A stretch of 64,000 nucleotides of DNA from Minisyncoccota bacterium (GTDB lineage Bacteria; Patescibacteriota; Minisyncoccia; Phycocordibacterales; UBA1550), in NCBI GenBank assembly GCA_041660105.1, contig JBAZWZ010000004.1, positions 176 through 64,175 on the forward strand, read 5' to 3'. The notes under the pieces are model-generated. The model did not search any database, was not told where the DNA came from, and saw nothing but the letters and a program-made list of their open reading frames with translations. The translations under genes and the position numbers were made by a program. Position 1 is the first letter of the stretch. The number at the start of each line of letters is the position of its first letter. This document shows, piece after piece, positions 1 to 64,000 of the stretch.

Positions 1-395
1 GCGGGGGATGATTTGAACCTACGAAGAAACAAATAGAAAGAGATGAGGAGCGTCACGCAACTCCAAAATAATGCGACTTCCCTCCCCTTGTCTATTGCTC
101 CCGCCCAAGTAAATAGGGCACCAGGAACAAGGACAATAACAATAATCAAAGATGCTTCCCACCCCTCAGTAGCCGAAGATGAGGCTGGATACGAAAATCC
201 TCTTGCTTCCTGCCATTCCACCAATCGATCGAATGCTCCCGCAAAGGAAAGTGTTCCAAAAACGAAGAAAGCGACAACGGCTAGAGGTTGTAGTATTTGC
301 GAAGCTGGACACAGTCCAACAGACTGACTTGCTGTATCCCCGGCGCCAAAAAAACAGAGGGCGCCGAATACGAAGCACATCAAAATTTCTTTCAT
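1..395 (-). CDS. Partial hydrophobic membrane protein (N-terminal part; ORF runs off the window start)
   Basis: Minus-strand frame is open from an ATG at ~395 to position 1 (MKEILMCFVFGALCFFGAGDTASQS...). Several hydrophobic segments. GGAG-like SD upstream. Not in the ORF track because no stop lies inside the window. Confidence 0.4.
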   Translation of the reverse strand, partial: MKEILMCFVFGALCFFGAGDTASQSVGLCPASQILQPLAVVAFFVFGTLSFAGAFDRLVEWQEARGFSYPASSSATEGWEASLIIVIVLVPGALFTWAGAIDKGREVALFWSCVTLLISFYLFLRRFKSSP

Positions 396-471
396 TTTCT
401 TCTCCCCAAATAGTTAAAGTAACAGTGACCTGAAATGACACTATCAGGAATGTGAGTGTTCGTCAACAGCA

Positions 472-509
472 ACAACACGGGTGCCATCCGAAGATGGCAC
501 CCGTGTTGT
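472..509 (-). terminator. GC-rich hairpin (17-bp stem ACAACACGGGTGCCATC / 4-nt loop) just downstream of typA
   Basis: Perfect inverted repeat read directly in the sequence. No clean U-tract, so the terminator call is tentative. Confidence 0.35.
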
Positions 510-546
510 GATTGACTTTAAGACTTTGGGACTTTTGACTTTCTGA

Positions 547-2331
547 CTAGTTTTTGCGGAATGACTTCACTCTATCCGCATCAGTCAAAAACTGCTTGCG
601 GAGGCGCACTGACTTTGGGGTGATTTCCAAATATTCTTCTTCGGTCATTGTCTCAAGACCACGCTCAATAGAGAGGTCAAACGGTGGTGTGAGGACGATA
701 GCTTCATCAGTCCCAGATGAACGCATATTTGAAAGCTGCTTGCCCTTTGTTGGGTTCACGGTCATCTCGTCGCCCTTTGCAGTGTTACCAATAACCTGAC
801 CTTCATATACTTCAACAGCGGGCCCGATGTAGAGCGTTCCACGATCCTGAAGGTTGTAGAGAGAAAAGCCGAGTGCCTTACCTGACGCCATCGAGGTCAT
901 CGAGCCTGCAGCGCGCTTCACAATCTCACCAGCGTGCTCACGGAACTCTACGAAACGACTTGAGAGGATTCCGTCACCCTTGGTGTCCACCACGAACTGT
1001 CCGCGATAACCGAGAAGTCCACGTGTAGGAATATCAAACGTAAGACGTGTGATACCATTCTCCTCCTTCATGTTGGTCATCATTGCCTTGCGCTTGTTGA
1101 GCTTCTCGATAACACCACCAGAAAGTGCTGCGGGAACATCAATAATGAGTTCCTCATATGGCTCGAGCTTCTTGCCGTTCTCTTCTTTAATAATAACCTG
1201 AGGCTGTGATACCTGAAGCTCAAAACCTTCACGACGCATTTGTTCGAGAAGAATAGAGATGTGCATTTCGCCACGTCCGTACACTTTGAATGAGTCGTTC
1301 GCAGAGAAGTCCACACGGAGTCCCACATTAACCTCAAGCTCGCGCTCAAGACGATCACGAATCTGACGAATAGTAACAAACTTACCTTCGCGTCCTGCAA
1401 ATGGTGAGTCGTTTACAAAGAAGTTGAGAGAGATAGTTGGCTCATCCACCTTGATAGCAGGAAGTGGCTCTTGGTCTGCGTTTGCGCAAAGTGTCTCTCC
1501 GATGTACACGTCAGCAAGTCCAGCGACCATCACGATATCCCCCGCTACCGCCTCTTCTACTTCCTTTCGCTCAGTACCTTCAAATGTACAAAGCTTGGTA
1601 ATCTTCCCATTGCGTGTTGTGCCGTTAACATTTTTGATTAAAATACTTTCTCCTGCGTGGAGTGTTCCCTGATAGATACGTCCAATAGCGAGACGTCCGA
1701 GGAAGTTGTCATACCCCAAGTTGAAAGGCTGCATAAGTACTGGCGCGTGAATGTCTGCTTTTACAGCGGGAACCTTTTCCAAAATGATATCGAGAAGTGG
1801 ATCGAGATTGGTTGACTCATCTTCGAGGTTGCGCTTTGCGATACCCTGACGGCCGATTGCATACACAGTCGTGAAGTCGAGCTGTTCATCTGTTGCGCCG
1901 AGCTCAAAGAAAAGCTCAAACACTTCGTCGTGCACTTCCTGAGGACGTGCTGCTGGCTTGTCTATTTTATTCAAAACAACAATAGGCTTGAGTCCAAGCT
2001 CAAGTGACTTCTTGAGCACAAAACGTGTCTGTGGCATTGGGCCCTCTTGTGCGTCCACAAGGAGAAGCACGGTATCGATAGAACGAAGCACGCGCTCAAC
2101 CTCAGAACCGAAGTCGGCGTGACCTGGTGTGTCCACAATGTTAATCTTGGTGCCCTTGTAGAACACAGAGGTGTTCTTTGCATAAATAGTAATACCGCGC
2201 TCAAGCTCGAGAGCATTAGAGTCCATAGTTACTCCCTCCTTTGTCATCCCTGTCTGGCGCATCAAGGCGTCGGTCAAGGTAGTCTTGCCGTGGTCCACGT
2301 GAGCGATAATTGCGATATTTCTGATTTCCAT
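547..2331 (-). CDS. typA: Translational GTPase TypA/BipA
   Basis: 594 aa; N-terminal G-domain AHVDHGKTTL, DTPGHADF, NKID motifs; EF-G-like domain layout. Confidence 0.95.
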   Translation of the reverse strand: MEIRNIAIIAHVDHGKTTLTDALMRQTGMTKEGVTMDSNALELERGITIYAKNTSVFYKGTKINIVDTPGHADFGSEVERVLRSIDTVLLLVDAQEGPMPQTRFVLKKSLELGLKPIVVLNKIDKPAARPQEVHDEVFELFFELGATDEQLDFTTVYAIGRQGIAKRNLEDESTNLDPLLDIILEKVPAVKADIHAPVLMQPFNLGYDNFLGRLAIGRIYQGTLHAGESILIKNVNGTTRNGKITKLCTFEGTERKEVEEAVAGDIVMVAGLADVYIGETLCANADQEPLPAIKVDEPTISLNFFVNDSPFAGREGKFVTIRQIRDRLERELEVNVGLRVDFSANDSFKVYGRGEMHISILLEQMRREGFELQVSQPQVIIKEENGKKLEPYEELIIDVPAALSGGVIEKLNKRKAMMTNMKEENGITRLTFDIPTRGLLGYRGQFVVDTKGDGILSSRFVEFREHAGEIVKRAAGSMTSMASGKALGFSLYNLQDRGTLYIGPAVEVYEGQVIGNTAKGDEMTVNPTKGKQLSNMRSSGTDEAIVLTPPFDLSIERGLETMTEEEYLEITPKSVRLRKQFLTDADRVKSFRKN

Positions 2332-2429
2332 GTGATTGATTTGGTCTAAATGATAAGAAAATCCGCTGGAACCCAGCAGAATTACTCGAGGAGTATAACA
2401 AATCTTCTTGAATTAGTCAAAAAATGCGC

Positions 2430-2470
2430 AAAAGAAAAGGGTTGCCGTGTGTGGCAACCCTTGTTTGAGT
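2430..2470 (-). terminator. Rho-independent terminator after the 2480..3331 gene
   Basis: Stem AAGGGTTGCC/GGCAACCCTT with loop GTGTGT, followed on the minus strand by a U-rich tract. Confidence 0.55.
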
Positions 2471-2479
2471 TTGCTTCCC

Positions 2480-3331
2480 CTATTTGATCGCTTCCAAACA
2501 AAATGTTTTTTGTGGAGTACAACGCGTAGCCCCATCATAAAACTTGAACGTCGGATCAGGGACGGGATAGTTCGTTTCAGTTTCCTGAACAACATTGCCG
2601 TCAAACATCGTCCCGCAAATTTCATGCACCTTTTCCAGTGTGCCCTGGGCATTCTTGCAGACATCAAAGCCAGCCTGCAATCCTTCCAACCTGACGCCGA
2701 AATCCTTCACTTGCTGCACGAGCCTGTTGTACCTTCCAAAATATTTGAGCCCGCGCTGATGGATATCGTTGCCGTCTTTGTCGAGTTGGTCTGATGCGGC
2801 ATTAAGCGTGTCGAGGTTCTTGAGCAAACGCTCTCTGTTTTTATTAACTTCATCCGACCAGGCATTTACAGCTTCCCCCCAAGCGATTACTCGATCTATT
2901 AATGGCTGTAGCCGATCTCTTTCCCGGAGACACCAGTCAAGCAATGGGTAAACAACTGTTCCGTGGCAGGATGCGTTATATGCATCCACCTGCACATTGA
3001 CTTCATCAGCGAACTGCCTTTGCTTGATCGCATCTTCGTTCTGCAAGGCGACATTTTCCTGATGCTTGTCTCGTTCGGTCTCCCACGTTGCAAAGCCAGC
3101 CATAATGAGCTCCGCCGTAGCGAGCTGATGCTCCTGTTCCGCCGCGAGGCCCACACCGATTTTGTTCGTTTCTTTGATATCGATGTTGACTGTTCTGCGA
3201 ATCGAGCCGATATACAGACTCGCCTTTGCATCACGATCTTGAGCAGATATGCCGTCACTGGCCGTTTGCGCAATCACGGGATTGATGAAAGAGACCAGCA
3301 AAAGAAAGACCAAAACAATGAGCTTTTTCAT
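2480..3331 (-). CDS. Secreted coiled-coil protein of unknown function
   Basis: Signal peptide MKKLIVLVFLLLVSFINPVIAQ (start moved to the ATG at 3331). GGAGG SD upstream. No recognisable catalytic motif. Confidence 0.55.
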   Translation of the reverse strand: MKKLIVLVFLLLVSFINPVIAQTASDGISAQDRDAKASLYIGSIRRTVNIDIKETNKIGVGLAAEQEHQLATAELIMAGFATWETERDKHQENVALQNEDAIKQRQFADEVNVQVDAYNASCHGTVVYPLLDWCLRERDRLQPLIDRVIAWGEAVNAWSDEVNKNRERLLKNLDTLNAASDQLDKDGNDIHQRGLKYFGRYNRLVQQVKDFGVRLEGLQAGFDVCKNAQGTLEKVHEICGTMFDGNVVQETETNYPVPDPTFKFYDGATRCTPQKTFCLEAIK

Positions 3332-3436
3332 TACGTACTCCTCTTGAAATGAAGCGTTGAAATACAAAATACCCCCCGATTGAAGAAACACTCAATCCGA
3401 AATATACACTACCTATTAAAATCAATTATGTCAACT

Positions 3437-4831
3437 TTACAAGTTCTCAATTGGGTCAATCATCGTCGTCTGGATAGTGTCAGCTTTCTGCATAACCTGA
3501 GTTCCATACGTGGAAGCCCATGAGGAATTTGCACAAGAAGAGCCGGAGAAATACTTGCAGGCGGCATTTCTTTCTGCGCTATAAGATGTTGCCACAGCGC
3601 CGTTATCCTTCAAGAGAAAGCCCGCTGCCATAAATGCATCACGTGCAAGCCAAGGGTTTGCTGTAGAAATACCAAGTGCCTTCGTTATACGATTCTCATA
3701 TAGTACCCAAGTCGAAGGGATGAACTGCGCCGGCCCCATCGCCCCGCCATACCCAGAGCTTTGCGGACACGAAACTTGAGTCATAAATGGATCAAGTCCA
3801 AGTCTCTCAGTGATATCCAAAAACGGCTTCACATCTCCAAGGTTTGGATTATTCTTGCGCATTACTGCCATCACTTTTGCAAATACTTTACCCGTGTTCT
3901 TACCCACACCAGCGCCCGTCAGAGGGTCCTTGAGATAACACGATCCTTGATTCTTGCCAAAGCCTGACTCCTGCATAAATATAGCGAGGAGGAACGCAGG
4001 GCGCACGCCTGTCTTCAGGGAAACTGTCTTCGCATAGTCATACGCCTGACCAAACTGGATCTCGCCCGTGTCGCGGAGAGCGAAGAGTGCAGCACGAATC
4101 TGTGAGGCCTTTGCCTTCTTTTCTTTCAAAACTTTTTGATAAAGTGCCTCTTGCCCCTTTGTCACTTTCAACAAACGCGCCTTTTCTTTCTCCTTTGAAG
4201 TCAAGGACGCTTGTTCCACTTCCTGCGCGTGCTTCAAGTCCATTTCTTTATTCTTTTTTTCTTCGAGGGTTGCTTTCGCCTCCTCGGTCGTCTTCTTTGC
4301 TGCGCTCACAATATCAAGCGAGTCCCCTATCGCGTCTTCAATATATTCAAAATTATCAAGGTCACTAAAAAAATCAGAAATATTTTTATCAGAAAGTGCC
4401 ACCTCAATGAGAGAGGATGAATCGATTTCATTGGTACGACGAAGGAGCCCCGCCAGAGACTCGTGTTCCGAATCTATTTTTGCGGAATATTTAACAATGG
4501 TTTTATTTTTTGAACCAATATCCTCAGTGAGCTTTGCAATGGAAATTTGCTGCGCTTTGATTTGAAGTTTCGCTTTTTGAATTTGTGCGGTAAGTATCGC
4601 CATATCACGTTCGAGAGAAACCCCTTCTTTTTGTTTGCTCTCAAGCAAAGTGGTTTGAAGTTTAATCTCATTCTCCACCGAAGCCAGATCCGCCTCAAGC
4701 GCTGCCTGACAAACATTGTCTCCGGGGATGCAGGATGATACGGTCTGGGCGCTGGCAAAAGAAAAAATCTTTAAAGCAAAGGCTAAAAGAATTATGACAG
4801 TGAGGATTTTCCCTAAGATACTTTTGGGCAT
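3437..4831 (-). CDS. Secreted coiled-coil protein with C-terminal lytic transglycosylase domain (MltB/family-3-like)
   Basis: Signal peptide; long coiled-coil region; C-terminal ...MQESGFG... and GAMGPAQFIPSTW, which resemble lytic transglycosylase catalytic motifs. Confidence 0.7.
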   Translation of the reverse strand: MPKSILGKILTVIILLAFALKIFSFASAQTVSSCIPGDNVCQAALEADLASVENEIKLQTTLLESKQKEGVSLERDMAILTAQIQKAKLQIKAQQISIAKLTEDIGSKNKTIVKYSAKIDSEHESLAGLLRRTNEIDSSSLIEVALSDKNISDFFSDLDNFEYIEDAIGDSLDIVSAAKKTTEEAKATLEEKKNKEMDLKHAQEVEQASLTSKEKEKARLLKVTKGQEALYQKVLKEKKAKASQIRAALFALRDTGEIQFGQAYDYAKTVSLKTGVRPAFLLAIFMQESGFGKNQGSCYLKDPLTGAGVGKNTGKVFAKVMAVMRKNNPNLGDVKPFLDITERLGLDPFMTQVSCPQSSGYGGAMGPAQFIPSTWVLYENRITKALGISTANPWLARDAFMAAGFLLKDNGAVATSYSAERNAACKYFSGSSCANSSWASTYGTQVMQKADTIQTTMIDPIENL

Positions 4832-4849
4832 AAGTAAATAAAGTATATC

Positions 4850-4890
4850 AAAAAAAGAGCCGAGGGCGTAGCCCTCGGCTCTTTTTTTTA
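4850..4890. terminator. Bidirectional rho-independent terminator (A-run, 12-bp stem AGAGCCGAGGGC / loop GTA, T-run)
   Basis: Perfect hairpin flanked by A7 and T8 runs. Sits downstream of the L25 gene on the minus strand. Confidence 0.7.
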
Positions 4891-4908
4891 TTGCTCAATA
4901 CTTTTGAA

Positions 4909-5550
4909 TTATTCCTTGGCTGGAATCTCTTCCTCTTCCTTCTTACCCTTCTTCTCTACTTCTATTGATGAGAGATCCATCACTGGGGCCTCTTCCACTT
5001 CTTCCTTCGCAACTGCGATAGCAGCGACAACATCAGAACCGTGAGTTACGAGGGTAACACCCTTTGGAAGTACAATACTCTCTGCAAGAATCTGACTATC
5101 AAGAGCTGTGAGTGAGGCGATATCAATAATAAAACTATGAGGAATATTTGCAGGCTCTGCCTTAACTTCGATTTCGTGAAGCACCTTTACAAGTGAGCCA
5201 CCAAGATCCTTTACTGCACCTGATACTCCCGTAAACTCGAGAGGTACGTGAACAGAAACAGTCTGACCTTTCTCAACAGTGTAGAAGTCAACGTGAATAG
5301 GAAATCCCTTCACAGGATCAACCTGCACTTCAGTGATGAGTGCGTTTACCTTACCCTTTGGCATCTCAACAACAACAACAGATGACTCACCTGCAGCCTT
5401 CCAAACCTTAATAAATTCATTCAATGCAAATACGCATGGTGTTGCCTCCTGATTGTGTCCGTAAAACACAGCGGGAATAAAACCCTCTGCGCGAATAGCC
5501 GAAAGCTTCTTCTTTGGGTCACGAATTTCTCCTTTTAATGTGATAGTCAT
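4909..5550 (-). CDS. rplY: 50S ribosomal protein L25 / general stress protein Ctc
   Basis: MTITLKGEIRDPKKK... matches the L25/Ctc N-terminus; beta-barrel plus C-terminal acidic tail. Start placed at the internal ATG (5550) rather than the track start. Confidence 0.8.
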   Translation of the reverse strand: MTITLKGEIRDPKKKLSAIRAEGFIPAVFYGHNQEATPCVFALNEFIKVWKAAGESSVVVVEMPKGKVNALITEVQVDPVKGFPIHVDFYTVEKGQTVSVHVPLEFTGVSGAVKDLGGSLVKVLHEIEVKAEPANIPHSFIIDIASLTALDSQILAESIVLPKGVTLVTHGSDVVAAIAVAKEEVEEAPVMDLSSIEVEKKGKKEEEEIPAKE

Positions 5551-5607
5551 AGTGGGGCTAGTATACATAAATAAGATGAAAAAGGCAAGCAAAGCAATAG
5601 AATATAG

Positions 5608-5643
5608 ACCAAAAACAAAACCCGCCGAATAAACGGCGGGGTT
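5608..5643 (-). terminator. Rho-independent terminator after the 5646..6113 gene
   Basis: Stem CCCGCCG/CGGCGGG with loop AATAAA, followed on the minus strand by UUUUGUUUUUGG. Confidence 0.55.
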
Positions 5644-5645
5644 GA

Positions 5646-6113
5646 CTACAACATTGATTTCTTCATTTTATCCATCGAGCCCAGCAGGCCATTCAAATAT
5701 GACACACTGAACTCTCGAGATTCTTTCTCATCTCTCAACGCTTTATCAAGTTGCCAGTTCAGTTGCAAATCAAGTTTCGGATGATCAACAAGGAGATTTT
5801 CTCTCGTGGAAAAATGGAAAAGAAGTAAATCCGCTTGTTTTTTCCATTGCATTTTCCCACCACATGAACAAATTATTCTTATGCTCACAAACTCTCCAGT
5901 GGGAGCTCGGTGAGGAGAAACAACAATTACTTCAATATGATTTGTTACTGCCTCAGGAATCGTTTTGTACCACTTGAACAAATAATTGCTTATTTCTTGG
6001 CAGTGGTCAACTGAAATCATAAAACCCATGTTTGAATCACCAGAAAATGGTCCCTGGTTAATTGTCAATTTTAATGGCATTTTCAAACCCTTCTGGGGCA
6101 CAGCCCCTTTCAT
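5646..6113 (-). CDS. Hypothetical protein
   Basis: 155-aa ORF in a co-directional gene string. No recognisable motifs. Start may be the MPLK ATG at ~6080. Confidence 0.4.
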   Translation of the reverse strand: MKGAVPQKGLKMPLKLTINQGPFSGDSNMGFMISVDHCQEISNYLFKWYKTIPEAVTNHIEVIVVSPHRAPTGEFVSIRIICSCGGKMQWKKQADLLLFHFSTRENLLVDHPKLDLQLNWQLDKALRDEKESREFSVSYLNGLLGSMDKMKKSML

Positions 6114-6168
6114 CCCTACCTCGCATTCGGATAGGTAATTTAGTTCTACGCTTTTTTGAGAAAATTAC

Positions 6169-6203
6169 AAGAGGGTCGTTGCGCGAAGCGCAACGACCCT
6201 CTT
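6169..6203 (-). terminator. Hairpin terminator downstream of fba (14-bp stem, GAA loop)
   Basis: AAGAGGGTCGTTGCGC-GAA-GCGCAACGACCCTCTT perfect inverted repeat 40 nt past the fba stop. Confidence 0.5.
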
Positions 6204-6242
6204 CTGCGTAAGTCCGCGTCTAGTCCGCATCTCTTCCGCGTC

Positions 6243-7109
6243 TTATTCCATATTAAACAACCTCATTCTCTTCTCCACCACAGCCGCAACTGCATCAACC
6301 GCCGGCTTCATAAATTTGTACGGCGCAGTCTCATCTGGGTGCTCTGCCAAATACGCCTTTACCGCATCGTGATATGCTACACGGATTTCAGTATTGATGT
6401 GAATGATACCAATCCCCGCTTTGATAGCGTTCTGGAAATCTTCATCACTTGTCCCTGATCCTCCATGAAGTACGAGTGGTACGCCCGCAGCTTGGCGAAT
6501 TTCTCTAATGCGCTCAATATTGAGACGTGGCTCAGGAGCGTTACGAAGCATCCCGTGGATGTTCCCCACTGACGGCGCAAAGAGATCAATCCCTGTCTCT
6601 TTCACAAATCGCGCTGACTCCTCGCCTGTAGTGAGATTCTCAAGCGACACACCTTCTGGCACTTCATCAAGTACCTTTGACCCCGAACCAATGTAGCCGA
6701 GCTCAGCCTCAACAATAATTTCTGGATTCACACTTCGTGCATAATCAACACACTGCTTTGTAATACGTGCATTTTCTTCAAACGAGAGTTTCGCTCCATC
6801 ATAAATCACCGCATCAAATCCCGCATCAATAGCCTCCTTCACGCGCTCAAATGAATACGAGTGGTCCGCATTGAGATATATAGGATATCCTTCATCACGA
6901 ACACTTTTCACAATCGCAACAACTTGCTTGATACCAATGAAGTCACGCTCACCTTCTGACACACCGATGATGACAGGCACACCCGCAGCCTTTGCGCCCT
7001 TAAGCACACCCCAGAACCCCTCCATATCTGAAATATTAAAATGTCCCACTGCAACCCCCTTTGCTTCCGCTTGTGCAATCGTCTCACGTAATGTTGGAAT
7101 TGATGTCAT
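6243..7109 (-). CDS. fba: Class II fructose-1,6-bisphosphate aldolase
   Basis: 288 aa; class II FBA/tagatose-bisphosphate aldolase hallmarks (HFNISD, LHGGSG, DHS...). Confidence 0.9.
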   Translation of the reverse strand: MTSIPTLRETIAQAEAKGVAVGHFNISDMEGFWGVLKGAKAAGVPVIIGVSEGERDFIGIKQVVAIVKSVRDEGYPIYLNADHSYSFERVKEAIDAGFDAVIYDGAKLSFEENARITKQCVDYARSVNPEIIVEAELGYIGSGSKVLDEVPEGVSLENLTTGEESARFVKETGIDLFAPSVGNIHGMLRNAPEPRLNIERIREIRQAAGVPLVLHGGSGTSDEDFQNAIKAGIGIIHINTEIRVAYHDAVKAYLAEHPDETAPYKFMKPAVDAVAAVVEKRMRLFNME

Positions 7110-7137
7110 AAATGCTTAATTTCTTGTTATTAATGGA

Positions 7138-7177
7138 TATATTCTACCATAAACACCAGTCAGTATGATAGAATATA
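7138..7177. promoter_or_regulatory. 12-bp inverted repeat (TATATTCTACCA / TGATAGAATATA) in the fba-pfkB divergent promoter region
   Basis: 11/12 matching arms, 16-nt spacer, between two divergently transcribed sugar-metabolism genes. Confidence 0.3.
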
Positions 7178-7203
7178 CTCATTAATAATTAAATAGGAAC
7201 CAT

Positions 7204-8208
7204 ATGGATACCCAATTAGATTTCGTTGGCATTGGCGACACCGTCGTCGATGCATTTATTCGCCTCAAAGAAGATCACGCACATACCACCTGTCGCGTTG
7301 ACACAAATGCATGTGAACTCTGTATGCCATTTGGTGCAAAAGTTCCTTTTGATTTTGTGACGGTATGCTACGCAGTTGGCAACAGCGCCAACGCTTGCGT
7401 TTCTGCATCACGCCTTGGACTCAAGAGCGCGCTCATTTCCAACTTGGGGAATGACGACGATGGCAAGAAGTGTCTTACTTCCCTTACAAAAGATGGCGTC
7501 AGCACGCAGTACATCAAAGAATACGACGGTATCAAAACAAACTATCACTATGTACTCTGGTACGACAGTGAGCGTACCATCCTCATCAAGCACGAAGACT
7601 TCCCCTACACACTTCCCCTCGGCGATGTTGGTCCAAAGTGGCTCTACCTCTCGTCGCTCAACGAAAAGTCACTCGAGTTCCATCACGAGATTTCTCGCTA
7701 CCTTGCAGCACACCCAGAGACCAAACTCTCGTTTCAGCCAGGCGGTTTTCAGATAAAGCTCGGCGTCGAAGCTCTCAAGGATCTCTACGCACACACCGAA
7801 GTATTTTTCTGTAACGTAGAAGAGGCGCGTCAGATTCTCGAAGACAAAGAGTCAGAGCCAAAAGACCTTGCAAAGAAAGTTGCAGGTCTTGGTCCAAAGA
7901 TTGTCGTCATCACCGATGGACCAAAGGGTGCATACGTGTTTGATGGTGTAGACTCTTGGTTTATGCCTATCTACCCAGATCCAAAGCCACCATACGAGCG
8001 CACGGGCGCAGGCGACTCATTTGCATCAGCATTCGTCTCAGCCCTCGCTCTCGGCAAGACTCCGTCGGAGGCGATAGCCTGGGCACCCATCAACTCAATG
8101 TCCGTTGTACAGCAAGTAGGCGCACAAGCAGGCCTCCTCACCCGCGAACAGCTCGAGAAATATCTTGCAGAAGCACCCGCTGACTACAAGGCAGTGAAGC
8201 TAGACTAG
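7204..8208 (+). CDS. PfkB-family carbohydrate kinase (ribokinase/fructokinase superfamily)
   Basis: 334 aa; C-terminal TGAGDSFASAF anion-hole/catalytic motif typical of the PfkB family. Confidence 0.85.
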   Translation: MDTQLDFVGIGDTVVDAFIRLKEDHAHTTCRVDTNACELCMPFGAKVPFDFVTVCYAVGNSANACVSASRLGLKSALISNLGNDDDGKKCLTSLTKDGVSTQYIKEYDGIKTNYHYVLWYDSERTILIKHEDFPYTLPLGDVGPKWLYLSSLNEKSLEFHHEISRYLAAHPETKLSFQPGGFQIKLGVEALKDLYAHTEVFFCNVEEARQILEDKESEPKDLAKKVAGLGPKIVVITDGPKGAYVFDGVDSWFMPIYPDPKPPYERTGAGDSFASAFVSALALGKTPSEAIAWAPINSMSVVQQVGAQAGLLTREQLEKYLAEAPADYKAVKLD

Positions 8209-8220
8209 TGTTTATGTCCA

Positions 8221-8241
8221 AGACACGAATCAGCTGATTCG
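8221..8241. promoter_or_regulatory. Copy 1 of 21-nt motif AGACACGAATCAGCTGATTCG (contains perfect 14-bp palindrome GAATCAGCTGATTC)
   Basis: Identical to the 21-mer at 11947..11967. Lies just downstream of pfkB. Confidence 0.5.
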
Positions 8242-8276
8242 AAGTCTCAAGTCGAAAAGTCAAAAGTAGAGACAAG

Positions 8277-8311
8277 AAAACCCGCACCAATAATGGCTGC
8301 GGGTTTTTATT
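8277..8311. terminator. Bidirectional rho-independent terminator after pfkB
   Basis: AAAACCCGCA-CCAATAATGGC-TGCGGGTTTTTATT. Confidence 0.65.
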
Positions 8312-8395
8312 AAGGTTGAATTTCTTTTTCAAGAAACGCACAAAGAAACTCATAATGTTTTGAAACTTCATCTTGCGAACCCCAGAGACTCGTAG

Positions 8396-8674
8396 CTAAT
8401 TCTTGGCCTCTTTCAACAAGGACAGAAGTTCCTTTAGTTTTTTCAAATTTTTTACTGGTGTGATTGCCCGAAGAAAAAGGTTGTGTACTTCCGACTCCAG
8501 TTTGTTCAAGCGCATTTTTTTCGCATGAACTTCTGGGGCATGTTTTTGTTCAAACTCCCCAAGTAAGGTACGAAACTTCCCCGCAGTCATTCCCTCACTA
8601 GACATCTGTTCAAGAAGAATACGGAAATCAAAACGAATAGTTTCATTTTCATCAACAATCGTAGTTGCGTTCAT
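8396..8674 (-). CDS. Hypothetical protein
   Basis: 92-aa ORF with no recognisable motifs. Confidence 0.35.
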   Translation of the reverse strand: MNATTIVDENETIRFDFRILLEQMSSEGMTAGKFRTLLGEFEQKHAPEVHAKKMRLNKLESEVHNLFLRAITPVKNLKKLKELLSLLKEAKN

Positions 8675-8781
8675 TATTACTCCTTGTTTGAAAGTTGTAC
8701 GCTGTGCAGTAAATACTAATTAGTATTCGACTTCTAAAAATAAACTACCACGAAATTCATCCTTGTGTCAAATTCCCCTAC

Positions 8782-8821
8782 TATCTACTTATACAGTACT
8801 ATAGTACTGTATAAGTAGATA
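8782..8821. repeat. 40-bp perfect palindrome TATCTACTTATACAGTAC-TATA-GTACTGTATAAGTAGATA
   Basis: Read directly. Shares its outer ends (TATCTAC...GTAGATA) and TAC-TATA-GTA centre with the 52-bp palindrome at 15896..15947. Confidence 0.55.
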
Positions 8822-8844
8822 CCTGTAAAAACAATAACTATTAT

Positions 8845-9126
8845 CTATATTCTTCTTTTCGAAACAGAAATTAATTTAATAACCATACGACTAACAAAAC
8901 TCCAAAAGAATATATTGATTACGAAAGTTACCAATAGAAAATAGTTGTATTCTCCTCCTCCCCAAAACAAGTAGTAGCTAAATGGAAATCCTCTACAAAG
9001 AAGATCTCCTTCAACTGCTATACCAAAATATCCTGCTTTATTTACTGCATAGAAAAAACTAATTGCCGTAATAAGTACTCCACTGAGAAGCGAAACTTCT
9101 TGAACAATATTTCTTTTGTAATTCAC
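8845..9126 (-). CDS. Small membrane protein, unknown function
   Basis: 93 aa with two or three hydrophobic helices. Confidence 0.4.
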   Translation of the reverse strand: MNYKRNIVQEVSLLSGVLITAISFFYAVNKAGYFGIAVEGDLLCRGFPFSYYLFWGGGEYNYFLLVTFVINIFFWSFVSRMVIKLISVSKRRI

Positions 9127-9130
9127 TATA

Positions 9131-9382
9131 TTACTTCATCAGCACAGGGTGTAATATAGTTGTTCCCGCTTGATAGCTATCTCCAACCCAGGCTATCTGG
9201 GATATGTAGGGCCACAAAATTCCAAGAGCAATGGTTGCCAAGATTGCAGAACCAATAACTACTCCTAAACCATAAATAATCCCCGTATAAAAAATGTGTT
9301 TGAAACTAATCTGCTTCGCAATCTTTTCGTTCAAAGATACGAGCTGTAATAATATTTTATCTTCTTGTGGGTTTGGTTCCAT
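9131..9382 (-). CDS. Small membrane protein, unknown function
   Basis: 83 aa; hydrophobic helix pair GIIYGLGVVIGSAILATIALGILW. Confidence 0.4.
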   Translation of the reverse strand: MEPNPQEDKILLQLVSLNEKIAKQISFKHIFYTGIIYGLGVVIGSAILATIALGILWPYISQIAWVGDSYQAGTTILHPVLMK

Positions 9383-9384
9383 GT

Positions 9385-10356
9385 TTATATTAGCTTCTTA
9401 ATCGCTTCTTTAATATGACTAATCCCCATACCGTAGTGTTCGATGAGTTCAGTTGGTGTTCCTGACTGACCAAACTTATCATGCACACCGATGAACGCCA
9501 TCTTGGTTGGATGTTCTACGGCGAGCACCTCTGCGATAGCCGAGCCGAGGCCTCCTGCGACTTGATGTTCCTCTACGGAAACAATCGCTCCACATTCTTT
9601 TGCGAGCGCAATCACTGCATCACGGTCAAGTGGCTTGATGGTTGCCATGTTGAGCACCACAGTATTAATTCCTTCTTCTTGGAGCTGTTTCGCGGCCATG
9701 AGCGCATTGTAAACAAGCCCCCCACATGCGATGATACCAACTTTGGGACTCTCAGTACGGAAATATTCCTGCGCCTTCCCTATCTCAAATGGAGTGTCCT
9801 CATTCGTAACAATAGGTGTCTTCTCGCGAGCGAGACGGATATATGTTGGCTTTGTTGTCTTCGCCATTGCAAGTGTTGCCTTGCGTGCCTCGATACTATC
9901 ACAAGGACAGAGCACTACCATATTGGGAAGCACACGTGTGATAGCCATATCTTCGACTGCTTGATGAGTACCACCGTCAGGACCCACAGAGATACCTGCA
10001 TGTGAGCCCACAAGCTTCACAGGGCGATCGTTATAACAAATCGTAGTTCGAATCTGCTCCCAGCTTCTTCCAGGAGAAAACATTGCATACGAGGAAACAA
10101 ATGGAATCTTCCCCATCGCCGCCATACCTGACGCGACAGATACTGATGACTGTTCCATAATCCCCATTTCAAAAAATCGCTTTGGGAATTCTTTTGCAAA
10201 TGCATCCATTTTGGTCGACTCCGTGAGGTCGCAACACATAGCCACCACGCGCTCATCTGCGCGCCCCGCAAGCACGAGCCCTTCGCCAAAGCCCGCGCGA
10301 ATAGGCGCCTGCTCTACATCGGTATCAAAAAGTTTTGAATTAAGTGGAATGGTCAT
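9385..10356 (-). CDS. tkt: Transketolase, C-terminal (pyrimidine-binding + C-terminal domain) subunit
   Basis: Split-transketolase organisation. Start moved to the ATG at 10356 (the track start at 10374 is GTG). Confidence 0.9.
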   Translation of the reverse strand: MTIPLNSKLFDTDVEQAPIRAGFGEGLVLAGRADERVVAMCCDLTESTKMDAFAKEFPKRFFEMGIMEQSSVSVASGMAAMGKIPFVSSYAMFSPGRSWEQIRTTICYNDRPVKLVGSHAGISVGPDGGTHQAVEDMAITRVLPNMVVLCPCDSIEARKATLAMAKTTKPTYIRLAREKTPIVTNEDTPFEIGKAQEYFRTESPKVGIIACGGLVYNALMAAKQLQEEGINTVVLNMATIKPLDRDAVIALAKECGAIVSVEEHQVAGGLGSAIAEVLAVEHPTKMAFIGVHDKFGQSGTPTELIEHYGMGISHIKEAIKKLI

Positions 10357-10360
10357 GATT

Positions 10361-11230
10361 TTATTGATGTTCACTTTCTATCTGTCCCCCGAGTGTACGA
10401 AGTTCTGCGAGAGCATTCGCTCCTTGTTCCTTATTGGGTGGATTGCCGTGCCACTTGGGATCATTCTGAAACATATCTACACCTTTACCAGGAATAGTAT
10501 GTGCAATGATTACCGATGGCTTTTCAAACACGGCACGAGCTGTATCTACAGCGTTGATAATCTCAGACATATTGTGCCCATTGATCTCAAGCACATGCCA
10601 ACCAAACGAAGCCCACTTCATTGCGATAGGCTCAAGTGGCATCACGTTTTCGGTGTAGCCATCGATTTGAATATTATTGCGGTCAACGATAGCGACAAGG
10701 TTGTGGAGCTTCTCCTTCCCTGCGAGCATGATCGCTTCCCAGTTTTGCCCCTCATTGAGTTCACCATCTCCCACAAAACAATAGACAGTTCTGTTGGTGT
10801 TTTGTCCACGATCAAGGCGGTCCACAAGTGCCATTCCCACTGCCTGCGAAAGTCCTGAACCAAGAGGTCCAGAGCTCGTCTCGAGCATAGGGAGAAACTC
10901 ACGGTGTGGATGTCCTTGGAGACGTGAACCAAACTTACGAAGTGTTTTGAGTTCTTCAATGGGGAAATATCCTGCATGCGCCATCGTCGCGTAGAGTACG
11001 GGGCAGATGTGACCATTTGAGAGCACTACACGGTCGCGCTCTTCCCATGTGGGGTTCTTTGGATCCTGTTTTAAAATATGAAAATAGAATGCCGTAAAAA
11101 TATCCGTCATACCGAGAGGCCCCGCAGTGTGCCCCGACTTCGCTTCAACGAGCATCTCAATAATCGACTTGCGAATCTCAAGTGCTTTTTCTTCAAGAAA
11201 CTTTGTTTTATCGTCGTGTTGGCAGTTCAT
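10361..11230 (-). CDS. tkt: Transketolase, N-terminal (TPP-binding) subunit
   Basis: GHxxGPLGM and GDG...NEG TPP-binding motifs. Start moved to MNCQHDDKTKF (ATG 11230), immediately after the rpe stop. Confidence 0.9.
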   Translation of the reverse strand: MNCQHDDKTKFLEEKALEIRKSIIEMLVEAKSGHTAGPLGMTDIFTAFYFHILKQDPKNPTWEERDRVVLSNGHICPVLYATMAHAGYFPIEELKTLRKFGSRLQGHPHREFLPMLETSSGPLGSGLSQAVGMALVDRLDRGQNTNRTVYCFVGDGELNEGQNWEAIMLAGKEKLHNLVAIVDRNNIQIDGYTENVMPLEPIAMKWASFGWHVLEINGHNMSEIINAVDTARAVFEKPSVIIAHTIPGKGVDMFQNDPKWHGNPPNKEQGANALAELRTLGGQIESEHQ

Positions 11231-11234
11231 AGGA

Positions 11235-11906
11235 TTATTGTACCAGATTCTCAAAGCGAGTAATAGCGCCGACGAAGTCATCTGCTTCAAGAATAGCAGA
11301 GCCAGACACAAGACGCGTTGCCCCCGCATCTACGAGGGCGCGCGCAGTGTCGAAGTTTACCGAGCCATCGATACTAATAGGCATCTCGGGCTTCAGCGCG
11401 CGGATAGCGCGCACATTCTCAAGTACACGTTCATCAAAAGGCTCCCCTTGGAAACCAATACGCGCAATACCCATACACTGCACGAAGTCGATACGGTCGA
11501 GATATGGCTCAATAGCAGAAAGTGGTGTAGCGGTATTGATAGCAAGTCCAAGCTCAATCAAGCCCTCGGGCACCCCGGCGCGAATAGCCTCAAAGCCCTT
11601 CATGGACTCCACGTGCACGATAATACGGCTCGCCCCTGCAGTCACCCATTTTGAGACCCAGAGCTCAGGATTTTCTATCATAAGGTCTGCTTCAAAATTA
11701 ATACTCTCCCACGATGGCATCCCCTCTTCTTCGGTCATCATCGCATCAAAATGTGGGTCCCGCGGATATGGCCATGTGCGCGCTGGCACAAATTTGCCAT
11801 CCATAATATCGAGCTGAACGAGTGGTACAACATTCACAAAAAGGCTCATCATCTCATCGAGGTGGTCATAGTCACGTGGCATTATTGCGGGAATAATTTC
11901 AATCAT
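11235..11906 (-). CDS. rpe: Ribulose-phosphate 3-epimerase
   Basis: LDIMDGKFVP (DxMDGxFVP) and the C-terminal ISIDGSVN motif. Start ATG at 11906 (the alternative ATG at 11927 is also possible). Confidence 0.85.
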   Translation of the reverse strand: MIEIIPAIMPRDYDHLDEMMSLFVNVVPLVQLDIMDGKFVPARTWPYPRDPHFDAMMTEEEGMPSWESINFEADLMIENPELWVSKWVTAGASRIIVHVESMKGFEAIRAGVPEGLIELGLAINTATPLSAIEPYLDRIDFVQCMGIARIGFQGEPFDERVLENVRAIRALKPEMPISIDGSVNFDTARALVDAGATRLVSGSAILEADDFVGAITRFENLVQ

Positions 11907-11946
11907 ATTATTTTGCTTCGCAAACATTTAACAATATTTATGCCCC

Positions 11947-11967
11947 AGACACGAATCAGCTGATTCG
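11947..11967. promoter_or_regulatory. Copy 2 of 21-nt motif AGACACGAATCAGCTGATTCG, ~20-40 nt upstream of rpe
   Basis: Identical 21-mer to 8221..8241. Sits in the rpiB-rpe intergenic region. Confidence 0.5.
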
Positions 11968-12030
11968 CATGTGACATTTAACTCATTCGTAATTTGTATC
12001 CGTCAATTGTCCGCGAAGCGGTATCAATTG

Positions 12031-12471
12031 TCAAATGTCTAATTTTTTAATCCTTCGCGCATGTTTTTCTTCGTTTGAGAAAGGAGTTTCGAGCCACACA
12101 CGCACTACTTCCTTCGCCTCATCAGCTTCCACAAAGCGCGCACCAAAGGAAATAATATTCGCGTTATTGTGCTCTCGAGAAAGGACAGCAATATCTACAG
12201 GCCCACCATAGTAGACCGCAGCGCGCACACCATTCACACGGTTCGCACACATCGCCTCGCCTTGCCCAGAACCACCAAGAATAACTCCACGCGACTCTGA
12301 GTCCTTCGCGACCGCTTCTGCGACAGGACGAATGAAGTCAGGATAATCATCGAGTACCTCAAATGTATGCGCTCCCATATCCTCAACGTCGTGCCCGAGC
12401 TCGCGCAAAAAAGTCACAAGGACTTCCTTGAGCTCAAATCCTGCGTGATCCGTTCCAATAAATATTTTCAT
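12031..12471 (-). CDS. rpiB: Ribose-5-phosphate isomerase B
   Basis: MKIFIGTDHAGFELK...GGSGQGEAMCANR, the canonical RpiB/LacAB fold motifs. Confidence 0.9.
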   Translation of the reverse strand: MKIFIGTDHAGFELKEVLVTFLRELGHDVEDMGAHTFEVLDDYPDFIRPVAEAVAKDSESRGVILGGSGQGEAMCANRVNGVRAAVYYGGPVDIAVLSREHNNANIISFGARFVEADEAKEVVRVWLETPFSNEEKHARRIKKLDI

Positions 12472-12479
12472 TTTTTTAA

Positions 12480-13529
12480 TTACTCCAAGTGGCTCGCAAC
12501 TTTCGCTACGTGCTTTACGAGTGTGTTGGTGTATCCCATTTCATTGTCGTACCACGAGAGCACCTTCACGAGATTACCATCTGCAACACGGGTCATTTCA
12601 AGGTCAGCGATAGCACCATAGAGCTCGCCCACAATATCCGAAGACACAATAGGCTCCTCACTCACTGTGAAGACTCCTTCCCAACGTGGATCCTTTGCAG
12701 CGTCGCGAAGTATCTGATTCACTTCTTCCGCTGAAGTGTTACGACTTGCGATAAATGTAATGTCTGCGATTGAGCCTGCGATAACCGGCACACGAATAGC
12801 AATACCATCAAACTTCCCAATGAGATCTGGCACCGCCTCAGTCACCGCAATAGCTGCCCCCGTTGAACCAGGAATCATATTCTGCGCAGCAGCTCGTCCA
12901 CCACGCAGGTCCTTTCCCCCAGGACCATCAACAATCTTCTGCGTTCCTGTGTATGCGTGCGTGGTGTTGAGGAGTGCCTTCTCAATACCAATAGCCTCGT
13001 GGAGGATATGGATGAGTGGTGATGCAGCGTTGGTTGTACACGAAGCATTTGACGAAATGTCACATGTTGCGAGCTTCTCTTCGTTGATACCCATAAGCAC
13101 GGTCACACCAGTGATACCTGGCACAACTGCTTCGCCCTTCACCGGAGCGGTGATGACTACACGCTTTGCCCCTGCATCGAGATGAACTTTTGATTTCTCA
13201 TAGCTCGTAAAGAAACCGGTCGACTCCACCACGATATCAATATTGTACTTTGCCCAAGGGAGCTTGGTTGCATCTTTTTCTTGAATAAGGAGAACTTTAT
13301 GTCCACCAACAATAAATCCAGGCTCCTCACTTTCTGCAGGAGGAACTACGGTCACTTCGAAATCAGCCTTGCCGTACGCAGTGTCGTATTTGAGGAGATA
13401 TGCCATGTTCTCAGGGTCACCGAGGTCATTCACTGCCACAATCTCAAACTCAGGACGTGTGCGTGCCAACTTATAAAATGCGCGTCCAATGCGCCCAAAC
13501 CCGTTAATAGCTACTCGTACTTTTCTCAT
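12480..13529 (-). CDS. gap: Glyceraldehyde-3-phosphate dehydrogenase
   Basis: INGFGRIGR NAD-binding motif; ASCTTN catalytic cysteine motif; 349 aa. Confidence 0.95.
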   Translation of the reverse strand: MRKVRVAINGFGRIGRAFYKLARTRPEFEIVAVNDLGDPENMAYLLKYDTAYGKADFEVTVVPPAESEEPGFIVGGHKVLLIQEKDATKLPWAKYNIDIVVESTGFFTSYEKSKVHLDAGAKRVVITAPVKGEAVVPGITGVTVLMGINEEKLATCDISSNASCTTNAASPLIHILHEAIGIEKALLNTTHAYTGTQKIVDGPGGKDLRGGRAAAQNMIPGSTGAAIAVTEAVPDLIGKFDGIAIRVPVIAGSIADITFIASRNTSAEEVNQILRDAAKDPRWEGVFTVSEEPIVSSDIVGELYGAIADLEMTRVADGNLVKVLSWYDNEMGYTNTLVKHVAKVASHLE

Positions 13530-13562
13530 GGTTGATTTTGTTGATTTACTTATCGAGCTACC

Positions 13563-13638
13563 GCGAAATTTAGAAAATCAACACCCCGTTAAATGATTTC
13601 TGAAAGAAATCCCTGCTTTGCAGGATTTAACTGGGGTA
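13563..13638 (-). repeat. Copy A of ~75-nt conserved leader element (nested hairpins) 35-110 nt upstream of gap
   Basis: Near-identical to 17021..17096. Contains the P1 inverted repeat CCCCAGTTAAAT/ATTTAACGGGG and an inner CCTGCAAAGCAGG hairpin. Confidence 0.45.
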
Positions 13639-13855
13639 GACAACCAAACTTCGCTACGCTCGTTATTTTATTAAAACTATCTCATTATTTTAACATATGC
13701 AGTTTGAGTTGCGAAACCCACTTTTCCGTCTTTGCGAGTACTCGAAGCAATCCAGAGCTCACCGCAGAAAATCCTGGATTGCCGCGCTTCGCTCGCAATG
13801 ACAATACATTGCGTTGTTTTTAGTCATCTATAAAAATAGTACACAGTTTTGTATG

Positions 13856-14080
13856 CTATTTTGCCTTCTTTTTTATTTGACTAACGCTCACAGAATGAAC
13901 CGCTCGTTTCAAAAACGGTGTCGGGGCTATCGTCGAAAATGAGATAGATTTATTTCTCACTAAATCTTTAAGTAGCGCATTTATAATAGCCGACAATGTA
14001 AACCCAAGCTCGTCAGCTACCTTCTGCGCCTCATTCTTAACCTTTGGATCTATTTTGATGTTTAGTACTGCTGTTTTCAT
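13856..14080 (-). CDS. RelB/DinJ-family ribbon-helix-helix antitoxin-like protein (no cognate toxin adjacent)
   Basis: 74 aa. An N-terminal beta-strand (VLNIKIDPKVKNEAQKVADELG) followed by two helices fits RelB/DinJ antitoxins. Confidence 0.55.
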   Translation of the reverse strand: MKTAVLNIKIDPKVKNEAQKVADELGFTLSAIINALLKDLVRNKSISFSTIAPTPFLKRAVHSVSVSQIKKKAK

Positions 14081-14127
14081 ATATATGACAAAGTATATAC
14101 TTTGTCATTATTACTGTCAATCAAAAA

Positions 14128-14415
14128 TTAGTCCTTGCAATACGATACCACTGTTGAGCCTAGTGATACATGACACTGAATATTTTGTGGGTTACTCTCA
14201 TCACAAAGCCAGTTCCCTCTTTCAACTTCATTTTGACAGATTCGCATATTCTGAAATTTAGCTGAAACAAAGCAGCCAGAATAAGCTGAGTCACATATTA
14301 TATATTTCACTGGGAATCTAAACTTTTCAATAAAAATCAAAGTGGTTAGTGTAAGAAAAACTACAATAAGTATTATTATCTTATATCTCTCTATAGATGC
14401 CATAATTGTTTTCAT
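14128..14415 (-). CDS. Small N-terminally anchored Cys-rich protein, unknown
   Basis: 95 aa; TM helix IIILIVVFLTLTTLIFI; six Cys in the C-terminal half. Confidence 0.35.
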   Translation of the reverse strand: MKTIMASIERYKIIILIVVFLTLTTLIFIEKFRFPVKYIICDSAYSGCFVSAKFQNMRICQNEVERGNWLCDESNPQNIQCHVSLGSTVVSYCKD

Positions 14416-14433
14416 ATGTTTTTAATTATACGC

Positions 14434-15861
14434 TTACTTCAGCGCTTCTCCAAAAAGCGCTTTGAGTGCTTCAGGGTTTGCAGAACCCTTGCTGGCTTTC
14501 ATTCCTTGCCCTACGAAGAACTGAATGAGGGCGACTTTGCCTGCTTTATAATCCTTAACGACATTTGGATTTGCAGAGAGAATTTCTGCGACTATTTTCT
14601 CAAGTGCTCCGTTATCATTATTTTGGATATATTTTTTTGCCACCTCTACTAAATCACCTCCTTGTGTAAAAATCTCACACAAAGAATCCTTTGCTCCACG
14701 AGACGAGAGTTCGCTAGCCATTATTCTAGTTACTAGCGCCATCATTCCCTCAGGGGTAATATTATTAAATCCATCGAGGCCATATTTTGCAACTAGACCA
14801 GCAATGTCGGAACAAATATAGTTTGCCAAAAGTCGAACTGCTTCTCCGTCTTTACTATGTGTAACCTCAAATTCATCCAGTTTGATAGTTTTATCAAAAA
14901 GTTCACCGTATCGCTTGTCGGCGACCAGTATCCCCACTTGTTCTGGGGCAATTCTAAAAGATAGGAGACGCTCACGCTTCTCCCAAGGGAGTTCGGGCAT
15001 TGTCGCCTTGAGTGCCTCATTTGAAAATTCAGGAATTTCTGAAATCTTGAGCTTTGGTAAATCTGGATCAGGGAAATAGCGGTAGTCGTGTGCTGACTCC
15101 TTCTTGCGCTGTGAATATGTCGCTTGCTTACCTTCATCCCATCCACGCGTCTCTTGCACTATCTCACCAGGGCCACCGTCGAGGATCGCTGTCATGCGTG
15201 CAACCTCGTACGCAATAGCACGCTCCACTGAACGGAACGAGTTCAAGTTTTTCACTTCCACTTTCGTACCGAGTTTATCTGTCTTTGATATTGAAATATT
15301 TGCCTCCACACGCATCTCTCCTTTCTCCATGTTTGCATCTGACACACCGAGTGTGCGGAGGAGGAGCTGGAGCTCACGAGCAAATGCGCCCGCCTCCTCT
15401 GCAGTGTGAATCACGGGCTTAGTCACGAGCTCCATGAGAGGCACGCCCGCGCGGTTGTAGTCAACGAGACTTGCGCTTCCTCCTTCGTGTGATGAGCTCG
15501 CAGTATCTTCCTCGAGATGCACACGCTCAATAGCGACGCCGTGGAGCTGTCCGTTTGATACAAGCGGATATTTGTACTGACTGATTTGATAGCCCTTCGG
15601 AATATCAGGATAGAAATAGTTCTTACGGTCAAACTCCGTGAAGTCTGCGAGGTCCGAGCCGAGCGCTGTCCCCACACGGAGTACGTGATGCACCGCCTGC
15701 TTGTTGATCACCGGCAAAGTCCCCGGGTGCGCCATGCAGACAGGGCAAATATTCACATTCGGCTCAGAATTGAACGGGTCGTTCGCCGAATTGCAGAACA
15801 TCTTTGTTTTTGTCTTGAGCTCAGCGTGAACCTCGAGCCCTACCGTAAGTTTGTAACTCAT
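14434..15861 (-). CDS. gatB: Asp-tRNA(Asn)/Glu-tRNA(Gln) amidotransferase subunit B
   Basis: 475 aa; VGLEVHAEL N-terminus; C-terminal YqeY-like tail. Confidence 0.95.
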   Translation of the reverse strand: MSYKLTVGLEVHAELKTKTKMFCNSANDPFNSEPNVNICPVCMAHPGTLPVINKQAVHHVLRVGTALGSDLADFTEFDRKNYFYPDIPKGYQISQYKYPLVSNGQLHGVAIERVHLEEDTASSSHEGGSASLVDYNRAGVPLMELVTKPVIHTAEEAGAFARELQLLLRTLGVSDANMEKGEMRVEANISISKTDKLGTKVEVKNLNSFRSVERAIAYEVARMTAILDGGPGEIVQETRGWDEGKQATYSQRKKESAHDYRYFPDPDLPKLKISEIPEFSNEALKATMPELPWEKRERLLSFRIAPEQVGILVADKRYGELFDKTIKLDEFEVTHSKDGEAVRLLANYICSDIAGLVAKYGLDGFNNITPEGMMALVTRIMASELSSRGAKDSLCEIFTQGGDLVEVAKKYIQNNDNGALEKIVAEILSANPNVVKDYKAGKVALIQFFVGQGMKASKGSANPEALKALFGEALK

Positions 15862-15895
15862 AAATGAGATTGTAGCATAAATATCCTCAAAGAAT

Positions 15896-15947
15896 AGCCA
15901 CTATCTACCTATTTTATACTATAGTATAAAATAGGTAGATAGTGGCT
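15896..15947. repeat. 52-bp perfect palindrome (24-bp arms AGCCACTATCTACCTATTTTATAC around TATA) ~35 nt upstream of gatB
   Basis: Read directly. Related to the 8782..8821 palindrome. Confidence 0.6.
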
Positions 15948-15956
15948 ATAACTAAC

Positions 15957-16007
15957 ACAAAGGGCCGCAAAAGAGCCGCAAACGCCAAGCGTTTGCGGCC
16001 CTTTGTT
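15957..16007 (-). terminator. Hairpin terminator downstream of obg (imperfect, with a duplicated GCCGCAAA segment)
   Basis: GGGCCGCAAACGC-CAAG-CGTTTGCGGCCC core followed by a T-rich tract. Confidence 0.5.
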
Positions 16008-16014
16008 GTTCATG

Positions 16015-16998
16015 TTATTTGTCCGCTTCCTTCAAGAGCTTCAAAAGGTCATCCTGGAACTTTTTCATTCCTTCGTCATCGAGGATAGTGATGGTGAATA
16101 TCTCTGAATCAGGGCAAGCCTTCTTCATTTCCTTTTCCACTTCCTTCACACGCTCAGGAGTAACCATGTCTGTCTTGGTGAGCACAATGATCTCATGCTT
16201 TGCGGCGAGTTCTTTGTCAAAAGCCTCGAGCTCCTTACGCACGGTCTTGTACACCTCAAGCGGATTCTCATTTTCAAGTGACACCAAGTGCGCAAGCATA
16301 TGCGTGCGCTTCACATGACGGAGGAACTTGTGTCCGAGACCCTTCCCTTCACTTGCTCCTTCAATGAGACCAGGGATGTCCGCAATGATGTAACCAAAAC
16401 AGTCACCAAGATTTGGCTCAAGAGTTGTAAAAGCATAGTCAGCGGTCTTTGCTCCTGCACGTGTGAGAGTATTGAGAAGTGATGATTTACCAGCATTTGG
16501 CAAACCAACGAGTCCGAGGTCCGCAACAATCTGAAGCTCAACTTTGAAGTCACCTTCTTGCCCGTGCATTCCTGGCACGTGCTCCTTCGGTGTGCGATTA
16601 GTAGATGTCTTGAAATGCTCATTACCAAAACCTCCACGTCCACCCTTAAGCACAAGAATTTTCTGATCTTCGTGGAGAAGCTCATACACTGCGCCTGTAT
16701 CGAGGTTGGTAACAATAGAGCCAATAGGCAAATCCAAAGCGAAGTCGTCACCATTTCTTCCATGGAGACTGTCATTACCACCATCGCCTGCGCGCTCAGC
16801 GGCAAAATCTTTTTGATGACGATACTTTATGAGTATGTGCACGTCACGAACAGCGTGGATGTATACATCCCCACCCTTTCCTCCATCACCACCAGAAGGA
16901 CCAGCAAATTCTTTGCCTTTCTCGTGTTTGAGACGCATAACGCCGTTGCCGCCGTTGCCCGCCTTCATATGCATTGTCATTTCATCGATAAAAGCCAT
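16015..16998 (-). CDS. obg: GTPase Obg/CgtA
   Basis: N-terminal glycine-rich Obg fold (AGNGGNG, GGDGGKGG), then the G-domain GLVGLPNAGKSSL. The track start is TTG, so the start was moved to the ATG (MAFIDEM...). Confidence 0.95.
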   Translation of the reverse strand: MAFIDEMTMHMKAGNGGNGVMRLKHEKGKEFAGPSGGDGGKGGDVYIHAVRDVHILIKYRHQKDFAAERAGDGGNDSLHGRNGDDFALDLPIGSIVTNLDTGAVYELLHEDQKILVLKGGRGGFGNEHFKTSTNRTPKEHVPGMHGQEGDFKVELQIVADLGLVGLPNAGKSSLLNTLTRAGAKTADYAFTTLEPNLGDCFGYIIADIPGLIEGASEGKGLGHKFLRHVKRTHMLAHLVSLENENPLEVYKTVRKELEAFDKELAAKHEIIVLTKTDMVTPERVKEVEKEMKKACPDSEIFTITILDDEGMKKFQDDLLKLLKEADK

Positions 16999-17020
16999 GA
17001 TTGTTTTTCTTAATGAGTTT

Positions 17021-17096
17021 GCGAATTTAGAAAACAATCACCCCGTTAAATGACTTTTTTAAAAAAGTCCCTGCTTTGCAGGATTTAACTGGGGTA
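17021..17096 (-). repeat. Copy B of ~75-nt conserved leader element, 25-100 nt upstream of obg
   Basis: Same blocks as copy A. The second hairpin differs (GACTTTTTT/AAAAAAGTC vs GATTTC-TTTCA-GAAATC) but keeps its pairing. Confidence 0.45.
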
Positions 17097-17176
17097 AGTA
17101 ATTCAATATATTAGCTCGCTCTCTATATGTATAGTGACTATATCACAAAAATTATAAAAAGTCTATCCCGTGAGAT

Positions 17177-18091
17177 TTAAGCCTCGAGCGCGAACTTTGC
17201 GAGCGCGATCGCTCCCTCTTTTGACCCAGCTCCTGCGATAAAGCGCTTATTGTGACAGAAAAATGCATCGACAACACCCGTAATTTCTACAAATTCTTGA
17301 TCGCGCTTCCCCGCCCATGTCTCAGGCAAAAGTTTGCGTGATTCAAAAGAGTCGACGCTATTGCGCACTGTTTTTACTTTCCACTTGCCACCGTTTTCAT
17401 GATCAGGCTTTACGATATAAAGAGGCTCAGGAAACTGCGTGAGTATCCACTCCCAGGGGTACTGGCCTTCAATCACTATGATGCGCTTGTCTTCTGATCT
17501 TTCATAAAGGCCTGCGACGATTCTTTCCCCTTCGCGCTGATCCTTCGCAAGTGTAATCTCGCGCAAGATAACTTGTTTTGCAATTTCCACCGCACGAGCA
17601 AACCCCTCATCAAACGAGAGTGTCCCATTTTCTTCTTCTTTCCATGTAGGACGAAATGCGGTCACAACGTGATGCAAGAGATATGGAAAAACTTTCTGCT
17701 CGGTGAGATTAAAAGAATCCACGCCATTATCCGCCATATCTACTGGCTGTACGAGCTTCTCATCGATGCGCCGTGCGGACTGAGCATCCCCACACAGAGT
17801 CTCGCCAAATTCCTTCCACACTATGCCTATAGAAGAATACGGGATACCATTGTTGCGCCCTCCCGCTCCTCCCATCTGATGATGATCAAAGCGCCCACGA
17901 GATACATCGTACTCACCTCCCACATCCACGACGAAGTCCCCCGTCGCCCACACTTCTGGGTTGCGGCTACGTACTACTTCTACGTTGCCATTATGCGCAA
18001 GTGAGAGGACTGCGCACGCAAAAACTTCATCAGTATGAAAATTACCGCTATGCGTTATTATTTTTATCTTCTTCGAGTTCTCGTTGTTCAT
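17177..18091 (-). CDS. MYG1/UPF0160-family metal-dependent hydrolase
   Basis: HSGNFHTDEVFA...GGEYD...FDHHQ motifs are characteristic of the MYG1 family. Confidence 0.8.
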   Translation of the reverse strand: MNNENSKKIKIITHSGNFHTDEVFACAVLSLAHNGNVEVVRSRNPEVWATGDFVVDVGGEYDVSRGRFDHHQMGGAGGRNNGIPYSSIGIVWKEFGETLCGDAQSARRIDEKLVQPVDMADNGVDSFNLTEQKVFPYLLHHVVTAFRPTWKEEENGTLSFDEGFARAVEIAKQVILREITLAKDQREGERIVAGLYERSEDKRIIVIEGQYPWEWILTQFPEPLYIVKPDHENGGKWKVKTVRNSVDSFESRKLLPETWAGKRDQEFVEITGVVDAFFCHNKRFIAGAGSKEGAIALAKFALEA

Positions 18092-18665
18092 AAACTTTTG
18101 TTGCCCATCGTTGAATCAAAATAAACCCTACCACAAAAATGAATGCTATCAAAGCAAAACGCAGAGCCTTGTGAGTTACTGCGAGTGCTGCGTGACCAAA
18201 CATAAAGCCTGCGACTGAGTATACGGCGATCCAAACAAACGAAGCGAGTGCCTCGGCCTTGATAAATGTTGCAAACCTAACCCGCATAATCCCCGACACA
18301 ATGAGCGTCGCATGATTTGCTCCGTAAATAAACTTTGAAAGCATTATTGACTGCAGTGGTTTCGTACGAAAATGTGGCAAAAAAGTATGTACGCTTTTTT
18401 CAGCATACGTGGCAAGTTTCGCAAACCTTTTTGAGCGCAGAGTAATCATACCGAGTCCATACCACAGAGCATCTCCTATCATCACCCCCGCAAAAGAAAC
18501 CCAGAGAACATCACCGAGGTCGAGCGCCTTGAGACGTGCGAGCATTCCAGCCACGATGAGGATTATCTCCCCTTCTATGACCATCGCAAAGAACAAGACC
18601 ACATAACCCCACGCACGGTGATCCTGCACAAGCTGAATAAAAACATCTATTGACTGCTCGCTCAT
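18048..18665 (-). CDS. DedA/SNARE-associated (VTT domain) membrane protein
   Basis: VLFFAMVIEGEIILIVAGML... consensus; ~205 aa with multiple TM helices. Confidence 0.75.
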   Translation of the reverse strand: MSEQSIDVFIQLVQDHRAWGYVVLFFAMVIEGEIILIVAGMLARLKALDLGDVLWVSFAGVMIGDALWYGLGMITLRSKRFAKLATYAEKSVHTFLPHFRTKPLQSIMLSKFIYGANHATLIVSGIMRVRFATFIKAEALASFVWIAVYSVAGFMFGHAALAVTHKALRFALIAFIFVVGFILIQRWATKVYEQRELEEDKNNNA

Positions 18666-18667
18666 GA

Positions 18668-19015
18668 TTAATTGTCAGAGAATATCGTATTCATTATGTA
18701 ACTAACGACGGATACAATCAGAGACCCATAGAGTGCAGGCATAAATCCTGCAACATAAAAACCTTTTATAAACGAGCCAACGCTCCAGAAAAGTGCTGCA
18801 TTAACCACAAATGAAAAGAGGCCAAAGGTGATAAGCGTAATAGGAAACGCAACAAGTAAGATAATCGGACGAACAACAGCATTCAAAACACCAAAGAGCA
18901 CCGCAACCAAAAGTGCGACTCCAAAAGCAGAAGACGCTATCGAAATCCCTGGAATAAACGACGGGAGCGCAAGTATAGTGAGCGCAACCACAATTAATTT
19001 TGCAATAAGTTTCAT
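18668..19015 (-). CDS. DUF360 / phage-holin-4_2-like small membrane protein
   Basis: 115 aa; four predicted TM helices; GVLNAVVRPII motif typical of DUF360. Confidence 0.55.
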   Translation of the reverse strand: MKLIAKLIVVALTILALPSFIPGISIASSAFGVALLVAVLFGVLNAVVRPIILLVAFPITLITFGLFSFVVNAALFWSVGSFIKGFYVAGFMPALYGSLIVSVVSYIMNTIFSDN

Positions 19016-19045
19016 GTTGTTTGAAGTTTATTTTAAATTAGTAAT

Positions 19046-20020
19046 TTAAGCAACCGCATTCGGCGCCGTGCGACCACTCAGCACCTCGATAATATTTGTC
19101 GCGACCAGCTCCGCCATCTTTGCGCGTGTCTCCTCGGTTGCAGATGCAATGTGTGGGGTCACCACCACATTAGGAAGAGTGAGGAGCTCGGGGGTGACCT
19201 TTGGCTCAAACTCAAACACATCGAGCGCTGCACCACGAATTGTCCCCGCTTTCAGTGCCTCTACAAGAGCAAGCTCGTCGACGATTGGTCCACGTGATGT
19301 ATTAATAAGCACAGCGCTCTTTTTCATCAATGCGAGACGCTCTGCATTTATGAGGTGGCGCGTTGTCGGGAGAAGTGGCACATGGATACTTACGACATCT
19401 GCTTGCGCAAGAACTTCTTCGGGTGTCTGATAAAAAGTAGCAGTACAAGCGCAATTAAACGCTTCGCTTGGTTTTAAATCTGTATAAACAACTTTCATTC
19501 CAAAACCTTTTTGCAAAATCCCCGCGACCTCAGACCCAATACGTCCTGCACCAATAAGTCCGAGTGTCTTCCCTTTTATATCAGTACCGAGAAGGAGCAT
19601 TGGCTCCCACGCAACAAATTTCCCTTCACGAATATATCGATCCCCTTCGGCAATGCGCGAAGAAAGCGCAAGGATGAGCGCCACCGTATGCTCAGCGACC
19701 GTCGAAGTGAGCACCTCGGGGGTGTTCGTCACTACGATTCCTCGTGCGTGCGCAGCCGTGACATCAATATTGTTATACCCCACCGCATAGTTTGCAATTA
19801 TTTTCACTGATGCGGGCATTACGGCAATCATTTCCGCATCCATGACATCCGTAAGGAGCGACACGACAGCATCATACTGCCCCGCGATGAGCGCAGCCTT
19901 GAGCTCATCGCGGGTGAGCACTCCGACCTTCTCACTCACGGTCACTTCATACCCAGCCTCGCGAAGCATTTCCTCAGCTCGCGACGGAATACGTCTCGTT
20001 ATGAATATTTTTTGTGTCAT
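19046..20020 (-). CDS. D-isomer-specific 2-hydroxyacid dehydrogenase (glyoxylate/hydroxypyruvate reductase-like)
   Basis: GxGxIG NAD-binding motif (GLIGAGRIGSEVAG) and the catalytic R/E/H arrangement. Start moved to MTQKIFITRR. Confidence 0.85.
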   Translation of the reverse strand: MTQKIFITRRIPSRAEEMLREAGYEVTVSEKVGVLTRDELKAALIAGQYDAVVSLLTDVMDAEMIAVMPASVKIIANYAVGYNNIDVTAAHARGIVVTNTPEVLTSTVAEHTVALILALSSRIAEGDRYIREGKFVAWEPMLLLGTDIKGKTLGLIGAGRIGSEVAGILQKGFGMKVVYTDLKPSEAFNCACTATFYQTPEEVLAQADVVSIHVPLLPTTRHLINAERLALMKKSAVLINTSRGPIVDELALVEALKAGTIRGAALDVFEFEPKVTPELLTLPNVVVTPHIASATEETRAKMAELVATNIIEVLSGRTAPNAVA

Positions 20021-20085
20021 ATACTCATTATTGTACCACGTAGATGCAGTGCACAATACTATTGCTGAAGTAGCAAAAATCTGTT

Positions 20086-21372
20086 ATGGTGCAAATATCA
20101 ACCACTCGTCGTCCGCGAGCCTTTTCAATTATGGTCGAAATATTTTTCAATAGTATCCTCTATGTATTTCTATTTTTCACCCTTTATCTCGAGGTGTTTT
20201 TTCTCATCACTTTTTTTGAAGAACGTCAAAAGCTAGGCATTAAAAAGCTCAAGGAGAAACTTTCACACTACCCCACAGTGACCATCATTGTCCCTTGTTG
20301 GAACGAAGAAACAACGGTCATCAAAACGGTTGAGTCTCTGCTTGGTCTCAACTACCCAAAGGACAAACTTGAGATTTCTGTCATTGATGATGGCTCAACT
20401 GATAACACTTGGAATGTTGTCCAGAAATTCAAAACTCATCCCCAAGTAAAACTATTCCATAAAGAAAACGGGGGTAAGCACACGGCAGTCAACTACGGCA
20501 TCGAGAATTCGCACGCAGAGCTGATCGGCTGTCTCGATGCTGACTCATTTGTAGACAAGGATGCACTTCACGAGATAGCTGCGGCTTTCAATGAAGATCC
20601 AAAAATGATGGCGGCGACTCCGATGCTCGTCGTACACGAGCCGAAAACAGTTCTCCAGAAAATGCAGAAGACAGAGTATCACGCTGGCGCATTTTTGAAA
20701 CGAATGCTCTCGCCTCTTGACGCCATCAATGTGACCCCCGGACCGTTTTCGATCTTTCGACGTGAAGTGTTTGAAAAAATAGGTCTTTACAAGAAAGCAC
20801 ACAACACAGAAGATATGGAGTTTGCGCTTCGTATGCAGGTCAATCATATGCGCATTCGCAACGTCCACACTGCACAAGTACACACAAAGACTCCTGACAC
20901 GCTCTACAAGCTCTACCGCCAGAGACTCCGCTGGGCGTATGGGATTATGAAGAACACACTCGACTATCGTTTCATGATGTTTCGGCGTGAATACGGCATC
21001 TTGGGGATGATCACACTTCCACTTTCCTTTTTTGGTGTTTTTATCTTCCTTTACAATTTCGGATTTCTTACGTTCCATATACTGAATGTAGTTATTGATA
21101 AAGCAATACAAATCAGTACTGTTGGTTTTGTGAACGCGCTCCCACACGCTGACTCATTCTTTTTCAATACTGACCTTATGACTATTCTTTCCTACGTTTT
21201 TATCGGGATGTCACTTGTTATTGTTTGGAATGGGGTAAAACTCGCCGAGGGCCGTTTTCGTCTAACTCCGGGTGTCTTTTATTTCATTTTCCTTTATGGT
21301 ATTGTTGCACCAATCTGGCTTATCCGCGCAGTACTCAACATAGTATTTTCCCGCACTACAAGTTGGCGTTAA
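20086..21372 (+). CDS. Processive family-2 glycosyltransferase (cellulose/chitin/NodC-like synthase) with N- and C-terminal TM segments
   Basis: GT-A domain TIIVPCWNEE...DDGSTDNT, DAD, and the QRLRW (QxxRW) motif of processive beta-glycan synthases, followed by several TM helices. Confidence 0.8.
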   Translation: MVQISTTRRPRAFSIMVEIFFNSILYVFLFFTLYLEVFFLITFFEERQKLGIKKLKEKLSHYPTVTIIVPCWNEETTVIKTVESLLGLNYPKDKLEISVIDDGSTDNTWNVVQKFKTHPQVKLFHKENGGKHTAVNYGIENSHAELIGCLDADSFVDKDALHEIAAAFNEDPKMMAATPMLVVHEPKTVLQKMQKTEYHAGAFLKRMLSPLDAINVTPGPFSIFRREVFEKIGLYKKAHNTEDMEFALRMQVNHMRIRNVHTAQVHTKTPDTLYKLYRQRLRWAYGIMKNTLDYRFMMFRREYGILGMITLPLSFFGVFIFLYNFGFLTFHILNVVIDKAIQISTVGFVNALPHADSFFFNTDLMTILSYVFIGMSLVIVWNGVKLAEGRFRLTPGVFYFIFLYGIVAPIWLIRAVLNIVFSRTTSWR

Positions 21373-21378
21373 ACCATC

Positions 21379-22098
21379 ATGAAATCCATTCGCGCAAAAA
21401 TAGATACAAAAAAATATGTATTTGCCTTCATTGTTACGGTGATGGTTTTCTTTGGGGCCCTTCTCATTAGCAATAGTTTCTCGGAAAAACGAATCGCGGA
21501 GATAAAAAACGTAGAGGACAAGATTTCTCTCGACATTCTCTCCTCTGAAACTCAGTTTGCGCTTCTTAAAGAATCATCTTGCAAGGCCATCGACCACTCA
21601 ACGACTTTTTCAGAAGAGCTTAGTTCTCTTTCTGCAAAACTTTCATATATGGAAAACAATCTCGGCGACGAGGATGCTGACGTGATAAGTCTCAAAAAAT
21701 ATTACTCGCTTTTGCAAATCAAGGACTATCTTCTCACTGCTCAGGTAGAGCAAAAGTGTGGCACCAAGCCTATCACTATTATCTATTTCTACTCCAACAA
21801 GGACGGAGAATGTGTAGATTGTGTCAGGGAAGGCTACGTCCTCACCAAGCTCCGCGAAGATTTCCCCGAGCTCCGTATTTACTCTTTTGACTACAACCTC
21901 GACCTTTCAGCGGTAAAGACGATGAAGTCAATCCAAGGTGTGAAGAATAAACTTCCCGCACTCATCATTTGGGACGAGCCATACTATGGATTCAAGACTG
22001 CTGAAGATATTGAGAAGATAATCCCTCAACTTAAAAAGCTTCGCGCAGCACAGGAGAAAGCAGCAGCCACAAAAGCCGCAACGAGTACCAAAAGGTAG
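21379..22098 (+). CDS. Membrane-anchored protein with C-terminal thioredoxin-like module (CVDC)
   Basis: N-terminal TM helix, then a coiled-coil linker, then IIYFYSNKDGECVDCV...LPALIIWDEP resembling a CxxC thioredoxin fold with a cis-Pro loop. Confidence 0.5.
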   Translation: MKSIRAKIDTKKYVFAFIVTVMVFFGALLISNSFSEKRIAEIKNVEDKISLDILSSETQFALLKESSCKAIDHSTTFSEELSSLSAKLSYMENNLGDEDADVISLKKYYSLLQIKDYLLTAQVEQKCGTKPITIIYFYSNKDGECVDCVREGYVLTKLREDFPELRIYSFDYNLDLSAVKTMKSIQGVKNKLPALIIWDEPYYGFKTAEDIEKIIPQLKKLRAAQEKAAATKAATSTKR

Positions 22099-22132
22099 AA
22101 TATAGAATATTGAATGTGGAAGTTGGAATAAA

Positions 22133-22166
22133 ACAAAAAAAATCCGCCCAATGAGCGGATTTTATA
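22133..22166. terminator. Bidirectional rho-independent terminator
   Basis: A8-ATCCGC-CCAATGA-GCGGAT-TTT. Confidence 0.6.
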
Positions 22167-22189
22167 TTTGTCGATACAACTTACGGAAG

Positions 22190-22612
22190 TTATGTGCCAA
22201 AGATATTTTTTGCCTCACCCTGCACAAACCGCAGGATTCGATCAAGGCTTCTCATTTCGGCTGTATTAAGCGGATGCTGTTCTATAGAAGTAGGCTGTGG
22301 GCAACGGAGCACAACCATAGGGACAGTCTTCATGAGCGCAACAGTGCCAAGAGTGTGTTTTTCTCCACAATCACGACACTTGATTTCGTGGTCCTGGATA
22401 GCTTCGTCGATTTCGCGCGTCAGGCGAGCATAATTAGCCTTTAGCTCCAAATACTCCCGAAGGAGTTCGTCACTTGACCTGAGACTCGTATACGTCTTTT
22501 GGCAATCACTAAGAAGTTCCTCTGTTTGCGTCATTTGAGATGCGAGGCTCAAAATCTTTTCCATGGTACGCTTTTCTGCTTCTTTCAAAAAAACATTGTT
22601 GCTTCCCATCAT
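22190..22612 (-). CDS. Hypothetical coiled-coil protein with putative zinc ribbon (CRDC...C)
   Basis: 140-aa ORF with typical protein composition, flanked by terminators on both sides. Confidence 0.4.
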   Translation of the reverse strand: MMGSNNVFLKEAEKRTMEKILSLASQMTQTEELLSDCQKTYTSLRSSDELLREYLELKANYARLTREIDEAIQDHEIKCRDCGEKHTLGTVALMKTVPMVVLRCPQPTSIEQHPLNTAEMRSLDRILRFVQGEAKNIFGT

Positions 22613-22692
22613 CTTCTCCTTGTGTGAACTTTCAAAATTTCCAATTTCGATACTACTCCCAAGTCACGCAAAACACAAGCCCCGCGAGCGTA

Positions 22693-22803
22693 GGGTGGAA
22701 TATGGAATACGGGATTTGGAATATAGAATAAATACGAAAAAAGGGTGATGCATAGCATCACCCTTTTTTCTAAATCCTAAATTCCATATCCCAAATTCCA
22801 CCC
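22693..22803. repeat. Imperfect ~35-bp inverted arms built from degenerate GGAAT(A/T)TGG units, flanking a central terminator hairpin (22735..22770)
   Basis: GGGTGGAATATGGAATACGGGATTTGGAATATAGAATA ... terminator GGGTGATGC-ATA-GCATCACCC ... TAAATTCCATATCCCAAATTCCACCC. A related GAATATAGAATA block sits at 22100..22130. Confidence 0.45.
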
Positions 22804-22805
22804 AA

Positions 22806-23336
22806 TTACTTCCCCGCCTCGATAAGTTCCATAAACTTCATAACCTCACCTGGATATGCTGGAATCACAGAACCATTGTAGTGGTGGAGAATCTCTTCGA
22901 TTGTTGCGTCATCGTAATAACGCGCAGTCTTAGGATTATTTCCCCCAAGATTCTTTGCTACGGTATCGATTGCTTCGTCAAAAGACTTGAACTTTATTTT
23001 ACATGACCCCCAACCAAATGGGTTGTTATGACAAGCAAACTTACCGCCCGTAGACTCCTTGATAGCGATAGCGGGCAAAAGACGCCAGTCAATATCATTA
23101 TCTAGGGCTACTTGGGCAAGCTTCGCACCGTAGCCCTCGAGGGGCATAGCGCGCTTTGCAAAGTATGCATCAATCTTTTGTGCATGCTCGGCCTGAAGGT
23201 CAATCTCAGAAATCATAGATTCCTGGACAGATGCTTTCAAGGCAAAGTTAGTATTAAACATCGCGAGAGGCGATCCAATAGTCAGAAACGGGAGAAGGAT
23301 CAAGCCGTGCGCGAACTGTATTGTTTTGTTTTTCAT
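22806..23336 (-). CDS. Secreted mannosyl-glycoprotein endo-beta-N-acetylglucosaminidase-like (glucosaminidase domain) protein
   Basis: Signal peptide; ...LLPAIAIKESTGG...NNPFGW glucosaminidase (FlgJ-type) motifs. Start moved to MKNKTIQ. Confidence 0.7.
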   Translation of the reverse strand: MKNKTIQFAHGLILLPFLTIGSPLAMFNTNFALKASVQESMISEIDLQAEHAQKIDAYFAKRAMPLEGYGAKLAQVALDNDIDWRLLPAIAIKESTGGKFACHNNPFGWGSCKIKFKSFDEAIDTVAKNLGGNNPKTARYYDDATIEEILHHYNGSVIPAYPGEVMKFMELIEAGK

Positions 23337-23684
23337 ATGGATTACCATATATTCTTCGCTCGCTCGGAAGTTAAACTTGGTAGTTTTACTTCTCTCGCTC
23401 GCTTGAATATAAGGATGGTGGTGTGTGCTCCACCGAACTCTGTGTCGGTCTCAGATAATAAAAAAGCACCTTACAAAGGCGCAATTAAACTTACTGAAGA
23501 TGTGTCAATACTATCACAATCGAGCCAAAAAGTCAATGATTTTTTGAGGTTTCAGACACCTATTTCTGTAAATATTGTCAATTTGGCCATATAATATAAT
23601 GGTAAATTTAGACAGGGCTTTACAAGTTCCATTTGGTATTTCGTAGTCAAAATCACGACTTTTGAGAAAATCCACTCCTCCACT

Positions 23685-24161
23685 CTAGCCCTCGGCACGC
23701 TCAGAAACTTCCTGAATGTCCATCTCCAAAATGCGGTCTTCCGCCCCAAAAAGTATCTTTCCTTGGAACTTTTTACCCGCGAAGAAGAGGGGCATCCAGT
23801 GCGGATCGTCAGGCCACATCTCAGAAAATGGTATCTCGTCGAGGAAAAACCACTTTGGGATCATCTCTTCACTCTCCATCGGCTCACCTTGGTGATCTCG
23901 GGCTCGAAAAATGTGCACTTCGAGGATTTCTGGGTTTCCTTGAAACTCAAACTCCATTAAGCCTGCTTTTTCAATGATTGGTACTTCTATCCCTGCCTCC
24001 TCCCGAAATTCCCTTCTAGCTCCCTCTTCAATGGTCTCCCCCGCCTCAACCTTCCCGCCGAAGCCATTCCAGCGCCCAGCTCCAAAGCCTCGCTTCTTCA
24101 TCCCCAAAAGGACCTGATTCTCGTTATGAAGCAAACACAATGTTAATACTTTTTTTGACAT
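23685..24161 (-). CDS. NUDIX hydrolase (MutT-like)
   Basis: Nudix box GGKVEAGETIEEGARREFREEAGI. Start moved to MSKKV to avoid overlap with the upstream gene. Confidence 0.8.
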   Translation of the reverse strand: MSKKVLTLCLLHNENQVLLGMKKRGFGAGRWNGFGGKVEAGETIEEGARREFREEAGIEVPIIEKAGLMEFEFQGNPEILEVHIFRARDHQGEPMESEEMIPKWFFLDEIPFSEMWPDDPHWMPLFFAGKKFQGKILFGAEDRILEMDIQEVSERAEG

Positions 24162-24162
24162 A

Positions 24163-24378
24163 TTATTCAACAAATTTAAACCTTGGCTTCGTCACACCTT
24201 CAACTACTACATTTTCCAAAAACATTCCGAGTGGGCGAACAAAGAGCCCGTGGTCACCATATAGTGCCTCATAGACAACCATGTCCTCCATAGTCTCACT
24301 ATGTCGAGCAACACCTACCACACGATATTGGTTACCTTTATAATGTTCGTATACGCCAAGCTGAATCATGTTTTGCAT
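24163..24378 (-). CDS. DUF1653-family small protein
   Basis: YEHYKGNQYRVVGVARHSET...YEALYG matches the DUF1653 consensus. Confidence 0.6.
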   Translation of the reverse strand: MQNMIQLGVYEHYKGNQYRVVGVARHSETMEDMVVYEALYGDHGLFVRPLGMFLENVVVEGVTKPRFKFVE

Positions 24379-24380
24379 AA

Positions 24381-24617
24381 TTATTTTATTCTATACTTTT
24401 GCACTGCGAGGATAAACCAAAGGGCACCTGCCACAACGCTTGCAATTGAAGCAAACCAGAGACTAAGCGATGCTTGCGTAAAAGAATAGAGTATAAGGAT
24501 AGCTCCCGTGGTAACACTTGTGGAGACAGCGGGTTTATCTTTTCCTAATACAGAAGGAAGGAGCGCTATCGCAAAAATTATTGTCCCTATTCCAAATACC
24601 CAATCTTGCCAAATCAT
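24381..24617 (-). CDS. Small two-helix membrane protein, unknown
   Basis: 78 aa; two hydrophobic helices. Confidence 0.4.
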   Translation of the reverse strand: MIWQDWVFGIGTIIFAIALLPSVLGKDKPAVSTSVTTGAILILYSFTQASLSLWFASIASVVAGALWFILAVQKYRIK

Positions 24618-24620
24618 AAT

Positions 24621-25277
24621 TTATTTTGTTAACCCCCACCCCTCATGAAAGAGTTCGCGCTCTTTTTTAAATACCACTTCTGCAATATGGAAAATAGTAT
24701 ACGTAATGAAGAATGCCGAAAGAACATCAATCGTGTAGTGCAAGTGTCCAAGAAGTGAGGTCACACCAAAAACAATTGACCACAAGACAAAAAGAAGGCG
24801 CAACCACTTCTCCTTCCAAAAGACGAGCGCCATCAAAAACGGGATCCCTGTGTGCCCCGAGAAAAAAAGATCTCCACCAAAAATAAATTTACTCGAGAAT
24901 GTTCCGAGGTCGAGGATAGTTTGAGACGGGAACGGCCCAATATGCGTAAGGGAAATAAAGAGCGCACGTGTGAGAATGAAAAGCGTCAAACTATGAAGCG
25001 TAAATGGAATATACTTCGGCTGAACAACAAGGAGTGATGTAACAACAATAATGAGAAAGAAAGGTCCATACACAAAGACAGTATCCACATTAAAAACAGG
25101 GATATTACTTAGGATGATATCCGTAACAGCGTTACTAGCTTGCTCTGTCGCATAGGTACCCGCATAATAATTCACAATCAGGCTCACAAAAAGAGCAAAG
25201 ATGGCGACGATGCTTGAGTATCGAAAAATAGGGTCAGCAGTAAATATCGAATACCTTTCTTTAAATGTTTTAAGCAT
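24621..25277 (-). CDS. PAP2_C / sphingomyelin-synthase-like integral membrane phosphotransferase
   Basis: GGDLFFSGHTG (CGDxxxSGHT-type) and HLHYTIDVLSAFFITYTIFH (HYTxDVxxxY...) motifs, six TM helices. Confidence 0.6.
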   Translation of the reverse strand: MLKTFKERYSIFTADPIFRYSSIVAIFALFVSLIVNYYAGTYATEQASNAVTDIILSNIPVFNVDTVFVYGPFFLIIVVTSLLVVQPKYIPFTLHSLTLFILTRALFISLTHIGPFPSQTILDLGTFSSKFIFGGDLFFSGHTGIPFLMALVFWKEKWLRLLFVLWSIVFGVTSLLGHLHYTIDVLSAFFITYTIFHIAEVVFKKERELFHEGWGLTK

Positions 25278-25288
25278 TATGAGAAATA

Positions 25289-26089
25289 TTATATCACAAA
25301 ATCTACAATTGCATCCTTGATACGCTGGAAGTAGCTCGTGTTCACAATGATAATATGATCACCGTCCTCGAGAATGACCATGCGAGCCTGAGGCATAATT
25401 TTTTCCATAGTAAATGAATTTTGTATGGGAAAAATTGAATCCTTCCTTCCGTGGATAAGTAGAACGGGGATTTCTATGTTTCCCAAAATATCCTCATAGT
25501 TGGCCTCAAATGCCTGACGCGAAGCAAAAAGATATGCACGTAAACCTGTATTTCGCACATCACTTAGTGTCATCGGAATGTTCCAATCTCGTGCCCCCTG
25601 ATGAGGCAAATAATCAAAATGACTACCCAATGATGCTCTAAATGGCAGAAGCTCGAGGACCCGCGACATCGTCAGAAGTGGTTTCACCAATCTTGCAATA
25701 GGTCGATCGACAGAGAAACTTGGGCTCATGAGGACAAGTTTCCCCAGCATCACTTGATGATGTTTTGCAAACTCAAGCGCAATAAGACACCCAAATGAAT
25801 GTGTGATAAGGGTAAATTTCCCTATGTTAAGGAGTTGAACGAGCTCAAAAAGATCGTCTGCAAAAGATGCAATTTTATATGCATGATATGTTGCAAATTT
25901 CTGAGACAACCCATGCCCCCGAAGATCAAACGTGAGAATATTATAATTATTTCCTAGAAATTCCTCATAAGGTAACCACGCTCCCGAGTGCCCCGAAAGC
26001 CCGTGCATGAAAACAATCGTTGGACGGCCATCCCTAAACTCATTTGTTCGGTAATATATACCTTTTGGTTCAAAAATATGTTCTTTCAT
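25289..26089 (-). CDS. Alpha/beta-hydrolase fold protein
   Basis: HGLSGHSGAW oxyanion region, THSFGC nucleophile elbow, C-terminal GDH. Confidence 0.8.
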   Translation of the reverse strand: MKEHIFEPKGIYYRTNEFRDGRPTIVFMHGLSGHSGAWLPYEEFLGNNYNILTFDLRGHGLSQKFATYHAYKIASFADDLFELVQLLNIGKFTLITHSFGCLIALEFAKHHQVMLGKLVLMSPSFSVDRPIARLVKPLLTMSRVLELLPFRASLGSHFDYLPHQGARDWNIPMTLSDVRNTGLRAYLFASRQAFEANYEDILGNIEIPVLLIHGRKDSIFPIQNSFTMEKIMPQARMVILEDGDHIIIVNTSYFQRIKDAIVDFVI

Positions 26090-27285
26090 TTCCGTATTGC
26101 GTGATAGTACACCTCTTCGAGTTTCTCCACGCTTCTATTAATATCAAACTGCTTACTATTTTCGAGACTTACTTGTCCCATTTTTTCGCGAAGCCCTACA
26201 TCTGTGATAAGGCGGAGCGCCTGTTCACCAAGATGCTCTGGGTTTGCTGTCTCAAAAAGAAATCCGTTCCCGTCCACAAAATATCGTGAAGCACTCATTT
26301 CCGAATCAGAAATGAGTATTGGCTTACCACACGCCATCGCTTCGAGGACGACCATGCCTTCGAGCTCCGCAAATGAAGGAAGTACGAAAATATCCCCTGC
26401 ATTATATGCGAGGATTTTATCCTCATCGGTCACAAGACCTAGGAACGTAACATGCTTACGTAGTCCAAGGTCGTCGACGAGTGCTTCAAGCTTGGGGCGC
26501 AGATGCCCACCGCCAACAATCATCGCGTGAGTTTTTGGATGTTTCTTGAGGATATGTGGCATCGCCAGAATAAGTGTGTCGACAGATTTCTCAGGGAAAA
26601 GCCTGCCTACAAAAACAAGGTTGACCGTGTCTTCTGGGAGACCATAGCGCTTGTAAAAGTCACCGACTTCCCTAGGACTAAACTCACAAACATTAATACC
26701 ATTACTAATCACCATCGAAGGCTTCCCTTCATCGGTGAGATGGTCGAGGAGATTGTACGCCATTTCAGACGGATAAATAATTGTTTCCGCCTTACTGTAA
26801 AGCCACGCGAGATATTGATTCCACGCACGATACAGAAGCGGACGCACGGGTGCAGGCATATCCATGAATAAATTTTCTGGCTGAGAATGAGAATGCGCAA
26901 CAATTTTTATCCCCAGCGCGCGAGCAGCCTTCACGGTGATGATAGCGGCTGACATTGGAAGGATGATGTGCACCACATCAATCTGCTCATCCTGTAAAAC
27001 TTTTTTTACTTCGTTAACAGTAGGAAAAGCAGCGTACCAACCACCAGATTTTGGGATAGGGACACTACGAAAGCGATACGCCTTCATCCCATGATGCTCA
27101 TCGTGTTCTCTGTTTTCTTTTGACTTCGCTCCTATAAAGATTACGTGGTGCCCTCGACTTTGCAAGAGTCGCGCAAAACGCGTTGTAGAGACGATTACGC
27201 CCGCTTTGTAGTCACCGAGTGGGTCGCACACCATTGCAATGCGAAGTTTTCTTGCCCCGTTAGATTTTTCCTGTTCAGTATCCAT
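26086..27285 (-). CDS. GT4-family (Pfam glycos_transf_1) glycosyltransferase
   Basis: GT-B fold with the C-terminal EGMVVLEAMACGKPIL motif (E-x7-E region). Confidence 0.85.
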   Translation of the reverse strand: MDTEQEKSNGARKLRIAMVCDPLGDYKAGVIVSTTRFARLLQSRGHHVIFIGAKSKENREHDEHHGMKAYRFRSVPIPKSGGWYAAFPTVNEVKKVLQDEQIDVVHIILPMSAAIITVKAARALGIKIVAHSHSQPENLFMDMPAPVRPLLYRAWNQYLAWLYSKAETIIYPSEMAYNLLDHLTDEGKPSMVISNGINVCEFSPREVGDFYKRYGLPEDTVNLVFVGRLFPEKSVDTLILAMPHILKKHPKTHAMIVGGGHLRPKLEALVDDLGLRKHVTFLGLVTDEDKILAYNAGDIFVLPSFAELEGMVVLEAMACGKPILISDSEMSASRYFVDGNGFLFETANPEHLGEQALRLITDVGLREKMGQVSLENSKQFDINRSVEKLEEVYYHAIRK

Positions 27286-27428
27286 AATCGTTTTTATAAA
27301 TTATCAGAAGTTACATTTTTCTACCACAATTTGTAGATAAAAATCTGTTGGGGTTATTGGTATCCATATATAGTCGTTCTTATTAACCAATTTTACCACA
27401 ACTACCCCAATAGTCGACGTGCAGGATC

Positions 27429-28049
27429 CTACGCATTTGGATCGATGGCCCCAACATTTCTTTCTTCTTCAACGAGCCTCCTTCGCATATAAAATGCAAA
27501 GATATAATATCCAGAAATAGCGATCGTAAGAATACCGACCCCCATCAATGCGTTTGAAATAAAACTCGTTGCAGAATCAAATGCACCCCCGAGAAAATAC
27601 CCAAAGATAAAGAGTCCGCCATAATTTACGAGCGCAACGATGAGCGCAAGTCTGAAAAATCGTGCAAACGGCATCTTCACCATACCTGCAACAAAGAGAA
27701 ACGCATGCGCGACACCGTAGGAAAGCTTGCCGATAAACATCGTGCGGAGCCCTCGCGTGTCCCAGAGCTTTCGCACTGCGCCCAGATGATCGGGTGTTAC
27801 CTTGAGTAATGCGAGCATCTTGTTTGAAAACTTTGTCCCCTCAAAATGCTTTCCGAGGAAATAATACAGCGCATCCATAATGATGTCGCGAAAGATAAAT
27901 ATTGAAAATGCAAAGTAGGGATTAAAATACCCCATACTCGAAAGCGCCCCTGTGATGAACCCAATGATGGGACCCTCAATAAACGTCAGCGGAATGAGTA
28001 TCCAATATCGATAATCAAGAATAAGCGCTTGAATGTGATCAGGAGACAT
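27429..28049 (-). CDS. DedA-family (VTT domain) membrane protein
   Basis: LIPLTFIEGPIIGFITGAL consensus and multiple TM helices. This is a second DedA paralog in the window. Confidence 0.7.
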   Translation of the reverse strand: MSPDHIQALILDYRYWILIPLTFIEGPIIGFITGALSSMGYFNPYFAFSIFIFRDIIMDALYYFLGKHFEGTKFSNKMLALLKVTPDHLGAVRKLWDTRGLRTMFIGKLSYGVAHAFLFVAGMVKMPFARFFRLALIVALVNYGGLFIFGYFLGGAFDSATSFISNALMGVGILTIAISGYYIFAFYMRRRLVEEERNVGAIDPNA

Positions 28050-28073
28050 ATAATTCTATTATAACAACTCCCG

Positions 28074-28538
28074 CTACTTCTCTGAAGTATTTTCGTACGA
28101 CAAGCGGTTATATTCCTCCGTCCCATACTCTCCTATTCCCTCCTTGTGCCAAAGAAGAAATTTATCAATACCCACATCGAGCGCCATGCGACTACAAACC
28201 GTGCAGGTCGGATTACCAGATCTCTTTGTGTTTCCTTCTTCATCAACTCTCACAAAATACAATTTTGATCCTTTTATCTTTTCTGGATTATTTCGGAGTG
28301 CATCAAAAATCGCGCGCCACTCTGAGTGCACGCAATTACTTGGACCAACTTCCTTACCGCAAATTCTTCTTTCGGTTTTATCAAGGGGTGGTCCATTGTA
28401 TCCCTCGCCTATTATTGAGCCGTCTTTCACGATGACGGTGCCACACTTTGTTGCAAGACAGAGCGCCCCTCGTGCCACACGCGCTGCTTCCATCATCCAC
28501 GTCACCGCCTCTTCTTCTTTGTCTTTTAGATACTCCAT
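28074..28538 (-). CDS. dCMP/cytidine deaminase-family zinc enzyme
   Basis: CVHSEWRAI (H/CxE) and PCTVCSRMA (PCxxC) zinc-ligand motifs. Confidence 0.8.
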   Translation of the reverse strand: MEYLKDKEEEAVTWMMEAARVARGALCLATKCGTVIVKDGSIIGEGYNGPPLDKTERRICGKEVGPSNCVHSEWRAIFDALRNNPEKIKGSKLYFVRVDEEGNTKRSGNPTCTVCSRMALDVGIDKFLLWHKEGIGEYGTEEYNRLSYENTSEK

Positions 28539-28544
28539 ATTTTT

Positions 28545-28985
28545 CTAAATCTTTTCCAAAATTCTCACAAGATTCAAGCTTGTCATCCAGCCATACTTAT
28601 TAAAGAATTCCAGCGCAATAGAATACATCTCTTTATTCTTATCATCAGAAGCATTCCGTATTGAATTCTCAAGGTCTACCCCACTATTTTCTTTGCTCAT
28701 GTTGAATAAATTATGCAAACCAACAATGCGCATATCTTTTGGGAAAGTAGCGAGTTCCTCAATAAGGTTGAAGTCTTCTGAATTGATACTCCTTGAAACT
28801 ACGAACTTTTTTACTTCATCCGTTTCTAAAACAGAAAGTATATTTTCAGTAATCGCGGGTTGTTCAAATTTATTTTCCACAGCATTTCTTGTACTTCTTG
28901 CCGGAGCCACATGAACAAAGTTCGTTGCGACCTGTTTTGTCGGACTTGAGCGGTGAAGCCGTTGATGCCTCGTCTTCCCCACCAC
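28545..28985 (-). CDS. Hypothetical protein (N-terminus overlaps the secA 3' end by ~115 nt; the true start may be internal)
   Basis: 146-aa ORF. The overlap with secA suggests the functional start is further downstream, or that the ORF is not real. Confidence 0.3.
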   Translation of the reverse strand: MVGKTRHQRLHRSSPTKQVATNFVHVAPARSTRNAVENKFEQPAITENILSVLETDEVKKFVVSRSINSEDFNLIEELATFPKDMRIVGLHNLFNMSKENSGVDLENSIRNASDDKNKEMYSIALEFFNKYGWMTSLNLVRILEKI

Positions 28986-31332
28986 CGATTTCTATAGCCT
29001 TTTTTACTATCTCTTTTGCTTTTTCTTCTTCCTTTATAAAAGCTCCAGCGCCAATAGCGGGCACGAGACGAAGGATTTCGTTTTGCACCGACTCTTTCAT
29101 CTCACGGAAGAGGCGCATACCTTCTTTTTTGTACTCGACAAGTGGGTCACGCTGGCCATATGCACGGAGATTTACTGACGACTGCAAGTACTGCATTGCA
29201 TCCAAGTGTTCCATCCACATCATATCAACCACCTGCAAAATGAGACGTTTTATAGCGCTGTAGAATTCAACCTCACCAAGTGCGACAACCTTATCATCGA
29301 CTTGCTTAGTAAGCTCAGGGTTCTCTGCCACGATACTGGTGAGATAATTTTTTGCAGCTTCGATATCTCCCATGAGAATCTCGCGGCGCATCCCATACAC
29401 ATATTCACGCTGCTTGGTCATCACATCGTCATACGAGAGCACGTGCTTGCGTGAGTCGAAATGAAACCCTTCTATTTTCTGCTGTGCTGTCTCAAGGGAA
29501 CGAGAAATCATTTTAACCTGAATAGCCTCATCTTCGGGGAGCCCAAGCTTCCCCATCATGTTTTTCACCACATCTGATGCAAAAACACGCATAAGGCTGT
29601 CTTCCATAGATACAAAGAATTGCGTCTCTCCTGGGTCACCCTGGCGTCCCGCACGGCCACGGAGCTGGTTATCTATACGACGCGCTTCATGACGCTCAGT
29701 ACCGAGAACGAAGAGTCCTCCAAGTGCCTTTATCTCCTCCATTGACTCTGGGGTAGATGGGTTTCCGCCGAGCTTGATGTCTACACCACGACCTGCCATG
29801 TTGGTTGCGATGACCACGCTTCCCTTGCGACCCGCCTGCGCTACGATCTCACTTTCACGCTCGTGATTCTTTGCGTTCAAAACTTCGTGAGGAACATTTT
29901 CTTTTTTGAGGTACTCAGAAAGAAGCTCGTTCTTCTCGATAGAAACCGTACCGATGAGTACTGGCTGACCCTTTGCATTAAGCTCCATTACCTTACGTGC
30001 GATCGCTTTAAACTTGCCGTTCTCTGTCTGATAGATGAGATCAGTCTGGTCAATACGTGCCACCGGGCGATTGGTTGGAACAGGAGTTACTTCGAGTCCA
30101 TATACTTTATAAAATTCTTCACTAGAAGTTTCTGCGGTTCCCGTCATGCCCGCAAGCTTGCCGTAGAGACGGAAATAGTTCTGAAATGTAATAGACGCAA
30201 AAGTGCGAGACTCTTGCTGAATCTTCACACCCTCTTTTGCTTCGACTGCCTGATGAAGCCCCTCTGACCAACGACGTCCCGGCTGGAGGCGCCCGGTAAA
30301 CTCATCTACAATAATGGCCTCGCCGTTTTGAATCACGTATTCTTTGTCACGAATAAAGAGCGCCTGTGCACGCACTGCGGTCTCCAAGTGATGCACGTAT
30401 TTCACCCCACGCTCGGTATAAATATTATCAACACCAAGAAGCTCCTCCGCACGGTTGATACCCTCTTCGGTAAGCTGAATAGCCTTGAGCTTTTCGTCGA
30501 CGGTATAGTGTTCCTCTACTTTGAGCTTTGCAGCAATGCCTGCAAAAACAGTGTATAAATTCTCTGCGTCACCAAAAGGTGCAGAAATAATAAGTGGGGT
30601 ACGAGCTTCGTCGATTAAGATAGAGTCGATTTCGTCTACAATAGCGTAGTTGTATTCACGCTGACAGAGATCAAGCGGGCTGTACGCCACATTGTCACGA
30701 AGATAATCAAAACCAAATTCATTATTCGTACCATACGTGATGTCAGCACGATACGCCTCTTGTTTTGAACAAGGACGCATAAACTCACTGATCACCTTAA
30801 ACGAACCAAGCTCATCACGCTCTGCATCGAGCTCTTGATGGTTAGGGTCATAAAGAAACGAGGACATATGATTGAGCACGCCCGTAGAAAGTCCGAGTGC
30901 ATAATAAATCTGACCCATCCACGTTGCGTCACGACGTGACAAATAGTCGTTCACGGTCACGACATGAACACCCTTTGAGGTAAGGGCATTCAAATACGCT
31001 GGCAGGGTTGCGACAAGGGTCTTCCCTTCTCCCGTCATCATCTCGGCAATCTTGCCCTGATGAAGTGCTATACCTCCCAAAAGCTGCACATCATAATGGC
31101 GCTGCCCGAGGGTGCGGTGCGAAGCTTCGCGCACACAAGCAAAGGCCTCTGGGAGAATATCATCCAAAGTTTCGCCTGCGGTGAGGCGTGAGCGGAACTC
31201 ATCCGTTTTCGCCTTGAGTTCCTCATCCGAAAGAGCCTGGAGCGCAGACTCAAAACTATTGATTTTCTTCACAATGGGCGCGTATTTACCCGCAACCCCA
31301 CTACCCTTGAATATATTTTCTAGAAATGACAT
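28870..31332 (-). CDS. secA: Preprotein translocase ATPase SecA
   Basis: 820 aa; DEAD-like motor domains; C-terminal zinc-binding tail CSCGSGKKYKKCCGK. Confidence 0.95.
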   Translation of the reverse strand: MSFLENIFKGSGVAGKYAPIVKKINSFESALQALSDEELKAKTDEFRSRLTAGETLDDILPEAFACVREASHRTLGQRHYDVQLLGGIALHQGKIAEMMTGEGKTLVATLPAYLNALTSKGVHVVTVNDYLSRRDATWMGQIYYALGLSTGVLNHMSSFLYDPNHQELDAERDELGSFKVISEFMRPCSKQEAYRADITYGTNNEFGFDYLRDNVAYSPLDLCQREYNYAIVDEIDSILIDEARTPLIISAPFGDAENLYTVFAGIAAKLKVEEHYTVDEKLKAIQLTEEGINRAEELLGVDNIYTERGVKYVHHLETAVRAQALFIRDKEYVIQNGEAIIVDEFTGRLQPGRRWSEGLHQAVEAKEGVKIQQESRTFASITFQNYFRLYGKLAGMTGTAETSSEEFYKVYGLEVTPVPTNRPVARIDQTDLIYQTENGKFKAIARKVMELNAKGQPVLIGTVSIEKNELLSEYLKKENVPHEVLNAKNHERESEIVAQAGRKGSVVIATNMAGRGVDIKLGGNPSTPESMEEIKALGGLFVLGTERHEARRIDNQLRGRAGRQGDPGETQFFVSMEDSLMRVFASDVVKNMMGKLGLPEDEAIQVKMISRSLETAQQKIEGFHFDSRKHVLSYDDVMTKQREYVYGMRREILMGDIEAAKNYLTSIVAENPELTKQVDDKVVALGEVEFYSAIKRLILQVVDMMWMEHLDAMQYLQSSVNLRAYGQRDPLVEYKKEGMRLFREMKESVQNEILRLVPAIGAGAFIKEEEKAKEIVKKAIEIGGGEDEASTASPLKSDKTGRNELCSCGSGKKYKKCCGK

Positions 31333-31362
31333 TTAGATACTTTAGCATAAAAAGTGCCCCGA

Positions 31363-31469
31363 CTAAAGGGCCCGCTTTGAGGCCCCAAAGCGGGCCCTTT
31401 AGTACATAGGTCGGACCTATGTGAAAGAACGAATACGAAAATCCCACTCCTTTGCAGGAGTGGGATTTT
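31363..31469. promoter_or_regulatory. Three consecutive strong hairpins in the secA 5' leader region
   Basis: Perfect inverted repeats: 17-bp stem CTAAAGGGCCCGCTTTG (31363..31402), a 17-nt palindrome CATAGGTCGGACCTATG (31405..31421), and a 13-bp stem AAAATCCCACTCC with loop TTTGCA (31438..31469). Confidence 0.5.
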
Positions 31470-31481
31470 CGTAAAAGCGTA

Positions 31482-31568
31482 CTATGCACGCTTTGCAGTC
31501 TTCTTCTTTGCTGCCTTCTTTGCTACCTTCTTCTTTGCTACTTTCTTAGCCTTTTTCTTTGCTGCCAT
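31482..31568 (-). other. Tiny 28-aa Lys/Ala-repeat ORF (MAAKKKAKKVAKKKVAKKAAKKKTAKRA) encoded by tandem ~12-nt repeats
   Basis: ATG...TAG frame on the minus strand. Ends right at the 31438..31469 terminator-like hairpin. Not in the ORF track because it is under 60 aa. Confidence 0.2.
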
Positions 31569-31868
31569 TTTATTTATGTGCTGTTTTAAGAAACAAACTG
31601 CTTCTCAAAACATATATGCAAAAATTAATATCTACAACAATGTTCGACCTGGTGCACTAAATTATTTAATGGTGCATCACGTACAATTATTGGATCATCT
31701 TCGTAATAAATTTCTTTATCACTCTGTACTAGATCTACTATTATTATCTCGCATACAAAAATCAAACACAATGCTTTTTGAAATTAAACTGTGGATAACT
31801 TTTTTCTCAAAAATATTTTGTAAAAATTATTTGTATTCACTTTTAACTTTACAAACTTGATAACTTTA

Positions 31869-32894
31869 CTAACTTAATACCACCACCTCTTCTTCAAGCA
31901 TCACATTTGTTTTTTCTTTGATATCTTTTTTAATTTCTTGCGCAAGCGAAATCATTTCTTCTGCGGTCGCATTACCATAGTTCACAAGGATGAGTGCTTG
32001 CTTTTCGTGTACTCCTGCGTCGCCCTTTCTATATCCGCGCCACCCGCCCACGTGGTCGATGAGCCACGCCGCAGAAAGCTTAACGCTATTACCCCCTTGT
32101 ATATACGCCTTCATTTCAGGATATTGCTTTTTAAGCCCTTCATAGGTTGCCGTATCCACTACAGGATTTTTGAAGAACGACCCCGCGGAGCCAAGTGGTA
32201 ATGCTGGCATCTTTGCCGTGCGTATCGACACGATTGCCTCGTGAATTTCTAGAAGCGCTGGCTCACCAATTTTTCTATCAGCAAAATATTTCTTAACGTC
32301 TTCGTAATTAATATTTGGCTCACCATCGCGCTTGAGCTCAAATATTACGCGGAGCACAATCAAATTTTTGTTTTTCTTAAAAATACTTTCTCGGTAACCA
32401 AATTCGCAATTTGCTTGCAAAAAAGTTTTTATTTGCATTTTTTCTATATCGAGAGCTTCCACTGAGAAAATAGTCTCTCGTGCTTCCACTCCGTATGCTC
32501 CGATATTTTGCACAGCTGCCCCACCAACTGTTCCCGGGATGAGTGATAAATTTTCTACTCCCCACAAGTTGTGTGCAACCACATCGCGCACCACATCATC
32601 CCACCACTCACCTGCTTGCACAGTCACACGAGTGCCTTCGTATGAGATTCCTTTTATTTCTATCTTGATAACCAGCCCATCAAAACCCTCTTGCGAAACG
32701 AGCGTATTTGCACCACCCCCAAGGATGCAGATTGGCAACTTTTTTTCCCGCGCCCACAACACCGCTTCCGAGAGTTCCTCAACGTTCGTCACGCGCACAA
32801 AAAACCGCGCATTCCCACCCACGCGCATCGTAGTAAGTGGCGCCAGTGGTACTTGTTCTAATATATTTAGAGCCATATTAAGTATGATAACCAA
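31869..32894 (-). CDS. murB: UDP-N-acetylenolpyruvoylglucosamine reductase
   Basis: FAD-binding PCMH domain (GGGANTL, VENLSLIPGTVGGA) and the MurB C-terminal domain. Confidence 0.9.
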   Translation of the reverse strand: MVIILNMALNILEQVPLAPLTTMRVGGNARFFVRVTNVEELSEAVLWAREKKLPICILGGGANTLVSQEGFDGLVIKIEIKGISYEGTRVTVQAGEWWDDVVRDVVAHNLWGVENLSLIPGTVGGAAVQNIGAYGVEARETIFSVEALDIEKMQIKTFLQANCEFGYRESIFKKNKNLIVLRVIFELKRDGEPNINYEDVKKYFADRKIGEPALLEIHEAIVSIRTAKMPALPLGSAGSFFKNPVVDTATYEGLKKQYPEMKAYIQGGNSVKLSAAWLIDHVGGWRGYRKGDAGVHEKQALILVNYGNATAEEMISLAQEIKKDIKEKTNVMLEEEVVVLS

Positions 32895-32929
32895 CGCTTA
32901 AAGTAAAGTGGTGGCTTAATCATTATTTT

Positions 32930-33772
32930 CTATTTTTTGAATGGTATTGTTTCGAGAAGTGTCAATTTGCCTGTTGCTCTGTCGTAACTCCAAAGTTCTT
33001 TGTCGGAAATTTGAGTGTAGTCATGAACCTCAGTTCCCTCAGCATAATATGATGTAAGCTCAATTGTATTACCAACAAAACGGTATGCTCCAATAATATT
33101 GTCTACTAACCCCTTATCATGCCATGTTGTTGCACTTTGATGATCTGACATATATTGTTCCACATTACCAGGCCTCTCAAAAGTAACTGATCTTTTGGGA
33201 TCGACTAAATCGATGATACTAAAGTAAGTCTTAGATTTCTTGTAGATATTAGGATTAACGTCATAGCTCATAAGGCTCAAACTTAAATTATCTGAAGCAA
33301 ATCTAAATGTTTTAGTAACTATACTATTTCCAGAAAATATTTCCTTTGAAATATTATTTATAATATCTGTTTCATAAATAAACCATTTTCCAGACTGTGG
33401 GTCTGTAGAAACCGAGTGATCAACTAAAACGTACAATTTATTTGTTTGACTATTAAACGCTGCATCTACAACAAATGCATTGTTCCCATATTTGTTTGTT
33501 TCAATTTTGTATACAACTGCTCCAGAACGATCGCCAGTATTCGACATTTTTTTAATGGTTATATATTGACCAATTGGGCCCACCCAATAACCATTATATT
33601 CACCATAAGTGAAGGGCCAATTTTGATTGATCAATTCCTCTTTTGTTATTGAGGTTATGTTGATGTTTTCTATTTGTTTTTTGAGTAAGAATGATTTACT
33701 AGTACAAACAACAACGGCAATTCCTATTACTGCAAACACTGAAACAATTATCACTATGTATTTATATTTCAT
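32930..33772 (-). CDS. Secreted/N-terminally anchored beta-rich protein, unknown
   Basis: N-terminal TM/signal helix, then a 250-aa Tyr/Asn/Thr-rich domain. Co-directional with, and just downstream of, the giant surface protein gene. Confidence 0.5.
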   Translation of the reverse strand: MKYKYIVIIVSVFAVIGIAVVVCTSKSFLLKKQIENINITSITKEELINQNWPFTYGEYNGYWVGPIGQYITIKKMSNTGDRSGAVVYKIETNKYGNNAFVVDAAFNSQTNKLYVLVDHSVSTDPQSGKWFIYETDIINNISKEIFSGNSIVTKTFRFASDNLSLSLMSYDVNPNIYKKSKTYFSIIDLVDPKRSVTFERPGNVEQYMSDHQSATTWHDKGLVDNIIGAYRFVGNTIELTSYYAEGTEVHDYTQISDKELWSYDRATGKLTLLETIPFKK

Positions 33773-33797
33773 AATTTTTTAATTTAATCAACAAACT

Positions 33798-36700
33798 TTA
33801 TTCTCCAAACCTCACCTCTACCACATCCGTCTGAGTTATACCATTCACTGTCGTGGTAATAATGATATTTTCTTGAGCTGCTGTAGTGCCTTGTGGGAAG
33901 AACAACGAGAACTTCGTCTGCTTGCGGTCGTCACCATCACTATGCTCTTCCTCCTGAACCACATTGAGCATGGTGAAGTTTCCAGAGATATTGGTGGTAA
34001 ACGGTACATCCTTCTTGATTCCTGTGACTTTTACCGTAAGTTCTAGTGGTTGTCCTTTCTTGAGTTTCAAGACATCATCTGACTTAAGGAGGAGTGTAGT
34101 ACTGTGAGCGGTATCTTTATACTTGTACTGGAGTTGGGCAGTTTGTTGCTTGTCGTAGATATTAACCGTACTCGTTTGAGACGTTGTTTTATTGGCAACA
34201 GTATTAGTGATACTAAGCGTGATTTCGGCGTTTGCAAACTTGAGTTCTTTTTCAAGTTCGTTTCTTCTCTCGTTGTCTGACTCGTGGTCTCTTTTGTGTT
34301 TAATTGATTCTCTTTCCTTAGTGTTACCTTTTGTAGTAGTAAGGGTAAGAGTATATGTCTTAAGTTCTTTTGTGCTTTGTGGGAAGGAGATAGTAATCAC
34401 ACCGTTTGTGGTAGCAACCGTTGCTGGGACAGTAGCCTCATTACTATCTTTTACTGGAGAATTTCCTACGCGATAGTAAGTGTTGGAAAGATTTAAGGAA
34501 ACATTTCCTCTTCCAGCAACTGAGAATGGCAGATTAAATGAATCCTTTTCCCAGAGTGAATACTCGTCAGGAATAGTGAGATTTGCGAAGACAGTGGTAT
34601 CAAATGGCTTCACATCATCTTGATTTGGGACACCGTCTCCGTCGGGATCTGCCGTGGGACTCGAGTAGACAGTTACCGCAATACTTGAGGTTGCGATGTT
34701 ACCAGCCATATCATGCGCAGTTATCAATATGTTTGTAACCCCTGGGGCAAATGTTTGTGTTAGTGGTTTGTCTGTAGTGAATGTAGAATTAGGATCAATA
34801 CTATCATTAACAGTTACGGGAATAGTTAGAAGTGTACCACTCGAAGTAAGTTGCTCAACAGAGGTATCAGACGCAAAGATAGTTGGAGCGGTAGTATCGA
34901 TTTTGAAATCAAGTGTACTTGTTGCTTCTGTGTTCCCAAAGTAGTCGACTGAGTAATACTTGAGGGTACTAGTACCTTCGGTTGCAATGACGAGCGGGGT
35001 TGAAGTGCTGTAGGTGTTCCATGTAACTCCGTTATCAAGAGAGTACATTGTTTTTTCTACACCTACGCCGTCAATATTATCTACAGCGGTAAGAGCTACT
35101 GATGTTGGACTTGTGTACCAATAATCCACACCTAATGAACCCGAAATAACTGAGGTGGTCATTGGTGCAACTGTATCAGAGAAATTATTACCAACCTGAA
35201 TAGTTTGTTCAGGTGTGCCATCTCCATTTTCATCAACTAACACGGTTACTCCACGCTCTCCCCTTGAGAGCGCATCAGAGTCAACCTTGTAAGTATAGAT
35301 TTCTCCCAATTTAAGTGGGATATTTATTGCTGAAAAAATATTTGATACTGCTCCGTCAACATAAAACGAATACAGCCCTTCCTCAGTTCCTGATACCTTA
35401 TAAGACTCAGTTCCATTCGGGAAGTAAACTTCTGCTTGTTTTCCACTCTTCTGGTCGTAGTATACATTCGGTACATCGTTTTTTACTCCTGTAGTGTTTA
35501 GTCCAGAAGACCTCCCCTCTGAATCAACTATTTCAAGGGTACCTGGACTACAAATAGAAATTGTTTCTTTTTCCTGTGATGCTAGTTTTAATTTTTCTAT
35601 AAAATTATCAGGATTACTATAAGTATCAGAATTAGGGAAAATCGTCTTTATTGTTTCTAGTTTATTTGCAACCTGAGCGAGATAATAAGGCTGAGATTGA
35701 TTATTTAATCTGCGACAAACCTTGTTGCCATTTTCATCATAATACGGATCAGGCCCGAACCCATTGTATCCTCTAACCCCTAAGATTTGCTCCATTTCCG
35801 GTTTTGTAATCTTATAAGTTATGTTGTTTTCATCCAATTTGCCAGTCCAAGTTTCATTTTGTGCAACGTAAGGATTATTATAATAAATATTAAATTTGTC
35901 TCTCAAAACCTTCATACCATCTTTTACGTTAGAAAATATAGACTGTTTTGTATTTGTGTAAAACTTATACAAATATCCATCAGAAGCAGTTTTGTAGGAG
36001 TGAGGAATATTCTTATCTGAATCAGTATAACAGTCTAGATAATTTAAATTATCTAGAGAACATGCAGGCACATCAATACCGCTAGCCACTCCTCGCTTAT
36101 CATAGTCATTCTCTGGTTGTGCGGGGTAATGAGTAGTGGTAACTTGACTAATACCATGACCGAAATCCCTCGCTACATTTTCGTTATCAAAGTCAACAAT
36201 ATCAGACTCATTAGCAAAAATTGCTAAAATGAGCTGTTTTGGGAAATCAGCCAACCGCAAAAGAGAAATATTGTTTGCCCCCTCTTTCCCGAGATTATCA
36301 CTGCTACTAAGAGAAGGGGTTGCGCTTGCGTTTATATAATAATGGTTAACGGCATCAGAAATAAGGTTTGCTCGATCTTCCTTTGTCCCATAAATTTGTG
36401 ATGCTGTATTCTCTAATTCCGTCTGCATACTTGCCTCATACTTCAAATACTCCTGCCCATCGATAAAGTTTCCTGTTGCATTATCAATAACCCCAGCCTT
36501 CATCCAGCCTGTTGTGCCATCGGTCGCATCTCGAACTTGATACCATCGATATGCGATTCCGCCCTCTATAGTTTCAGCATTACTTCCATCTTTCTTTGTG
36601 CTCTTAACCTCAACCGCCCATCCACTAGGAAGCTGCTTTAATTCTGTCGAGGTCGTGTTTGGCAACTCATACATCTTCATAGCTCCCGATTCATTTGAGA

Positions 36701-37604
36701 TTTCTGCCCAAAAATGATCTGGAGTAGCACCACCCTGCGTAACCACCAAATCATCAAAGTAATCAAAGTGTCCCGTCCCCCAACCCCACGGACGGTCATA
36801 TACTTGCATTTGGTAATTGTCTGACACAGGAAGGGCGCCGACGTTTAATTCTGCTTGCTGCGTATCGTTTATTAAATATGTCAACAATCCTGTTGCTGGG
36901 TCATAGGTGAGGGATTCATCAAACCAAGTGTTCCATATTGCGGGAATAATATTACTAATATGTACTCCGCAATAAATACCATTTTGCCAATTTAATCCAT
37001 CATCAAGAAAAAAGCCATAACGAGAGCAGTATGTTCCGTTGTATCCGCTGTAGGAGTTGTTGGCATAATCAACACCAAAATGTTTATCAGGAACTCCGTC
37101 ACCATTGGTGTCAAAAAAGAGCCTGAGGAAGCCATTATAAAATTGGTTTCCAGCGTGCTGCATTGTACGACGACTGACAGTGATTGGATGCGTACCATTT
37201 ACTGGTATCCAGCGCGAAGCGAGGATACCTCCGTTGTCCGTGACGTCTGTACTTACATTCATTTCTCCATTTTGTTCTACGACTCCGTAACCGCTTGTTG
37301 TCCATTTGGTTGGATCAATAGTATTGTCATCAAAATCATCTGAGAAAATTGTATCTACAGAAAGAGAAGTTGAATTCAAAGAAAGCGACGAAAGTCGCAT
37401 TAGTGGGGCAAAAAATGAGGTGACTGCTGACTGAACAGTAGTCGGAGAGTCAGAAGGAGAAGTTGAGGAGGTCTCAACAAACTGCATTGTTGAGGTAGCG
37501 TCAATAGGAGCACTTGATGTTGCCGTTTCCGGCATAATAACCTGCGCAAATGAAACCTGCGGAAATACTAGTAGTAACCCGAGGAGCAAAATAACTTTTT
37601 TCAT
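33798..37604 (-). CDS. Giant (1268 aa) secreted multidomain surface protein: Ser/Thr-rich linker, lectin/LamG-like region, possible lysozyme-like region, Ig-like (Big/CHB_HEX_C-like) domain, HYR-like domain, TSP3-like Ca-binding DxDGDG motif
   Basis: Signal peptide MKKVILLLGLLLVFPQVSFA. A possible lysozyme-like region carries ESD...GISQV. An Ig-like domain carries YSLDNGVTWNTY...YYSVDYFGNTE. HYR-like domain TAPTIFASD...ITAHDMAGN. Calcium-binding motif DPDGDGVPNQDD. Confidence 0.75.
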   Translation of the reverse strand: MKKVILLLGLLLVFPQVSFAQVIMPETATSSAPIDATSTMQFVETSSTSPSDSPTTVQSAVTSFFAPLMRLSSLSLNSTSLSVDTIFSDDFDDNTIDPTKWTTSGYGVVEQNGEMNVSTDVTDNGGILASRWIPVNGTHPITVSRRTMQHAGNQFYNGFLRLFFDTNGDGVPDKHFGVDYANNSYSGYNGTYCSRYGFFLDDGLNWQNGIYCGVHISNIIPAIWNTWFDESLTYDPATGLLTYLINDTQQAELNVGALPVSDNYQMQVYDRPWGWGTGHFDYFDDLVVTQGGATPDHFWAEISNESGAMKMYELPNTTSTELKQLPSGWAVEVKSTKKDGSNAETIEGGIAYRWYQVRDATDGTTGWMKAGVIDNATGNFIDGQEYLKYEASMQTELENTASQIYGTKEDRANLISDAVNHYYINASATPSLSSSDNLGKEGANNISLLRLADFPKQLILAIFANESDIVDFDNENVARDFGHGISQVTTTHYPAQPENDYDKRGVASGIDVPACSLDNLNYLDCYTDSDKNIPHSYKTASDGYLYKFYTNTKQSIFSNVKDGMKVLRDKFNIYYNNPYVAQNETWTGKLDENNITYKITKPEMEQILGVRGYNGFGPDPYYDENGNKVCRRLNNQSQPYYLAQVANKLETIKTIFPNSDTYSNPDNFIEKLKLASQEKETISICSPGTLEIVDSEGRSSGLNTTGVKNDVPNVYYDQKSGKQAEVYFPNGTESYKVSGTEEGLYSFYVDGAVSNIFSAINIPLKLGEIYTYKVDSDALSRGERGVTVLVDENGDGTPEQTIQVGNNFSDTVAPMTTSVISGSLGVDYWYTSPTSVALTAVDNIDGVGVEKTMYSLDNGVTWNTYSTSTPLVIATEGTSTLKYYSVDYFGNTEATSTLDFKIDTTAPTIFASDTSVEQLTSSGTLLTIPVTVNDSIDPNSTFTTDKPLTQTFAPGVTNILITAHDMAGNIATSSIAVTVYSSPTADPDGDGVPNQDDVKPFDTTVFANLTIPDEYSLWEKDSFNLPFSVAGRGNVSLNLSNTYYRVGNSPVKDSNEATVPATVATTNGVITISFPQSTKELKTYTLTLTTTKGNTKERESIKHKRDHESDNERRNELEKELKFANAEITLSITNTVANKTTSQTSTVNIYDKQQTAQLQYKYKDTAHSTTLLLKSDDVLKLKKGQPLELTVKVTGIKKDVPFTTNISGNFTMLNVVQEEEHSDGDDRKQTKFSLFFPQGTTAAQENIIITTTVNGITQTDVVEVRFGE

Positions 37605-37677
37605 ATTAATAACGATGGTGAATAATGAGGAACAGTGAATAATGTAAACTTACGACATTATCCCATTATCAGAAACA

Positions 37678-37722
37678 AAATGAAAGAGCGAGATTGCCGT
37701 AGGTAATCTCGCTCTTTCATTT
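37678..37722. other. 18-bp-stem hairpin (AAATGAAAGAGCGAGATT / loop GCCGTAGG) ~75 nt upstream of the giant gene
   Basis: Perfect inverted repeat, read directly. Confidence 0.4.
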
Positions 37723-37887
37723 CTGCATTCTGCTTTTGACTTTTAGCTTTCAGACTAACCCTCCTGTACTCTTTTGGCCAGCGGGTGCGAGCTCCAACAA
37801 ATGTCTAATATGTGAGTGCAGCCGCTAGCCAAAGGAACACACGAACTTCTATAGTATAGTAAATTTTTAGTAAGCACGCCAGAGAAA

Positions 37888-37917
37888 CAAAAAGCCCCGC
37901 TTTCGCGGGGGTTTTTG
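37888..37917. terminator. Bidirectional rho-independent terminator after the Wzy_C/TPR gene
   Basis: AAAAAGCCCCGC-TTTC-GCGGGGGTTTTTG. Confidence 0.65.
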
Positions 37918-38034
37918 TAGACTTTCGTTGGATGAATCGCACATAGAGTTGCCTCCAGCGCACTCACATAAGGGGATCCTAGCAGATATTAATGGAAAAG
38001 TCAAGCAAAATTAGTTCTTTTCAGCTTTTTAATT

Positions 38035-40113
38035 TTACACCTTAGGAGCTGGGTATTCCTTCAAAATTTTTACCGTTTCTGCATGCTTCCCATTTAACTC
38101 CAATACCTGCAAGTAGAATTTCTTTGCTTCAGGATACTCTGGGGCCAATTCAAATGCACGCTTGAATATCTCTTCTGCTTTTGCGGTATTCTTATTACCA
38201 TAATGAGCATTTCCAAGCTCAAAAAGAATTGATTGCTTCGTAGGTGAAAGTTCCGCTGCTTTATTCAAGTAAACGAGCGACTCATCATACTTTCCTACTT
38301 TTGAAAGGAACGAGCCGGCGAAAAGCTGTGCACGTGCATCAGAGGGGTGCTCAGCCGCTTGTTTTTCAAGTTCACTTTTTGTAAGGAGGAGGAACTGTTG
38401 CTGGATGTCTGATATTCCTTTTGATGAATCAAACGCAGTAGTTGAGAAAGGAGTAAGCTGCTCACGAATCTCGGTCTCCCCCATCGAGTCGTAGGCAAGC
38501 GCATCTTTGAAGAAGGCGAGGTTACGGGCAAGTGATGGATCCGTACGATCGGTCAAACCTTTTATAAATGTAATGTTCTGCATAAACGGACTGTAGTTCA
38601 CGTTATAGAGAAGAACGATTGCAAAAATGAAAGCTCCACCAGAAACCATAAACGTAAGGTCTTCTTTTTCTGCTGCATCCTTTTTAATATTTTTTGATTT
38701 ATTCTCTGCGTTTCTGTCAGTTGTCTGCGAAGCAGTGTCAGTTGTCAGTTGTCCCCTGTTCATTCCCTCAACATACGCAAGTATCATTCCGAAGTAAATA
38801 AGACTCGTGATGTTGTCAAACACAAAAAGATTCTGGAAAAAGTAGCCGCCCAGAAGCCCAGTAAGTACGCTTTTTTCTAAGACACTCAGCTCATCCGTGC
38901 GCCCCGTTAGAGACGGAGCCACGCTGCGACCACTCGCGGTCTCTAACGGGGCAGGTCTCCAAATGTAATAAAGAGACAATCCAAAGAGCGATAAATATCC
39001 GAGCAGCCCGAGCGCACCTCCCGCAACAAGCCAATCAAAGACTACGTTGTGCGCGCGGTCAAACCATTGCTCCTGCGCGTACATATTTGGATCATAGTAC
39101 TTACTGAAAACATACATAAAGTTATCCATTCCCCACCCAAGAATAGGTTTTTCCTTGAACCCTTCATACGCCATACCCCACACCATGAGGCGTGCGTGAC
39201 CTGTGCCTTCTGTTGGAGAGATAGCAGCGAGGCGTGAAAGCACGGGGCTTTGCTGTATGAACGATGCATCGCGAATAGCGATAAATCCACCGACAAAAAG
39301 AATTATCGCAATCACAATACCGATTGCACTTTTTCTAATCAACTTATTATTTTTCTCAAAAATGGCGACAAGAAGTGTAGCGAGACCAAGCCCAGCAATG
39401 AGCCCAAGGATCGCTCCACGCGTACCTGAGTGATATAGCGCAAACGTCTGAAGGATAATTATTAAACCATAGATTACCATACGTATATTCCCACCCGTAG
39501 TGTCTAGCTTTTCACGCACTAAAAGAAACAAAGCAATAAAAATATTAAAGAGCGCGTAGGTACCAAGATACTCAGTGTTACCAAGTGTACCATCAATACG
39601 AATGCCTCCTTGGGAAATTTTGACGTGGCCAGCCCATTGCATCACTCCGATGATTGCCATAATGACTCCCGCAAAAAGATTGAAATTCAAATAAGGTCGC
39701 CAAAATCCGCGCACGGTGAGCACTGTTGATGCCACCACAAAATAAGCGAATAGATGAAAGTAGGTGACCACTCCTTCCATACGCTCGTAGTTGGACCAGA
39801 AACTTTTTGCGGGATCTGCTCCAAAAATAGATGCAAGGGTGATGATACCAACAAATGCTGCAAAAGCGTAAAGAAGATAACTTTTCTTTGGACGATATGC
39901 AGGATCAATTACCGCAAGGACAATCCATGCTGAAAACATTATTTCGACAAGAGCGCGAAACGCAAAATTCTTACCTGTAATAAATGGGAAAAACGTACTC
40001 TGTCCAAGAACAATAAACGGAATAAATGGCACCGCCACGAACCCCGCAAAAACAACCGCATTGGCAAAAAATTTATGTAAATTCATCCCGTTAGAAGTAG
40101 GAAATGCGAACAT
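38035..40113 (-). CDS. O-antigen-ligase-like (Wzy_C) polytopic membrane protein with C-terminal TPR repeats; candidate O-oligosaccharyltransferase
   Basis: More than 10 TM helices with a Wzy_C-like core, then C-terminal TPR units (AKAEEIFKRAFELAPEYPEAKKFYLQVLEL). The true start is probably MNLHKFF (~40086), from comparison with the homologous PMM leader. Confidence 0.75.
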   Translation of the reverse strand: MFAFPTSNGMNLHKFFANAVVFAGFVAVPFIPFIVLGQSTFFPFITGKNFAFRALVEIMFSAWIVLAVIDPAYRPKKSYLLYAFAAFVGIITLASIFGADPAKSFWSNYERMEGVVTYFHLFAYFVVASTVLTVRGFWRPYLNFNLFAGVIMAIIGVMQWAGHVKISQGGIRIDGTLGNTEYLGTYALFNIFIALFLLVREKLDTTGGNIRMVIYGLIIILQTFALYHSGTRGAILGLIAGLGLATLLVAIFEKNNKLIRKSAIGIVIAIILFVGGFIAIRDASFIQQSPVLSRLAAISPTEGTGHARLMVWGMAYEGFKEKPILGWGMDNFMYVFSKYYDPNMYAQEQWFDRAHNVVFDWLVAGGALGLLGYLSLFGLSLYYIWRPAPLETASGRSVAPSLTGRTDELSVLEKSVLTGLLGGYFFQNLFVFDNITSLIYFGMILAYVEGMNRGQLTTDTASQTTDRNAENKSKNIKKDAAEKEDLTFMVSGGAFIFAIVLLYNVNYSPFMQNITFIKGLTDRTDPSLARNLAFFKDALAYDSMGETEIREQLTPFSTTAFDSSKGISDIQQQFLLLTKSELEKQAAEHPSDARAQLFAGSFLSKVGKYDESLVYLNKAAELSPTKQSILFELGNAHYGNKNTAKAEEIFKRAFELAPEYPEAKKFYLQVLELNGKHAETVKILKEYPAPKV
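38901..38950. repeat. 13-bp inverted repeat CCCCGTTAGAGAC...GTCTCTAACGGGG (28-nt spacer) inserted in-frame inside the Wzy_C/TPR CDS
   Basis: Shares the core with the CCCGTTAGAGGT elements at 40082..40210 and 41081..41208. Encodes the loop peptide APLETASGRSVAPSLTG. Confidence 0.5.
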
Positions 40114-40210
40114 TTCCGTAGTTAGTTAATGATTATTAATAATTTCTATACTATACCGATATTTTCCATTTGTCTCAAGTCAAAACTTTGGGACCTCGAA
40201 CGGGATTCAT
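40082..40210. repeat. Inverted-repeat element E1: 14-17-bp terminal inverted repeats ATCCCGTTAGA(A/G)GT bracketing ~95 nt and containing the 5' end/start codon of the Wzy_C/TPR gene
   Basis: Left ~60 nt near-identical to E2, including the hairpin GGAAATG-TTCG-CATTTCC. Right end GACCTCGAACGGGATTCAT is the inverted copy of the left end. Confidence 0.55.
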
Positions 40211-40220
40211 AATGTCTAAA

Positions 40221-40335
40221 AGTATACCCCCACATCTACTTTTTTCCTAGTGTTTTACGCAATCTTTATAAAGCGCAACACTGAGCACTAGACCCCGAGC
40301 CCAATCTAAATAATACAAAAGTAGGTGCAGGGGTA
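40221..40335. other. Imperfect ~22-bp inverted repeat (AAGTATACCCCCACATCTACTTTT / AAAAGTAGGTGCAGGGGTATAT) enclosing ~65 nt, immediately downstream of the PMM gene
   Basis: Read directly. Followed on the minus strand by UUUU, so it could be a large terminator or a small structured RNA. Confidence 0.3.
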
Positions 40336-40355
40336 TATCATACTTAAGCTCAATG

Positions 40356-41084
40356 TTAAGAACTTAGCTCACCAATGAACAAACAGACTGCATCCTCACA
40401 CTCTTTGGGAGTGTCTATAGAATATGTAGGGATTACACCTACCACACTATGATCATTCCCTCCCTCAAACAGCGCATCGCCGACATAAACACATTCATCA
40501 CTTCGCCACCCCATCTGATCTATAAAATATTTCACATTGTCGCCTTTATTGCGCGCAGTGAAATCAACACACGTGGTGCCACCAATACGTGCCTGCACGC
40601 CGAGATTCTTCAACTGAGAAATTTCTGGTTCAAAACGACAGAGAAGACCCTTCCGAATCCCCCTATCTTGATCTGCTTTCTCTTTTTCTTCAAGTGGTGC
40701 GTTGTGCCCAATCAATGAATACGATATCTGACACTTTCTGTCTTCAACCAAGTCTTTTAGATTACTAATTTCGAGACCAGCGTGATCAATCATTTTATCA
40801 ACAAGCCTAAAAATCTCATTTTTCTGAATTTCCGTTAGCTCATTACGCCAAATGATTTCACCTGATTGCGCTTCTGCATGATTTCCGTTTTGCGCCATTA
40901 TCACAACTTCTTTTGCAATTTCCCCAATCTGTTTTATTATTTGATCTTTTGTGGCACCAGACACAACGACCACATCACCACCATTTTCTTTGAGACCCAG
41001 CAAACATGCAACCATCGAATCACTTATTTCACTACGCGAGCGAGTAAGTGTCCCATCCATATCAAAAAAGAAATGTTTTTTCAT
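40356..41084 (-). CDS. Eukaryote/archaeal-type phosphomannomutase (HAD-IIB PMM family)
   Basis: FDMDGTLT HAD motif I, GGNDHS (cf. eukaryotic PMM GGNDHE), 242 aa, and end-to-end colinearity with eukaryotic PMM2-type enzymes. Confidence 0.75.
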   Translation of the reverse strand: MKKHFFFDMDGTLTRSRSEISDSMVACLLGLKENGGDVVVVSGATKDQIIKQIGEIAKEVVIMAQNGNHAEAQSGEIIWRNELTEIQKNEIFRLVDKMIDHAGLEISNLKDLVEDRKCQISYSLIGHNAPLEEKEKADQDRGIRKGLLCRFEPEISQLKNLGVQARIGGTTCVDFTARNKGDNVKYFIDQMGWRSDECVYVGDALFEGGNDHSVVGVIPTYSIDTPKECEDAVCLFIGELSS

Positions 41085-41208
41085 CCCGTTAGAGGTAGGA
41101 AACGCTGCGCGTTTCCGTAATTAGTTAATAATTAGTAAGACTTCGACACATCACTTTATAATACCCGCAAGTCCAGAATATAACTGTATGACCTCTAACG
41201 GGATTCAT
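41081..41208. repeat. Inverted-repeat element E2 filling the whole manC-PMM intergenic space; termini TTCATCCCGTTAGAGGT / ACCTCTAACGGGATTCAT; the left end abuts the PMM start codon
   Basis: The left ~60 nt is homologous to E1, with a covarying hairpin GGAAACGC-GCA-GCGTTTCC. The 14-bp termini are perfectly complementary. Confidence 0.55.
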
Positions 41209-41212
41209 TGTT

Positions 41213-42670
41213 TTAGTTTCTTCCATGTTTATCTTCGTAACGCACGATGTCATCCTCTCCGAGATACATACCGCTCTGTACTTCAATAATCTCGAGAATT
41301 TCATTCGTTGGATTTTCAAGACGGTGCACGGTTTCAACAGGGATATCTACCGTTTGATGAGCACTATAAAGAAGTGTGTTTTCGCCGACGGTCGCCTTTG
41401 CGGTACCTTGTATCACGACCCAGTGCTCAGAACGTTTGTGGTGGAGCTGGAGGCTCAGCTGCTCGTGCGGGCTCACCATAATCTTTTTCACCTTATACCC
41501 AAGGCCTTCTTCAAGTACCGTATATGAGCCCCAGGGACGAATCACCGTCTTGTGTTCCTTGTATTGCATCTTGTTGCGCTCCTTGAGCTCTGCGTACGCA
41601 TTTTTAATTTTGTGCGTCTCATCCTTGTGAACCACGAGGACTGCGTCTTCTGTATCCACCACAACGATTCCTGTTATGCCAATAGCGACTGTTGCTCGTT
41701 TTGAATTGCCATATACGAGAGAATTTTCACAATCAATCGTGAGTGCGTGTTCATTGAGAACATTGCCACACTCATCTTTTTCGAGGAGCTCATAGAGTGA
41801 CTTCCACGAACCGATATCCTTCCATCCAAAATCAACTTTAATAACTTCCACTTCCCTACTTCTCTCAAGGAGACCGACATCGATAGACACAGGAGACAAC
41901 ACCGAGAAATGTTCGATAAACTTTTCAGCATCTGCATCTCTGAGAGACACCGCGTGAGCAACTTCGGGTAAATATTTTTGAATTTCTTCATTAAACGTTT
42001 TCGCACTCCACACAAAAATTCCCGCGTTCCAAAGATACCCCTCTTTGATATACTTTTCAGCAATGTCACGTGGTGGCTTCTCAACGAAACATTCGACTGG
42101 TGTGGGGACGTTATCAATCATTTCTCCCACTGGCTTGATGTAGCCATACTCAGTGCTAGGACTATCTGGCGTGATACCAAGCGTAATAAGCTTTCCTTCT
42201 TTTGCGCGCGTAAATGCATCAATCACGCTTTTCTTAAAAGCACTGTCATCTGTGATCAAATGATCCGCGGGGGAAACGAGCATCAAAGCATCCTTGTCCT
42301 TCCTCTCAATAACATCTGCGGCGAGCGCGAGTGCTGGGGCAGTATTCTTTTGTGCAGGCTCAATAATGAGCTGTTCACGAGTAAAACCGTAATCCTTGAG
42401 TTGTAGCAAGATGTCAGTTGAAAATTGCTTGTTCGTGACAATGTAAATATTTTCTTTGGGGACTATATTCTCTATGCGCAAAAAAGTAGCTTGAATAAGA
42501 GTCTTATCCCCTGTGAGTGCGAGAAGTTGCTTCGGGTACAGCTCACGACTAATAGGCCAGAGTCGTGTACCTGATCCACCTGCGAGAATTACAGCGTAAT
42601 GATGATTATTTGATTGCTCCTTCATACTATTTCTAACTTTGTTGTTTTCATCGTACCACAGTTTAGGCAC
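41213..42670 (-). CDS. manC: Bifunctional mannose-1-phosphate guanylyltransferase / mannose-6-phosphate isomerase (type II PMI-GMP)
   Basis: [14 protein letters not shown] nucleotidyltransferase motif and a C-terminal cupin PMI domain. The track start is GTG, so the likely real start is the [12 protein letters not shown] about 45 nt downstream. Confidence 0.9.
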
Positions 42671-42714
42671 AAAACGCTACCAAATCAAGCAAGAATAGTG
42701 TAATATTCTTTTAT

Positions 42715-43797
42715 ATGAAAAAAGCACTTATCACGGGAATTACAGGACAAGATGGTTCATACCTCGCAGAACTTCTCCTTGAAAAAGGGTATGAGGTTCA
42801 CGGTATTATCCGTCGCGCAAGCAGTTTTAATACCGGAAGAATCGATCATATTTATCAGGACCCACATGAGTCAGGAAAGCGCCTTTTCCTTCATTATGGA
42901 GACCTCACCGACTCGACAAACCTCATAAGAATTATTAAAGAAGTTCGACCAGACGAAATCTATAATCTCGCAGCACAAAGCCACGTGAAGGTATCTTTTG
43001 AAGTTCCTGAGTACACCGGCAATTCTGACGCACTTGGGACGCTCCGCATCCTTGAGGCAATTCGCCTCCTTGGACTCGAAAAGATAACAAAGTTTTATCA
43101 AGCATCTACCTCAGAAATGTTTGGTGCTACTCCACCTCCCCAAAGTGAGGAGACACCATTCTATCCTCGCAGTCCTTATGGTGCTGCAAAAGTTTATGCA
43201 TACTGGATAACAAAAAATTATCGCGAGGCGTACGGAATGTTTGCGGTTTCTGGAATTCTTTTTAATCACGAGTCCCCTCGTCGAGGCGAAACCTTTGTTA
43301 CCAAGAAAATTACCCGCGCAGCAACAAGAATCTCAGTTGGTCTCCAAGAGAAATTATTTCTTGGTAACCTCAATGCAAAGCGAGACTGGGGGCACGCAAA
43401 AGATTATGTGAACGCAATGTATCTTATGCTTCAAGCAGAAACACCTGAGGACTTTGTTATTGCAACAGGTGAACAGTACTCTGTGCGCATCTTTTGTGAA
43501 GCAGTCTTCAAAGAACTCGGCGTTGAAATCGTTTGGCAAGGTGTGGGGCTAGATGAAAAGGGTGTCGACAAAAAAACTGGCAAAGTAATTATTGAAATCG
43601 ACCCTCGCTATTTCCGCCCTACTGAGGTTGAATCACTTCAGGGTGACCCAACAAAGGCGCAAGAAAAACTCGGCTGGAAAGCAGGGGTAACCTTCGATGA
43701 ACTCGTAAAGGAAATGGTTGCAACCGATCTAAAAGATGCGCAAAAGGATGTACTTCTTAATAAGAGTGGCTTTGTTATTGAAAAGCACTATGAGTAA
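42715..43797 (+). CDS. gmd: GDP-mannose 4,6-dehydratase
   Basis: [17 protein letters not shown] Rossmann motif, YxxxK, 360 aa. Confidence 0.95.
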
Positions 43798-43819
43798 TTA
43801 GGGGATTTACGACACCACT

Positions 43820-44269
43820 ATGGAATATATCCCGGATGAACTCTACAAAGAAATACTCAACGTTATGCCTTTTGTTTGTGTTGATATGGTGATTAAAAAA
43901 GGAGATTCATTTCTTCTCGCCAAACGAACGAACAAACCCGCACAAGGACAATGGTTCTTCCCTGGCGGAAGAGTTTTGAAAAACGAAAAACTCGAGGACG
44001 CTGTACACCGTAAACTCAAACAGGAAACGGGGCTCACGGGCAAAATTGAAAAAACTCTCGGAGTGGGCGAAACAATGTTTCCTGATGGCCCCTACGGGGA
44101 CTCCATCCACTCAGTAAATGTTGTATTTCTAGTGACTCCCAGAAACCTCGGTGAAATTATTCTTGATACTCAAAACAATGAGTATCAGTGGTATACTCAC
44201 ATTGATGACTCGTGGCATCCCTACGTGAAAAAGTTCCTTGGGTTAGCAGGTTTTACCAAAGTTGATTAA
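43820..44269 (+). CDS. gmm: GDP-mannose mannosyl hydrolase-like NUDIX protein
   Basis: Nudix fold (GGRVLKNEKLEDAVHRKLKQETG) positioned between gmd and fcl, as in colanic-acid-type loci. Confidence 0.75.
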   Translation: MEYIPDELYKEILNVMPFVCVDMVIKKGDSFLLAKRTNKPAQGQWFFPGGRVLKNEKLEDAVHRKLKQETGLTGKIEKTLGVGETMFPDGPYGDSIHSVNVVFLVTPRNLGEIILDTQNNEYQWYTHIDDSWHPYVKKFLGLAGFTKVD

Positions 44270-44280
44270 TTTGCAATATT

Positions 44281-45210
44281 ATGGAAAAGAACTCTAAAAT
44301 TTTTATCGCAGGACATCGCGGACTCGTGGGAGCTGCTATTGTAAGCGCTCTTCAAAATGAGGGATTTTCTAATCTCGTCCTTAAGACTCACGCGGAGCTC
44401 GACCTAACCAACCAGCAGGCAGTTGCTGATTTCTTTGCGCAAGAAAAGCCTGAGTATGTATTTCTTGCAGCAGCAAAAGTAGGTGGCATTATGGCAAACA
44501 AGAACTATCCCGCTGACTTCATCTACAACAATCTCACCATTGAGACAAATGTTATTCATAATGCATATGTAAACAAAGTAAAGAAGTTACTTTTCCTCGG
44601 GAGCTCGTGCATCTACCCCAGAATGTGTCAGCAACCAATCAAAGAAGAATATCTTCTTACGAGCGAGCTCGAACCAACCAATAAAGCGTATGCGCTTGCC
44701 AAAATCGCTGGTATTATAATGTGCCAGTCGTATAACGAACAGCATGGAACAAACTTCATTTCCTTAATGCCTACTAACCTCTACGGACCGCACGACAACT
44801 TTGATCTTGATAATTCTCACGTAATGCCTGCGATGATCCGTAAATTTCACGAGGCAAAAATTTCCAACGCGCCGCAAATTAGTATGTGGGGTACCGGTGT
44901 TGCAATGCGCGAGTTTCTCCATGTTGATGACCTCGCCAATGCAAGCATATTTTTGATGAATAACTACGACGACTCTTCTATTGTCAACGTAGGAACTGGT
45001 GAAGATGTAACGATCAAAGAGCTCGCGGAAAAAATTAAGGAAATTGTCGGATATGAAGGTGAGATTGTTTGGGACAGCACAAAACCCGACGGCACGCCCC
45101 GCAAGCTCCTCGACGTAACAAAACTTCACGCTACAGGTTGGAAACACACAATCCCCCTCAATGAAGGCATCTCGTCAACATACGCGTGGTTCAAGGAGAA
45201 TTATAAATAA
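44281..45210 (+). CDS. fcl: GDP-L-fucose synthase (GDP-4-keto-6-deoxymannose 3,5-epimerase/4-reductase)
   Basis: IFIAGHRGLVGAAI N-terminus, SxxxYxxxK, 309 aa. Confidence 0.9.
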   Translation: MEKNSKIFIAGHRGLVGAAIVSALQNEGFSNLVLKTHAELDLTNQQAVADFFAQEKPEYVFLAAAKVGGIMANKNYPADFIYNNLTIETNVIHNAYVNKVKKLLFLGSSCIYPRMCQQPIKEEYLLTSELEPTNKAYALAKIAGIIMCQSYNEQHGTNFISLMPTNLYGPHDNFDLDNSHVMPAMIRKFHEAKISNAPQISMWGTGVAMREFLHVDDLANASIFLMNNYDDSSIVNVGTGEDVTIKELAEKIKEIVGYEGEIVWDSTKPDGTPRKLLDVTKLHATGWKHTIPLNEGISSTYAWFKENYK

Positions 45211-45214
45211 CCAC

Positions 45215-45913
45215 ATGATTCCAAAAATCATCCATTACTGTTGGTTTGGCAAGAGTCCAAAATCCCCCGAGATTCTTGATTGTATTGAAAGCTGGAAGAA
45301 AACCTGTCCAGTTTTTGAGATTAAAGAATGGAACGAGTCCAATTTCAATATCCAGGACTTCCCTTTTACTAAGCGAATGTATGATGAAAAAAAATGGGCG
45401 TTTGTAGCTGATTATGCACGTCTTCATATTCTTTTTGAAGAAGGTGGTTTCTACCTCGATACTGACATGCTCTTACTCCAGTCTCTAGAGCCTCTCACAC
45501 ACCACGCGTGCGTTCTTGGTGAAGAATCCGTTGGTGTAATAAGTGCTGGGATGATTGGAGCCACAGCGCATCACCCGTTTATTGAGCAATGCAAGAAATA
45601 CTATGACGAAGGCACCGGAGAGATCGCAACTATCCCTCGTGTTCTTTCTCAAGTCTTCGAAACTTACTCCGACAAATCAAATATTGTCGTTTATCCACCA
45701 AAAACTTTCTACCCATTCGACAGCGAACATATATCCGATTATCATGGACAAGACCTTGGGCGCGAAGTAACTGGTGTCCACCTCTGGCATTACTCGTGGG
45801 GACATCCACTCAATAAGTTTTTTAAAAAGCTTGGTGTTTATCGTGTTGGGAAAAAAGTAGTTGAAGTTCTCGGTATCAAGAAGTTTCTTAAAAAAATATT
45901 TGGTTTTATTTAA
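45215..45913 (+). CDS. Glycosyltransferase with DXD sugar-binding motif (Gly_transf_sug / Och1-like family)
   Basis: IPKIIHYCWFG...YLDTDM motifs. Start moved to the ATG at 45215, just after the fcl stop. Confidence 0.7.
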   Translation: MIPKIIHYCWFGKSPKSPEILDCIESWKKTCPVFEIKEWNESNFNIQDFPFTKRMYDEKKWAFVADYARLHILFEEGGFYLDTDMLLLQSLEPLTHHACVLGEESVGVISAGMIGATAHHPFIEQCKKYYDEGTGEIATIPRVLSQVFETYSDKSNIVVYPPKTFYPFDSEHISDYHGQDLGREVTGVHLWHYSWGHPLNKFFKKLGVYRVGKKVVEVLGIKKFLKKIFGFI

Positions 45914-45923
45914 CCCGCTTAAT

Positions 45924-46709
45924 ATGAAATTTAGTATTATTACACCAACATATAAACGCGCAGACAAACTTACTCGAGCTGTTGAGTCGGTTCTTAATCA
46001 AACTTACACAAACTGGGAAATGATTATTGTGAATGATTCTCCTGATGATGTCAGCTATTCATCATTTGAAAATTCTATTTCCGATCCACGTATTATTTAT
46101 TTAAACAACGAACAAAATTCAGGGGTAAACTATTCTCGCAATCGTGCTCTTGATAATATCTCAAAAGATTCTGATTGGGTAATCTTTCTCGACGATGATG
46201 ATTATTTTGCCACCGACGCACTTACCACGCTCCACGACCTCATACAAAATCACCTCAACAATAAGTGGTTTGTTACCAACCGCGCTCAGTCTAATGGCTC
46301 GTCGCTGACCCACTTCCCCGCTTCCGACACATCCTATCCTTATGCATGGGATTACCTCATTACCAAAAAATGTAAAGGTGACGCAACACACTGTATCTCT
46401 ACTTCACTCATAAAAAACATTCGTTTTTCAAAACATATTAAACAAGCGGAGGAATGGCTGTTTTTCTATCAAATCGGTTTACGTGAACAAATGTTTTACC
46501 ACAACCACAACAGCACACTGACCGATGGCTACAACGAATCCTCGGGCCTCAATTTCCGCAAACGCACAGCACCTGAGCAGCTCAAAACTCTCTTTGCGAT
46601 CAAACTTGAAGGATTTCGCCATAATTTAATCTGGCGTCCCACGTTCCTTATTTATCTATCTCTGAGATTTGTTCGCATTGGCGTCAAAAGTTTAAGTTTT
46701 AAGCCCTAA
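45924..46709 (+). CDS. Family-2 glycosyltransferase
   Basis: FSIITPTYKRADKL...IIVNDSPDD...FLDDDD GT-A motifs. Start moved to the ATG at 45924. Confidence 0.8.
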   Translation: MKFSIITPTYKRADKLTRAVESVLNQTYTNWEMIIVNDSPDDVSYSSFENSISDPRIIYLNNEQNSGVNYSRNRALDNISKDSDWVIFLDDDDYFATDALTTLHDLIQNHLNNKWFVTNRAQSNGSSLTHFPASDTSYPYAWDYLITKKCKGDATHCISTSLIKNIRFSKHIKQAEEWLFFYQIGLREQMFYHNHNSTLTDGYNESSGLNFRKRTAPEQLKTLFAIKLEGFRHNLIWRPTFLIYLSLRFVRIGVKSLSFKP

Positions 46710-47553
46710 TCCAACTATTTGGGCACAAATCATCATCATTTTTCAAAAAAGAGTTTCTCCAATCATTTGGACATATAATAATTGCTTCTTTGTGCTGATT
46801 AAGCATCGCCGCCCACCAAGAAAAAGATGAGTTTGCTATAATCGCATTTTTGCACTGTGCCATCAAAACAAGCTCCTCGTAATCCTTCAACCCGAGATCT
46901 GAGACATACACAACCCTACCACCAAGAAAACCAAGATTTTGTTTTGCCCATGAAACATCATCGGTGAAGACAAAATATTTCACATTCTTAAGTTTCTTTA
47001 AAACTATGTCATTCGCTCTTTCGTAATAAGAAATGTCGAGCACGCTTAGATCAGGGCCTGCATTTACATAATCGCCTCTTCGTATATGCAATGCAACTGA
47101 CTCAATATTTGAGAGCTCTTTTACTGCGTTATTAAACACGGAAGATGTGTCATCCTGTAAAGTGACTTCTTTCCTTAAATCCTCTATGCAAGGCTCTACA
47201 TAATGAAAGCTCTGCCAATATCCCTCTAGGTATGCCGAATCTACATCCTCCATTGAAGCAAGAAAATCCGACTCGTAGGAAATGTGATACTTTTTAAAAA
47301 CAAACTTATTGAGGGCTTTTTTAATTAAGTAAGTAAAAGTACCCTTGGTTTTCGCTATCTCATTATTATCCGCGATATTTACATCAATCTTAAATTTCTT
47401 CAAGAGAAGAGTTCTTGGAGTAACATTTTGCTGGTTATCAAATGAGGAAATATCATATTTGACCTCCTTGTTATATTCTTTTTCAATAGTCCTTCCAATT
47501 GCATACTGAAAAAGTTGGTTTCCAAGGCCTCCTTGTAATTTAATTATTATCAT
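46699..47553 (-). CDS. GT11-family alpha-1,2-fucosyltransferase
   Basis: N-terminal GGLGNQLFQYA motif, diagnostic of alpha-1,2-fucosyltransferases (FutC/WbgL-like); 284 aa. Confidence 0.85.
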   Translation of the reverse strand: MIIIKLQGGLGNQLFQYAIGRTIEKEYNKEVKYDISSFDNQQNVTPRTLLLKKFKIDVNIADNNEIAKTKGTFTYLIKKALNKFVFKKYHISYESDFLASMEDVDSAYLEGYWQSFHYVEPCIEDLRKEVTLQDDTSSVFNNAVKELSNIESVALHIRRGDYVNAGPDLSVLDISYYERANDIVLKKLKNVKYFVFTDDVSWAKQNLGFLGGRVVYVSDLGLKDYEELVLMAQCKNAIIANSSFSWWAAMLNQHKEAIIICPNDWRNSFLKNDDDLCPNSWIRA

Positions 47554-47559
47554 ATGAAA

Positions 47560-48309
47560 TTACTTTTTAACAAACCAGAAACAGCCGCAGCCGTAAATCT
47601 GTTTATCTGCAATTTCTTTTGTCGCGTCATATATCATACCAGTTTCTAAGGCATTATCTGGAATAAGCGAAAACTCTTTAAGAATGAGCTCTGGAAACAT
47701 TCCAATAACCATCTCATACGAGTATACACGATGTGCATTAAATTGAATTCTTGGAACACCCACAGGCACAACAAAAAGGAGATTACCACTCTTTGCAATA
47801 ACGCGAGAAAGTTCTTTAGCTGCAACCAAATCCCCTTCTGGGTCTATTTCGTCACCATAGCGACCAAGTCCCACATGCTCAACGGTATGCATACAAGAAA
47901 GAGAAGTTATTGAATCATTCTCAAAAGGCAAACTTAATAGATTCGCAGGTTTCGATATCAAATTCGATAAATTTAATTTAGCTGGTCGAAAATCATAAAA
48001 ACGAACTGTTTTAAATGCTGATACAATACCAGAAAAATACAAACTAGAAGAAATATCCACATGCTCCTTTGCGTCTATCTCTTTAACTTTTCGCGCAGCC
48101 CATGCAGTGTGATAAATATAATGAGTATCAAATCTTGTATAAGGTATATTTTCAAAAAGACACGGGAAAATGTCTAGAATAGAAATTTTAAACCTTTTTT
48201 GCTTATCTTTTGCCTTAAAAGAAACAAAGCTTCTAATGATGAGAGGAAGGAACAAGAATGATCTTATTGTAAAAACAAATCTTTTAACCCCGCGCAAGAA
48301 ATTAAACAT
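47560..48309 (-). CDS. Putative SAM-dependent methyltransferase (DUF268-like)
   Basis: Weak resemblance (SLSCMHTVEHVGLGRYGDEIDPEGDLVAAKELSRV) to the DUF268 putative methyltransferase family found in polysaccharide loci. Confidence 0.4.
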   Translation of the reverse strand: MFNFLRGVKRFVFTIRSFLFLPLIIRSFVSFKAKDKQKRFKISILDIFPCLFENIPYTRFDTHYIYHTAWAARKVKEIDAKEHVDISSSLYFSGIVSAFKTVRFYDFRPAKLNLSNLISKPANLLSLPFENDSITSLSCMHTVEHVGLGRYGDEIDPEGDLVAAKELSRVIAKSGNLLFVVPVGVPRIQFNAHRVYSYEMVIGMFPELILKEFSLIPDNALETGMIYDATKEIADKQIYGCGCFWFVKK

Positions 48310-48339
48310 ATCAAATTATATCAACAATAATTATCCGAT

Positions 48340-49275
48340 TTATTCTTTTGCTGGTTGTCCTTTAATAAACAACTCGGCTTGCTTTTGGTTTTCTGGGTGG
48401 ACAAAAAGTAGATTATCATATCGATAGCTTTCCTTATATTCATGCTTTTGCAAATATCCATCATTATCTATTTCATATCCAATATATCCATATTTTTTTA
48501 GGATTTCAATCGATTCCGTACAGTTTTTTGCCCACTCTTCATCTCCTCCCATCTCCAAAGTAACCAGAGGTTTAATATCTGTAAGGATATGCTGCATTGA
48601 TTGCAATATGAGATGTTCGGCCCCCTCTGCGTCTATTTTAATAAAGGTTGGTGAAACACCTTTATCTCTACAATAAGTATCGAGCGAAATCGCCTTGACC
48701 TTGATGCGATTAGCATCATCTAAAAACTTCATCTCTTCACTTGTTCGTGCTTTAAATGTGTTGAAAGCACTATACTTTGGTCCATAATCCACGAATTCTA
48801 TTTCAGTCTCCTTGTTTAGGACAGCATTATTATTTACCGTAATATTGCTTTTTTTTGATGCGTTTTCCTTTAGACTCTCAAATGTGCGCGGTGTTGGCTC
48901 AAAGCTATGCACCTGACCACTAGATTCAACAAGAGTGCTTGCAAGAATAGAGTAATAACCTACATGAGCTCCAACATCAAAAAATACATCTCCTTTTCTA
49001 AGGAAATTAATTAAAAAATTGGTAAGGTTTGCCTCCAGGAAACCATAGTAATAAATAGCGCTCCCCTCTGGCAAGTAAAACCTCATTGTATCTCCCCAGA
49101 GTGTCTTGTGGGTCACCTTAAAGGGGTGCAGATACGCAAAGCTTTGCAATATATAAAATGGGATTGTTCGTATTGGGTCTTTCAAAAGCCTCCTCATTCT
49201 ATGAGGCTGCAGCTTATAGAGCTCATATCTCTTGAGAACCATTTTTTTTAGATCTGCTCGTTGTTTTTCGTCCAT
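48340..49275 (-). CDS. FkbM-family methyltransferase
   Basis: FFDVGAHVGYYS...FEPTP...IKIDAEGAE motifs of Methyltransf_21/FkbM. Confidence 0.8.
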   Translation of the reverse strand: MDEKQRADLKKMVLKRYELYKLQPHRMRRLLKDPIRTIPFYILQSFAYLHPFKVTHKTLWGDTMRFYLPEGSAIYYYGFLEANLTNFLINFLRKGDVFFDVGAHVGYYSILASTLVESSGQVHSFEPTPRTFESLKENASKKSNITVNNNAVLNKETEIEFVDYGPKYSAFNTFKARTSEEMKFLDDANRIKVKAISLDTYCRDKGVSPTFIKIDAEGAEHLILQSMQHILTDIKPLVTLEMGGDEEWAKNCTESIEILKKYGYIGYEIDNDGYLQKHEYKESYRYDNLLFVHPENQKQAELFIKGQPAKE

Positions 49276-49407
49276 TTTTTTATTATATTAGTTTTAAGAA
49301 TAATAGCATATTTCTTTATATTTATATAATGCAACATATTGCGAATTTATCGTAAACTACGTTGAGGTGTATACTGATAAATATCGCTAATTATAAATTA
49401 GGGGTCC

Positions 49408-50094
49408 TTGGCGCAAACAATTATGAAATTAACTACATTTGACGAATTCCGTGCACAATTTCGTGATTTTTATCATTCTGTAAAAACGGGACACGAAAAT
49501 ACAAAAAAACAGTCTCATGGCGGTCACGGTATTGACCATGATATCACCGTAGCAATGATTGCTGTAAAAATATCTGACGACGAACGTATCGGACAAAAAG
49601 CTTGGTGCGCCGCTATGCTTCACTCTGTAGACCGCGTAGTGGGAGCATCCGACATCAAAGACACAATGATGAAGCACGCCGAGTACCTGAAACACTTCTT
49701 TAGTCAAAATGAGATAGACGAAATAATTGAAGCTGCATTTCGCCATTCCGAACGAAACCAGATAGATCAGAGCGAAACTCAAATTACATTAATGGACGCA
49801 GACAGACTTGCAAATATGCAGTCTGCAGTAATTATACGTTCTGGGCAATTTAGACCCGATATACCAGTTTTTGATTTTAAATATCTCTCGGGTGCGATAG
49901 ACCCCCTATCAACTTACGAAGATCCAAAAAGTGTAATTGATGATCTACGATTATGCATAATAAATTATATTCCACAGCTGAGAAATAAAGAAGCAAAGCA
50001 TCTTGGTAATATATACGCAGAGAAACTTAATGCCTATATTAGATCGATTGAGGACGAAAATGAGTATTTTGGCCTAACAAATATTGAGATATAA
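49408..50094 (+). CDS. HD-domain phosphohydrolase
   Basis: H...HD (GHGIDHDITVAM) ... H ... D (LMDADRLANM) metal-ligand pattern. Confidence 0.6.
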   Translation: MAQTIMKLTTFDEFRAQFRDFYHSVKTGHENTKKQSHGGHGIDHDITVAMIAVKISDDERIGQKAWCAAMLHSVDRVVGASDIKDTMMKHAEYLKHFFSQNEIDEIIEAAFRHSERNQIDQSETQITLMDADRLANMQSAVIIRSGQFRPDIPVFDFKYLSGAIDPLSTYEDPKSVIDDLRLCIINYIPQLRNKEAKHLGNIYAEKLNAYIRSIEDENEYFGLTNIEI

Positions 50095-50115
50095 AATAGC
50101 AACCTCAAAAGTATC

Positions 50116-50634
50116 GTGATTAAAGAAATTCTCGCATTTTTCATAAAATTTATCAATCCACATAAACCGCTTGGAACGGCGTTGTTTAATGCAGTTGCAA
50201 GAGTTAGCATATCTGTTGCTTTTGAAGCAGTAGCTTTGCGTAAAAACCCTATAAATGGCGAAACTGAAATCTACCTAATAATGCGAGTAAATGATTCTTC
50301 TTTCCCAGGACAATGGCATGTTCCTGGATCAATCTTAAGACCGAAAGAAGACGACGAGCATGTCTTTGCTCGTCTTGGTAATAAAGAATTTGGAGCAAAA
50401 ATTGTTAAATCAAAATTTATTGCAATAGTATCCTTTCCAGAAGAACCTCGTGGTCATATTATCTCTTTGGTATACAGCGTAGAACTAGACAAAGAACCTA
50501 CAGGTGGTGGCAAATGGTTCCCTGTTGACAAATTACCAACCAATTTGGTTCTCTATCATAAAGAATATATTATTCCTGTCGCAATTAATGAAGAGAATTT
50601 TGAAAGTGTTAGTATTAGAATATCAGGGATCTAA
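50116..50634 (+). CDS. Possible degenerate NUDIX-fold protein
   Basis: Weak Nudix-box-like segment GSILRPKEDDEHVFARLGNKEFGAKI. Low confidence. Confidence 0.35.
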   Translation: MIKEILAFFIKFINPHKPLGTALFNAVARVSISVAFEAVALRKNPINGETEIYLIMRVNDSSFPGQWHVPGSILRPKEDDEHVFARLGNKEFGAKIVKSKFIAIVSFPEEPRGHIISLVYSVELDKEPTGGGKWFPVDKLPTNLVLYHKEYIIPVAINEENFESVSIRISGI

Positions 50635-50674
50635 ATCAACCTCATAGCATAGTACGTAATAATATTTCAAGCGA

Positions 50675-51607
50675 CTATTTTGACATGTTGTCTATTTTAC
50701 TTATCTCGCTCTCTATCCCCTTCAGTGAGGAATATTCTGGTACATATCCAATCGTTCCAGCTTTTTTGTTTTTTGAATAATACACATTCTTTGATACTCC
50801 CGTAATGGGTTTCGGTATTTTGTTAATAACATATTTTAGTCCGTATTTTTTCTCTAAAAAAGAAAGGAGGGTGAGTTTTGAGATAGGAGCCTTGCTATAC
50901 ACATCAAAGAAATCATTTATCTTACCTTTCTTCATAACCTTCTTGATTAGAGAAAGTAGGTCTTTTGGAGTGATGTAATCTCTAACAATATTATTGTCAT
51001 CCGTTTTGAAAACTTTTTTGCTTTTCAGACAATCAACGATTTCCGAAATCATAAAATTTGGACTAACATCATAAAAACGGCTAAAAAATGCAAATACTCG
51101 CAAGTCAACAATATTTAGATTCGACAGCGACCTGTGCTTCGCTTCTGAATTCAATTTTGCAATGGCATACGATTCAGAAACATCAATGTTGTTGATATCC
51201 AAAACTGACTTCGTCTTACTACTTATTGATTTGTGGAAATTATCGCCATACACCGCTCCACTACTCATATTGATATATAGTGCTTTTGGATTTTTCAAAA
51301 GATACCTAATAACCATACTGTCGACTTCCTCAGTAGCACTAAAGACCTCTGATGGGTTCTGTTTCAAACTATTGAGACTTTTTATGCCAGTGCAGTTTAT
51401 AATCACATCGTAATTATATTTGTTAAATTCCCCGATTTCACAGATTTGAAAATTTATGTCTTTGGGATATTTTTTTACGATGGTGTGAACCTTACTTTTT
51501 GTTCGAGAAAACAAGAACAACTGAGACTTATCCTTTTCATCAAAAAACTCCCGGAGGAGTGACCTCCCGATATATCCCGTCGCTCCAAGTAAGGCTATTT
51601 TTTTCAT
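50675..51607 (-). CDS. NAD-dependent epimerase/dehydratase (extended SDR) family protein
   Basis: N-terminal LLGATGYIGRSL Rossmann motif; 310 aa. Confidence 0.75.
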   Translation of the reverse strand: MKKIALLGATGYIGRSLLREFFDEKDKSQLFLFSRTKSKVHTIVKKYPKDINFQICEIGEFNKYNYDVIINCTGIKSLNSLKQNPSEVFSATEEVDSMVIRYLLKNPKALYINMSSGAVYGDNFHKSISSKTKSVLDINNIDVSESYAIAKLNSEAKHRSLSNLNIVDLRVFAFFSRFYDVSPNFMISEIVDCLKSKKVFKTDDNNIVRDYITPKDLLSLIKKVMKKGKINDFFDVYSKAPISKLTLLSFLEKKYGLKYVINKIPKPITGVSKNVYYSKNKKAGTIGYVPEYSSLKGIESEISKIDNMSK

Positions 51608-51621
51608 AGTACAGGCAAAAA

Positions 51622-52254
51622 TTAATGTGTTTTTATGAAATCCAAAATTTCATTATACTCGCTTGCAAGCAAATCAGGATTTTCAACCTTAAGAACCTTT
51701 TCACTATGGAAACCCCAGGTTACAGCAATAGTAAGTATATTTGAATTTACCATCCTGGCTTCCTTAATATCACCCGTCGTATCAGTAATGAAAAAGACTT
51801 CCCCCCCTTTTTTATCCTTAAGTGTACTTTGGAAAAACAGGTTTTTGGGTTGGGAATTTTGTCCGATAATTTTGGTAAAATAATCCACTAACCCATAAGA
51901 TTCTAGAATATTTATAATCAATTCTCTTGGGGAGGAACTGACAATCCATAACTCTCCAAGATCTCTTGCTTTTACTACTAATTCTTTGGAAAAGCTAAAA
52001 AGCTTAACCTCCTGCGTGCGGTAATAACTAGGAAAAAGATCTGCTTTGATTTCAATGAGCCGTCGTTTTTCTTCTTCATTTAAATTCAGTAATATCGCTA
52101 GACGCTGGTTAATGTGTCCACCAAAACAAGACAGATATTCATCCATCGTCAATGTTTTATTGATTTGCGAGACAGCTTCCTTGTTCATTTTGAAAACCGT
52201 GTTAACAGAATCTGCCAACACTCCATCAAAATCAAAAATGATTACTTTGCTCAT
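51622..52254 (-). CDS. HAD-superfamily phosphatase
   Basis: IIFDFDGVLADS motif I; C-terminal D-containing motif. Confidence 0.75.
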   Translation of the reverse strand: MSKVIIFDFDGVLADSVNTVFKMNKEAVSQINKTLTMDEYLSCFGGHINQRLAILLNLNEEEKRRLIEIKADLFPSYYRTQEVKLFSFSKELVVKARDLGELWIVSSSPRELIINILESYGLVDYFTKIIGQNSQPKNLFFQSTLKDKKGGEVFFITDTTGDIKEARMVNSNILTIAVTWGFHSEKVLKVENPDLLASEYNEILDFIKTH

Positions 52255-52263
52255 GGGTAAGGT

Positions 52264-52797
52264 CTAGAATTCAGCTAACAAGGCTTTCATAAACATGCCT
52301 ATGTCGCGTGGATGACGAGACGTGATCATATTGCCATCAATTACAACTGGTTGATCTATGTATTCTGCTCCTGCATTTACAATGTCATCCTTTATTCCAA
52401 TATACCCTGTTGCTTTTTTCCCCCTAAGCAGCCCAGCTGAAATTAAAATCCACGGGCCATGGCAAAACGCAGCTACAATTTTCTTTTTCTTGTACATCTC
52501 CTGAACAAATTCTAAAACCTCTTTTATTTGACGAACACGGTCTGGGGCTTCAAAGCCACCAGGCAATAGTACCAAGTCATAGTCCTCAGCCCTTAATTTC
52601 TTTGCGTCCACTAGCCTACCATAATACTTAACCATAAGTTCTAGTGGAAAATTCATTCGACCCACCACTAGTTTTGCATCTTTTGTGGCAATGTCCACTT
52701 CAAAACCTTCCTCATGTAAACGCATAATTGGATACATAACTTCTTCGTCCTCGAACGCCTCTGCGGTAATAATTACAACTCTTTTATTTTTTTTCAT
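52264..52797 (-). CDS. DJ-1/PfpI-family protein (class I glutamine amidotransferase-like)
   Basis: AAFCHGPWIL nucleophile-elbow Cys; 177 aa. Confidence 0.8.
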   Translation of the reverse strand: MKKNKRVVIITAEAFEDEEVMYPIMRLHEEGFEVDIATKDAKLVVGRMNFPLELMVKYYGRLVDAKKLRAEDYDLVLLPGGFEAPDRVRQIKEVLEFVQEMYKKKKIVAAFCHGPWILISAGLLRGKKATGYIGIKDDIVNAGAEYIDQPVVIDGNMITSRHPRDIGMFMKALLAEF

Positions 52798-52846
52798 ATT
52801 TTAATATATTTATATTGTATGTTAATTCATCAGAATCTATTAGCGT

Positions 52847-54649
52847 TTACTCTTCCAGGGGTTTAATAAACATGTTACCTAAAAATTCTTGACGGTCCAA
52901 AAATGGGTACATGTCCTCCAGGGGTTTACTAACCATCGTGCCGTCTGCCAATTTCTCGGAAAAGACCTTGGGGAGCAGAGCCTGAGTGGGGGCCATTTTA
53001 ATATCACAAATTACTGGGCCGTCATAATTCAATGCCTGAAGAATTTTCTCCTCTACCTCGTCTTGATTTTCCATTTTAATATAGCCTAATCCAAATGTTT
53101 CGGCAACTTTTGAAAAAGGTGGAAAACTTACCCCAGACGTTGGGTCAACCGCGGCTAGATTGCCATTAAAAAAGGAATTTTGGGTATTTTTAATTGCTAG
53201 ATAGCCGTTATTGTTAAGCAAGAAAATTTTAACTGGTATTTTATAATGAGAAATTGTTTGTAATTCTTGAAGATTTAACATAATACTCCCATCCCCAGTA
53301 ATCAGGATAATCCGTTTTTTGCCAGTTGCAAACCAAGCTCCAATTGCGGAAGGCAAATCATAGCCCATAGAAGCACAACCGACACTGGAATGCAATCGCT
53401 GTCCTTTTTTTATTTTAAAAGCTTGGAGGGTCCCCGTAAAAGAAGTCCCAACGCCTGTCATTATAATCTCTCCTTCCTCCAATGTGCCAGAGAGAACCTT
53501 GGTGAAATAATACGAATTAACATAGTCTTTTTCATCTTTATATTCAGGAAGAACTACTGGGTATTTTCCCTTCCACTTTTGACAGCATTCAATCCATTCT
53601 TTTGTGTCCGCACTCAAAGATATTTGTTTATCCATTTCTTTTATAAATGCTTTTGCGTCAACATTAATAGATAAATCAGGAACAACTGTTTTTTTCTTTA
53701 ATTCCTCTATGTCGATGTCTACAACAACTTTCTTAGCACCTCGCGCGAATGCTGTATATGTGTATCCAATATTCCATAAATGATGACGGGCCCCTATACT
53801 AATTAACAAATCTGCGTTTTGGACAGTAAAATTTCCAGAGCGATCACCAAAAACACCTGGTCGTCCTATAAACAACGGACTATCTGAAGGGATTAGATCG
53901 TGTGCTGACATAGAAGTAAGCACGGGTATTTGCAGTTTTTCGGCGAGCGCTAAAAATTCTTGTTCTGCTTTCGCCAAACGAATACCATGCCCAGCGAGGA
54001 TAACTGGCCGCTTAGCCTCTTTAATCCAAGTTACAAGAGTTTCCACTTGCGATGACAAGCTGTTTCTATTCACTAGAAGCAGACCTTCCTCTTGTGCACT
54101 AAATTCCCTAAGATCACTCTCATCAACTTCCATAGCCTGGATATCCGATGGTATATCAAGGAGAACTGGGCCCGGTCGTCCATTTTTTGCCAAAAAAGTA
54201 GCTTTTTGTAGATGGTATTTGATATCGGCAACGTTTAGGACAACCTCAGAATACTTGGTTATGGGCCGCGCAATATCAGCGATGTTAATTTCTTGTACAC
54301 CAAGTTGGCGCAGATGGGTACCTGTTATCATATTGTCACGTTTAACCTGACCGCAGATATAGAGTGTGGCGATAGAATCTGTCCAAGCACCCATAATACC
54401 AGTGAGTGTATTTGTTGCGGCGGGGCCAACGGTTGTGATGCAGACACCAATGTTGCCACCTGTTCTTCCATAACTTTCAGCAGCCATTGCACAGGCCTGC
54501 TCGTGGTGATTACATACATATTTCAGCTTTGAACTATTCGCAATTGAGTTAACAAGGTGCATGTTAGCACCTCCTGGCATCAAAAAAATATGCCTAACAC
54601 CGAGTGCAGCAATGTAGTCAACTATCAAATCTGATACTTTTATTTTCAT
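52847..54649 (-). CDS. Thiamine-diphosphate-dependent enzyme of the acetolactate-synthase/YerE family
   Basis: 600 aa. N-terminal TPP-pyrimidine domain, central domain, and C-terminal TPP-binding GDG(x)24-27NN motif (ILITGDGSIMLNLQEL...LLNNNGY). Confidence 0.85.
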   Translation of the reverse strand: MKIKVSDLIVDYIAALGVRHIFLMPGGANMHLVNSIANSSKLKYVCNHHEQACAMAAESYGRTGGNIGVCITTVGPAATNTLTGIMGAWTDSIATLYICGQVKRDNMITGTHLRQLGVQEINIADIARPITKYSEVVLNVADIKYHLQKATFLAKNGRPGPVLLDIPSDIQAMEVDESDLREFSAQEEGLLLVNRNSLSSQVETLVTWIKEAKRPVILAGHGIRLAKAEQEFLALAEKLQIPVLTSMSAHDLIPSDSPLFIGRPGVFGDRSGNFTVQNADLLISIGARHHLWNIGYTYTAFARGAKKVVVDIDIEELKKKTVVPDLSINVDAKAFIKEMDKQISLSADTKEWIECCQKWKGKYPVVLPEYKDEKDYVNSYYFTKVLSGTLEEGEIIMTGVGTSFTGTLQAFKIKKGQRLHSSVGCASMGYDLPSAIGAWFATGKKRIILITGDGSIMLNLQELQTISHYKIPVKIFLLNNNGYLAIKNTQNSFFNGNLAAVDPTSGVSFPPFSKVAETFGLGYIKMENQDEVEEKILQALNYDGPVICDIKMAPTQALLPKVFSEKLADGTMVSKPLEDMYPFLDRQEFLGNMFIKPLEE

Positions 54650-54659
54650 AAATTATTAT

Positions 54660-55427
54660 CTAACCAACAATTAAACTAATGAATCCTTCTTTTGGAATAG
54701 AGTCAGTTTTTAAAGACCTGAGTAAATCTTTTGCCTCAGCAATCTCACCAATACCTAGTAATATTTGCCCTTCTTCATTCGTCAATTTATAATTCAACGG
54801 ACAAAATATTTTCCCTTTTTCTTGACTTATTTTTTCTTGAAGCTGTTCCAACGTAGTAAAATTACAAATCCTTATCACCCTGTCTTTTATCAACTTCTGA
54901 ACTTCCTCAGTTTCCTCTGCCTCATTATGAAAATCGCAGTAATGATAATTTTCAAGATTACGTGAAATAGACGCACCGCTCTCATAGCCAAGGGCCTCTC
55001 TTCCATATTCATCCTTGAGACGTACTAGGTCGCTCTTTTTTACTGGTGTTTCAATTTCCATAACAAATGAACCGTGAGTAGATACAGATTTTGTAGAATG
55101 AAAAACTCCGCGCTCAATAATAATGCCGTCCATACTTTTTAACATAAAAAGTGAGTCTAGCGATGAAGTTTCAACTTCTCCACCCAAAACCAAGAGGGAC
55201 GTCTTTTTTTTAGGATGGCAATGGGTTGAAGTCTTTGCTTTATGCTTCAGAAACAACACCCAGACAGCAACGTCCTTATTCTCGAACATTAAATACTCAT
55301 AACCCCAGGGCTTATCCACCACCACACATTTATAATCTACCTCTTCTTCTGAACATGGAACAACTGTACGTTCCAAAGACATATTAAAAAGATCTAGTTC
55401 GTTTGGAAAAATTTTTTTAATCATCAT
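54660..55427 (-). CDS. Cupin-domain protein
   Basis: KPWGYEY and STHCHPKKKTSLLVLGGEVE match cupin motif 1, G(x)5HxH(x)3-4E(x)6G. Start uncertain (55424-55463). Confidence 0.5.
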   Translation of the reverse strand: MMIKKIFPNELDLFNMSLERTVVPCSEEEVDYKCVVVDKPWGYEYLMFENKDVAVWVLFLKHKAKTSTHCHPKKKTSLLVLGGEVETSSLDSLFMLKSMDGIIIERGVFHSTKSVSTHGSFVMEIETPVKKSDLVRLKDEYGREALGYESGASISRNLENYHYCDFHNEAEETEEVQKLIKDRVIRICNFTTLEQLQEKISQEKGKIFCPLNYKLTNEEGQILLGIGEIAEAKDLLRSLKTDSIPKEGFISLIVG

Positions 55428-56208
55428 TATTTTTAAATAACCAAGATTCAGAATTTTCCTCAAATGACTTATTCAGTGATTTGCGCTCCCTGTCGTTGTC
55501 AACGCATTGCCAAAAACCACGGTGCTCAAATATGTTAATTTGATTATTGTTAACTAACTTTTCAAAAACCTCATTTTCCAAAATACATTCATTGTACGGA
55601 GTAAGATAATCAAATATTTTATTTTTTAAAACCATAAACCCTCCGTTTACTAATCCATTCTGGCTTTGTAATTTAGATATCCTTTTATACTCGACTGGGT
55701 TACCGTCCTTCATAATAAACTCACCATATCTAAATGGGGGGAAGATGCCACTGACCGTTGCAAGCTTACTCTGCTTTTTATGAAAACTAACCAACTTCTT
55801 GATGTCTATATCAGCCAAACAATCAGAATAAGCAAGCAAAAAGTCTTCCTCGCCTAAATATTTTTGACATCTAGACAAACGAGCCCCCGTGCCACTTTCT
55901 TCTCCAGTCTCTACAAAAGTAATTTTCCAATCTTCTTCTTGGTTTTGAGTATTGTAAGTTAATTTTGATTGACCAAGTGCCAATGTTAAATCATTAACAT
56001 TTTCATTGTAGTGCAAGAAGTAATCACGTATAATTTCTCCTCCTGAACCTAGTGCTAGGACAAATTCGTTGTATCCATATCCAGAGTATATTTTCATTAC
56101 GTGCCACAAAAGAGGCCTGTGCCCAATCTTTACCATACCTTTCGGTATAAAATCTAATGAGTCATCAAACCTAATTCCTTTTCCACCGCAAAGAATTGCA
56201 ACTTTCAT
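55417..56208 (-). CDS. Divergent sugar-1-phosphate nucleotidyltransferase paralog (RfbF-like, degenerate GGxGTRL motif)
   Basis: Colinear with the adjacent rfbF-like gene, but N-terminal CGGKGIRF replaces GGLGTRL, and SDCLADID replaces YGDGVADVD. Confidence 0.65.
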   Translation of the reverse strand: MKVAILCGGKGIRFDDSLDFIPKGMVKIGHRPLLWHVMKIYSGYGYNEFVLALGSGGEIIRDYFLHYNENVNDLTLALGQSKLTYNTQNQEEDWKITFVETGEESGTGARLSRCQKYLGEEDFLLAYSDCLADIDIKKLVSFHKKQSKLATVSGIFPPFRYGEFIMKDGNPVEYKRISKLQSQNGLVNGGFMVLKNKIFDYLTPYNECILENEVFEKLVNNNQINIFEHRGFWQCVDNDRERKSLNKSFEENSESWLFKNNDD

Positions 56209-56305
56209 AAAATACTTTTTATATGTTGCAACTATACAAAAAATGATGGGTCAAGTCAAATACATGTATTAGTTCACTACACCATTATAAATCACGAATT
56301 TTATA

Positions 56306-57076
56306 TTAGTCCCAGATCCTCCAGGGTGCCTTATCTTTATTCCACATATCCTCAAGCTTAACTTTATCATGAAGTGTGTCCATTGCCTTCCAAAAACCAT
56401 CATGATGAAAGGCAACTAATTTGCCATCCTTCGCAAGCCTCTCAAGGGGTCTTTTTTCAAAAGGCATATCGTCCCCTTCTAAATATTCAAATATTTCTGG
56501 TTCTAAAACAAAGAAACCTCCACTCACTCTGTTTTTATTATCTGTTTTTTCACTAAAATTAGTGACTGTTGAATTTTCATCAAAAGCGAGCGTGCCAAAT
56601 CTCCCCTCAGGAACTACGGATGTAACCGTAGCTAATGCCTTATTTTTTTTATGAAACTCTACTAATTTATTAATATCCACATCAGCAACACCGTCACCGT
56701 ATGTCAACATAAATGTCTCAGCATCAATATAATCTTTTATTCTCTTTATTCTCCCCCCCGTCATTGTTTCAGCCCCCGTATCAACCAGTGTCACTTTCCA
56801 TTTTTCGCTTCGACTATTGTGATGGGTGATACTATTATTTTGCAAGTCAAACGTTACATCGCTATTATACAAATAATGATCATTAAACCATTCCTTTATT
56901 AAGTGCCCTTTATACCCAAGACAAATAACAAACTCGTTGTACCCGTAGTTGGAGTACAACTTCATTATATGCCACAAAATAGGCTTGCCACCTATCTCAA
57001 CCATCGGTTTTGGCTTTATGCTCGTCTCCTCACTCAATCTAGTACCAAGTCCTCCTGCTAAAATTACGACTTTCAT
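56306..57076 (-). CDS. rfbF: Glucose-1-phosphate cytidylyltransferase
   Basis: MKVVILAGGLGTRLSEETSIKPKPMVEIGGKPILWHIM is a near-canonical RfbF/DdhA N-terminus; 256 aa. Confidence 0.85.
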   Translation of the reverse strand: MKVVILAGGLGTRLSEETSIKPKPMVEIGGKPILWHIMKLYSNYGYNEFVICLGYKGHLIKEWFNDHYLYNSDVTFDLQNNSITHHNSRSEKWKVTLVDTGAETMTGGRIKRIKDYIDAETFMLTYGDGVADVDINKLVEFHKKNKALATVTSVVPEGRFGTLAFDENSTVTNFSEKTDNKNRVSGGFFVLEPEIFEYLEGDDMPFEKRPLERLAKDGKLVAFHHDGFWKAMDTLHDKVKLEDMWNKDKAPWRIWD

Positions 57077-57081
57077 ATTAT

Positions 57082-57351
57082 TTATCCGAGAAAATTTTTA
57101 CTAATAAAAAAATTGTTTAAGACCCTTTTGATGTGATTTCGTCCGTATTGTGTTTTCATATACTTTTCTCGATTATATGCATCTTTACTATTAATGTACG
57201 CTTCATAGTAAATAATTGCAAACGGTGCATTTCTTTTTGTTGAGGCAACTTTTTTTGCATTATGCAATACCAACCGAGCCTTTTTATCTTTCGTACAACC
57301 TGTGTATAATTCACCATTCTTTTTACTCTCAAGTATGTAAACGTATTGCAT
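57082..57351 (-). CDS. Free-standing GIY-YIG nuclease-domain protein (UPF0213-like)
   Basis: YVYILES...GELYTGCTKD...R...H, an 89-aa single-domain GIY-YIG. Confidence 0.75.
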   Translation of the reverse strand: MQYVYILESKKNGELYTGCTKDKKARLVLHNAKKVASTKRNAPFAIIYYEAYINSKDAYNREKYMKTQYGRNHIKRVLNNFFISKNFLG

Positions 57352-57369
57352 AATGAGTTAGTAAAAACT

Positions 57370-58458
57370 TTAGCGGATATTTCCAAAAAAATTATTAATC
57401 TGCTTATTGGTGAATTCTACCACATCTTCTTTATTGTCATAATAATTTTTATACCAATCAAAAGTGAGGTTTAAAGTTTCCTGAAAATTGAGTTTTGGCG
57501 CCCAATCAAGAAGGGCAATCGCTTTATTGATATCAAGCTTTAAAAGACTGGCTTCATGTTTTGATATATCAGGAATAATTTGATAACCACCTTTCCCTAG
57601 AATTTCTTTACTTCCTTCTACGAGGCTTTTTACATTATGGAAGCTTTCATTGTTTGGTCCAAAGTTCCAAGCACCTGACAAGTCAGTTCTTCCTTCATAC
57701 AATCCCTGCCCCAACTCAAGATATCCCGCAAGAGGCTCGAGAACGTGCTGCCATGGTCGGATAGACTCTGGGTTTCTAATTATCACATCTTTTCCTTCGT
57801 GGTACACAGCCCTAATAATATCGGGAATCAGTCTGTATTCCGCCCAGTCCCCACCTCCAATAACATTCCCCGCTCTTGTTATAGCTACGAGGGTTGCGTG
57901 TTTTCCCCCAAAATCTTTTGGATTAAAAAAAGACTGAATGTATGAACTTGAAATAATATCTGCGGCTGCCTTACTGGAGCTGTAGGGATCATAGCCACCG
58001 AGGGGATCATTTTCGCGGTAAGCATGATGCCATTCCTTATTGTCATAAACCTTATCAGTCGTAATAACAACAGCAGACTTTACAGACTTCGTTTCTCTTG
58101 TTGCTTCAAGAAAATTTGCTGTGCCCATAACATTCGTTGATATGGTATCTATGGGGTCATCGTAACTAGTTCTCACTATCGCTTGAGCTGCTAAGTGAAA
58201 TACAATCTCAGGCTGTTCATCCTTAAAAAATTTTTTAAGAGCATCAATATCTCTAATATCAACAAAATAATTCTTTATATTCTTTTCTTGATTTAACACC
58301 TCAAACAAACTTGGAGTTGTGTTGGGCTTCAAAGAAATCCCGACTACTTCCGCTCCCCAATTCAATAATATTTGAGTTAGCCAAGCACCCTTAAACCCCG
58401 TATGTCCCGTTATGAGAACTTTTTTGTTTTTATAAAATTCGTTCATATTATTATCCAA
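57370..58458 (-). CDS. rfbG: CDP-glucose 4,6-dehydratase
   Basis: VLITGHTGFKGAWL N-terminus; SDR YxxxK; ~360 aa, typical of RfbG/DdhB. Confidence 0.85.
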   Translation of the reverse strand: MDNNMNEFYKNKKVLITGHTGFKGAWLTQILLNWGAEVVGISLKPNTTPSLFEVLNQEKNIKNYFVDIRDIDALKKFFKDEQPEIVFHLAAQAIVRTSYDDPIDTISTNVMGTANFLEATRETKSVKSAVVITTDKVYDNKEWHHAYRENDPLGGYDPYSSSKAAADIISSSYIQSFFNPKDFGGKHATLVAITRAGNVIGGGDWAEYRLIPDIIRAVYHEGKDVIIRNPESIRPWQHVLEPLAGYLELGQGLYEGRTDLSGAWNFGPNNESFHNVKSLVEGSKEILGKGGYQIIPDISKHEASLLKLDINKAIALLDWAPKLNFQETLNLTFDWYKNYYDNKEDVVEFTNKQINNFFGNIR

Positions 58459-58560
58459 ACAAAAATAGGTAGAGTGACACGTATTTATTGCCTATTCTTC
58501 AAAAAAGGATTATACTTTCTCTATTATTATTGATAGTAACATAAAAAACCCAGTAAGAAC

Positions 58561-59784
58561 ATGGCCAAAGCAAGTAAAGCAAAATTAAGAGTCCCCTATG
58601 GTTTCTCGGTTCACGGACAGGCAGAAATTGATGCAGTTGTTGCTGTCCTCAAAAAAGGGACTGCTCTTGGTGATAAAACCAAAGAATTTGAGGCAAAGAT
58701 TGCAAAAATGTTTGGTAAGAAATACGGAGTTATGGTCAACTCTGGATCCTCAGCAAACCTCCTCGCGTTTGAGTTACTTAATCTTCCAAGAGGTTCAGAG
58801 GTGATTACTCCTATTTTGACATTTGCTACCGTTGTTGCGCCGATGATTCAAAAAGGTCTTGTTCCTGTATTTATTGATGTTGATCCTGCCACATATATTA
58901 TCAACCCGGAACAAGTTGAAAAGGCTATCACCAAAAAAACAAAAGCATTGATGATACCTTCTCTTATGGGGAATATTCCCAACATGGTGGCTCTTGCTAA
59001 AATTGCAAAGAAGCATAAATTGTTTTTCATAGAGGACTCATGCGACACTTTGGGGGGTAAGTTTGGAGGGAAGCCAACAGGAACATATTCAGACATTACT
59101 ACAACGAGTTTCTATGGCTCTCATATTATTAACGGCGCGGGTGGAGGCGGTATGATTATGGTCAATGACCCTAAATGGGTCGACAAGCTTGTCGTTCTTC
59201 GTGGTTGGGGAAGAGAATCTTCTCTCTTTGGAGAAAATGCAGACTCTGAGCTTATCAAGAACCGCTTTAGTGGGAAAATAGGAAACATCCCTTACGACAA
59301 CAAATTCATCTTTAGTCAGATTGGGTACAATTTCCTTCCTCTTGAGCTTTCTGCTGCTTTTGCACTGGAACAACTCAAGAGACTCCCTGGTTTCATTACA
59401 AAAAGAAAGGAGCATTTTGCTGATCTATTAAGTTTTTTCGAGAAGAGAGATAAATATTTTATCCTACCCAAGCAGACTACTAACACTGAGACTGTTTGGC
59501 TCGCCTTCCCTCTCATCATTAAACCGGGAGCACCATTTACTCGTTTGGAACTCGTTACCTTCCTTGAAGAGGAGAATATTCAAACAAGGCCTATCTTTAC
59601 AGGGAACATCTTGAAGCAGCCTGGTTTCAAGAAAATCGAACATCGAAAACTGAGTGAGGCCTTCCCTAACACAGAACTTGTTATGAAAAATGGCTTTGTT
59701 GTAGCATGCCACCACGGACTTGAGGAAATACATCATCTCTATCTCAGGAATAAATTTGATGAGTTTTTGGCGCGATACAAGTAA
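58561..59784 (+). CDS. DegT/DnrJ/EryC1-family PLP/PMP enzyme with His replacing the Schiff-base Lys: predicted nucleotide-sugar 3-dehydratase (ColD/E1-like)
   Basis: Fold-type I sugar aminotransferase family (GSSANLLAF, DxxxAxG). The lysine position of SF(H/Y)xxK reads SFYGSH. Only two Cys in 407 aa, so no E1-type [2Fe-2S] site. Confidence 0.7.
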   Translation: MAKASKAKLRVPYGFSVHGQAEIDAVVAVLKKGTALGDKTKEFEAKIAKMFGKKYGVMVNSGSSANLLAFELLNLPRGSEVITPILTFATVVAPMIQKGLVPVFIDVDPATYIINPEQVEKAITKKTKALMIPSLMGNIPNMVALAKIAKKHKLFFIEDSCDTLGGKFGGKPTGTYSDITTTSFYGSHIINGAGGGGMIMVNDPKWVDKLVVLRGWGRESSLFGENADSELIKNRFSGKIGNIPYDNKFIFSQIGYNFLPLELSAAFALEQLKRLPGFITKRKEHFADLLSFFEKRDKYFILPKQTTNTETVWLAFPLIIKPGAPFTRLELVTFLEEENIQTRPIFTGNILKQPGFKKIEHRKLSEAFPNTELVMKNGFVVACHHGLEEIHHLYLRNKFDEFLARYK

Positions 59785-59809
59785 TAGTGCTTAAAGTGTT
59801 TTCAAAAAA

Positions 59810-60358
59810 ATGAAAATATCACCCACAAAATTAAAAGGAGTTTTTGTCATTGAAACTGATTTCTCTGAAGATGAGCGAGGCTCTTTTTCAAAAACCTTCC
59901 ATGCTGATATTTTCAAAAAATATAAACTGAGTAGAAATTTTAAGGAAAGTTTCTTTTCAATATCAAACAAAAATGTTATACGAGGTATGCATTTTCATTT
60001 GCCCCCAAGAGATCACGCCAAGCTCATATATGTAACACACGGTGCTATTCTTGATGTTGTGCTGGATCTTAGGAAGGATTCAAAAACATACGGTGATTAT
60101 GTATCAGTTGAACTCTCACAAAAAAATCACAAAGGTATCTATATACCAACTGGTTGCGCGCATGGTTTTCTTTCTTTAGAAGATAGTACTTGCACTGTTT
60201 ATTTGCAAACAAGTATGTATTCAAAAGAGCACGACACTGGTGTAAACATAGGCTCATTTGGAATGAAATGGGGGGTAAAAAATCCAGTCATCTCTAAAAG
60301 GGATAAAGGCTTAATGGCATTTAAGGATTTTGTTTCACCTTTTAATAAAACAAAATGA
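59810..60358 (+). CDS. RmlC-like cupin sugar-nucleotide 3,5-(or 5-)epimerase
   Basis: RGMHFH...HGF motifs of dTDP-4-dehydrorhamnose 3,5-epimerase-like enzymes; 182 aa. Confidence 0.8.
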   Translation: MKISPTKLKGVFVIETDFSEDERGSFSKTFHADIFKKYKLSRNFKESFFSISNKNVIRGMHFHLPPRDHAKLIYVTHGAILDVVLDLRKDSKTYGDYVSVELSQKNHKGIYIPTGCAHGFLSLEDSTCTVYLQTSMYSKEHDTGVNIGSFGMKWGVKNPVISKRDKGLMAFKDFVSPFNKTK

Positions 60359-61236
60359 AAATACTAATTAGTGGATCAACGGGTTTTATTGGAAAACATT
60401 TAACTGAGAAATTATTAGAAAAAAATGATGATGTTTGCGTTGTTATAAGGCCCTCTACTGATAAAAATAGTCTTAATAAAAAAGTTAGGGTTTACGTTTT
60501 TGACAATAATGTCAACGAATTGATTTCCTACTTGAAAAAGGAGCAGTTTGATGGAGTAATACATCTCGCTTCCCTCTTTTTGGCACAACATAAAACAGAA
60601 GATATTCCTGAATTAATAAATTCTAATGTTCTATTGGGCACAGCTCTGCTTGAAGCAGCAAGCAAAAGCAATGTGACATGGTTCATTAACACAGGGACTT
60701 TTTGGCAACATTACAAGAATAAAAAGTACTCCCCCGTCAATTTGTATGCAGCAACAAAACAAGCTTTCGAATCCATCGCGCAGTATTATATTGAAACATC
60801 TTCCATTAATTTTGTCACCATAAAATTATCTGACACATTCGGGCCACTCGATACAAGGCAAAAAATTCTAAATTTACTACTTAAGATAAGCAAGACGGGT
60901 GAAAAACTAGATATGTCTCCAGGTAATCAACTTATAGATATAAGCTATATCGACAGTGTTATTGATGGCTATTTACGGATGATTGATTTACTATCAAAGG
61001 ACGCAAAGAGGAGTATGAATGGTAAATCATTTGTCGTAAGCTCAGGAAAACCAGTATCACTTAGAAAACTAGCAGCGATTTTTGAAAAAGTAAGCAATAA
61101 GAAATTAAATATCAACTGGGGAGGAAAAGAATACCGACAAAGAGAAGTTATGGTACCATGGGGCAAGGGAGTTAAAATACCTGGTTGGAAACCTGGGGTA
61201 TCATTAGAAAAAGCAATTAGAAATACTATCAAATAA
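60355..61236 (+). CDS. NAD(P)-dependent SDR (putative 4-ketoreductase of the deoxysugar pathway)
   Basis: ILISGSTGFIGKHL Rossmann motif; 293 aa; translationally coupled (4-nt overlap) to the epimerase. Confidence 0.7.
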   Translation: MKILISGSTGFIGKHLTEKLLEKNDDVCVVIRPSTDKNSLNKKVRVYVFDNNVNELISYLKKEQFDGVIHLASLFLAQHKTEDIPELINSNVLLGTALLEAASKSNVTWFINTGTFWQHYKNKKYSPVNLYAATKQAFESIAQYYIETSSINFVTIKLSDTFGPLDTRQKILNLLLKISKTGEKLDMSPGNQLIDISYIDSVIDGYLRMIDLLSKDAKRSMNGKSFVVSSGKPVSLRKLAAIFEKVSNKKLNINWGGKEYRQREVMVPWGKGVKIPGWKPGVSLEKAIRNTIK

Positions 61237-61239
61237 TTT

Positions 61240-62163
61240 ATGCTGTTAACAATTGATGAAAATCTAATAGATCAAGATACTTGCCCTGTTTGTGGCGGAG
61301 ATGGCATCGTAATCGACACCATTAATACGATCAACCCTTCTTCAAATAAAAAAATTGATCTCGTAGAATGTGCATTATGTAAACATTGGTGGCACAATAA
61401 ATTACCTAACCAGAAACTATTAAATGACTTATATCAATCTGGATCGGAATATGTAGTTCCCGCAACTTATGCAAAAGCAGTCGTAACAAAACCGTCAAAG
61501 AATATCGACGATCTATTATTTGAAAAAATTTTTAATCAGCTATCCTCATATTCAAATAAAATCTCTAGCACCAAAAAATCATTCAACTATTTAGAACTAG
61601 GAATTGGATCGGGTCATATGTTTGACTTTTTTTCAAAAAAAGCAAACGTATCATATGGTGTGGAGCCTGGAAAATGGGTGCTTTCAGAAAATCAGAATAT
61701 CATCTCAGACGTTAAAGAAACACCGACTGATATTAAATTTGACTTAATTGTAGCCTCTGATGTTTTAGAACATCTCAGCAATCCGACCAATATGCTTAGC
61801 ACACTGAGAGGGTTTGCGGGCAACGATGGTATCATTTATTGTACATTCCCCAACAAAGATTCATTAAAGGCTCAGATTCAAAAAGGTGGGTGGCACATGG
61901 TGCGACCTTTTGGACATTTGCATTATTTTTCAGCACAATCCATAAAAAATACTTTCAAGAAATCTGGTTGGAAGATTGTTAAAATGAGGAAGCGTCGTAT
62001 CGCTGATAGCAGCATCCTTGATTTAATTAAAAAATTTGACACATCCAGTAAAAACATATTGTATCGTCTTGTGAAAAGTTTACTTGTCGGACAAATCCTT
62101 CTTGGAAAAGACCAGTGGTCCGTCATAGCTCTTAATGATAAAGAAATGTCAAACTACTTTTAG
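61240..62163 (+). CDS. Class I SAM-dependent methyltransferase with N-terminal Zn-ribbon
   Basis: CPVCGG...CALCKH zinc ribbon. LELGIGSGHMFDFF (motif I) and DLIVASDVLEHL (motif II/III). Confidence 0.7.
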   Translation: MLLTIDENLIDQDTCPVCGGDGIVIDTINTINPSSNKKIDLVECALCKHWWHNKLPNQKLLNDLYQSGSEYVVPATYAKAVVTKPSKNIDDLLFEKIFNQLSSYSNKISSTKKSFNYLELGIGSGHMFDFFSKKANVSYGVEPGKWVLSENQNIISDVKETPTDIKFDLIVASDVLEHLSNPTNMLSTLRGFAGNDGIIYCTFPNKDSLKAQIQKGGWHMVRPFGHLHYFSAQSIKNTFKKSGWKIVKMRKRRIADSSILDLIKKFDTSSKNILYRLVKSLLVGQILLGKDQWSVIALNDKEMSNYF

Positions 62164-62181
62164 TTTAAAAACTAATTAAAA

Positions 62182-63480
62182 ATGAATACTTACGAGAAAG
62201 TTATACACTACACAAGAGGGAAGCTTGCGCATCCTGGCATCCAAAAACATTCAAGAAACATGGGTTGGATGTTTTTTTCAAGGATAGCAAGTTTGGTTGT
62301 AGCCTTCATAACTACCGCCTATATTGCACGACATCTTGGACCAACAAACTACGGGCAACTAAGCTACGCGATTAGTTTCACTGGGCTTTTTGGTTTCCTG
62401 GCGTCTCTCGGCATTGACCAGATCCTCTACCGCGATCTCATTAGATATCCAGAAAAAAGAGATGTTTATATGGGAACCGCACTCGCCTTGAGATTGGCGG
62501 CGGGTATCATTACGGTAGTTCTTTGTACTGCTTCAGCATATATCTGGTCACCAAAGGATGTATCCCTTATTCTTATTTTCCTAGTGAGTTTAACTTTTGT
62601 TTTTGGCTCATTCCTATTACTGGGCTACGAGTTTCAAGCAGAAGCTAAATCAAAGTACCCTTCAATTTTTTCCACTATAATCATAATATTTTTAAATATT
62701 TTAAAGATATTAGTAATTTTTAACGATGAAGGTGTTATTTACCTTGCAGGACTTATTGTTCTTGAACCAATACTTTACGCACTTGGTTATTGGTATTTAA
62801 GAACGCGAGAGTATGGGAGCCTCAAAAACCTAAAATTTGATGGTCTTGTCGCTATTTCAATTTTAAAAGACTCATTCCCTCTTATTTTCGCTTCTGCATT
62901 TGTTGCAGCGTCAGCGCGCATAGACCAAGTTATGATAAAAAATATGATGGATACTGAATCAGTTGGTCTTTATGATTCAGCAGTAAGAATTTCTGAGTTG
63001 TTATATTTTGTTCCCAACATAATCATTACCGCCCTCTTCCCCGCTATAATTAACTCAAAAAAAGTTTCTGATGAATTATACTACAAGAGAACAAAAAAAC
63101 TGTTTGTGTTGGTCGTTGGTATTTCTATATTTTTGGCGATACCAACAGCGTTATTATCGAAATATTTAATCACTATAATATTCGGGGCTGGCTTCATTGG
63201 AGCATTCCCAGTTTTACAAATATATGTTTGGAGTAACATCGGCGCAGCTATGAGTATATTGGTAGGAAGTTTTTTAGTTGCCGAAAATATGACAAAAATA
63301 ATATCTCTAACAACTTTTTGTGGAATGATAACAAATGTCATTTTAAACTTAATCCTTATACCAAAATACGGGATGTCGGGGGCGGCGTTTGCTAGCCTTA
63401 TTTCATACACCATCCCCTTCCTTTCCGTCTTCTTTTTTAAAAAGACAAGGCAATTAGCATTAAATATTTTCAAAATATGA
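62182..63480 (+). CDS. Wzx-type polysaccharide flippase (MOP superfamily)
   Basis: 432 aa with about 12 TM helices and a polysaccharide-biosynthesis-protein architecture. Confidence 0.8.
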   Translation: MNTYEKVIHYTRGKLAHPGIQKHSRNMGWMFFSRIASLVVAFITTAYIARHLGPTNYGQLSYAISFTGLFGFLASLGIDQILYRDLIRYPEKRDVYMGTALALRLAAGIITVVLCTASAYIWSPKDVSLILIFLVSLTFVFGSFLLLGYEFQAEAKSKYPSIFSTIIIIFLNILKILVIFNDEGVIYLAGLIVLEPILYALGYWYLRTREYGSLKNLKFDGLVAISILKDSFPLIFASAFVAASARIDQVMIKNMMDTESVGLYDSAVRISELLYFVPNIIITALFPAIINSKKVSDELYYKRTKKLFVLVVGISIFLAIPTALLSKYLITIIFGAGFIGAFPVLQIYVWSNIGAAMSILVGSFLVAENMTKIISLTTFCGMITNVILNLILIPKYGMSGAAFASLISYTIPFLSVFFFKKTRQLALNIFKI

Positions 63481-64000
63481 AAACAACAATCACAATAGCT
63501 ATCCCCTCTTATAATAAAGAAAAATACATTAAGAAATGTTTATCTAGTATCTTGAATGAAAAACATTATATAGACAAAATAATTCTCTTGGACAATTGTT
63601 CTACTGATAAGACTTTTGAGATTGCAAAAACCTTTGAGCCTGAAATAAAATGTATTCAAAACGATACAAATTTAGGGATGGTGGGCAATTGGAATAAATG
63701 CATTGAGCTATGTGAAACTGATTGGCTCATGATTTTTCACGCTGATGACGAAATGGTCCCAGATGTTGTTTCTCACTACAGAGAAACAATTCAAAAATAC
63801 CCAACCGCAAACCTCGTTTGCGCAAACGCATATTCGATAATTGAAGAAGACGAGTCTACAAAAAGTTTAGGCAAGAGTGACCCAAAAGAATTCTATCGCG
63901 CAGGACTAGAAGCAATGGGTTGCCGAGGAAGCGTTTGCTCGGCGGTTATGGTCAAAAAGGAAGCGTATAATAAGCTCGGGTATTTTATTGACTCACTATC
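63477..64000 (+). CDS. Family-2 glycosyltransferase (5' partial, continues past the window end)
   Basis: MKTTITIAIPSYNKEKYI...LLDNCSTDKT...FHADDEM GT-A motifs; ATG at 63477 overlapping the wzx stop. Confidence 0.75.
   Translation, partial: MKTTITIAIPSYNKEKYIKKCLSSILNEKHYIDKIILLDNCSTDKTFEIAKTFEPEIKCIQNDTNLGMVGNWNKCIELCETDWLMIFHADDEMVPDVVSHYRETIQKYPTANLVCANAYSIIEEDESTKSLGKSDPKEFYRAGLEAMGCRGSVCSAVMVKKEAYNKLGYFIDSL

Follow-up and report, generated by a model that had tools for sequence, protein, structure and literature searches.

A family of long CTATAG-centred palindromes in Patescibacteria and the PaaX-like protein encoded between its members

We analysed two long perfect palindromes, P1 and P2, in a 64,000-nucleotide stretch of DNA (hereafter, the window) from a Minisyncoccota bacterium and found that they belong to a family of CTATAG-centred palindromes that adjoin promoter-like elements and, in related genomes, bracket genes for a small protein with a PaaX-like fold, with different paralogs of this protein accompanied by different palindrome types. 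Given that the palindromes bracket the gene of this PaaX/Cas2-like protein, they are most likely its binding sites, and the sequence comparisons lead us, with moderate confidence, to regard P1 and P2 as operators for a PaaX-like dimer that stand as solo copies. Among the three options raised in the original prediction, namely, operators for a dimeric regulator, REP/BIME-like elements, and processing or termination hairpins, the first is the best supported. No account of these palindromes turned up in the literature searched, and the family, which belongs to tiny-genome groundwater Patescibacteria, has apparently gone undescribed until now.

Architecture and surroundings of P1 and P2

P1 is, as originally predicted, a 40-bp perfect palindrome between two small minus-strand genes (ORFs 8396-8674 and 8845-9126). 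P2 is indeed a perfect palindrome near gatB, but it extends over 56 bp (15894-15949) rather than the 52 bp (15896-15947) first described, and contains a canonical 40-bp core at 15902-15941. The two have the same layout with identical spacing, TATCTAC (7), 8 variable positions, TACTATAGTA (10), 8 variable positions and GTAGATA (7), in agreement with the earlier description of common termini and centre with differing inner arms; the CTATCTAC ends that were also described occur at either side of P2 and at a single side of P1. The relevant features of the window are as follows.

P1, 8782..8821, no strand: canonical type, TATCTAC TTATACAG TACTATAGTA CTGTATAA GTAGATA; solo copy in a variable intergenic region
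P2, 15894..15949, no strand: core variable positions 12-15 are TTTA; 8-bp palindromic extensions ATAGCCAC / GTGGCTAT
gatB, 14434..15861, minus strand: gene downstream of P2, 77-79% identical to Yonathbacteria GatB
Candidate extended -10 promoter of gatB, 15869..15877, minus strand: TGCTACAAT, read from the sequence, 7 nt before the ATG
Terminator hairpin of obg, 15957..16006, minus strand: GC-rich, separate from P2 and 8 nt away from it
92-aa ORF, 8396..8674, minus strand: downstream of P1, AAGGAG 5 nt before the ATG
Candidate promoter downstream of P1, 8742..8771, minus strand: TTGACA (8771-8766), 18-nt spacer, TGg-TAGTTT (8750-8742), read by eye
Second promoter candidate at P1, 8829-8801: TTTACA-17-TACTAT, with the palindrome centre serving as -10

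Palindromes of this length are rare by chance, as had been supposed: the longest perfect arms are 20 nt (P1) and 28 nt (P2), compared with 10 nt in 50 shuffles of the window, and the probability of a perfect 20-nt arm at any one centre is 4^-20. The full pattern, allowing up to 3 mismatches, matched twice in the window (0.00 expected); P1 and P2 are its only two copies there, with no degenerate ones detected. Strong hairpins are predicted for the two palindromes, at -25.1 and -15.4 kcal/mol (computed as DNA), with z-scores of -11.7 and -8.4. A 24-bp palindrome at 36034-36057, inside a 1268-aa ORF, is unrelated to P1 and P2.

P2 ends 32 nt from the gatB start codon (15861, minus strand), and its core ends 27 nt upstream of the gatB TACAAT hexamer, the position of which, 7 nt from the ATG, suggests a leaderless-type start. 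The arrangement of TGCTACAAT, 8 nt and ATG is kept in a relative (L129) that has no palindrome. At P1, the candidate -10 hexamer starts 34 nt after the core, with 33 nt between them; the 92-aa ORF that follows has no match to known families. The palindrome centre, which reads TATAGT on either strand and at P1 forms part of TTTACA-17-TACTAT, might itself act as a sigma-70 -10 element; no -35 element consistent across the sites was found. The likeness of ACTATAG to the T7 promoter core was rejected, as its upstream part is out of register and no phage-type polymerase context was present in the regions examined.

A reading of the palindromes as intrinsic terminators was also rejected. P1 has no T-tract, and no terminator was found there, whereas P2 passed a loose scan only through its AT-rich 20-pair stem and adjoins a proper terminator; with obg already provided with this separate GC-rich hairpin, the predicted termination function is unlikely. 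The RelB-like protein (13856-14080), previously proposed as a binder, is an unlikely one because it has its own, different palindrome, an unrelated 24-bp sequence (14085-14108) inside its own promoter (TTGACA-17-TATACT).

A palindrome family of Patescibacteria

Scans of public genomes and metagenomes yielded 27 distinct copies of the canonical core, all from Patescibacteria (Yonathbacteria/Paceibacterota), confirming that the family has members beyond the window; the exact 40-mer of P1 recurs in two metagenome loci (L076 and L093). The window itself appears Yonathbacteria-like. In the genome scan, palindromic core matches came only from patescibacterial MAGs, whereas the 27 non-palindromic hits were due to chance. 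Exact cores number 1-5 per MAG, and 2 per 64 kb in the window. All 18 hits in viral contigs were non-palindromic chance matches, and no relatives of the PaaX-like protein described below were found in viral contigs, so a viral origin or a role as protelomerase sites was rejected. The protelomerase site telRL of phage N15 is a 56-bp perfect palindrome, and the palindromes described here resemble such sites in their long perfect symmetry, size and alternating-sequence centre, but they are chromosome-internal, occur in several copies between housekeeping genes, and have no associated protelomerase.

About 30 primary-sequence positions of the palindromes are conserved across genera, and the variable positions and flanks covary between the two arms (p <= 1e-4), which genome-specific preferences could explain in part. 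Palindromic flank extensions differ in length among sites, and many functional-looking sites have asymmetric arms (L025, L045, L054, L074). The motif contains ~64 bit of information, which cannot come from point mutation, so that the sites must be copied in; no consistent direct repeats indicative of target-site duplication were found at the 27 sites.

The sites are intergenic, and for 22 of the 27 an ORF of at least 80 aa begins with an ATG at a distance of 24-123 nt, on one side or both. Most of these genes come with a TGnTAnAAT-like element of their own, 6-14 nt ahead of the ATG and at a variable distance (27-79 nt) from the site. Core genes with promoter-adjacent sites include gatB, ArgRS, IleRS, peptide deformylase, MurJ and pilus genes, with no obvious common function. 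Several targets recur with diverged flanks, namely, the M3 oligopeptidase (L025, L074), MurJ (L044, L117), an MFS transporter (L030, L054, L090) and a divergent 211-216-aa gene (L030, L054). In contrast, three syntenic relatives sharing the obg...gatB...tkt...pfkB order have no palindrome at the positions of P1 and of P2 at gatB, and both window sites lie in regions whose gene content differs between relatives. The defined regulon considered in the original prediction is thus only weakly apparent, from the recurrence of some targets across genomes but not from the window's own two positions.

A PaaX-like protein between copies of its own palindrome

In three loci (L030, L048, L054), a gene for a 182-aa protein with a PaaX_M domain (PF20803, E 1.6e-19) lies between paired sites 660-690 bp apart. 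The same layout recurs in L035, L070, L076 and L090; L077 and L104 show it too, with divergent palindromes. Loci fetched by protein similarity only contained six PaaX-like genes (two each in L120 and L126, one each in L123 and L132), every one with its own palindrome type on both sides (12/12 flanks); CTATAG forms the centre of five of these six types. Genomes encode several such paralogs, each with a private 40-70-bp palindrome, and differences between paralogs in the recognition-helix region go along with differences in the palindrome arms. The PaaX-like gene of the relatives has a site 28-34 nt ahead of its ATG, which probably overlaps the promoter and gives autorepression. In L126, the bracket copies have an asymmetric centre and stand in inverted orientation to one another, which suits recognition of duplex DNA rather than of one transcript. 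The downstream copy can also lie in a convergent gap, facing no promoter (L076, L132). Synteny of the PaaX-like gene with ArgRS, MFS transporter and pilus genes is stable across genera; the window itself gave no match to the family by tblastn or the family HMM.

The protein consists of an N-terminal winged helix and a Cas2-like PaaX_M domain, the latter scoring 70.2 bits with PF20803 against a gathering threshold of 24. For its AF2 model (pLDDT 83.7), the best PDB match in Foldseek is E. coli PaaX (8A39, E 5e-5, both domains), followed by winged-helix regulators and Cas2. With only the winged helix and PaaX_M present, the PaaX equivalog model TIGR02277 gives 23-43 bits, below its cut-off of 264.55. 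The C-terminal domain scores right at the threshold of the Cas2 model (24-26 bits vs 24.5), and its invariant Asp110, in the motif MFD(I/V)PE, is aligned with the catalytic residue of Cas2, the strand-1 Asp, in the Cas2-like PDB chain 3exc. No HUH, transposase or recombinase domain was found in the protein. The family comprises 272 clusters (50% identity) at E <= 1e-30 and 2491 at E <= 1e-10 and, as far as sampled, is specific to Patescibacteria. The Cas2-like domain with its invariant Asp and the tie to palindromic repeats are reminiscent of Cas2 and the partly palindromic repeats of CRISPR systems, but no Cas1 domain was detected among the called genes of the protein-fetched loci, there are no arrays or spacers, and the repeats occur singly on either side of a gene, 600-700 bp from each other.

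The closest parallel to an operator system is E. coli PaaX itself (operators Pa, Pz, Px and Ppga), which shares the winged helix, the Cas2-like middle domain and a site at the regulator's own gene, seen here in the relatives. Its operator, TGATTC(N27)GAATCA (PMC9493321), consists of 6-bp inverted repeats ~3 turns apart, and the corresponding geometry, ATCTAC-N26-GTAGAT, is present in P1, P2 and 25 other sites. Unlike in E. coli, the protein described here lacks the C-terminal domain of PaaX, to which binding of the inducer phenylacetyl-CoA has been assigned (PMC9493321), no paa genes are nearby, the spacer is conserved and palindromic, sites are present on both sides of the gene, and many paralogs per genome each have their own site type.

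Operators and alternative readings

As operators, the palindromes would be contacted by the two winged helices of the dimer at the outer half-sites ATCTAC and GTAGAT, which are 32 bp apart centre to centre, or ~3 helical turns, and would thus face one side of the helix. Between them, the 26-bp spacer has TATA steps at core positions 9-12, 19-22 and 29-32, exactly one per helical turn, and may allow the DNA to bend toward the protein. At the PaaX-like gene, binding would lead to autorepression, as with PaaX at Px. Solo sites, such as those at gatB and the 92-aa ORF, end 27-37 nt upstream of the putative -10, which places the proximal half-site near -45 to -50, from where the dimer might activate initiation or, as an upstream repressor or roadblock, hinder it. 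The perfect symmetry would probably come from templated correction of quasi-palindromes or whole-site copying rather than from binding needs.

Several observations fit the operator reading poorly. A perfect palindrome of 40-70 bp is much longer and more symmetric than an operator requires, arm covariation is not predicted if a dimer selects half-sites independently, the sites are all-or-none, with the P1 and gatB positions empty in the three syntenic relatives, some bracket copies face no promoter, the cognate gene is absent from the window, the distance to the -10 is not fixed, and the targets have no obvious common function. The excess symmetry, covarying arms, empty positions in relatives and promoterless brackets keep alive a different reading, which we consider unlikely, that the palindromes are semi-selfish hairpin or cruciform repeats akin to REP/REPIN-RAYT, copied by or with the bracketed Cas2-domain protein, such that each paralog maintains its own repeat population and promoter effects are secondary. 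REPs have a conserved GTAG/CTAC head, similar to the half-site ATCTAC/GTAGAT, and are likewise extragenic palindromes dispersed as solo copies, with an associated gene between inverted copies of its own repeat type and one repeat family per paralog. The inverted bracketing where the centre is asymmetric, the paralog-specific types, flank extensions of varying length, occurrence of sites as near-perfect or absent, bracket copies in convergent gaps, the lineage-specific gain of the window sites, and the Cas2-threshold domain with its invariant Asp110 all agree with such repeats. However, exact cores are few (1-5 per MAG), compared with tens to hundreds of copies per genome for REPs, and the palindromes are perfect, AT-rich and CTATAG-centred; the protein, although bracketed like a RAYT, is not an HUH/Y1 transposase; target-site duplications, the classical hallmark of transposons and MITEs, are absent; the synteny of the gene is stable; sites adjoin promoters and are kept upstream of orthologous genes despite diverged flanks; and viral-contig relatives were not found. 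The REP/BIME-like option of the original prediction is matched in several features, less so in the apparently low number of copies, and not in the type of protein. A stronger version, which we regard as less likely still, is that a Cas2-domain family in CPR bacteria keeps its own set of CTATAG-centred perfect palindromes, which it may also copy or cut, in a REPIN/RAYT-like partnership built on a winged-helix and Cas2 scaffold instead of HUH, with the private repeats co-opted at housekeeping promoters.

It is quite improbable that the palindromes act at the RNA level, as transcribed hairpins with a UAUA loop that serve for RNase III processing, as stabilisers or as roadblocks between co-directional genes, and that the Cas2-like protein might bind. 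The strong predicted hairpins, the location of 27 of 39 CTATAG-centred palindromes between co-directional genes and the arm covariation, a prediction of hairpin selection, would be accounted for, but a stem alone has no need of the ~30 conserved positions, arms are asymmetric at many functional-looking sites, inverted bracket copies would form different loops on one transcript, and some sites lie between divergent genes. Moreover, P2 follows a proper terminator and precedes gatB's own promoter, so that it may not be transcribed, and Rfam 15 gave no match at the gathering score in the whole window. Still more doubtful, to the point of being highly improbable, is site-specific recombination, in which an inverted pair would define an invertible or excisable segment, like hix around hin, with the solo copies as scars or secondary sites at hot spots of gene-content change. 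Arms around a short central region do resemble recombinase core sites, bracket copies are inverted, and the window sites lie where gene content differs between relatives; against this, no recombinase gene is linked to the sites, the symmetric centre confers no directionality, and the gene was not observed in both orientations at any locus.

CPR bacteria, which cannot be grown on their own, possess very few transcription factors, and, to our knowledge, almost nothing is known of their gene regulation. The operator reading now proposes a concrete protein-DNA pair for these bacteria. If the sites are operators, they would constitute a set of orthogonal repressor/operator pairs, maybe among the main regulatory systems of these organisms; if, instead, the Cas2-like protein copies the palindromes, this would be a new repeat-protein partnership that bears on the association of Cas2 with repeats.

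Two long palindromes and their family in Patescibacteria

The two long perfect palindromes of the window, P1 and P2, follow one layout with the same spacing, namely TATCTAC, 8 variable bases, TACTATAGTA, 8 variable bases and GTAGATA. The common termini and centre and the differing inner arms of the original prediction hold, with the differences falling in the variable 8-base stretches. The 40-bp perfect palindrome was confirmed, and the one upstream of gatB is likewise perfect but, at 56 bp, four bases longer than the 52 bp first reported.

8782-8821: P1, perfect 40-bp palindrome between two small minus-strand ORFs
15894-15949: P2, perfect 56-bp palindrome, 32 nt upstream of the gatB start

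Allowing up to three mismatches, the pattern occurs at two places in the window (P1 and P2) against 0.00 expected, and the longest perfect arm in shuffled window sequence is 10 nt, compared with 20 and 28 nt observed; the pattern scan found no degenerate copies or half-sites in the window. A 24-bp perfect palindrome at 36034-36057, TCTAGATAATTTAAATTATCTAGA, within a 1268-aa ORF (33798-37604, minus strand), is unrelated to the family.

We scanned three public collections: viral contigs, one genome per species, and metagenomes. In viral contigs, the half pattern gave non-palindromic chance matches only, and protelomerase sites were rejected on this ground. The one-genome-per-species scan returned 38 matches, comprising 27 on a single strand, non-palindromic and scattered over taxa, and 11 palindromic ones, all in four Patescibacteria MAGs (Paceibacterota, Yonathbacteria, and one labelled 'Saccharibacteria'). 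After the metagenome scan, with a looser two-sided pattern, there were 27 distinct canonical sites, that is, sites with the 40-bp core type of P1 and P2, confirming that the pair belongs to a family with further members. The consensus is (ccc)AC|TATCTAC-Y-TATA-SNR-TACTATAGTA-YNS-TATA-R-GTAGATA|GT(ggg), from which P2 departs at variable positions and position 12 only. The window GatB is 77-79% identical to Yonathbacteria GatB, which argues that the window comes from a Yonathbacteria relative.

Other palindromes occur at the loci fetched from relatives and metagenomes (L-numbers). A second abundant type has ATACCACGCTATAGCGTGGTAT inner arms and variable outer arms, reaching 76 bp, and at L093 has a canonical site about 20 bp away. 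Further long perfect palindromes, of 46-56 bp, are centred not on CTATAG but on ATATAT, ATGCAT or TCATGA, indicating additional classes of long intergenic palindromes in these genomes.

L075 8868-8943; L093 1435-1496; L066 4778-4819: second type, ATACCACGCTATAGCGTGGTAT inner arms
L048 481-536, identical to L123 15538-15593; L063 3085-3140; L081 10808-10853: centres other than CTATAG

A PaaX-like gene bracketed by palindromes

At three loci (L030, L048, L054), two sites 660-690 bp apart enclose a conserved 182-aa gene, the product of which has a Pfam match (E 1.6e-19) to PaaX_M, PaaX's 'central Cas2-like domain'. In its AlphaFold model (pLDDT 83.7) a winged helix precedes a ferredoxin-like domain, and the PDB entry that best matches this predicted model across both domains is 8A39, E. 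coli PaaX (E 5e-5); Rv0674, Cas2 proteins and winged-helix regulators come next. Assignment as a PaaX ortholog was rejected: the protein reaches 23-43 bits where the cut-off is 264.55, and it lacks the C-terminal domain. The score against the Cas2 model is near threshold (24-26 bits vs 24.5). An invariant Asp in the MFD(I/V)PE motif of the Cas2-like domain aligns with the strand-1 Asp of the Cas2-like PDB chain 3exc, the residue that is the catalytic Asp in Cas2.

The family comprises 272 clusters at E <= 1e-30 and 2491 at E <= 1e-10 (50% identity clusters), and the source names of homologs, where given, are all Patescibacteria lineages. Genomes encode several paralogs; none was found in the window. 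The presumed recognition helix differs among paralogs while the Cas2-like domain is nearly invariant, paralleling the paralog-specific arms around a common (TA)CTATAG(TA) centre.

Six PaaX-like genes were fetched by protein identity alone, without selection for palindromes. All six are bracketed, with the gene's own palindrome type on 12 of 12 flanks.

L123: canonical-type gene, canonical sites on both flanks
L120, gene 10001-10552: bracket sites GACTATGTATACNNTACTATAGTA...
L120, gene 19811-20365: bracket sites TCCAATNTGGTACTATAGTACC...
L132, gene 10001-10576: bracket sites ACTATCACATCTTTGGTACTATAGTACC...
L126, gene 10001-10546: bracket arms CTATACACGTATTT, asymmetric 12-nt centre
L126, gene 19127-19708: bracket sites GCAAATTCTCGC-TATC/GATA-GCGAGAATTTGC

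In L126, the two copies flanking each gene are mutually inverted. Two distant homologs, one in L077 and one in L104 (24-31% identity), likewise lie directly behind palindromes with the skeleton ATCTAC...CTATAG...GTAGAT and different arms. The flanks of the fetched loci hold more CTATAG-centred perfect palindromes, 38-76 bp long with unrelated arms, one of which (L123 1038-1099) resembles P2. Upstream of an ArgRS-linked paralog, a palindrome of its own type (L035, ~640-762) is apparently split at the centre, with about 76 nt of unrelated sequence between CTATAGACGTATACGATACTATA and TAGTATATTATACGTCTATAG.

Placement relative to genes and promoters

Canonical sites are intergenic, and for 22 of the 27 the ATG of an ORF with 80 aa or more lies at a distance of 24-123 nt to one side or both; CTATAG-centred palindromes lie mostly between co-directional genes (27 of 39), with 4 in divergent and 3 in convergent settings. 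Most genes downstream have an extended -10-like element of their own (TGnTAnAAT), placed 6-14 nt ahead of the ATG, a proximity that suggests leaderless-type starts. The core ends 27-79 nt upstream of this element, about half of the values being 27-37 nt; the distance is 27 nt for P2 and would be 33 nt for P1 if a candidate promoter identified by eye (TTGACA-18-TGgTAGTTT) is real. The regulator's own gene has its site 28-34 nt from the ATG.

15862-15877 region: gatB extended -10-like element, TGCTACAAT + 7 nt + ATG, also kept in the relative L129, which has no palindrome there

Targets recurring across genomes with diverged flanks are genes for M3 oligopeptidase, MurJ, an MFS transporter and a 211-216-aa protein; others are ArgRS, peptide deformylase, an FtsA-like gene, a nucleotidyltransferase and gatB.

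Many genes (gatB; L025, L045, L074, L093 and others) lack a Shine-Dalgarno sequence and have TGnTAnAAT within 6-14 nt of the ATG, suggesting that leaderless mRNAs may be widespread in the Paceibacteria lineage concerned; AAGGAG takes the place of this layout at the 92-aa ORF (8396-8674). Relative to L129-L131, the tktC-pfkB (8138-9382) and gap-gatB (13593-14415) intervals contain different small accessory ORFs in each relative, as does the obg-gatB interval, including HicA, RelB-like, Gp49/HTH pairs and genes of no known kind. These intervals look like hot spots of gene-content change, and both P1 and P2 lie in or beside them. Transketolase is encoded by separate N- and C-terminal genes, as in relatives; the longest-ORF calls of tktN and tktC overlap, as do those of rpe and tktN (10361-10374 and 11235-11329), and translation therefore probably begins further downstream than called.

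Operator reading and its rivals

The published PaaX operator, TGATTC(N27)GAATCA (PMC9493321), has the same geometry as the family's ATCTAC(N26)GTAGAT. Half-site centres are 32 bp apart, about three turns. Each turn of the spacer contains exactly one TATA (core positions 9-12, 19-22 and 29-32), and in divergent types phased A/T tracts take its place (e.g., A6...T6 in L104). The spacer may thus be bendable and let a dimer contact both half-sites. Four observations agree with a set of autoregulated local regulators that have a few extra targets: the gene is linked to its sites, every paralog comes with a site type of its own, orthologous genes repeatedly have sites upstream, and bracket copies are inverted. 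Among the options offered for P1 and P2, an operator for a dimeric regulator is best supported, but the proposed binder, the RelB-like protein, is probably wrong; the likely partner is a PaaX-like winged-helix and Cas2-domain protein encoded elsewhere in the genome. The RelB-like gene has a palindrome that is probably the antitoxin's own operator, overlapping the spacer and -10 of a textbook minus-strand promoter (TTGACA-17-TATACT); no obvious RelE-like toxin ORF adjoins the gene in the window.

14085-14108: 24-bp perfect palindrome ATGACAAAGTATATACTTTGTCAT, 4 nt upstream of the RelB-like gene (13856-14080)

Transcribed palindromes could act as RNA hairpins serving as RNase III sites or stabilisers, but this is disfavoured by strong primary-sequence conservation, tolerance of arm asymmetry at several sites, the lack of an Rfam match, and the inverted bracket copies, which point to recognition of duplex DNA rather than transcript. 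In addition, P2 sits between a terminator and a promoter, directly after the GC-rich obg terminator (15957-16006); terminators were rejected, as were T7-like promoters. Against recombination or inversion sites stands the absence of a linked recombinase.

Several features sit uneasily with a plain operator. Symmetry includes positions at which the sites differ from one another: within a site, the two arms agree at 105 of 130 variable core positions (77.6 expected) and 98 of 156 flank positions (66.9 expected; both p <= 1e-4), where the expectation derives from arms of different sites and genome-specific preferences may account for part of the excess. Palindromic extensions of 0-8 nt, unrelated in sequence, surround the core. 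Sites are all-or-none, near-perfect or absent, and the P1 and P2 positions are empty in three syntenic relatives. Point mutation cannot build a motif of ~64 bits, so each site must be copied whole; no target-site duplications were seen at the sites. At two loci, L076 and L132, the gene facing the downstream bracket copy is convergent, so the bracket goes with the regulator gene rather than with a promoter further along. The invariant Asp of the Cas2-like domain is a further feature that a plain operator does not account for.

Quasi-palindromes are known to be corrected from a template during replication, a mutational process by which long palindromes could become perfect and longer without having any function; it leaves the arrival of new sites unexplained. 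For this reason we keep a REP/RAYT-like reading of the palindrome-protein pairing, which we consider unlikely given the low copy number (1-5 exact-core copies per MAG), stable synteny and a protein without any transposase domain. We found no description of the pairing in the literature and class it as a putative PaaX-family regulator and its operator in variant form. Its unusual features may yet set it apart as a more novel system.

Follow-up and report, generated by a model that had tools for sequence, protein, structure and literature searches.

Two copies of one structured element lie before gap and obg

The window analysed here is a 64 kb stretch of DNA from a Minisyncoccota bacterium (GCA_041660105.1, contig JBAZWZ010000004.1), a small candidate-phylum bacterium of the Parcubacteria type. 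This host does without Shine-Dalgarno motifs (3–14% of genes in CPR hosts versus 46% in Desulfobacterales), its leaders are mostly very short, and its native promoters are of the extended -10 type. Two of its genes, listed with their promoters, are of interest here:

12480..13529, minus strand: gap (glyceraldehyde-3-phosphate dehydrogenase); ATG at 13527-13529; Pfam Gp_dh_N and Gp_dh_C
13687..13692, minus strand: gap native promoter, -10 box TAAAAT with TGT before it (promoter scan), upstream of the element
16015..16998, minus strand: obg (GTPase Obg); ATG at 16996-16998; Pfam GTP1_OBG and MMR_HSR1
17137..17142, minus strand: obg native promoter, -10 box TATAGT within TGTGATATAGT (promoter scan), upstream of the element

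The N-terminus of the gap product, MRKVRVAING, is identical in relatives, and Obg homologues of 326–327 amino acids likewise begin MAF. Between native promoter and ATG, each gene carries a co-oriented, minus-strand copy of the same element. Within the 64 kb window there are exactly two occurrences of the 29-mer TCCCTGCTTTGCAGGATTTAACTGGGGTA, where shuffled sequences are expected to hold 0.00, and exactly two of CACCCCGTTAAATGA; searches of the window by pattern, regular expression and covariance model found no third copy. An earlier, sequence-only reading of this DNA had proposed that two unrelated housekeeping genes are preceded by a common structured, strand-oriented cis element, and our analysis supports this. 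Its conserved blocks are present at 13563..13638 and 17021..17096, although the distance from their ends to the ATG is 33 nt at gap and 22 nt at obg rather than the 35–45 nt it had given. The element also extends beyond these blocks to include a further hairpin (P4) and a left arm, so that it measures about 105 nt from the outer stem (P1) to the ATG and about 130–135 nt with the left arm.

A three-way junction that keeps its pairing

The core of each copy is a three-way junction:

13584..13636, minus strand: gap core, covariance-model match 86.7 bits (P1 5' strand 13625-13636; P2 13612-13624; P3 13595-13611; P1 3' strand 13584-13594)
17041..17094, minus strand: obg core, covariance-model match 102.7 bits (P1 5' strand 17083-17094; P2 17070-17082; P3 17052-17069; P1 3' strand 17041-17051)

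On the coding strand both copies fold into an outer stem, CCCC-A-GUUAAAU/AUUUAACGGGG, enclosing CCUGCAAAGCAGG and a second hairpin, P3, with energies of -25.1 and -26.5 kcal/mol (z -4.8 and -5.1) that none of 200 shuffles equalled. The outer stem with its two hairpins had been predicted from the sequence, and folding and shuffling bear it out. The predicted change of sequence in the second hairpin with its pairing kept was likewise confirmed: one copy has GAUUUC..GAAAUC as its P3, the other GACUUUUUU..AAAAAAGUC. Folding of the opposite strand is nearly as favourable (-24.1 and -24.2 kcal/mol), and the fold alone therefore cannot identify the strand. G.U pairs in P1–P3 show no strand bias (45 sense versus 61 antisense) and for the P4 region it is the antisense strand that gives the slightly better fold; the helices are thus close to pure Watson-Crick palindromes, which is what a DNA-level element should show.

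The terminator scan scored only the inner P2 hairpin with its U-run, in both copies. P1 is followed by UGAUUG or UGUUGA, and in short members of the family by an A-rich tail. The attenuator suggested earlier fails because the outer stem has no U-tract after it. A double-stranded DNA operator for a transcription factor, with GTTAAAT and ATTTAAC as half-sites, or an intrinsic terminator or attenuator, would account for the conserved inverted half-sites and for the scan hit on P2 and its U-run. Across the family, however, the half-sites stand 15 to 45 nt apart, a spacing filled by hairpins that change sequence and keep pairing; P1 has no directly adjoining U-tract, P3 is not U-rich in most members, and the short forms are A-rich on both flanks. 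We regard either version as highly improbable.

A variable helix meets the start codon

Beyond the core, each copy continues on both sides:

13530..13583, minus strand: P4 region of the gap copy, with 5' strand UGUUGAUUUU and a loop containing UUUCGCGGUAGCUCG
13539-13547 and 13531-13539, minus strand: candidate gap P4 3' strands AAAUCAACA and AAAAUCAAC, in tandem before the ATG
13637..13661, minus strand: left arm of the gap copy (GAGCGTAGCGAAGTTTGGTTGTCTA), with complementarity to the loop and the 5' strand of P4
16998..17040, minus strand: P4 hairpin of the obg copy, UGAUUGUUUUC ... GAAAAACAAUCA, with pairing that ends on the A of AUG
17095..17123, minus strand: left arm of the obg copy (GAGAGCGAGCTAATATATTGAATTACTTA), including the -10-like TATATT at 17105-17110, 10 nt before P1

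The obg P4 was found in the minimum-energy and centroid structures alike. Between the copies P4 differs with compensating changes (GUUGAUUUU/AAAAUCAAC versus GAUUGUUUU/AAAACAAUC), and across the family both sides had changed in 5 of 11 pairs, a count reached by none of 500 shuffles. The 5' strand UCCAUAAUUUU of the rnc copies pairs with AAAAUUAUGGA, which is the AUG and two coding bases. The P4 3' strand is not a generic leader motif of the host, occurring at 1 of 242 genes. With a U-rich strand facing an A-rich leader, P4 has a stability of about -7 to -11 kcal/mol. The minimum-energy fold of the gap copy leaves its AUG free; occlusion of the start codon is therefore not uniform.

Identification of P4 also changes the status of a stretch that had been described as a conserved “-35/-10-like” sequence following the fold. 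The two copies are not identical there (TGTTGATTTTCTAAATTT versus TGATTGTTTTCTAAATT), and the stretch is the P4 5' strand. The promoter TTGATTTTCTAAATT placed 3' of the fold was wrong; the native promoters lie upstream, at TGTTAAAAT for gap and at the -10 region listed above for obg.

The loop of P4 contains a motif, UCGCUNYGCUC with UAA on its flanks, that is conserved in sequence. Homology between the copies continues upstream into the left arm (GAGCGTAGCGAAG... and GAGAGCGAGC...). In most copies this arm and the P4 loop are complementary, with the sense strand favoured (p = 0.02). Through this arm the full gap leader can form one long hairpin of -50.1 kcal/mol (z -5.2); the duplex of the gap arm and P4 loop has an energy of -20.8 kcal/mol, equalled by none of 200 shuffles.

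The element arrived between existing promoters and start codons

Relatives were compared at the same two junctions. Before obg, the element is absent in L149 (Obg 97% identical), L118 (94%), L150 (89%), L119 (85%) and L120 (79%), and the obg promoter is conserved in the element-free L149 and L119. Before gap it is absent in L118, L119 and L120 with promoters conserved, TGnTAAAAT and GATAGTTTTAAT of the gap promoter being kept in element-free relatives; L150 and L151 have a divergent copy at the same gap junction. The comparison shows that in this lineage the element is a recent arrival between promoter and start codon of gap and obg.

Where orthologous genes share a copy, the element is 63–96% identical outside the searched motifs compared with 21–67% at four-fold sites, in a sample gathered by exact-pattern searches and so biased towards conserved members. 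In an unbiased rnc sample, just one of five further relatives had the element. Judging from these identities, copies at orthologous genes are kept by selection where they have become fixed. The sequence-only reading had taken a total of two copies, together with orthologous gap and obg loci lacking the element, as grounds for giving up an RNA leader. Orthologous loci without it do exist, but copies are far more numerous than two and are under selection.

These data bear on the idea of a mobile promoter cassette, in which an outward-facing promoter would start transcripts at the foot of P1. Operons such as rplJ-rplL and ssb-rpsR would benefit from having a promoter within them, and a TATAAT-like hexamer ends 6–12 nt before P1 in 10 of 22 window-like copies, the obg copy included; near obg the promoter scan returned TATACA-17-TATATT at 17133-17105. 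However, the hexamer is absent from the gap copy and 11 other window-like copies. It has no TG extension or consistent -35, unlike the host's extended -10 promoters, and native promoters and MraZ boxes can be recognised upstream of copies. The candidate promoter named earlier is, as above, a strand of P4, and a promoter leaves both P4 and its fixed link to the AUG unexplained. We therefore consider this reading very unlikely. Among the three functions originally offered, it nevertheless comes closest: “mobile” holds, as the element is absent at sites in relatives and recurs elsewhere, and “promoter” very probably does not.

A large family at the starts of core genes

Searches of genomes and metagenomes found more than 140 related copies in Patescibacteria (CPR); matching loci number over 117 in genomes and 28 in metagenomes. 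Rfam gave zero matches to the element at E values up to 10. As far as these searches reach, it belongs to a large CPR repeat family that is not in Rfam. At least 10 exact-stem matches occur in MAG UBA12142 and in GW2011_GWC1_36_108. In CPR hosts that do without Shine-Dalgarno motifs, the genes with a co-oriented copy immediately ahead of the start codon include rnc, mraZ, rplJ, rplL, rpmA, rpsR, rplB, fusA, recA, eno and dnaK. All of the roughly 20 window-like copies, at the first nine of these genes, end at the ATG, some of them within operons.

Short members of the family are 38–41 nt long, compared with 53–54 nt for the branched core of the window copies, and have neither P4 nor the P4-loop motif. 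Of the 56 short copies at low-GC CPR loci, 34 stand 6–14 nt ahead of a co-oriented start codon. Inner sequences vary widely, and 129 of 143 distinct ones still fold into one or two hairpins. After GGGG comes an unpaired tail of TAAA, CAAG, CAGG or TGAA (YARR), read on the other strand as YYTR before CCCC. Copies in Desulfobacterales are unlinked to start codons and contain nested insertions, excision of which restores a common 43-nt unit. Tandem and degenerate copies also occur. Direct repeats resembling AAATAAC / AAATCAAC stand on either side of the gap copy; nested insertions show none.

The range of downstream genes speaks to two functions suggested earlier. A gene-specific ribosomal-protein leader is excluded, because the module precedes at least 12 different genes, among them at least five different ribosomal-protein genes as well as gap, obg, recA, mraZ and rnc. 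A riboswitch is contradicted by the same diversity and by the lack of an Rfam match or of a conserved junction or loop core, with P2 and P3 being swapped. A broader version, in which the element is a sensor RNA, the operator through which a global regulator acting in trans (a protein, a small RNA or a ligand) co-regulates the translation apparatus and core genes, fits a common module before rplJ, rplL, rpmA, rpsR, rplB, fusA, rnc, obg, recA, mraZ and gap. It also fits the sequence conservation of P1 and the P4-loop motif, purifying selection, and a start codon held in a helix that an effector could switch. Against it, unpaired junction and loop nucleotides of P1–P3 are not conserved, P2 and P3 are exchanged whole between copies, and the short forms miss P4 and its loop motif; the element is patchy even at rnc, gap and obg among close relatives, matches zero Rfam families and has no candidate factor. 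We think a sensor of this kind quite unlikely.

Comparison with known systems

REPs are palindromic units of 20–40 bp that bear an unpaired GTAG or CGTC tag at one end and are located mainly 3' of coding regions, where the neighbouring genes point the same way or converge (PMC3733652). Like the REP/BIME and REPIN-RAYT elements of Proteobacteria, members of the present family are short imperfect palindromes: the base of the stem is conserved, a bulge lends them polarity, and one end carries a short unpaired tail. As with those elements, the family has several copies per genome, forms tandem, inverted and mosaic clusters, would be co-transcribed with its neighbours and now and then lies inside genes. 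It differs in having no GTAG or CGTC tag but YARR after GGGG, and in its position directly upstream of co-oriented start codons (all window-like copies and the fraction of short CPR copies given above). In addition, the window form, a three-way junction with a start-codon hairpin, exceeds 100 nt, and the hosts are CPR.

Correia/NEMIS of Neisseria and BOX and RUP of Streptococcus pneumoniae are MITEs that reshape 5'UTRs. The resemblance to such MITEs lies in small non-coding inverted-repeat modules near gene starts that are co-transcribed and fold as long hairpins; those modules may bear promoter boxes, and they change mRNA processing or stability. The arms of P1, and the left arm with the P4-loop arm, are inverted repeats; conserved sequence, however, continues past the right arm to the ATG. 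In contrast to MITEs, we saw no clear target-site duplication, the element ends at the start codon with its last helix matched to each gene, and it is conserved under selection at orthologous genes. We know of no autonomous partner.

The MS2 operator hairpin, fourU and ROSE occlude the initiation region, pair with the Shine-Dalgarno sequence and serve one gene or regulon each. Similar to such operators and RNA thermometers, the element sets a modest AU-rich helix on the start region beside a more stable structure and has a bulged A in a conserved stem. In contrast, it has no Shine-Dalgarno sequence, P4 pairs instead up to or across the AUG, with covariation, and in the gap copy the AUG may stay unpaired; the module is mobile and dispersed, and a role for an effector or for temperature is not implied.

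Integron attC sites were also considered. They share a structure kept over variable sequence, a hairpin of variable length whose tip may branch, an extrahelical base, and a stem base that fits GTTRRRY and RYYYAAC (GTTAAAT, ATTTAAC), and Desulfobacterales are among the hosts. This candidate was rejected, as the order of the boxes is reversed: both strands read 5'-GTTAAAT...ATTTAAC-3' where attC reads 5'-RYYYAAC (R'')...GTTRRRY (R')-3'. No cassette array or integrase was found in the 64 kb window.

Purely selfish DNA of the REP/BIME or MITE kind, tolerated in short 5'UTRs, with hairpins that serve recognition by a transposase or recombinase and an RNA that is idle, would explain much of this: insertions of element within element, presence and absence among close relatives, near-perfect Watson-Crick palindromes with no sense-strand G.U excess, MITE-like conserved arms around a variable interior, left and right arms that are inverted repeats, and Desulfobacterales copies independent of start codons. 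It does not account for the strict co-orientation and fixed position of CPR copies at start codons, for a P4 strand matched to the AUG context of each gene, or for conservation well above synonymous sites at orthologous genes. Translation genes are also strikingly frequent downstream, as a plain gene list and not a statistic. On balance we find an idle element unlikely, though deserving of serious attention.

A mobile leader that may gate translation

We lean, with moderate confidence, towards a REP/MITE-like modular palindromic element that has recently been copied into these 5'UTRs and, as an RNA leader, gates the start codon. Since the element lies between promoter and start codon, it should be transcribed as sense-orientation 5'UTR. 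In a host without Shine-Dalgarno and with short leaders, the module would act in cis on the RNA: P4 would occlude the start codon together with the A-rich stretch leading up to it, thereby setting or gating translation initiation, the stable P1–P3 clamp would probably also protect or define the 5' part of the mRNA, and the left arm, by pairing with the P4 region, offers a plausible route by which P4 could open. The family would spread duplicatively in the manner of REPs and MITEs, via an enzyme or recombination, and copies would be retained by selection once they stand before highly expressed genes.

More speculatively, the element may be a self-propagating 5'-leader cassette that lands at start codons, or is retained only there, and as RNA takes over the initiation of highly expressed genes. 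It would then be a mobile, structure-based module for ribosome entry or gating, building a lineage-specific “translation regulon” in CPR that do without Shine-Dalgarno. We offer this tentatively and consider it unlikely. The genes captured would, we propose, be those for ribosomal proteins, EF-G, RNase III, Obg and GAPDH, and the last helix might even help to pick the insertion site by base pairing.

CPR/Patescibacteria make up a big share of bacterial diversity, are mostly uncultured, and control their gene expression in ways that are largely obscure. Here a widespread structured module outside Rfam sits precisely where translation-machinery and core genes have their start codons, selectively maintained where fixed, yet still copying itself to further genes. 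Should it be chiefly mobile DNA, it would represent a REP-like family whose niche, 5' of genes, is unusual, and which would also serve as a useful marker of recent genome change in CPR populations. If it is indeed a control device at the RNA level, it would give a testable handle on translation initiation in CPR and on its coordination.

The copies before gap and obg fold into a three-way junction

A shared block had been proposed upstream of both gap and obg, and it is present before each gene on the minus strand. The genes of this region, in window coordinates, are:

12480-13529, minus strand: GAPDH gene (gap)
13856-14080, minus strand: RelB-family antitoxin gene
16015-16998, minus strand: Obg gene

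The copies have two exactly matching stretches in common, of 29 and 15 nt, neither of which occurs elsewhere in the 64 kb, and their alignment shows identity through TACCCCAGTTAAATCCTGCAAAGCAGGGA and CATTTAACGGGGTG, with similar flanks on both sides. Read on the coding strand, both copies fold as a three-way junction, in which the outer stem P1 pairs CCCC-A-GUUAAAU with AUUUAACGGGG and P2 has the sequence CCUGCAAAGCAGG. The second hairpin, P3, had been said to differ between the copies yet stay paired, and it is indeed paired in both, with unlike sequences. The P1-P3 folding energies are -25.1 and -26.5 kcal/mol, ~5 sd below shuffles. The reverse strand of both copies folds almost equally well; thus, the strand is not given by folding alone.

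Searches of the 64 kb with patterns, regular expressions and a covariance model found no third copy, and a match to ATCTAACGGGG at 27255 lies within a coding region and was dismissed as a chance hit. The motif GAGCGAAGCGA shows no enrichment in the window (18 matches vs 13.4 expected), and a tRNA/tmRNA scan returned no tRNA or tmRNA. An imperfect palindrome at 13725-13800 (GCGAGTACTCGAAGCAATCCAG ... CTGGATTGCCGCGCTTCGCTCGC), lying some 100 nt before the promoter of gap, shares a GAGCGAAGCG/CGCTTCGCTC motif with the arms of the element; this motif is not enriched in the window, and relatives carry a plain terminator hairpin at that position.

A fourth hairpin reaches the start codon

The element exceeds its first delimitation, since a fourth hairpin, P4, stands directly 3' of P1. 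Pairing of UGAUUGUUUUC with GAAAAACAAUCA in the obg copy ends on the A of the AUG; in the gap copy UGUUGAUUUU has two possible partners, tandem strands of the AAAUCAAC type that precede the ATG. The differences in P4 between the two copies are compensating changes. What the sequence-only reading took for a '-35/-10-like' promoter stretch is actually the 5' strand of this helix.

RNAalifold recovered P1 and P4. P4 shows covariation: both-sided changes occur in 5 of its 11 pairs, a result matched by 0 of 500 shuffles, and slid registers collapse. In copies before rnc, the P4 5' strand UCCAUAAUUUU pairs with AAAAUUAUGGA, which comprises the start codon and two coding bases, so that here P4 is matched to the gene it precedes. 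We rejected the idea that the P4 3' strand is a generic leader consensus of the hosts, because it matched in only 1 of 242 genes. The minus-strand leader (2332-2390) of a translational-GTPase paralogue (547-2331) has GGATTTTCT...AAATCAATCACATG; its likeness to P4 is faint, it has no P1-P3, and we judged it coincidental.

Upstream of P1, each copy carries a left arm (GAGCGTAGCGAAG... / GAGAGCGAGC...) complementary in sequence to the loop of P4 (UUCGCGGUAGCUC / UUCGCAAACUC). When the two pair in the gap copy, the entire leader becomes a single long hairpin of -50 kcal/mol; most copies show this complementarity, with z from ~0 to -5.5. Because the left-arm pairing crosses P4, the two would form either a pseudoknot or mutually alternative structures; some changes fit a left arm that is a self-contained mini-hairpin and others fit the partnership with the P4 loop. 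The left-arm/P4-loop duplex is 2 kcal/mol better on the sense than on the antisense strand (p = 0.02), a weak preference. When the strands were compared by G.U wobbles, P1-P3 and P4 showed no sense-strand preference, so this test cannot be used as evidence for RNA; an RNA reading is weakest on this point. A reading as an operator acting as duplex DNA is poorly supported.

The element was gained recently within native leaders

Obg homologues place the host among Parcubacteria-type CPR (Yonathbacteria, Nomurabacteria, Pacebacteria or Minisyncoccia). Shine-Dalgarno motifs are nearly absent (3 of 49 long ORFs in the window), and extended -10 boxes stand 10-35 nt ahead of many ATGs in the window, so near as to suggest that leaders are normally very short or absent; a structured leader of about 130-150 nt would therefore be exceptional in this genome. 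GC skew is negative throughout the window, and the majority of genes lie on the minus strand.

The obg-gatB-gap neighbourhood is syntenic among relatives. The element before obg is missing in relatives with Obg 97%, 94%, 89%, 85% and 79% identical, and that before gap in the 94%, 85% and 79% relatives; a covariance model gave no matches in these element-less relatives. Orthologous loci without the element, which had been named beforehand, jointly with there being only two copies, as a point against an RNA leader, thus exist. These relatives keep the promoters, TGTGATATAGT at obg and TGnTAAAAT plus GATAGTTTTAAT at gap, and the element, standing between native promoter and ATG, is therefore part of the transcribed 5'UTR. 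In the 89% relative, gap is preceded by a diverged copy with the same left junction (...AAATAAC followed by GAG) and unrelated P2/P3. These data demonstrate a recent gain at gap and obg, inside the transcribed leader. The obg element is a recent acquisition, and the gap site is either an insertion hot spot or a place of repeated loss.

The neighbourhood has other palindromes. A perfect 66-nt AT-rich palindrome (...TAGCCACTATCTACCTATTTTATACTATAGTATAAAATAGGTAGATAGTGGCTA...) at 15889-15954, between the terminator hairpin of obg (15975-15999) and the promoter of gatB, occurs among 152 loci only in the window and in a contig of another sample with identical Obg (L152), and gives spurious microRNA-family matches in Rfam. 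A perfect 24-nt palindrome at 14085-14108 (ATGACAAAGTAT/ATACTTTGTCAT) overlaps a near-consensus promoter, TTGACA-17-TATACT (14120-14092); the RelB-family antitoxin gene lies downstream, and the palindrome is probably its operator. The toxin-antitoxin genes between gatB and gap vary among relatives (RelB/YafQ in the 85% relative, L119; HicA in the 89% relative, L150). In the last third of the window (about 46000-64000) GC drops from 0.42-0.48 to 0.34-0.39, and this may be a compositionally distinct island.

A dispersed and modular family

The element belongs to a dispersed, modular, palindromic family. A scan of one genome per species, allowing any 15-45 nt between the P1 arms, found at least 117 loci, and a metagenome scan for copies resembling those at gap and obg (the window-like form) added 28, which disposes of the earlier concern that there might be only two copies. 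Among the matches listed, hosts are Moranbacteria and other Parcubacteria (about 10 or more matches in single MAGs), Yonathbacteria, Nomurabacteria, Doudnabacteria and Saccharibacteria; outside CPR, Desulfobacterales, other Thermodesulfobacteriota and Nitrospinaceae; and a few low-GC MAGs labelled Gammaproteobacteria or Bdellovibrionales. The 143 distinct P1 interiors form one hairpin (95), two (34) or none (14), with a median z of -2.0; thus, structure is retained and sequence is not.

Desulfobacterales copies are often nested, and excising the inner unit leaves an exact common 43-nt unit (L071, for example), which indicates that the family includes mobile or insertion-prone DNA. The unit of that DNA is CCCC...GGGG with a four-base YARR tail, and its P1 variants covary (TTAAAT/ATTTAA, TGAAAT/ATTTCA, TTGAAT/ATTCAA). 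Nested units in this order (e.g. L015, L050, L056, L061, L066) lie amid stretches of short, G-rich repeat sequence (such as GGGATCAGG and GGTTCAGGG). Extra copies, tandem, degenerate or inverted, occur directly upstream of intact ones (L143 at 7650-7930; L045, L062, L064, L077, L106, L112), and in L143 the window-like copy is preceded by a second, complete unit whose interior is long and AT-rich; the clustering is BIME-like. In L070 (Moranbacteria UBA2282), a two-hairpin member at minus-strand offset about 6041 stands where the homologous region of L117 appears continuous, and may interrupt a gene or separate the two halves of one. Some REPs have been reported within genes (PMC3733652).

The comparison with Rfam that the sequence-only reading proposed matched no form: no family was found at the element in the whole window at gathering thresholds, at the locus at E up to 10, or in 16 related loci. 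The stem pattern was not found in viral contigs, a literature search by stem sequences returned unrelated primers only, and no description of the element came up in keyword searches on CPR repeats or leaders.

CPR copies keep a fixed relation to the start codon and are conserved

In CPR, members stand in a fixed relation to the start codon. Short-form members (38-41 nt) are co-oriented and 6-14 nt before it in 34 of 56 low-GC loci among the matches listed; by N-terminal sequence, the genes that follow include eno, dnaK, nusA, rplL, rpmG, guaB and genes for pilin-like proteins and many small membrane proteins, and promoters lie a variable 25-50 nt further upstream. All of the roughly 20 distinct window-like copies end at the ATG, ahead of genes assigned by Pfam to RNase III, MraZ, L10, L7/L12, L27, S18, L2, EF-G, RecA and a SET-domain protein. 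A gene-specific ribosomal-protein leader is poorly supported, since RNase III, MraZ, EF-G, RecA and others are among these; the riboswitch and attenuator readings fare no better.

A promoter role is possible for one subfamily, as a TATAAT-like hexamer precedes P1 by 6-12 nt in 10 of 22 copies, that of obg included, but the gap copy has none. Several copies are intra-operonic (rplW-rplB, rplJ-rplL, ssb-rpsR), and those at mraZ follow the native promoter with its GTGGG boxes.

The element is conserved above the neutral level, in hosts without Shine-Dalgarno sequences (such motifs at 3-14% of genes in hosts of both forms vs 46% in Desulfobacterales loci). Between the rnc loci L027 and L068, the protein is 80% and four-fold third positions 33% identical, and the element 91%, or 87% outside the search motifs. 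Orthologues from different species at mraZ, rplJ, rplL, eno and others likewise show conservation far above neutral sites. As all these copies had been collected by pattern, the sample leans towards conserved members. An unbiased check of five additional rnc loci showed the association to be limited. The MAG that is the 94% relative of the window has the element, at 87 bits and with U.G wobbles in both P1 and P2; four relatives at greater distance lack it, three of them with nusB-rnc spacers of 7-16 nt. The element thus entered a single subclade and was retained there.

Comparison with known systems

REP/BIME/REPIN elements, as defined in PMC3733652, are the nearest kind, but the GTAG or CGTC tag and the location downstream of genes are lacking here, and the window form falls outside their 20-40 bp size (PMC3733652). 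The stem-base boxes resemble the R boxes of attC in reversed order, which ruled out attC and Xer/dif readings of GTTAAAT/ATTTAAC. On this comparison, we place the element outside any named family. In function, the module resembles translational operators or thermometers, in which a weak helix encloses the start region, as well as 5'UTR-remodelling MITEs such as Correia elements.

A proposed model for the module

We infer that the module works as RNA. P4 would occlude or present the start codon, and P1-P3 would form a stable clamp, possibly with a protective effect on the message; a switch could be provided by the left arm when it pairs with the P4 region. The family would spread through a REP/MITE-like process.

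Follow-up and report, generated by a model that had tools for sequence, protein, structure and literature searches.

A candidate secreted cell-wall lytic enzyme with an anchored partner, encoded beside a conserved Wzy_C+TPR gene in a Paceibacterota genome

Does the 1268-aa secreted protein encoded beside a Wzy_C+TPR membrane protein gene in a Candidatus Paceibacterota MAG work together with that membrane protein, or are the two genes merely neighbors? A first-pass annotation had read them as a possible host-attachment or glycoprotein module, in which a Ser/Thr-rich adhesin would be glycosylated by an O-oligosaccharyltransferase. We analyzed this locus in a window of 64,000 nt (the whole stretch of DNA under study). 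The CPR origin assumed at first pass was supported by the identity of the protein to an NCBI “Candidatus Paceibacterota bacterium” entry. The three open reading frames were found where they had been placed, all on the minus strand, and the nucleotide-sugar island beside them was also recovered, with ManC, Gmd, epimerases, GT2 and GT11 glycosyltransferases, methyltransferases, DegT, RmlC and a Wzx-type flippase. The initial observation and most of the domain calls were borne out, but a functional module tying the 1268-aa protein to Wzy_C+TPR was not supported. The interval is best explained as three separate things, namely the Wzy_C+TPR gene, a two-gene accessory cassette (32930..37604) and a structured RNA, laid out as follows.

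38035..40113, minus strand: gene for a membrane protein with Wzy_C and C-terminal TPR (692 aa, conserved Paceibacterota family)
37895..37910, minus strand: terminator-like hairpin CCCCGCGAAAGCGGGG, then a T-run, ~125 nt past the Wzy_C+TPR stop
37755..37875, minus strand: conserved structured RNA, a ~90-nt hairpin recognized by covariation
37678..37722, minus strand: second hairpin with 21-nt arms, 95% complementary, then a T-rich run (from the comparison with locus L007)
33798..37604, minus strand: gene for the “giant” secreted modular protein, a candidate enzyme (1268 aa)
32930..33772, minus strand: partner gene, N-terminal membrane anchor plus ectodomain (280 aa)
31869..32894, minus strand: murB (context), starting 35 nt past the partner gene

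The partner gene starts 25 nt past the end of the gene for the giant protein, no terminator lies between these two genes and murB, and the cassette and murB are probably co-transcribed. The giant protein itself could be divided into the regions below.

37335..37604, minus strand: signal peptide (residues 1-21) and Ser/Thr-rich linker (22-90; 41% Ser+Thr)
36714..37355, minus strand: concanavalin-A-like lectin/glucanase-fold domain, residues 84-297 (AF2 and Foldseek)
36489..36674, minus strand: SH3b-like domain, residues 311-372 (Pfam SH3_3 at 21.8 bits, under the cut-off of 27)
35505..36482, minus strand: divergent SLT/GH23-like domain (lytic transglycosylase / goose-lysozyme type), residues 375-700 (profile-profile comparison and motifs)
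35175..35507, minus strand: family-conserved beta-sandwich, residues about 700-810, with a GDG calcium-type motif at its end (consensus of alignment A2)
34899..35117, minus strand: OmpL47-type beta-barrel (Ig-like), residues 830-902 (NCBIfam NF047446, 52.5 bits, cut-off 40)
34614..34898, minus strand: HYR-like domain (903-979, under threshold) and TSP3-like motif (986-997)
33801..34577, minus strand: C-terminal region, residues 1010-1268, common to the relative P0002 only

The region that had been tentatively called lysozyme-like was supported as such. Residues 375-700 define a family of 214 representative clusters, and hhalign matched the family profile to the SLT domains of E. coli Slt70, EmtA, MltC and MltD with a probability of 94.8% and an E value of 5e-8, a call that rests on profile-profile similarity across short motifs. 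The ES and GLMQ motifs were aligned directly, and a relaxed setting added NI..G..YL and AYNxG with the order kept. The corresponding motifs of the giant protein are ANE466SD, GHGISQ487V, NVKD562G and GY613NG. In 116 family sequences, E466, G482, G484, Q487, K561 and D562 are invariant, while G-Y613-N-G is 92-96% conserved and was aligned to aYNaG only in the low-stringency extension. The Pfam SLT model (PF01464) gave no match in the 1268-aa protein at E<=0.1 and matched 4 of 50 relatives (best E 3.1e-4); among the same 50, PG_binding_1 was found in 2, SH3_3 in 15 and beta-helix in 21. A profile search of PDB sequences with the family returned no match. The structural model of the domain is mostly helical, and lytic transglycosylases and lysozymes headed its Foldseek lists without reaching significance (best E 0.63).

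Like the family-1 lytic transglycosylases (GH23, PF01464; Slt70, MltC, MltD, EmtA), the domain would combine a mostly helical structure in the model, the motif order Glu-Ser, G-x-M-Q, N-I/V-x-D/x-G...L and Y-N-G, and an association with SH3b and PG_binding domains. It differs from them in having no significant Pfam SLT match, in its length (~300 aa, with a ~60-residue insert between motifs II and III), in its conserved Cys pairs and invariant K-D-G, and in being embedded in large modular proteins that almost always come with a small anchored partner. These proteins, which bear modules of the lectin, beta-helix or propeller type, are mostly about 580-1700 aa long (one has 3149 aa). Thiocapsa sp. 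KS1 is given as the source of one member. An SLT fold could act on chitin-like glycans as well.

The modules in front of the SLT-like domain would deliver and target it. By eye, residues 1-21 (MKKVILLLGLLLVFPQVSFA, followed by Q) look like a Sec signal peptide, and the Ser/Thr-rich linker noted at first pass is present. The region that had been described as lectin- or LamG-like does adopt a lectin fold in prediction. The AF2 model of residues 84-297 (pLDDT 84, pTM 0.83) is all-beta and had 416 Foldseek matches in the PDB at E<=1e-3, led by L-type/legume lectins and GH16 glucanases (TM about 0.6) and including the Emp46/47 CRD and the YwfG lectin domain. The LamG label was not supported by sequence, as no Pfam model, LamG and Laminin_G_3 included, matched this region at E<=10 in any of five homologous segments. 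Reading the sequence by eye, we found no GH16 ExDxxE motif in the domain, which makes a binding module likelier than a glucanase. The SH3b block that follows is conserved in alignment A2.

The giant protein is a mosaic. Residues 294-1183 match P0002 only (56%), whereas residues 10-294 are common to P0003, P0004 and P0005, of which P0003 and P0004 bear lipase (LCAT) or NlpC/P60 domains instead. Behind the SLT-like domain, the beta-sandwich region is common to P0009 and P0004 and, together with the OmpL47-type barrel, bears out the Ig-like domain of the first reading. The HYR-like call is weaker (PF02494, 15.5 bits against a gathering threshold of 21.7), but the match spans the whole model, so that an Ig-like fold remains plausible there. 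The proposed TSP3-like calcium-binding site comes down to a single motif, DPDGDGVPNQDD, with no HMM support.

With a lectin fold, SH3, an OmpL47 barrel and an HYR-like domain, the protein has many binding-type domains, and one could regard it as purely adhesive, the lysozyme-like domain being a catalytically dead, glycan-binding module of a surface attachment protein. GLMQ is indeed degenerate here (GISQ), and Asp rather than Gly follows the ES motif. However, the catalytic Glu, G-x-G-x-x-Q, K-D-G and Y-N-G are invariant or nearly so in the 116 members, the giant protein included, which argues for selection on catalysis. Furthermore, neither an LPXTG motif nor a membrane anchor nor a second hydrophobic segment was detected in the 1268-aa protein, so the surface location that had been assumed for it is not supported. 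We consider the purely adhesive reading very improbable. Adhesin is probably too narrow a term for a protein whose conserved core is an SLT-like catalytic domain; our preferred reading is an enzyme that binds sugars and cuts cell walls.

The second gene of the cassette encodes the 280-aa protein, previously described as secreted. Its single hydrophobic segment lies at the N-terminus and lacks an evident site for cleavage, making the protein likelier to be membrane-anchored than freely released, and its C-terminal part has the motif KELWSYD..GKLTLL. A homologue (30% identity, 5e-27) lies directly after P0002 in L091. The association extends across the SLT-like family, almost every member of which has, directly after it, a gene for a small protein that is hydrophobic near its N-terminus; an N-terminal hydrophobic anchor was found in 41 of 48 non-redundant genes directly 3' of family members, the largest group (12/48) resembling the 280-aa protein. 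The start of the same-strand downstream gene mostly falls between -11 and +20 nt, an ATGA overlap being frequent, and these partners are fast-evolving. No similarity of the 280-aa partner to known inhibitors was detectable, and the literature searched held no counterpart of the conserved partner gene.

A small cognate gene directly 3' is what one would expect of effector-immunity pairs. The Tge-Tgi pairs of T6SS, such as Tse3-Tsi3, in which the effector is a peptidoglycan glycoside hydrolase (reviews PMC6099711, PMC4832377), resemble the present cassette, as we read it, in placing a gene for a wall-glycan-cleaving enzyme directly 5' of a small, fast-evolving extracytoplasmic partner, and in being accessory and horizontally mobile. 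Unlike in these pairs, the giant protein would be delivered through a Sec signal peptide and not by T6SS, its partner would sit on an N-terminal helix in a CPR cell not known to have an outer membrane and may be an immunity protein, and the sequences are not similar.

The 692-aa protein (true start likely Met10 at 40086, according to the 683-aa NCBI call and the homologues) was correctly recognized at first pass, with Pfam Wzy_C at residues 218-374 (2.6e-18) and TPR at 580-685; the topology of the TPR is ambiguous by hydropathy. Homology searches gave 3953 matches, the best at 45-79% identity over the full length, and at least 595 loci among species-representative genomes. No second Wzy_C paralogue occurs within the window. 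From its sequence we place the protein in the WaaL/PglL/Wzy superfamily, as a membrane enzyme found throughout Paceibacterota and encoded here where a Wzx-dependent glycan island ends. Its most likely action would be to transfer or polymerize a glycan linked to undecaprenyl-PP on the external side of the membrane.

Protein O-glycosylation is one role to be weighed, and the kinship suggested at first pass has some support. Wzy_C with a C-terminal TPR has precedents in the protein O-oligosaccharyltransferases WsfB (an S-layer enzyme) and PglL and in the WsaA/WsaB pair (PMC2943079). WaaL and PglL need an Arg/Arg/His set (R224, R298 and H349 in NmPglL; PMC3643930), for which R232, R308 and H355 are apparent counterparts in the large loop; with E348, D352 and R353 they are invariant in alignment A1 (35 homologues), and their spacing is 76/47 versus 74/51 in NmPglL. 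A direct alignment to E. coli WaaL placed R232 and R308 consistently but was not significant. PglL_A (PF15864), which separates PglL from WaaL, had no match in the protein at E<=0.1; it is also missing from PilO (PMC3643930), which leaves O-oligosaccharyltransferase activity possible, and sequence thus separates a PglL-like enzyme from an O-antigen ligase weakly. Neither waa nor lpx genes were present among the annotated neighbors, no S-layer gene was identified, and no pilin-like N-terminus was found in the window. CPR bacteria, Paceibacterota included, are not known to have LPS, hence a lipid A-core acceptor for a WaaL-type ligase, a difference from WaaL that would favor a protein acceptor.

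From such evidence one could argue that Wzy_C+TPR, as a PglL/WsfB-type enzyme, decorates the Ser/Thr linker of the adjoining surface protein with glycans of the island, whose Wzx flippase, glycosyltransferases and sugar-nucleotide genes adjoin it. PglL-type enzymes act on flexible low-complexity segments (PMC3643930), which a linker with 41% Ser/Thr resembles. In the distant locus L044, a secreted lectin+fn3 protein occupies the same slot. Gene neighborhoods, however, pointed the other way. The order conserved in Paceibacterota is glycan island, Wzy_C+TPR, (murB), secA, a synteny with no description for known PglL/WaaL members. Of 57 usable loci, 51 have secA on the same strand 3' of Wzy_C+TPR, and 36 have murB there. 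Apart from murB, secA and glycan genes, Wzy_C+TPR has no conserved protein-coding neighbor and no conserved adjoining substrate gene; PglL-type genes lie next to the gene of their acceptor protein in 21 of 31 cases (PMC3643930). Relatives of the 1268-aa or 280-aa protein were present in none of 86 related loci, for which 20-kb stretches were covered, so that the cassette family could occur elsewhere in those genomes. Among these loci, the adjacency is peculiar to the present genome. The sole other copy of the gene pair (L091) is on a 5.5-kb contig with neither Wzy_C nor murB.

Between Wzy_C+TPR and the 1268-aa gene, 430 nt contain an RNA gene and the strong terminator-like hairpin at 37895..37910, a block conserved in relatives that parts Wzy_C+TPR from the downstream genes. 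In relatives, a median of 808 bp (268-2957) separates Wzy_C+TPR from the conserved gene that comes next; here the gap is 5141 bp. Homology with L007, the nearest relative, breaks at ~37683 and ~32877; it stops at the second hairpin (37678..37722), the border of the inserted cassette on its upstream side. The composition of the cassette is foreign: its two genes have GC3 values of 0.27 and 0.35, whereas Wzy_C+TPR, murB and secA lie at 0.42-0.48. The slot is filled elsewhere by AbiEii, an IS200-type transposase, an MFS transporter or unrelated secreted proteins, as seen in other genomes. Our best reading is that the cassette was inserted by chance beside a widely conserved glycan transferase, in a variable slot between the RNA element and murB, and hence that the predicted enzyme and Wzy_C+TPR make no dedicated glycoprotein module. 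As an O-oligosaccharyltransferase role is also not distinguishable from that of a polymerase or ligase, we regard the glycoprotein module as quite unlikely. A general O-glycosylation system modifying the Ser/Thr linker among other substrates is possible.

The slot is bordered by a by-product of this analysis, a covariation-supported RNA at 37755..37875 that has no Rfam family. It has 25 pairs, with compensatory changes in 17, and an invariant apical sequence, GCACUCA...UUGGAGCUCGC. Paired cells reach 95%, compared with 38-46% when the structure is slid, 0 of 500 shuffles matched it, and the MFE z-score is -4.3. A covariance model found one sense-strand copy in the window and in each of 42 related loci, about 17 of which were outside the seed, and none in 557 kb of unrelated loci. 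In relatives, the element abuts or overlaps the murB start, normally right after Wzy_C+TPR; here the inserted cassette separates the two.

What, then, might the cassette do? With somewhat better than even confidence, we favor an acquired, Sec-exported cell-wall lytic enzyme with an immunity or anchor partner, probably directed at a host wall and separate from both Wzy_C+TPR and the RNA. The first gene product would leave the cell by the Sec route, its Ser/Thr linker carrying the lectin and SH3b domains that may dock on a glycan or peptidoglycan surface. With Glu466 as catalytic acid, the SLT-like domain would then cut peptidoglycan in its beta-1,4 glycan strands, and the Ig-like domains would serve as spacers. 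The second product, held on the producer membrane by its anchor, may neutralize or hold the enzyme (immunity or docking).

Lytic transglycosylases are classic self-acting “space-makers,” and the enzyme could instead be a housekeeping autolysin that remodels the peptidoglycan of its producer to allow growth, division or the passage of a pilus, with the partner regulating or activating it within a shared murB wall operon. The tight spacing of the three genes fits such a role, as do the peptidoglycan binding generally seen with SH3b and PG_binding_1, the pilin-like genes after family members in L097, L127 and L130, and the histidine kinases upstream of them in L093 and L094. Yet the equivalent position in the 86 related loci has no cassette, the GC3 of the cassette is atypical, and its adjacency to murB is accounted for by an insertion hotspot. 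The N-terminal targeting modules are also very variable across the family (lectin, beta-helix, propellers), the lectin module is common to lipase and NlpC/P60 enzymes, and fast partner evolution is commoner in conflict systems. We consider an autolysin unlikely, while giving it some weight. Separately, the probable co-transcription of the cassette with a wall-synthesis gene counts against a non-self target.

For the lytic enzyme that we favor, the likeliest target would be the wall of a host or neighboring cell and not the producer's own, a suggestion that leans on the lectin module shared with LCAT lipase and NlpC/P60 proteins. Host-envelope-degrading enzymes have been proposed for the predatory or epibiotic Patescibacteria Vampirococcus and Absconditicoccus (PMC11665869). 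The present case is like theirs in that a secreted enzyme of lytic-transglycosylase type is predicted in a CPR organism and its N-terminal module recurs in sister proteins that have lipase domains, and differs in belonging to another CPR lineage, Paceibacterota, and to a catalytic family outside Pfam. The first-pass view of the large protein as a candidate for host interaction is supported, with a predicted role that may be to open the wall of another cell.

The first-pass annotation had placed a secreted protein of 1268 aa and a Wzy_C+TPR membrane protein beside a large nucleotide-sugar island in a CPR genome. All three ORFs concerned were found on the minus strand with exactly the coordinates described, and the 1268-aa protein is identical to WC791_02285, a hypothetical protein of a Candidatus Paceibacterota bacterium, so the CPR assignment is correct. 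The locus is laid out as follows:

38035..40113, minus strand, ORF of the 692-aa Wzy_C+TPR protein
33798..37604, minus strand, ORF of the 1268-aa predicted cassette enzyme
32930..33772, minus strand, ORF of its 280-aa partner, p280
31869..32894, murB, downstream of p280
28870..31332, secA, after murB

Annotation of the window placed a HAD/PMM-like gene, manC and gmd before Wzy_C+TPR, and the island is genuine, with glycan genes filling 40-64 kb. These include a NUDIX gene, a GDP-sugar epimerase, Gly_transf_sug, GT2 and GT11 transferases, FkbM and further methyltransferases, nucleotidyltransferases, dehydratases, DegT, RmlC and a Wzx-type flippase. The first ATG of the Wzy_C+TPR ORF (window 40086..40113) gives nine extra residues without counterpart in the 683-aa NCBI call; the homologues all begin MNxxK and lack these residues, and the true start is probably 40086. 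Between murB and secA, 536 bp apart, stands a very strong terminator-like hairpin with a stem of 18 bp (window 31434..31473, minus strand), so secA, though its synteny is conserved, is apparently transcribed on its own.

The Wzy_C+TPR protein (Pfam Wzy_C, 2.6e-18, with C-terminal TPRs) gave 3953 matches in a homologue search; the best 120 of these were full length, at 44-82% identity, and their named sources were Patescibacteria only. At least 595 loci were found in a scan of species-representative genomes, and all 80 loci kept were from Patescibacteria. A gene-neighborhood comparison combined with a tblastn survey of 86 loci uncovered a fixed order, in which glycan genes are followed by Wzy_C+TPR, a short variable slot, murB (when present) and secA. 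Of the 57 loci that extend 4.5 kb or more beyond Wzy_C+TPR, 51 have secA and 36 have murB downstream on the same strand. The next conserved gene lies a median of 808 bp away (range 268-2957), compared with 5141 bp in the window.

What occupies the slot varies. We found an AbiEii toxin in two loci (L003, L004) and ORFs of matching length (211-214 aa) in five (L008, L011, L013, L022, L086), an IS200-type Y1 transposase in L007 (12728-13402), an MFS transporter in L056, a metalloprotease-like secreted protein in L001 and L019 and, once, an unrelated secreted Laminin_G_3+fn3 protein (L044, 12406-14265). The slot between Wzy_C+TPR and murB is an insertion hotspot. In GC3 the two cassette genes (0.35 and 0.27) lie below Wzy_C+TPR, murB and secA (0.42-0.48). 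Nucleotide homology to the nearest relative, L007, extends from Wzy_C+TPR as far as ~37683 and picks up again inside murB, at 32877; these breakpoints mark the limits of an insertion. Direct repeats generated by insertion were searched for around the cassette and none was convincing.

The proposal that Wzy_C+TPR and the big protein form a glycoprotein module, with the former acting as its O-oligosaccharyltransferase, did not hold, as tblastn found relatives of neither the 1268-aa nor the 280-aa protein in any of the 86 Wzy_C+TPR loci. The Wzy_C gene is a conserved landmark and not a partner of the 1268-aa protein; since it is fixed by synteny beside an insertion hotspot, adjacency is no evidence for such a module, and in its pure form this is the least supported reading. 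It is possible that the Ser/Thr linker of the big protein is O-glycosylated by Wzy_C+TPR as part of general glycosylation.

Seven residues are invariant in an alignment of 35 Wzy_C+TPR homologues (R232, R294, R308, E348, D352, R353 and H355). E. coli WaaL (R215, R288, H338) and Neisseria PglL (R224, R298, H349) have three residues in common (Schulz et al., PMC3643930), and R232/R308/H355 are spaced like this trio (76/47 vs 74/51 in NmPglL). The hhalign comparison of the family with E. coli WaaL was not significant; its alignment puts R232 and R308 on R215 and R288. The PglL_A signature (PF15864), which distinguishes PglL from WaaL and which PilO also lacks (PMC3643930), was absent from Wzy_C+TPR in a Pfam scan. 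C-terminal TPRs have been reported for WsfB and PglL, and the TPR protein WsaA adjoins WsaB (PMC2943079). Hydropathy is ambiguous as to the membrane side that the TPR domain faces, and a search of the window for a further Wzy_C paralogue found none, leaving this gene as the sole copy there. CPR bacteria are not known to have LPS, which makes a WaaL-type role unlikely; Wzy_C+TPR may act as a protein O-OTase, as a polymerase, or as a ligase with some other acceptor.

Identity to related genomes is 80-90% over the non-coding stretch 37761..37973, vs 65-77% for the flanking coding DNA. Two elements lie in this stretch, the hairpin RNA taking up its downstream half; copies of that RNA in other loci are listed last:

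37895..37910, minus strand, terminator-like G+C-rich hairpin with a T-run, ~125 nt past the Wzy_C+TPR stop
37755..37875, minus strand, hairpin RNA of ~90 nt with strong covariation and the invariant apex GCACUCA...UUGGAGCUCGC
12112-12232 in L007, 9390-9509 in L011, 7153-7270 in L047 and ~40 other loci, further copies of the hairpin RNA

RNAalifold predicted 25 pairs from 22 copies of the hairpin RNA, 17 of them with compensatory changes. Pairing is found in 95.1% of cells, vs 38-46% with the partners slid; the covariation score is 0.487 vs at most 0.12, and none of 500 shuffles reached the pairing and covariation values. A covariance model recovered one sense-strand copy in the window and in each of 42 related loci, ~17 of which were outside the seed, and had no match in 557 kb of unrelated loci. 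In L066 the match falls on the opposite strand; in every other locus the copy comes after Wzy_C+TPR. In the window it folds at -37.8 kcal/mol (z-score -4.3). Rfam gave no family for the whole window or the intergenic region, and no tRNA was found.

In most loci the murB alignment starts within ~60 nt of the RNA 3' end, and in several (e.g., L047, L040 and L078) the inferred murB start codon falls inside the 3' arm of the basal stem. The hairpin lies ~370-730 nt upstream of secA in eight loci that have no murB, and in the window and L007 insertions have parted it from murB. It is a reasonable hypothesis that the RNA would be a cis-regulator of murB that sequesters the start site. The alternative is an independent small RNA. 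A second conserved non-coding block (37876..37973, minus strand; 84-87% identity in L003, L013, L020 and others) lies upstream of the hairpin RNA. It contains the terminator-like hairpin, is preceded by a promoter-like site (38004..37976), and may be a separate short transcript.

The 1268-aa protein itself reads as a mosaic around a predicted enzyme core, the parts of which are:

N-terminus, Sec-type signal peptide, then a linker with 41% Ser/Thr
residues 84-297, lectin/glucanase-fold domain, a predicted all-beta sandwich (pLDDT 84)
residues 311-372, sub-threshold Pfam match to SH3_3, recurring in relatives
residues 375-700, predicted SLT-like core
residues about 700-810, beta-sandwich conserved in the SLT-like family
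residues 830-902, OmpL47-type barrel, score above cut-off
residues 903-979, HYR, score below threshold
residues 986-997, single TSP3-like motif
C-terminal 260 residues, no assigned domain, no LPXTG, no anchor

The first-pass observation is thus sound: its Ser/Thr-rich linker, its lectin-like region (in the model), its lysozyme-like region (as the predicted core) and its Ig-like domain (as an OmpL47-type barrel) all reappear, while its HYR-like domain scores below threshold. The model of residues 84-297 matched 416 PDB chains at E<=1e-3, the top ones being L-type and legume lectins and GH16 enzymes; Pfam had no match for this region. A GH16-type glucanase was rejected, as the ExDxxE motif is missing, as was LPXTG sorting, for want of that motif. 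A PDB sequence search with the whole protein gave nothing usable.

A full-length homologue search matched eight other proteins only. One, P0002, covers residues 294-1183 (56%). Its gene, on contig L091, is called with a stop at 3962, and in the interval 3962-4217 the next ORF (57 aa) matches the C-terminus of the window protein, so the gene is interrupted by a stop or frameshift, or the assembly is in error. P0003, P0004 and P0005 share N-terminal residues 10-294 only; P0003 has an LCAT-type lipase domain instead of the core, P0004 has NlpC/P60, and P0005 lies in a non-CPR-looking genomic context. The N-terminal module alone as query gave no matches, although the full-length query had found these three, which we ascribe to a word-index limit.

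An exhaustive HMMER search with residues 375-700 gave 214 representative clusters, of which 153 reach E<=1e-10. The consensus of 116 aligned domains reads ...aiaaqESg..FdNE.vs.DyGhGimQiT...YKqY.Nt.QsIYANiKDG...wGYNG..., and E466, G482, G484, Q487, K561 and D562 are invariant across all of them. Among 50 full-length members, Pfam detected Beta_helix/NosD in 21, SH3_3 in 15, SLT in four (best 3e-4) and PG_binding_1 in two. The SLT domains of E. coli K-12 Slt70, EmtA, MltD and MltC were taken from the annotated genome and aligned; hhalign matched them to the family profile with a probability of 94.8% (E 5.1e-8), with the ES and GLMQ blocks aligned and, at a relaxed setting, also the N-I-x-x-G...L and A-Y-N-x-G motifs in the same order. 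A PDB sequence-profile search with the central-domain profile gave no match. Structural support is only suggestive: with the AF2 model of the core (pLDDT 74, pTM 0.78), Foldseek ranked MltD first in the PDB (E 0.63, not significant), and Slt, goose-type lysozyme, P1 Lyz and PRD1 transglycosylase followed, none significantly. We conclude that residues 375-700 probably belong to the lysozyme-like/SLT superfamily as a divergent member whose catalytic Glu is intact.

No family member was found in IMG/VR viral contigs, leaving a phage lysin origin unsupported, and neither the enzyme and its partner nor proteins closely related to them matched PHROGs. One member (P0165 / P0284) is attributed to a proteobacterial record, Thiocapsa sp. 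KS1; either the family reaches beyond CPR or that assembly holds foreign contigs. On two unrelated contigs, histidine kinase genes lie upstream of SLT-like members (L093, 4383-5993; L094, 2901-5068), with a response regulator also upstream in L094 and the kinase gene of L093 ending 8 nt before the enzyme gene; expression may be regulated there.

The partner p280 has an N-terminal hydrophobic helix by hydropathy and no Pfam match, and its profile found no relative in the PDB. Immediately behind P0002, contig L091 encodes a full-length homologue of p280 (30% identity, E 5e-27); neither Wzy_C nor murB is on that contig. Small-protein genes likewise follow SLT-like members in L093 and L094, their start codons overlapping or nearly abutting the enzyme gene. 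A metagenome scan added 71 family loci, and 41 of the 48 non-redundant same-strand genes immediately downstream encode an N-terminal hydrophobic segment. Gaps between enzyme and partner are mostly -11 to +20 nt, with a frequent ATGA overlap. The partners are very diverse; the largest cluster, p280 included, has 12 of the 48 and a common C-terminal motif, KE(L/I)WxYD..K.YTLL. In four loci (L097, L098, L127 and L130) the gene after the SLT-like member has, in place of the common anchored partner, a type-IV-pilin-like N-terminus (FTLLELL or SLLELLL), which hints at a tie to pilus or pseudopilus systems in some lineages.

The cassette is best read as belonging to a divergent, unannotated family of lytic-transglycosylase type, enzyme plus partner, and has landed in an insertion hotspot beside a conserved glycan transferase. 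It combines a Sec-type N-terminus, carbohydrate-binding-type modules and a conserved SLT-like core with a near-obligatory small anchored partner; it behaves as an accessory, insertion-like element, and its lectin module is common to lipase and peptidase enzymes. From these features we infer that the enzyme would be exported and dock on a glycan or peptidoglycan surface, where it might cut the glycan strands of the wall, and that the partner would shield the producer's surface from the enzyme or tether it there; the target would be a host or neighboring cell. Such a mechanism agrees with the damage to host envelopes that has been proposed for patescibacterial lytic transglycosylases and phospholipases (PMC11665869), and the cassette is similar to peptidoglycan-hydrolase effector-immunity pairs (reviewed in PMC6099711, PMC4832377). 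The strongest competing reading is an autolysin that acts on the producer's own wall, is co-transcribed with murB and has a membrane regulator. The position of murB after p280 would suit it; the insertion-like behavior would sit more easily with the exported enzyme and its partner.

Taken jointly, a possible but rather doubtful reading is a Sec-dependent effector-immunity pair, by which an ultrasmall Paceibacterium would open host peptidoglycan with a secreted, lectin/SH3-guided and highly divergent lytic transglycosylase, its own wall shielded by a cognate membrane-anchored inhibitor. The ~200-cluster enzyme-plus-partner family would then be an unrecognised wall-breaching arsenal that needs no injection machine, and the RNA, which normally overlaps the murB start, a new cis-regulator of peptidoglycan precursor synthesis whose site also serves as a hotspot where cargo of this kind is inserted.

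Work on the CPR envelope has two obvious candidates here: the conserved Wzy_C+TPR gene, in a lineage generally regarded as LPS-free, and the RNA with covariation support at the start of murB. In seeing a host-interaction candidate here, the earlier interpretation was right in spirit. Lytic transglycosylases and lipases have been proposed to act in CPR host feeding and are hardly characterised (PMC11665869). What is new is a catalytic family missed by standard annotation, the window protein having no Pfam or PDB sequence match for it; the shuffling of targeting modules, with one lectin module also carrying lipase and NlpC/P60 enzymes; and, as a testable hypothesis, an enzyme with a cognate anchored partner. 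These points bear on the means by which an episymbiotic CPR cell opens a host cell and feeds on it.
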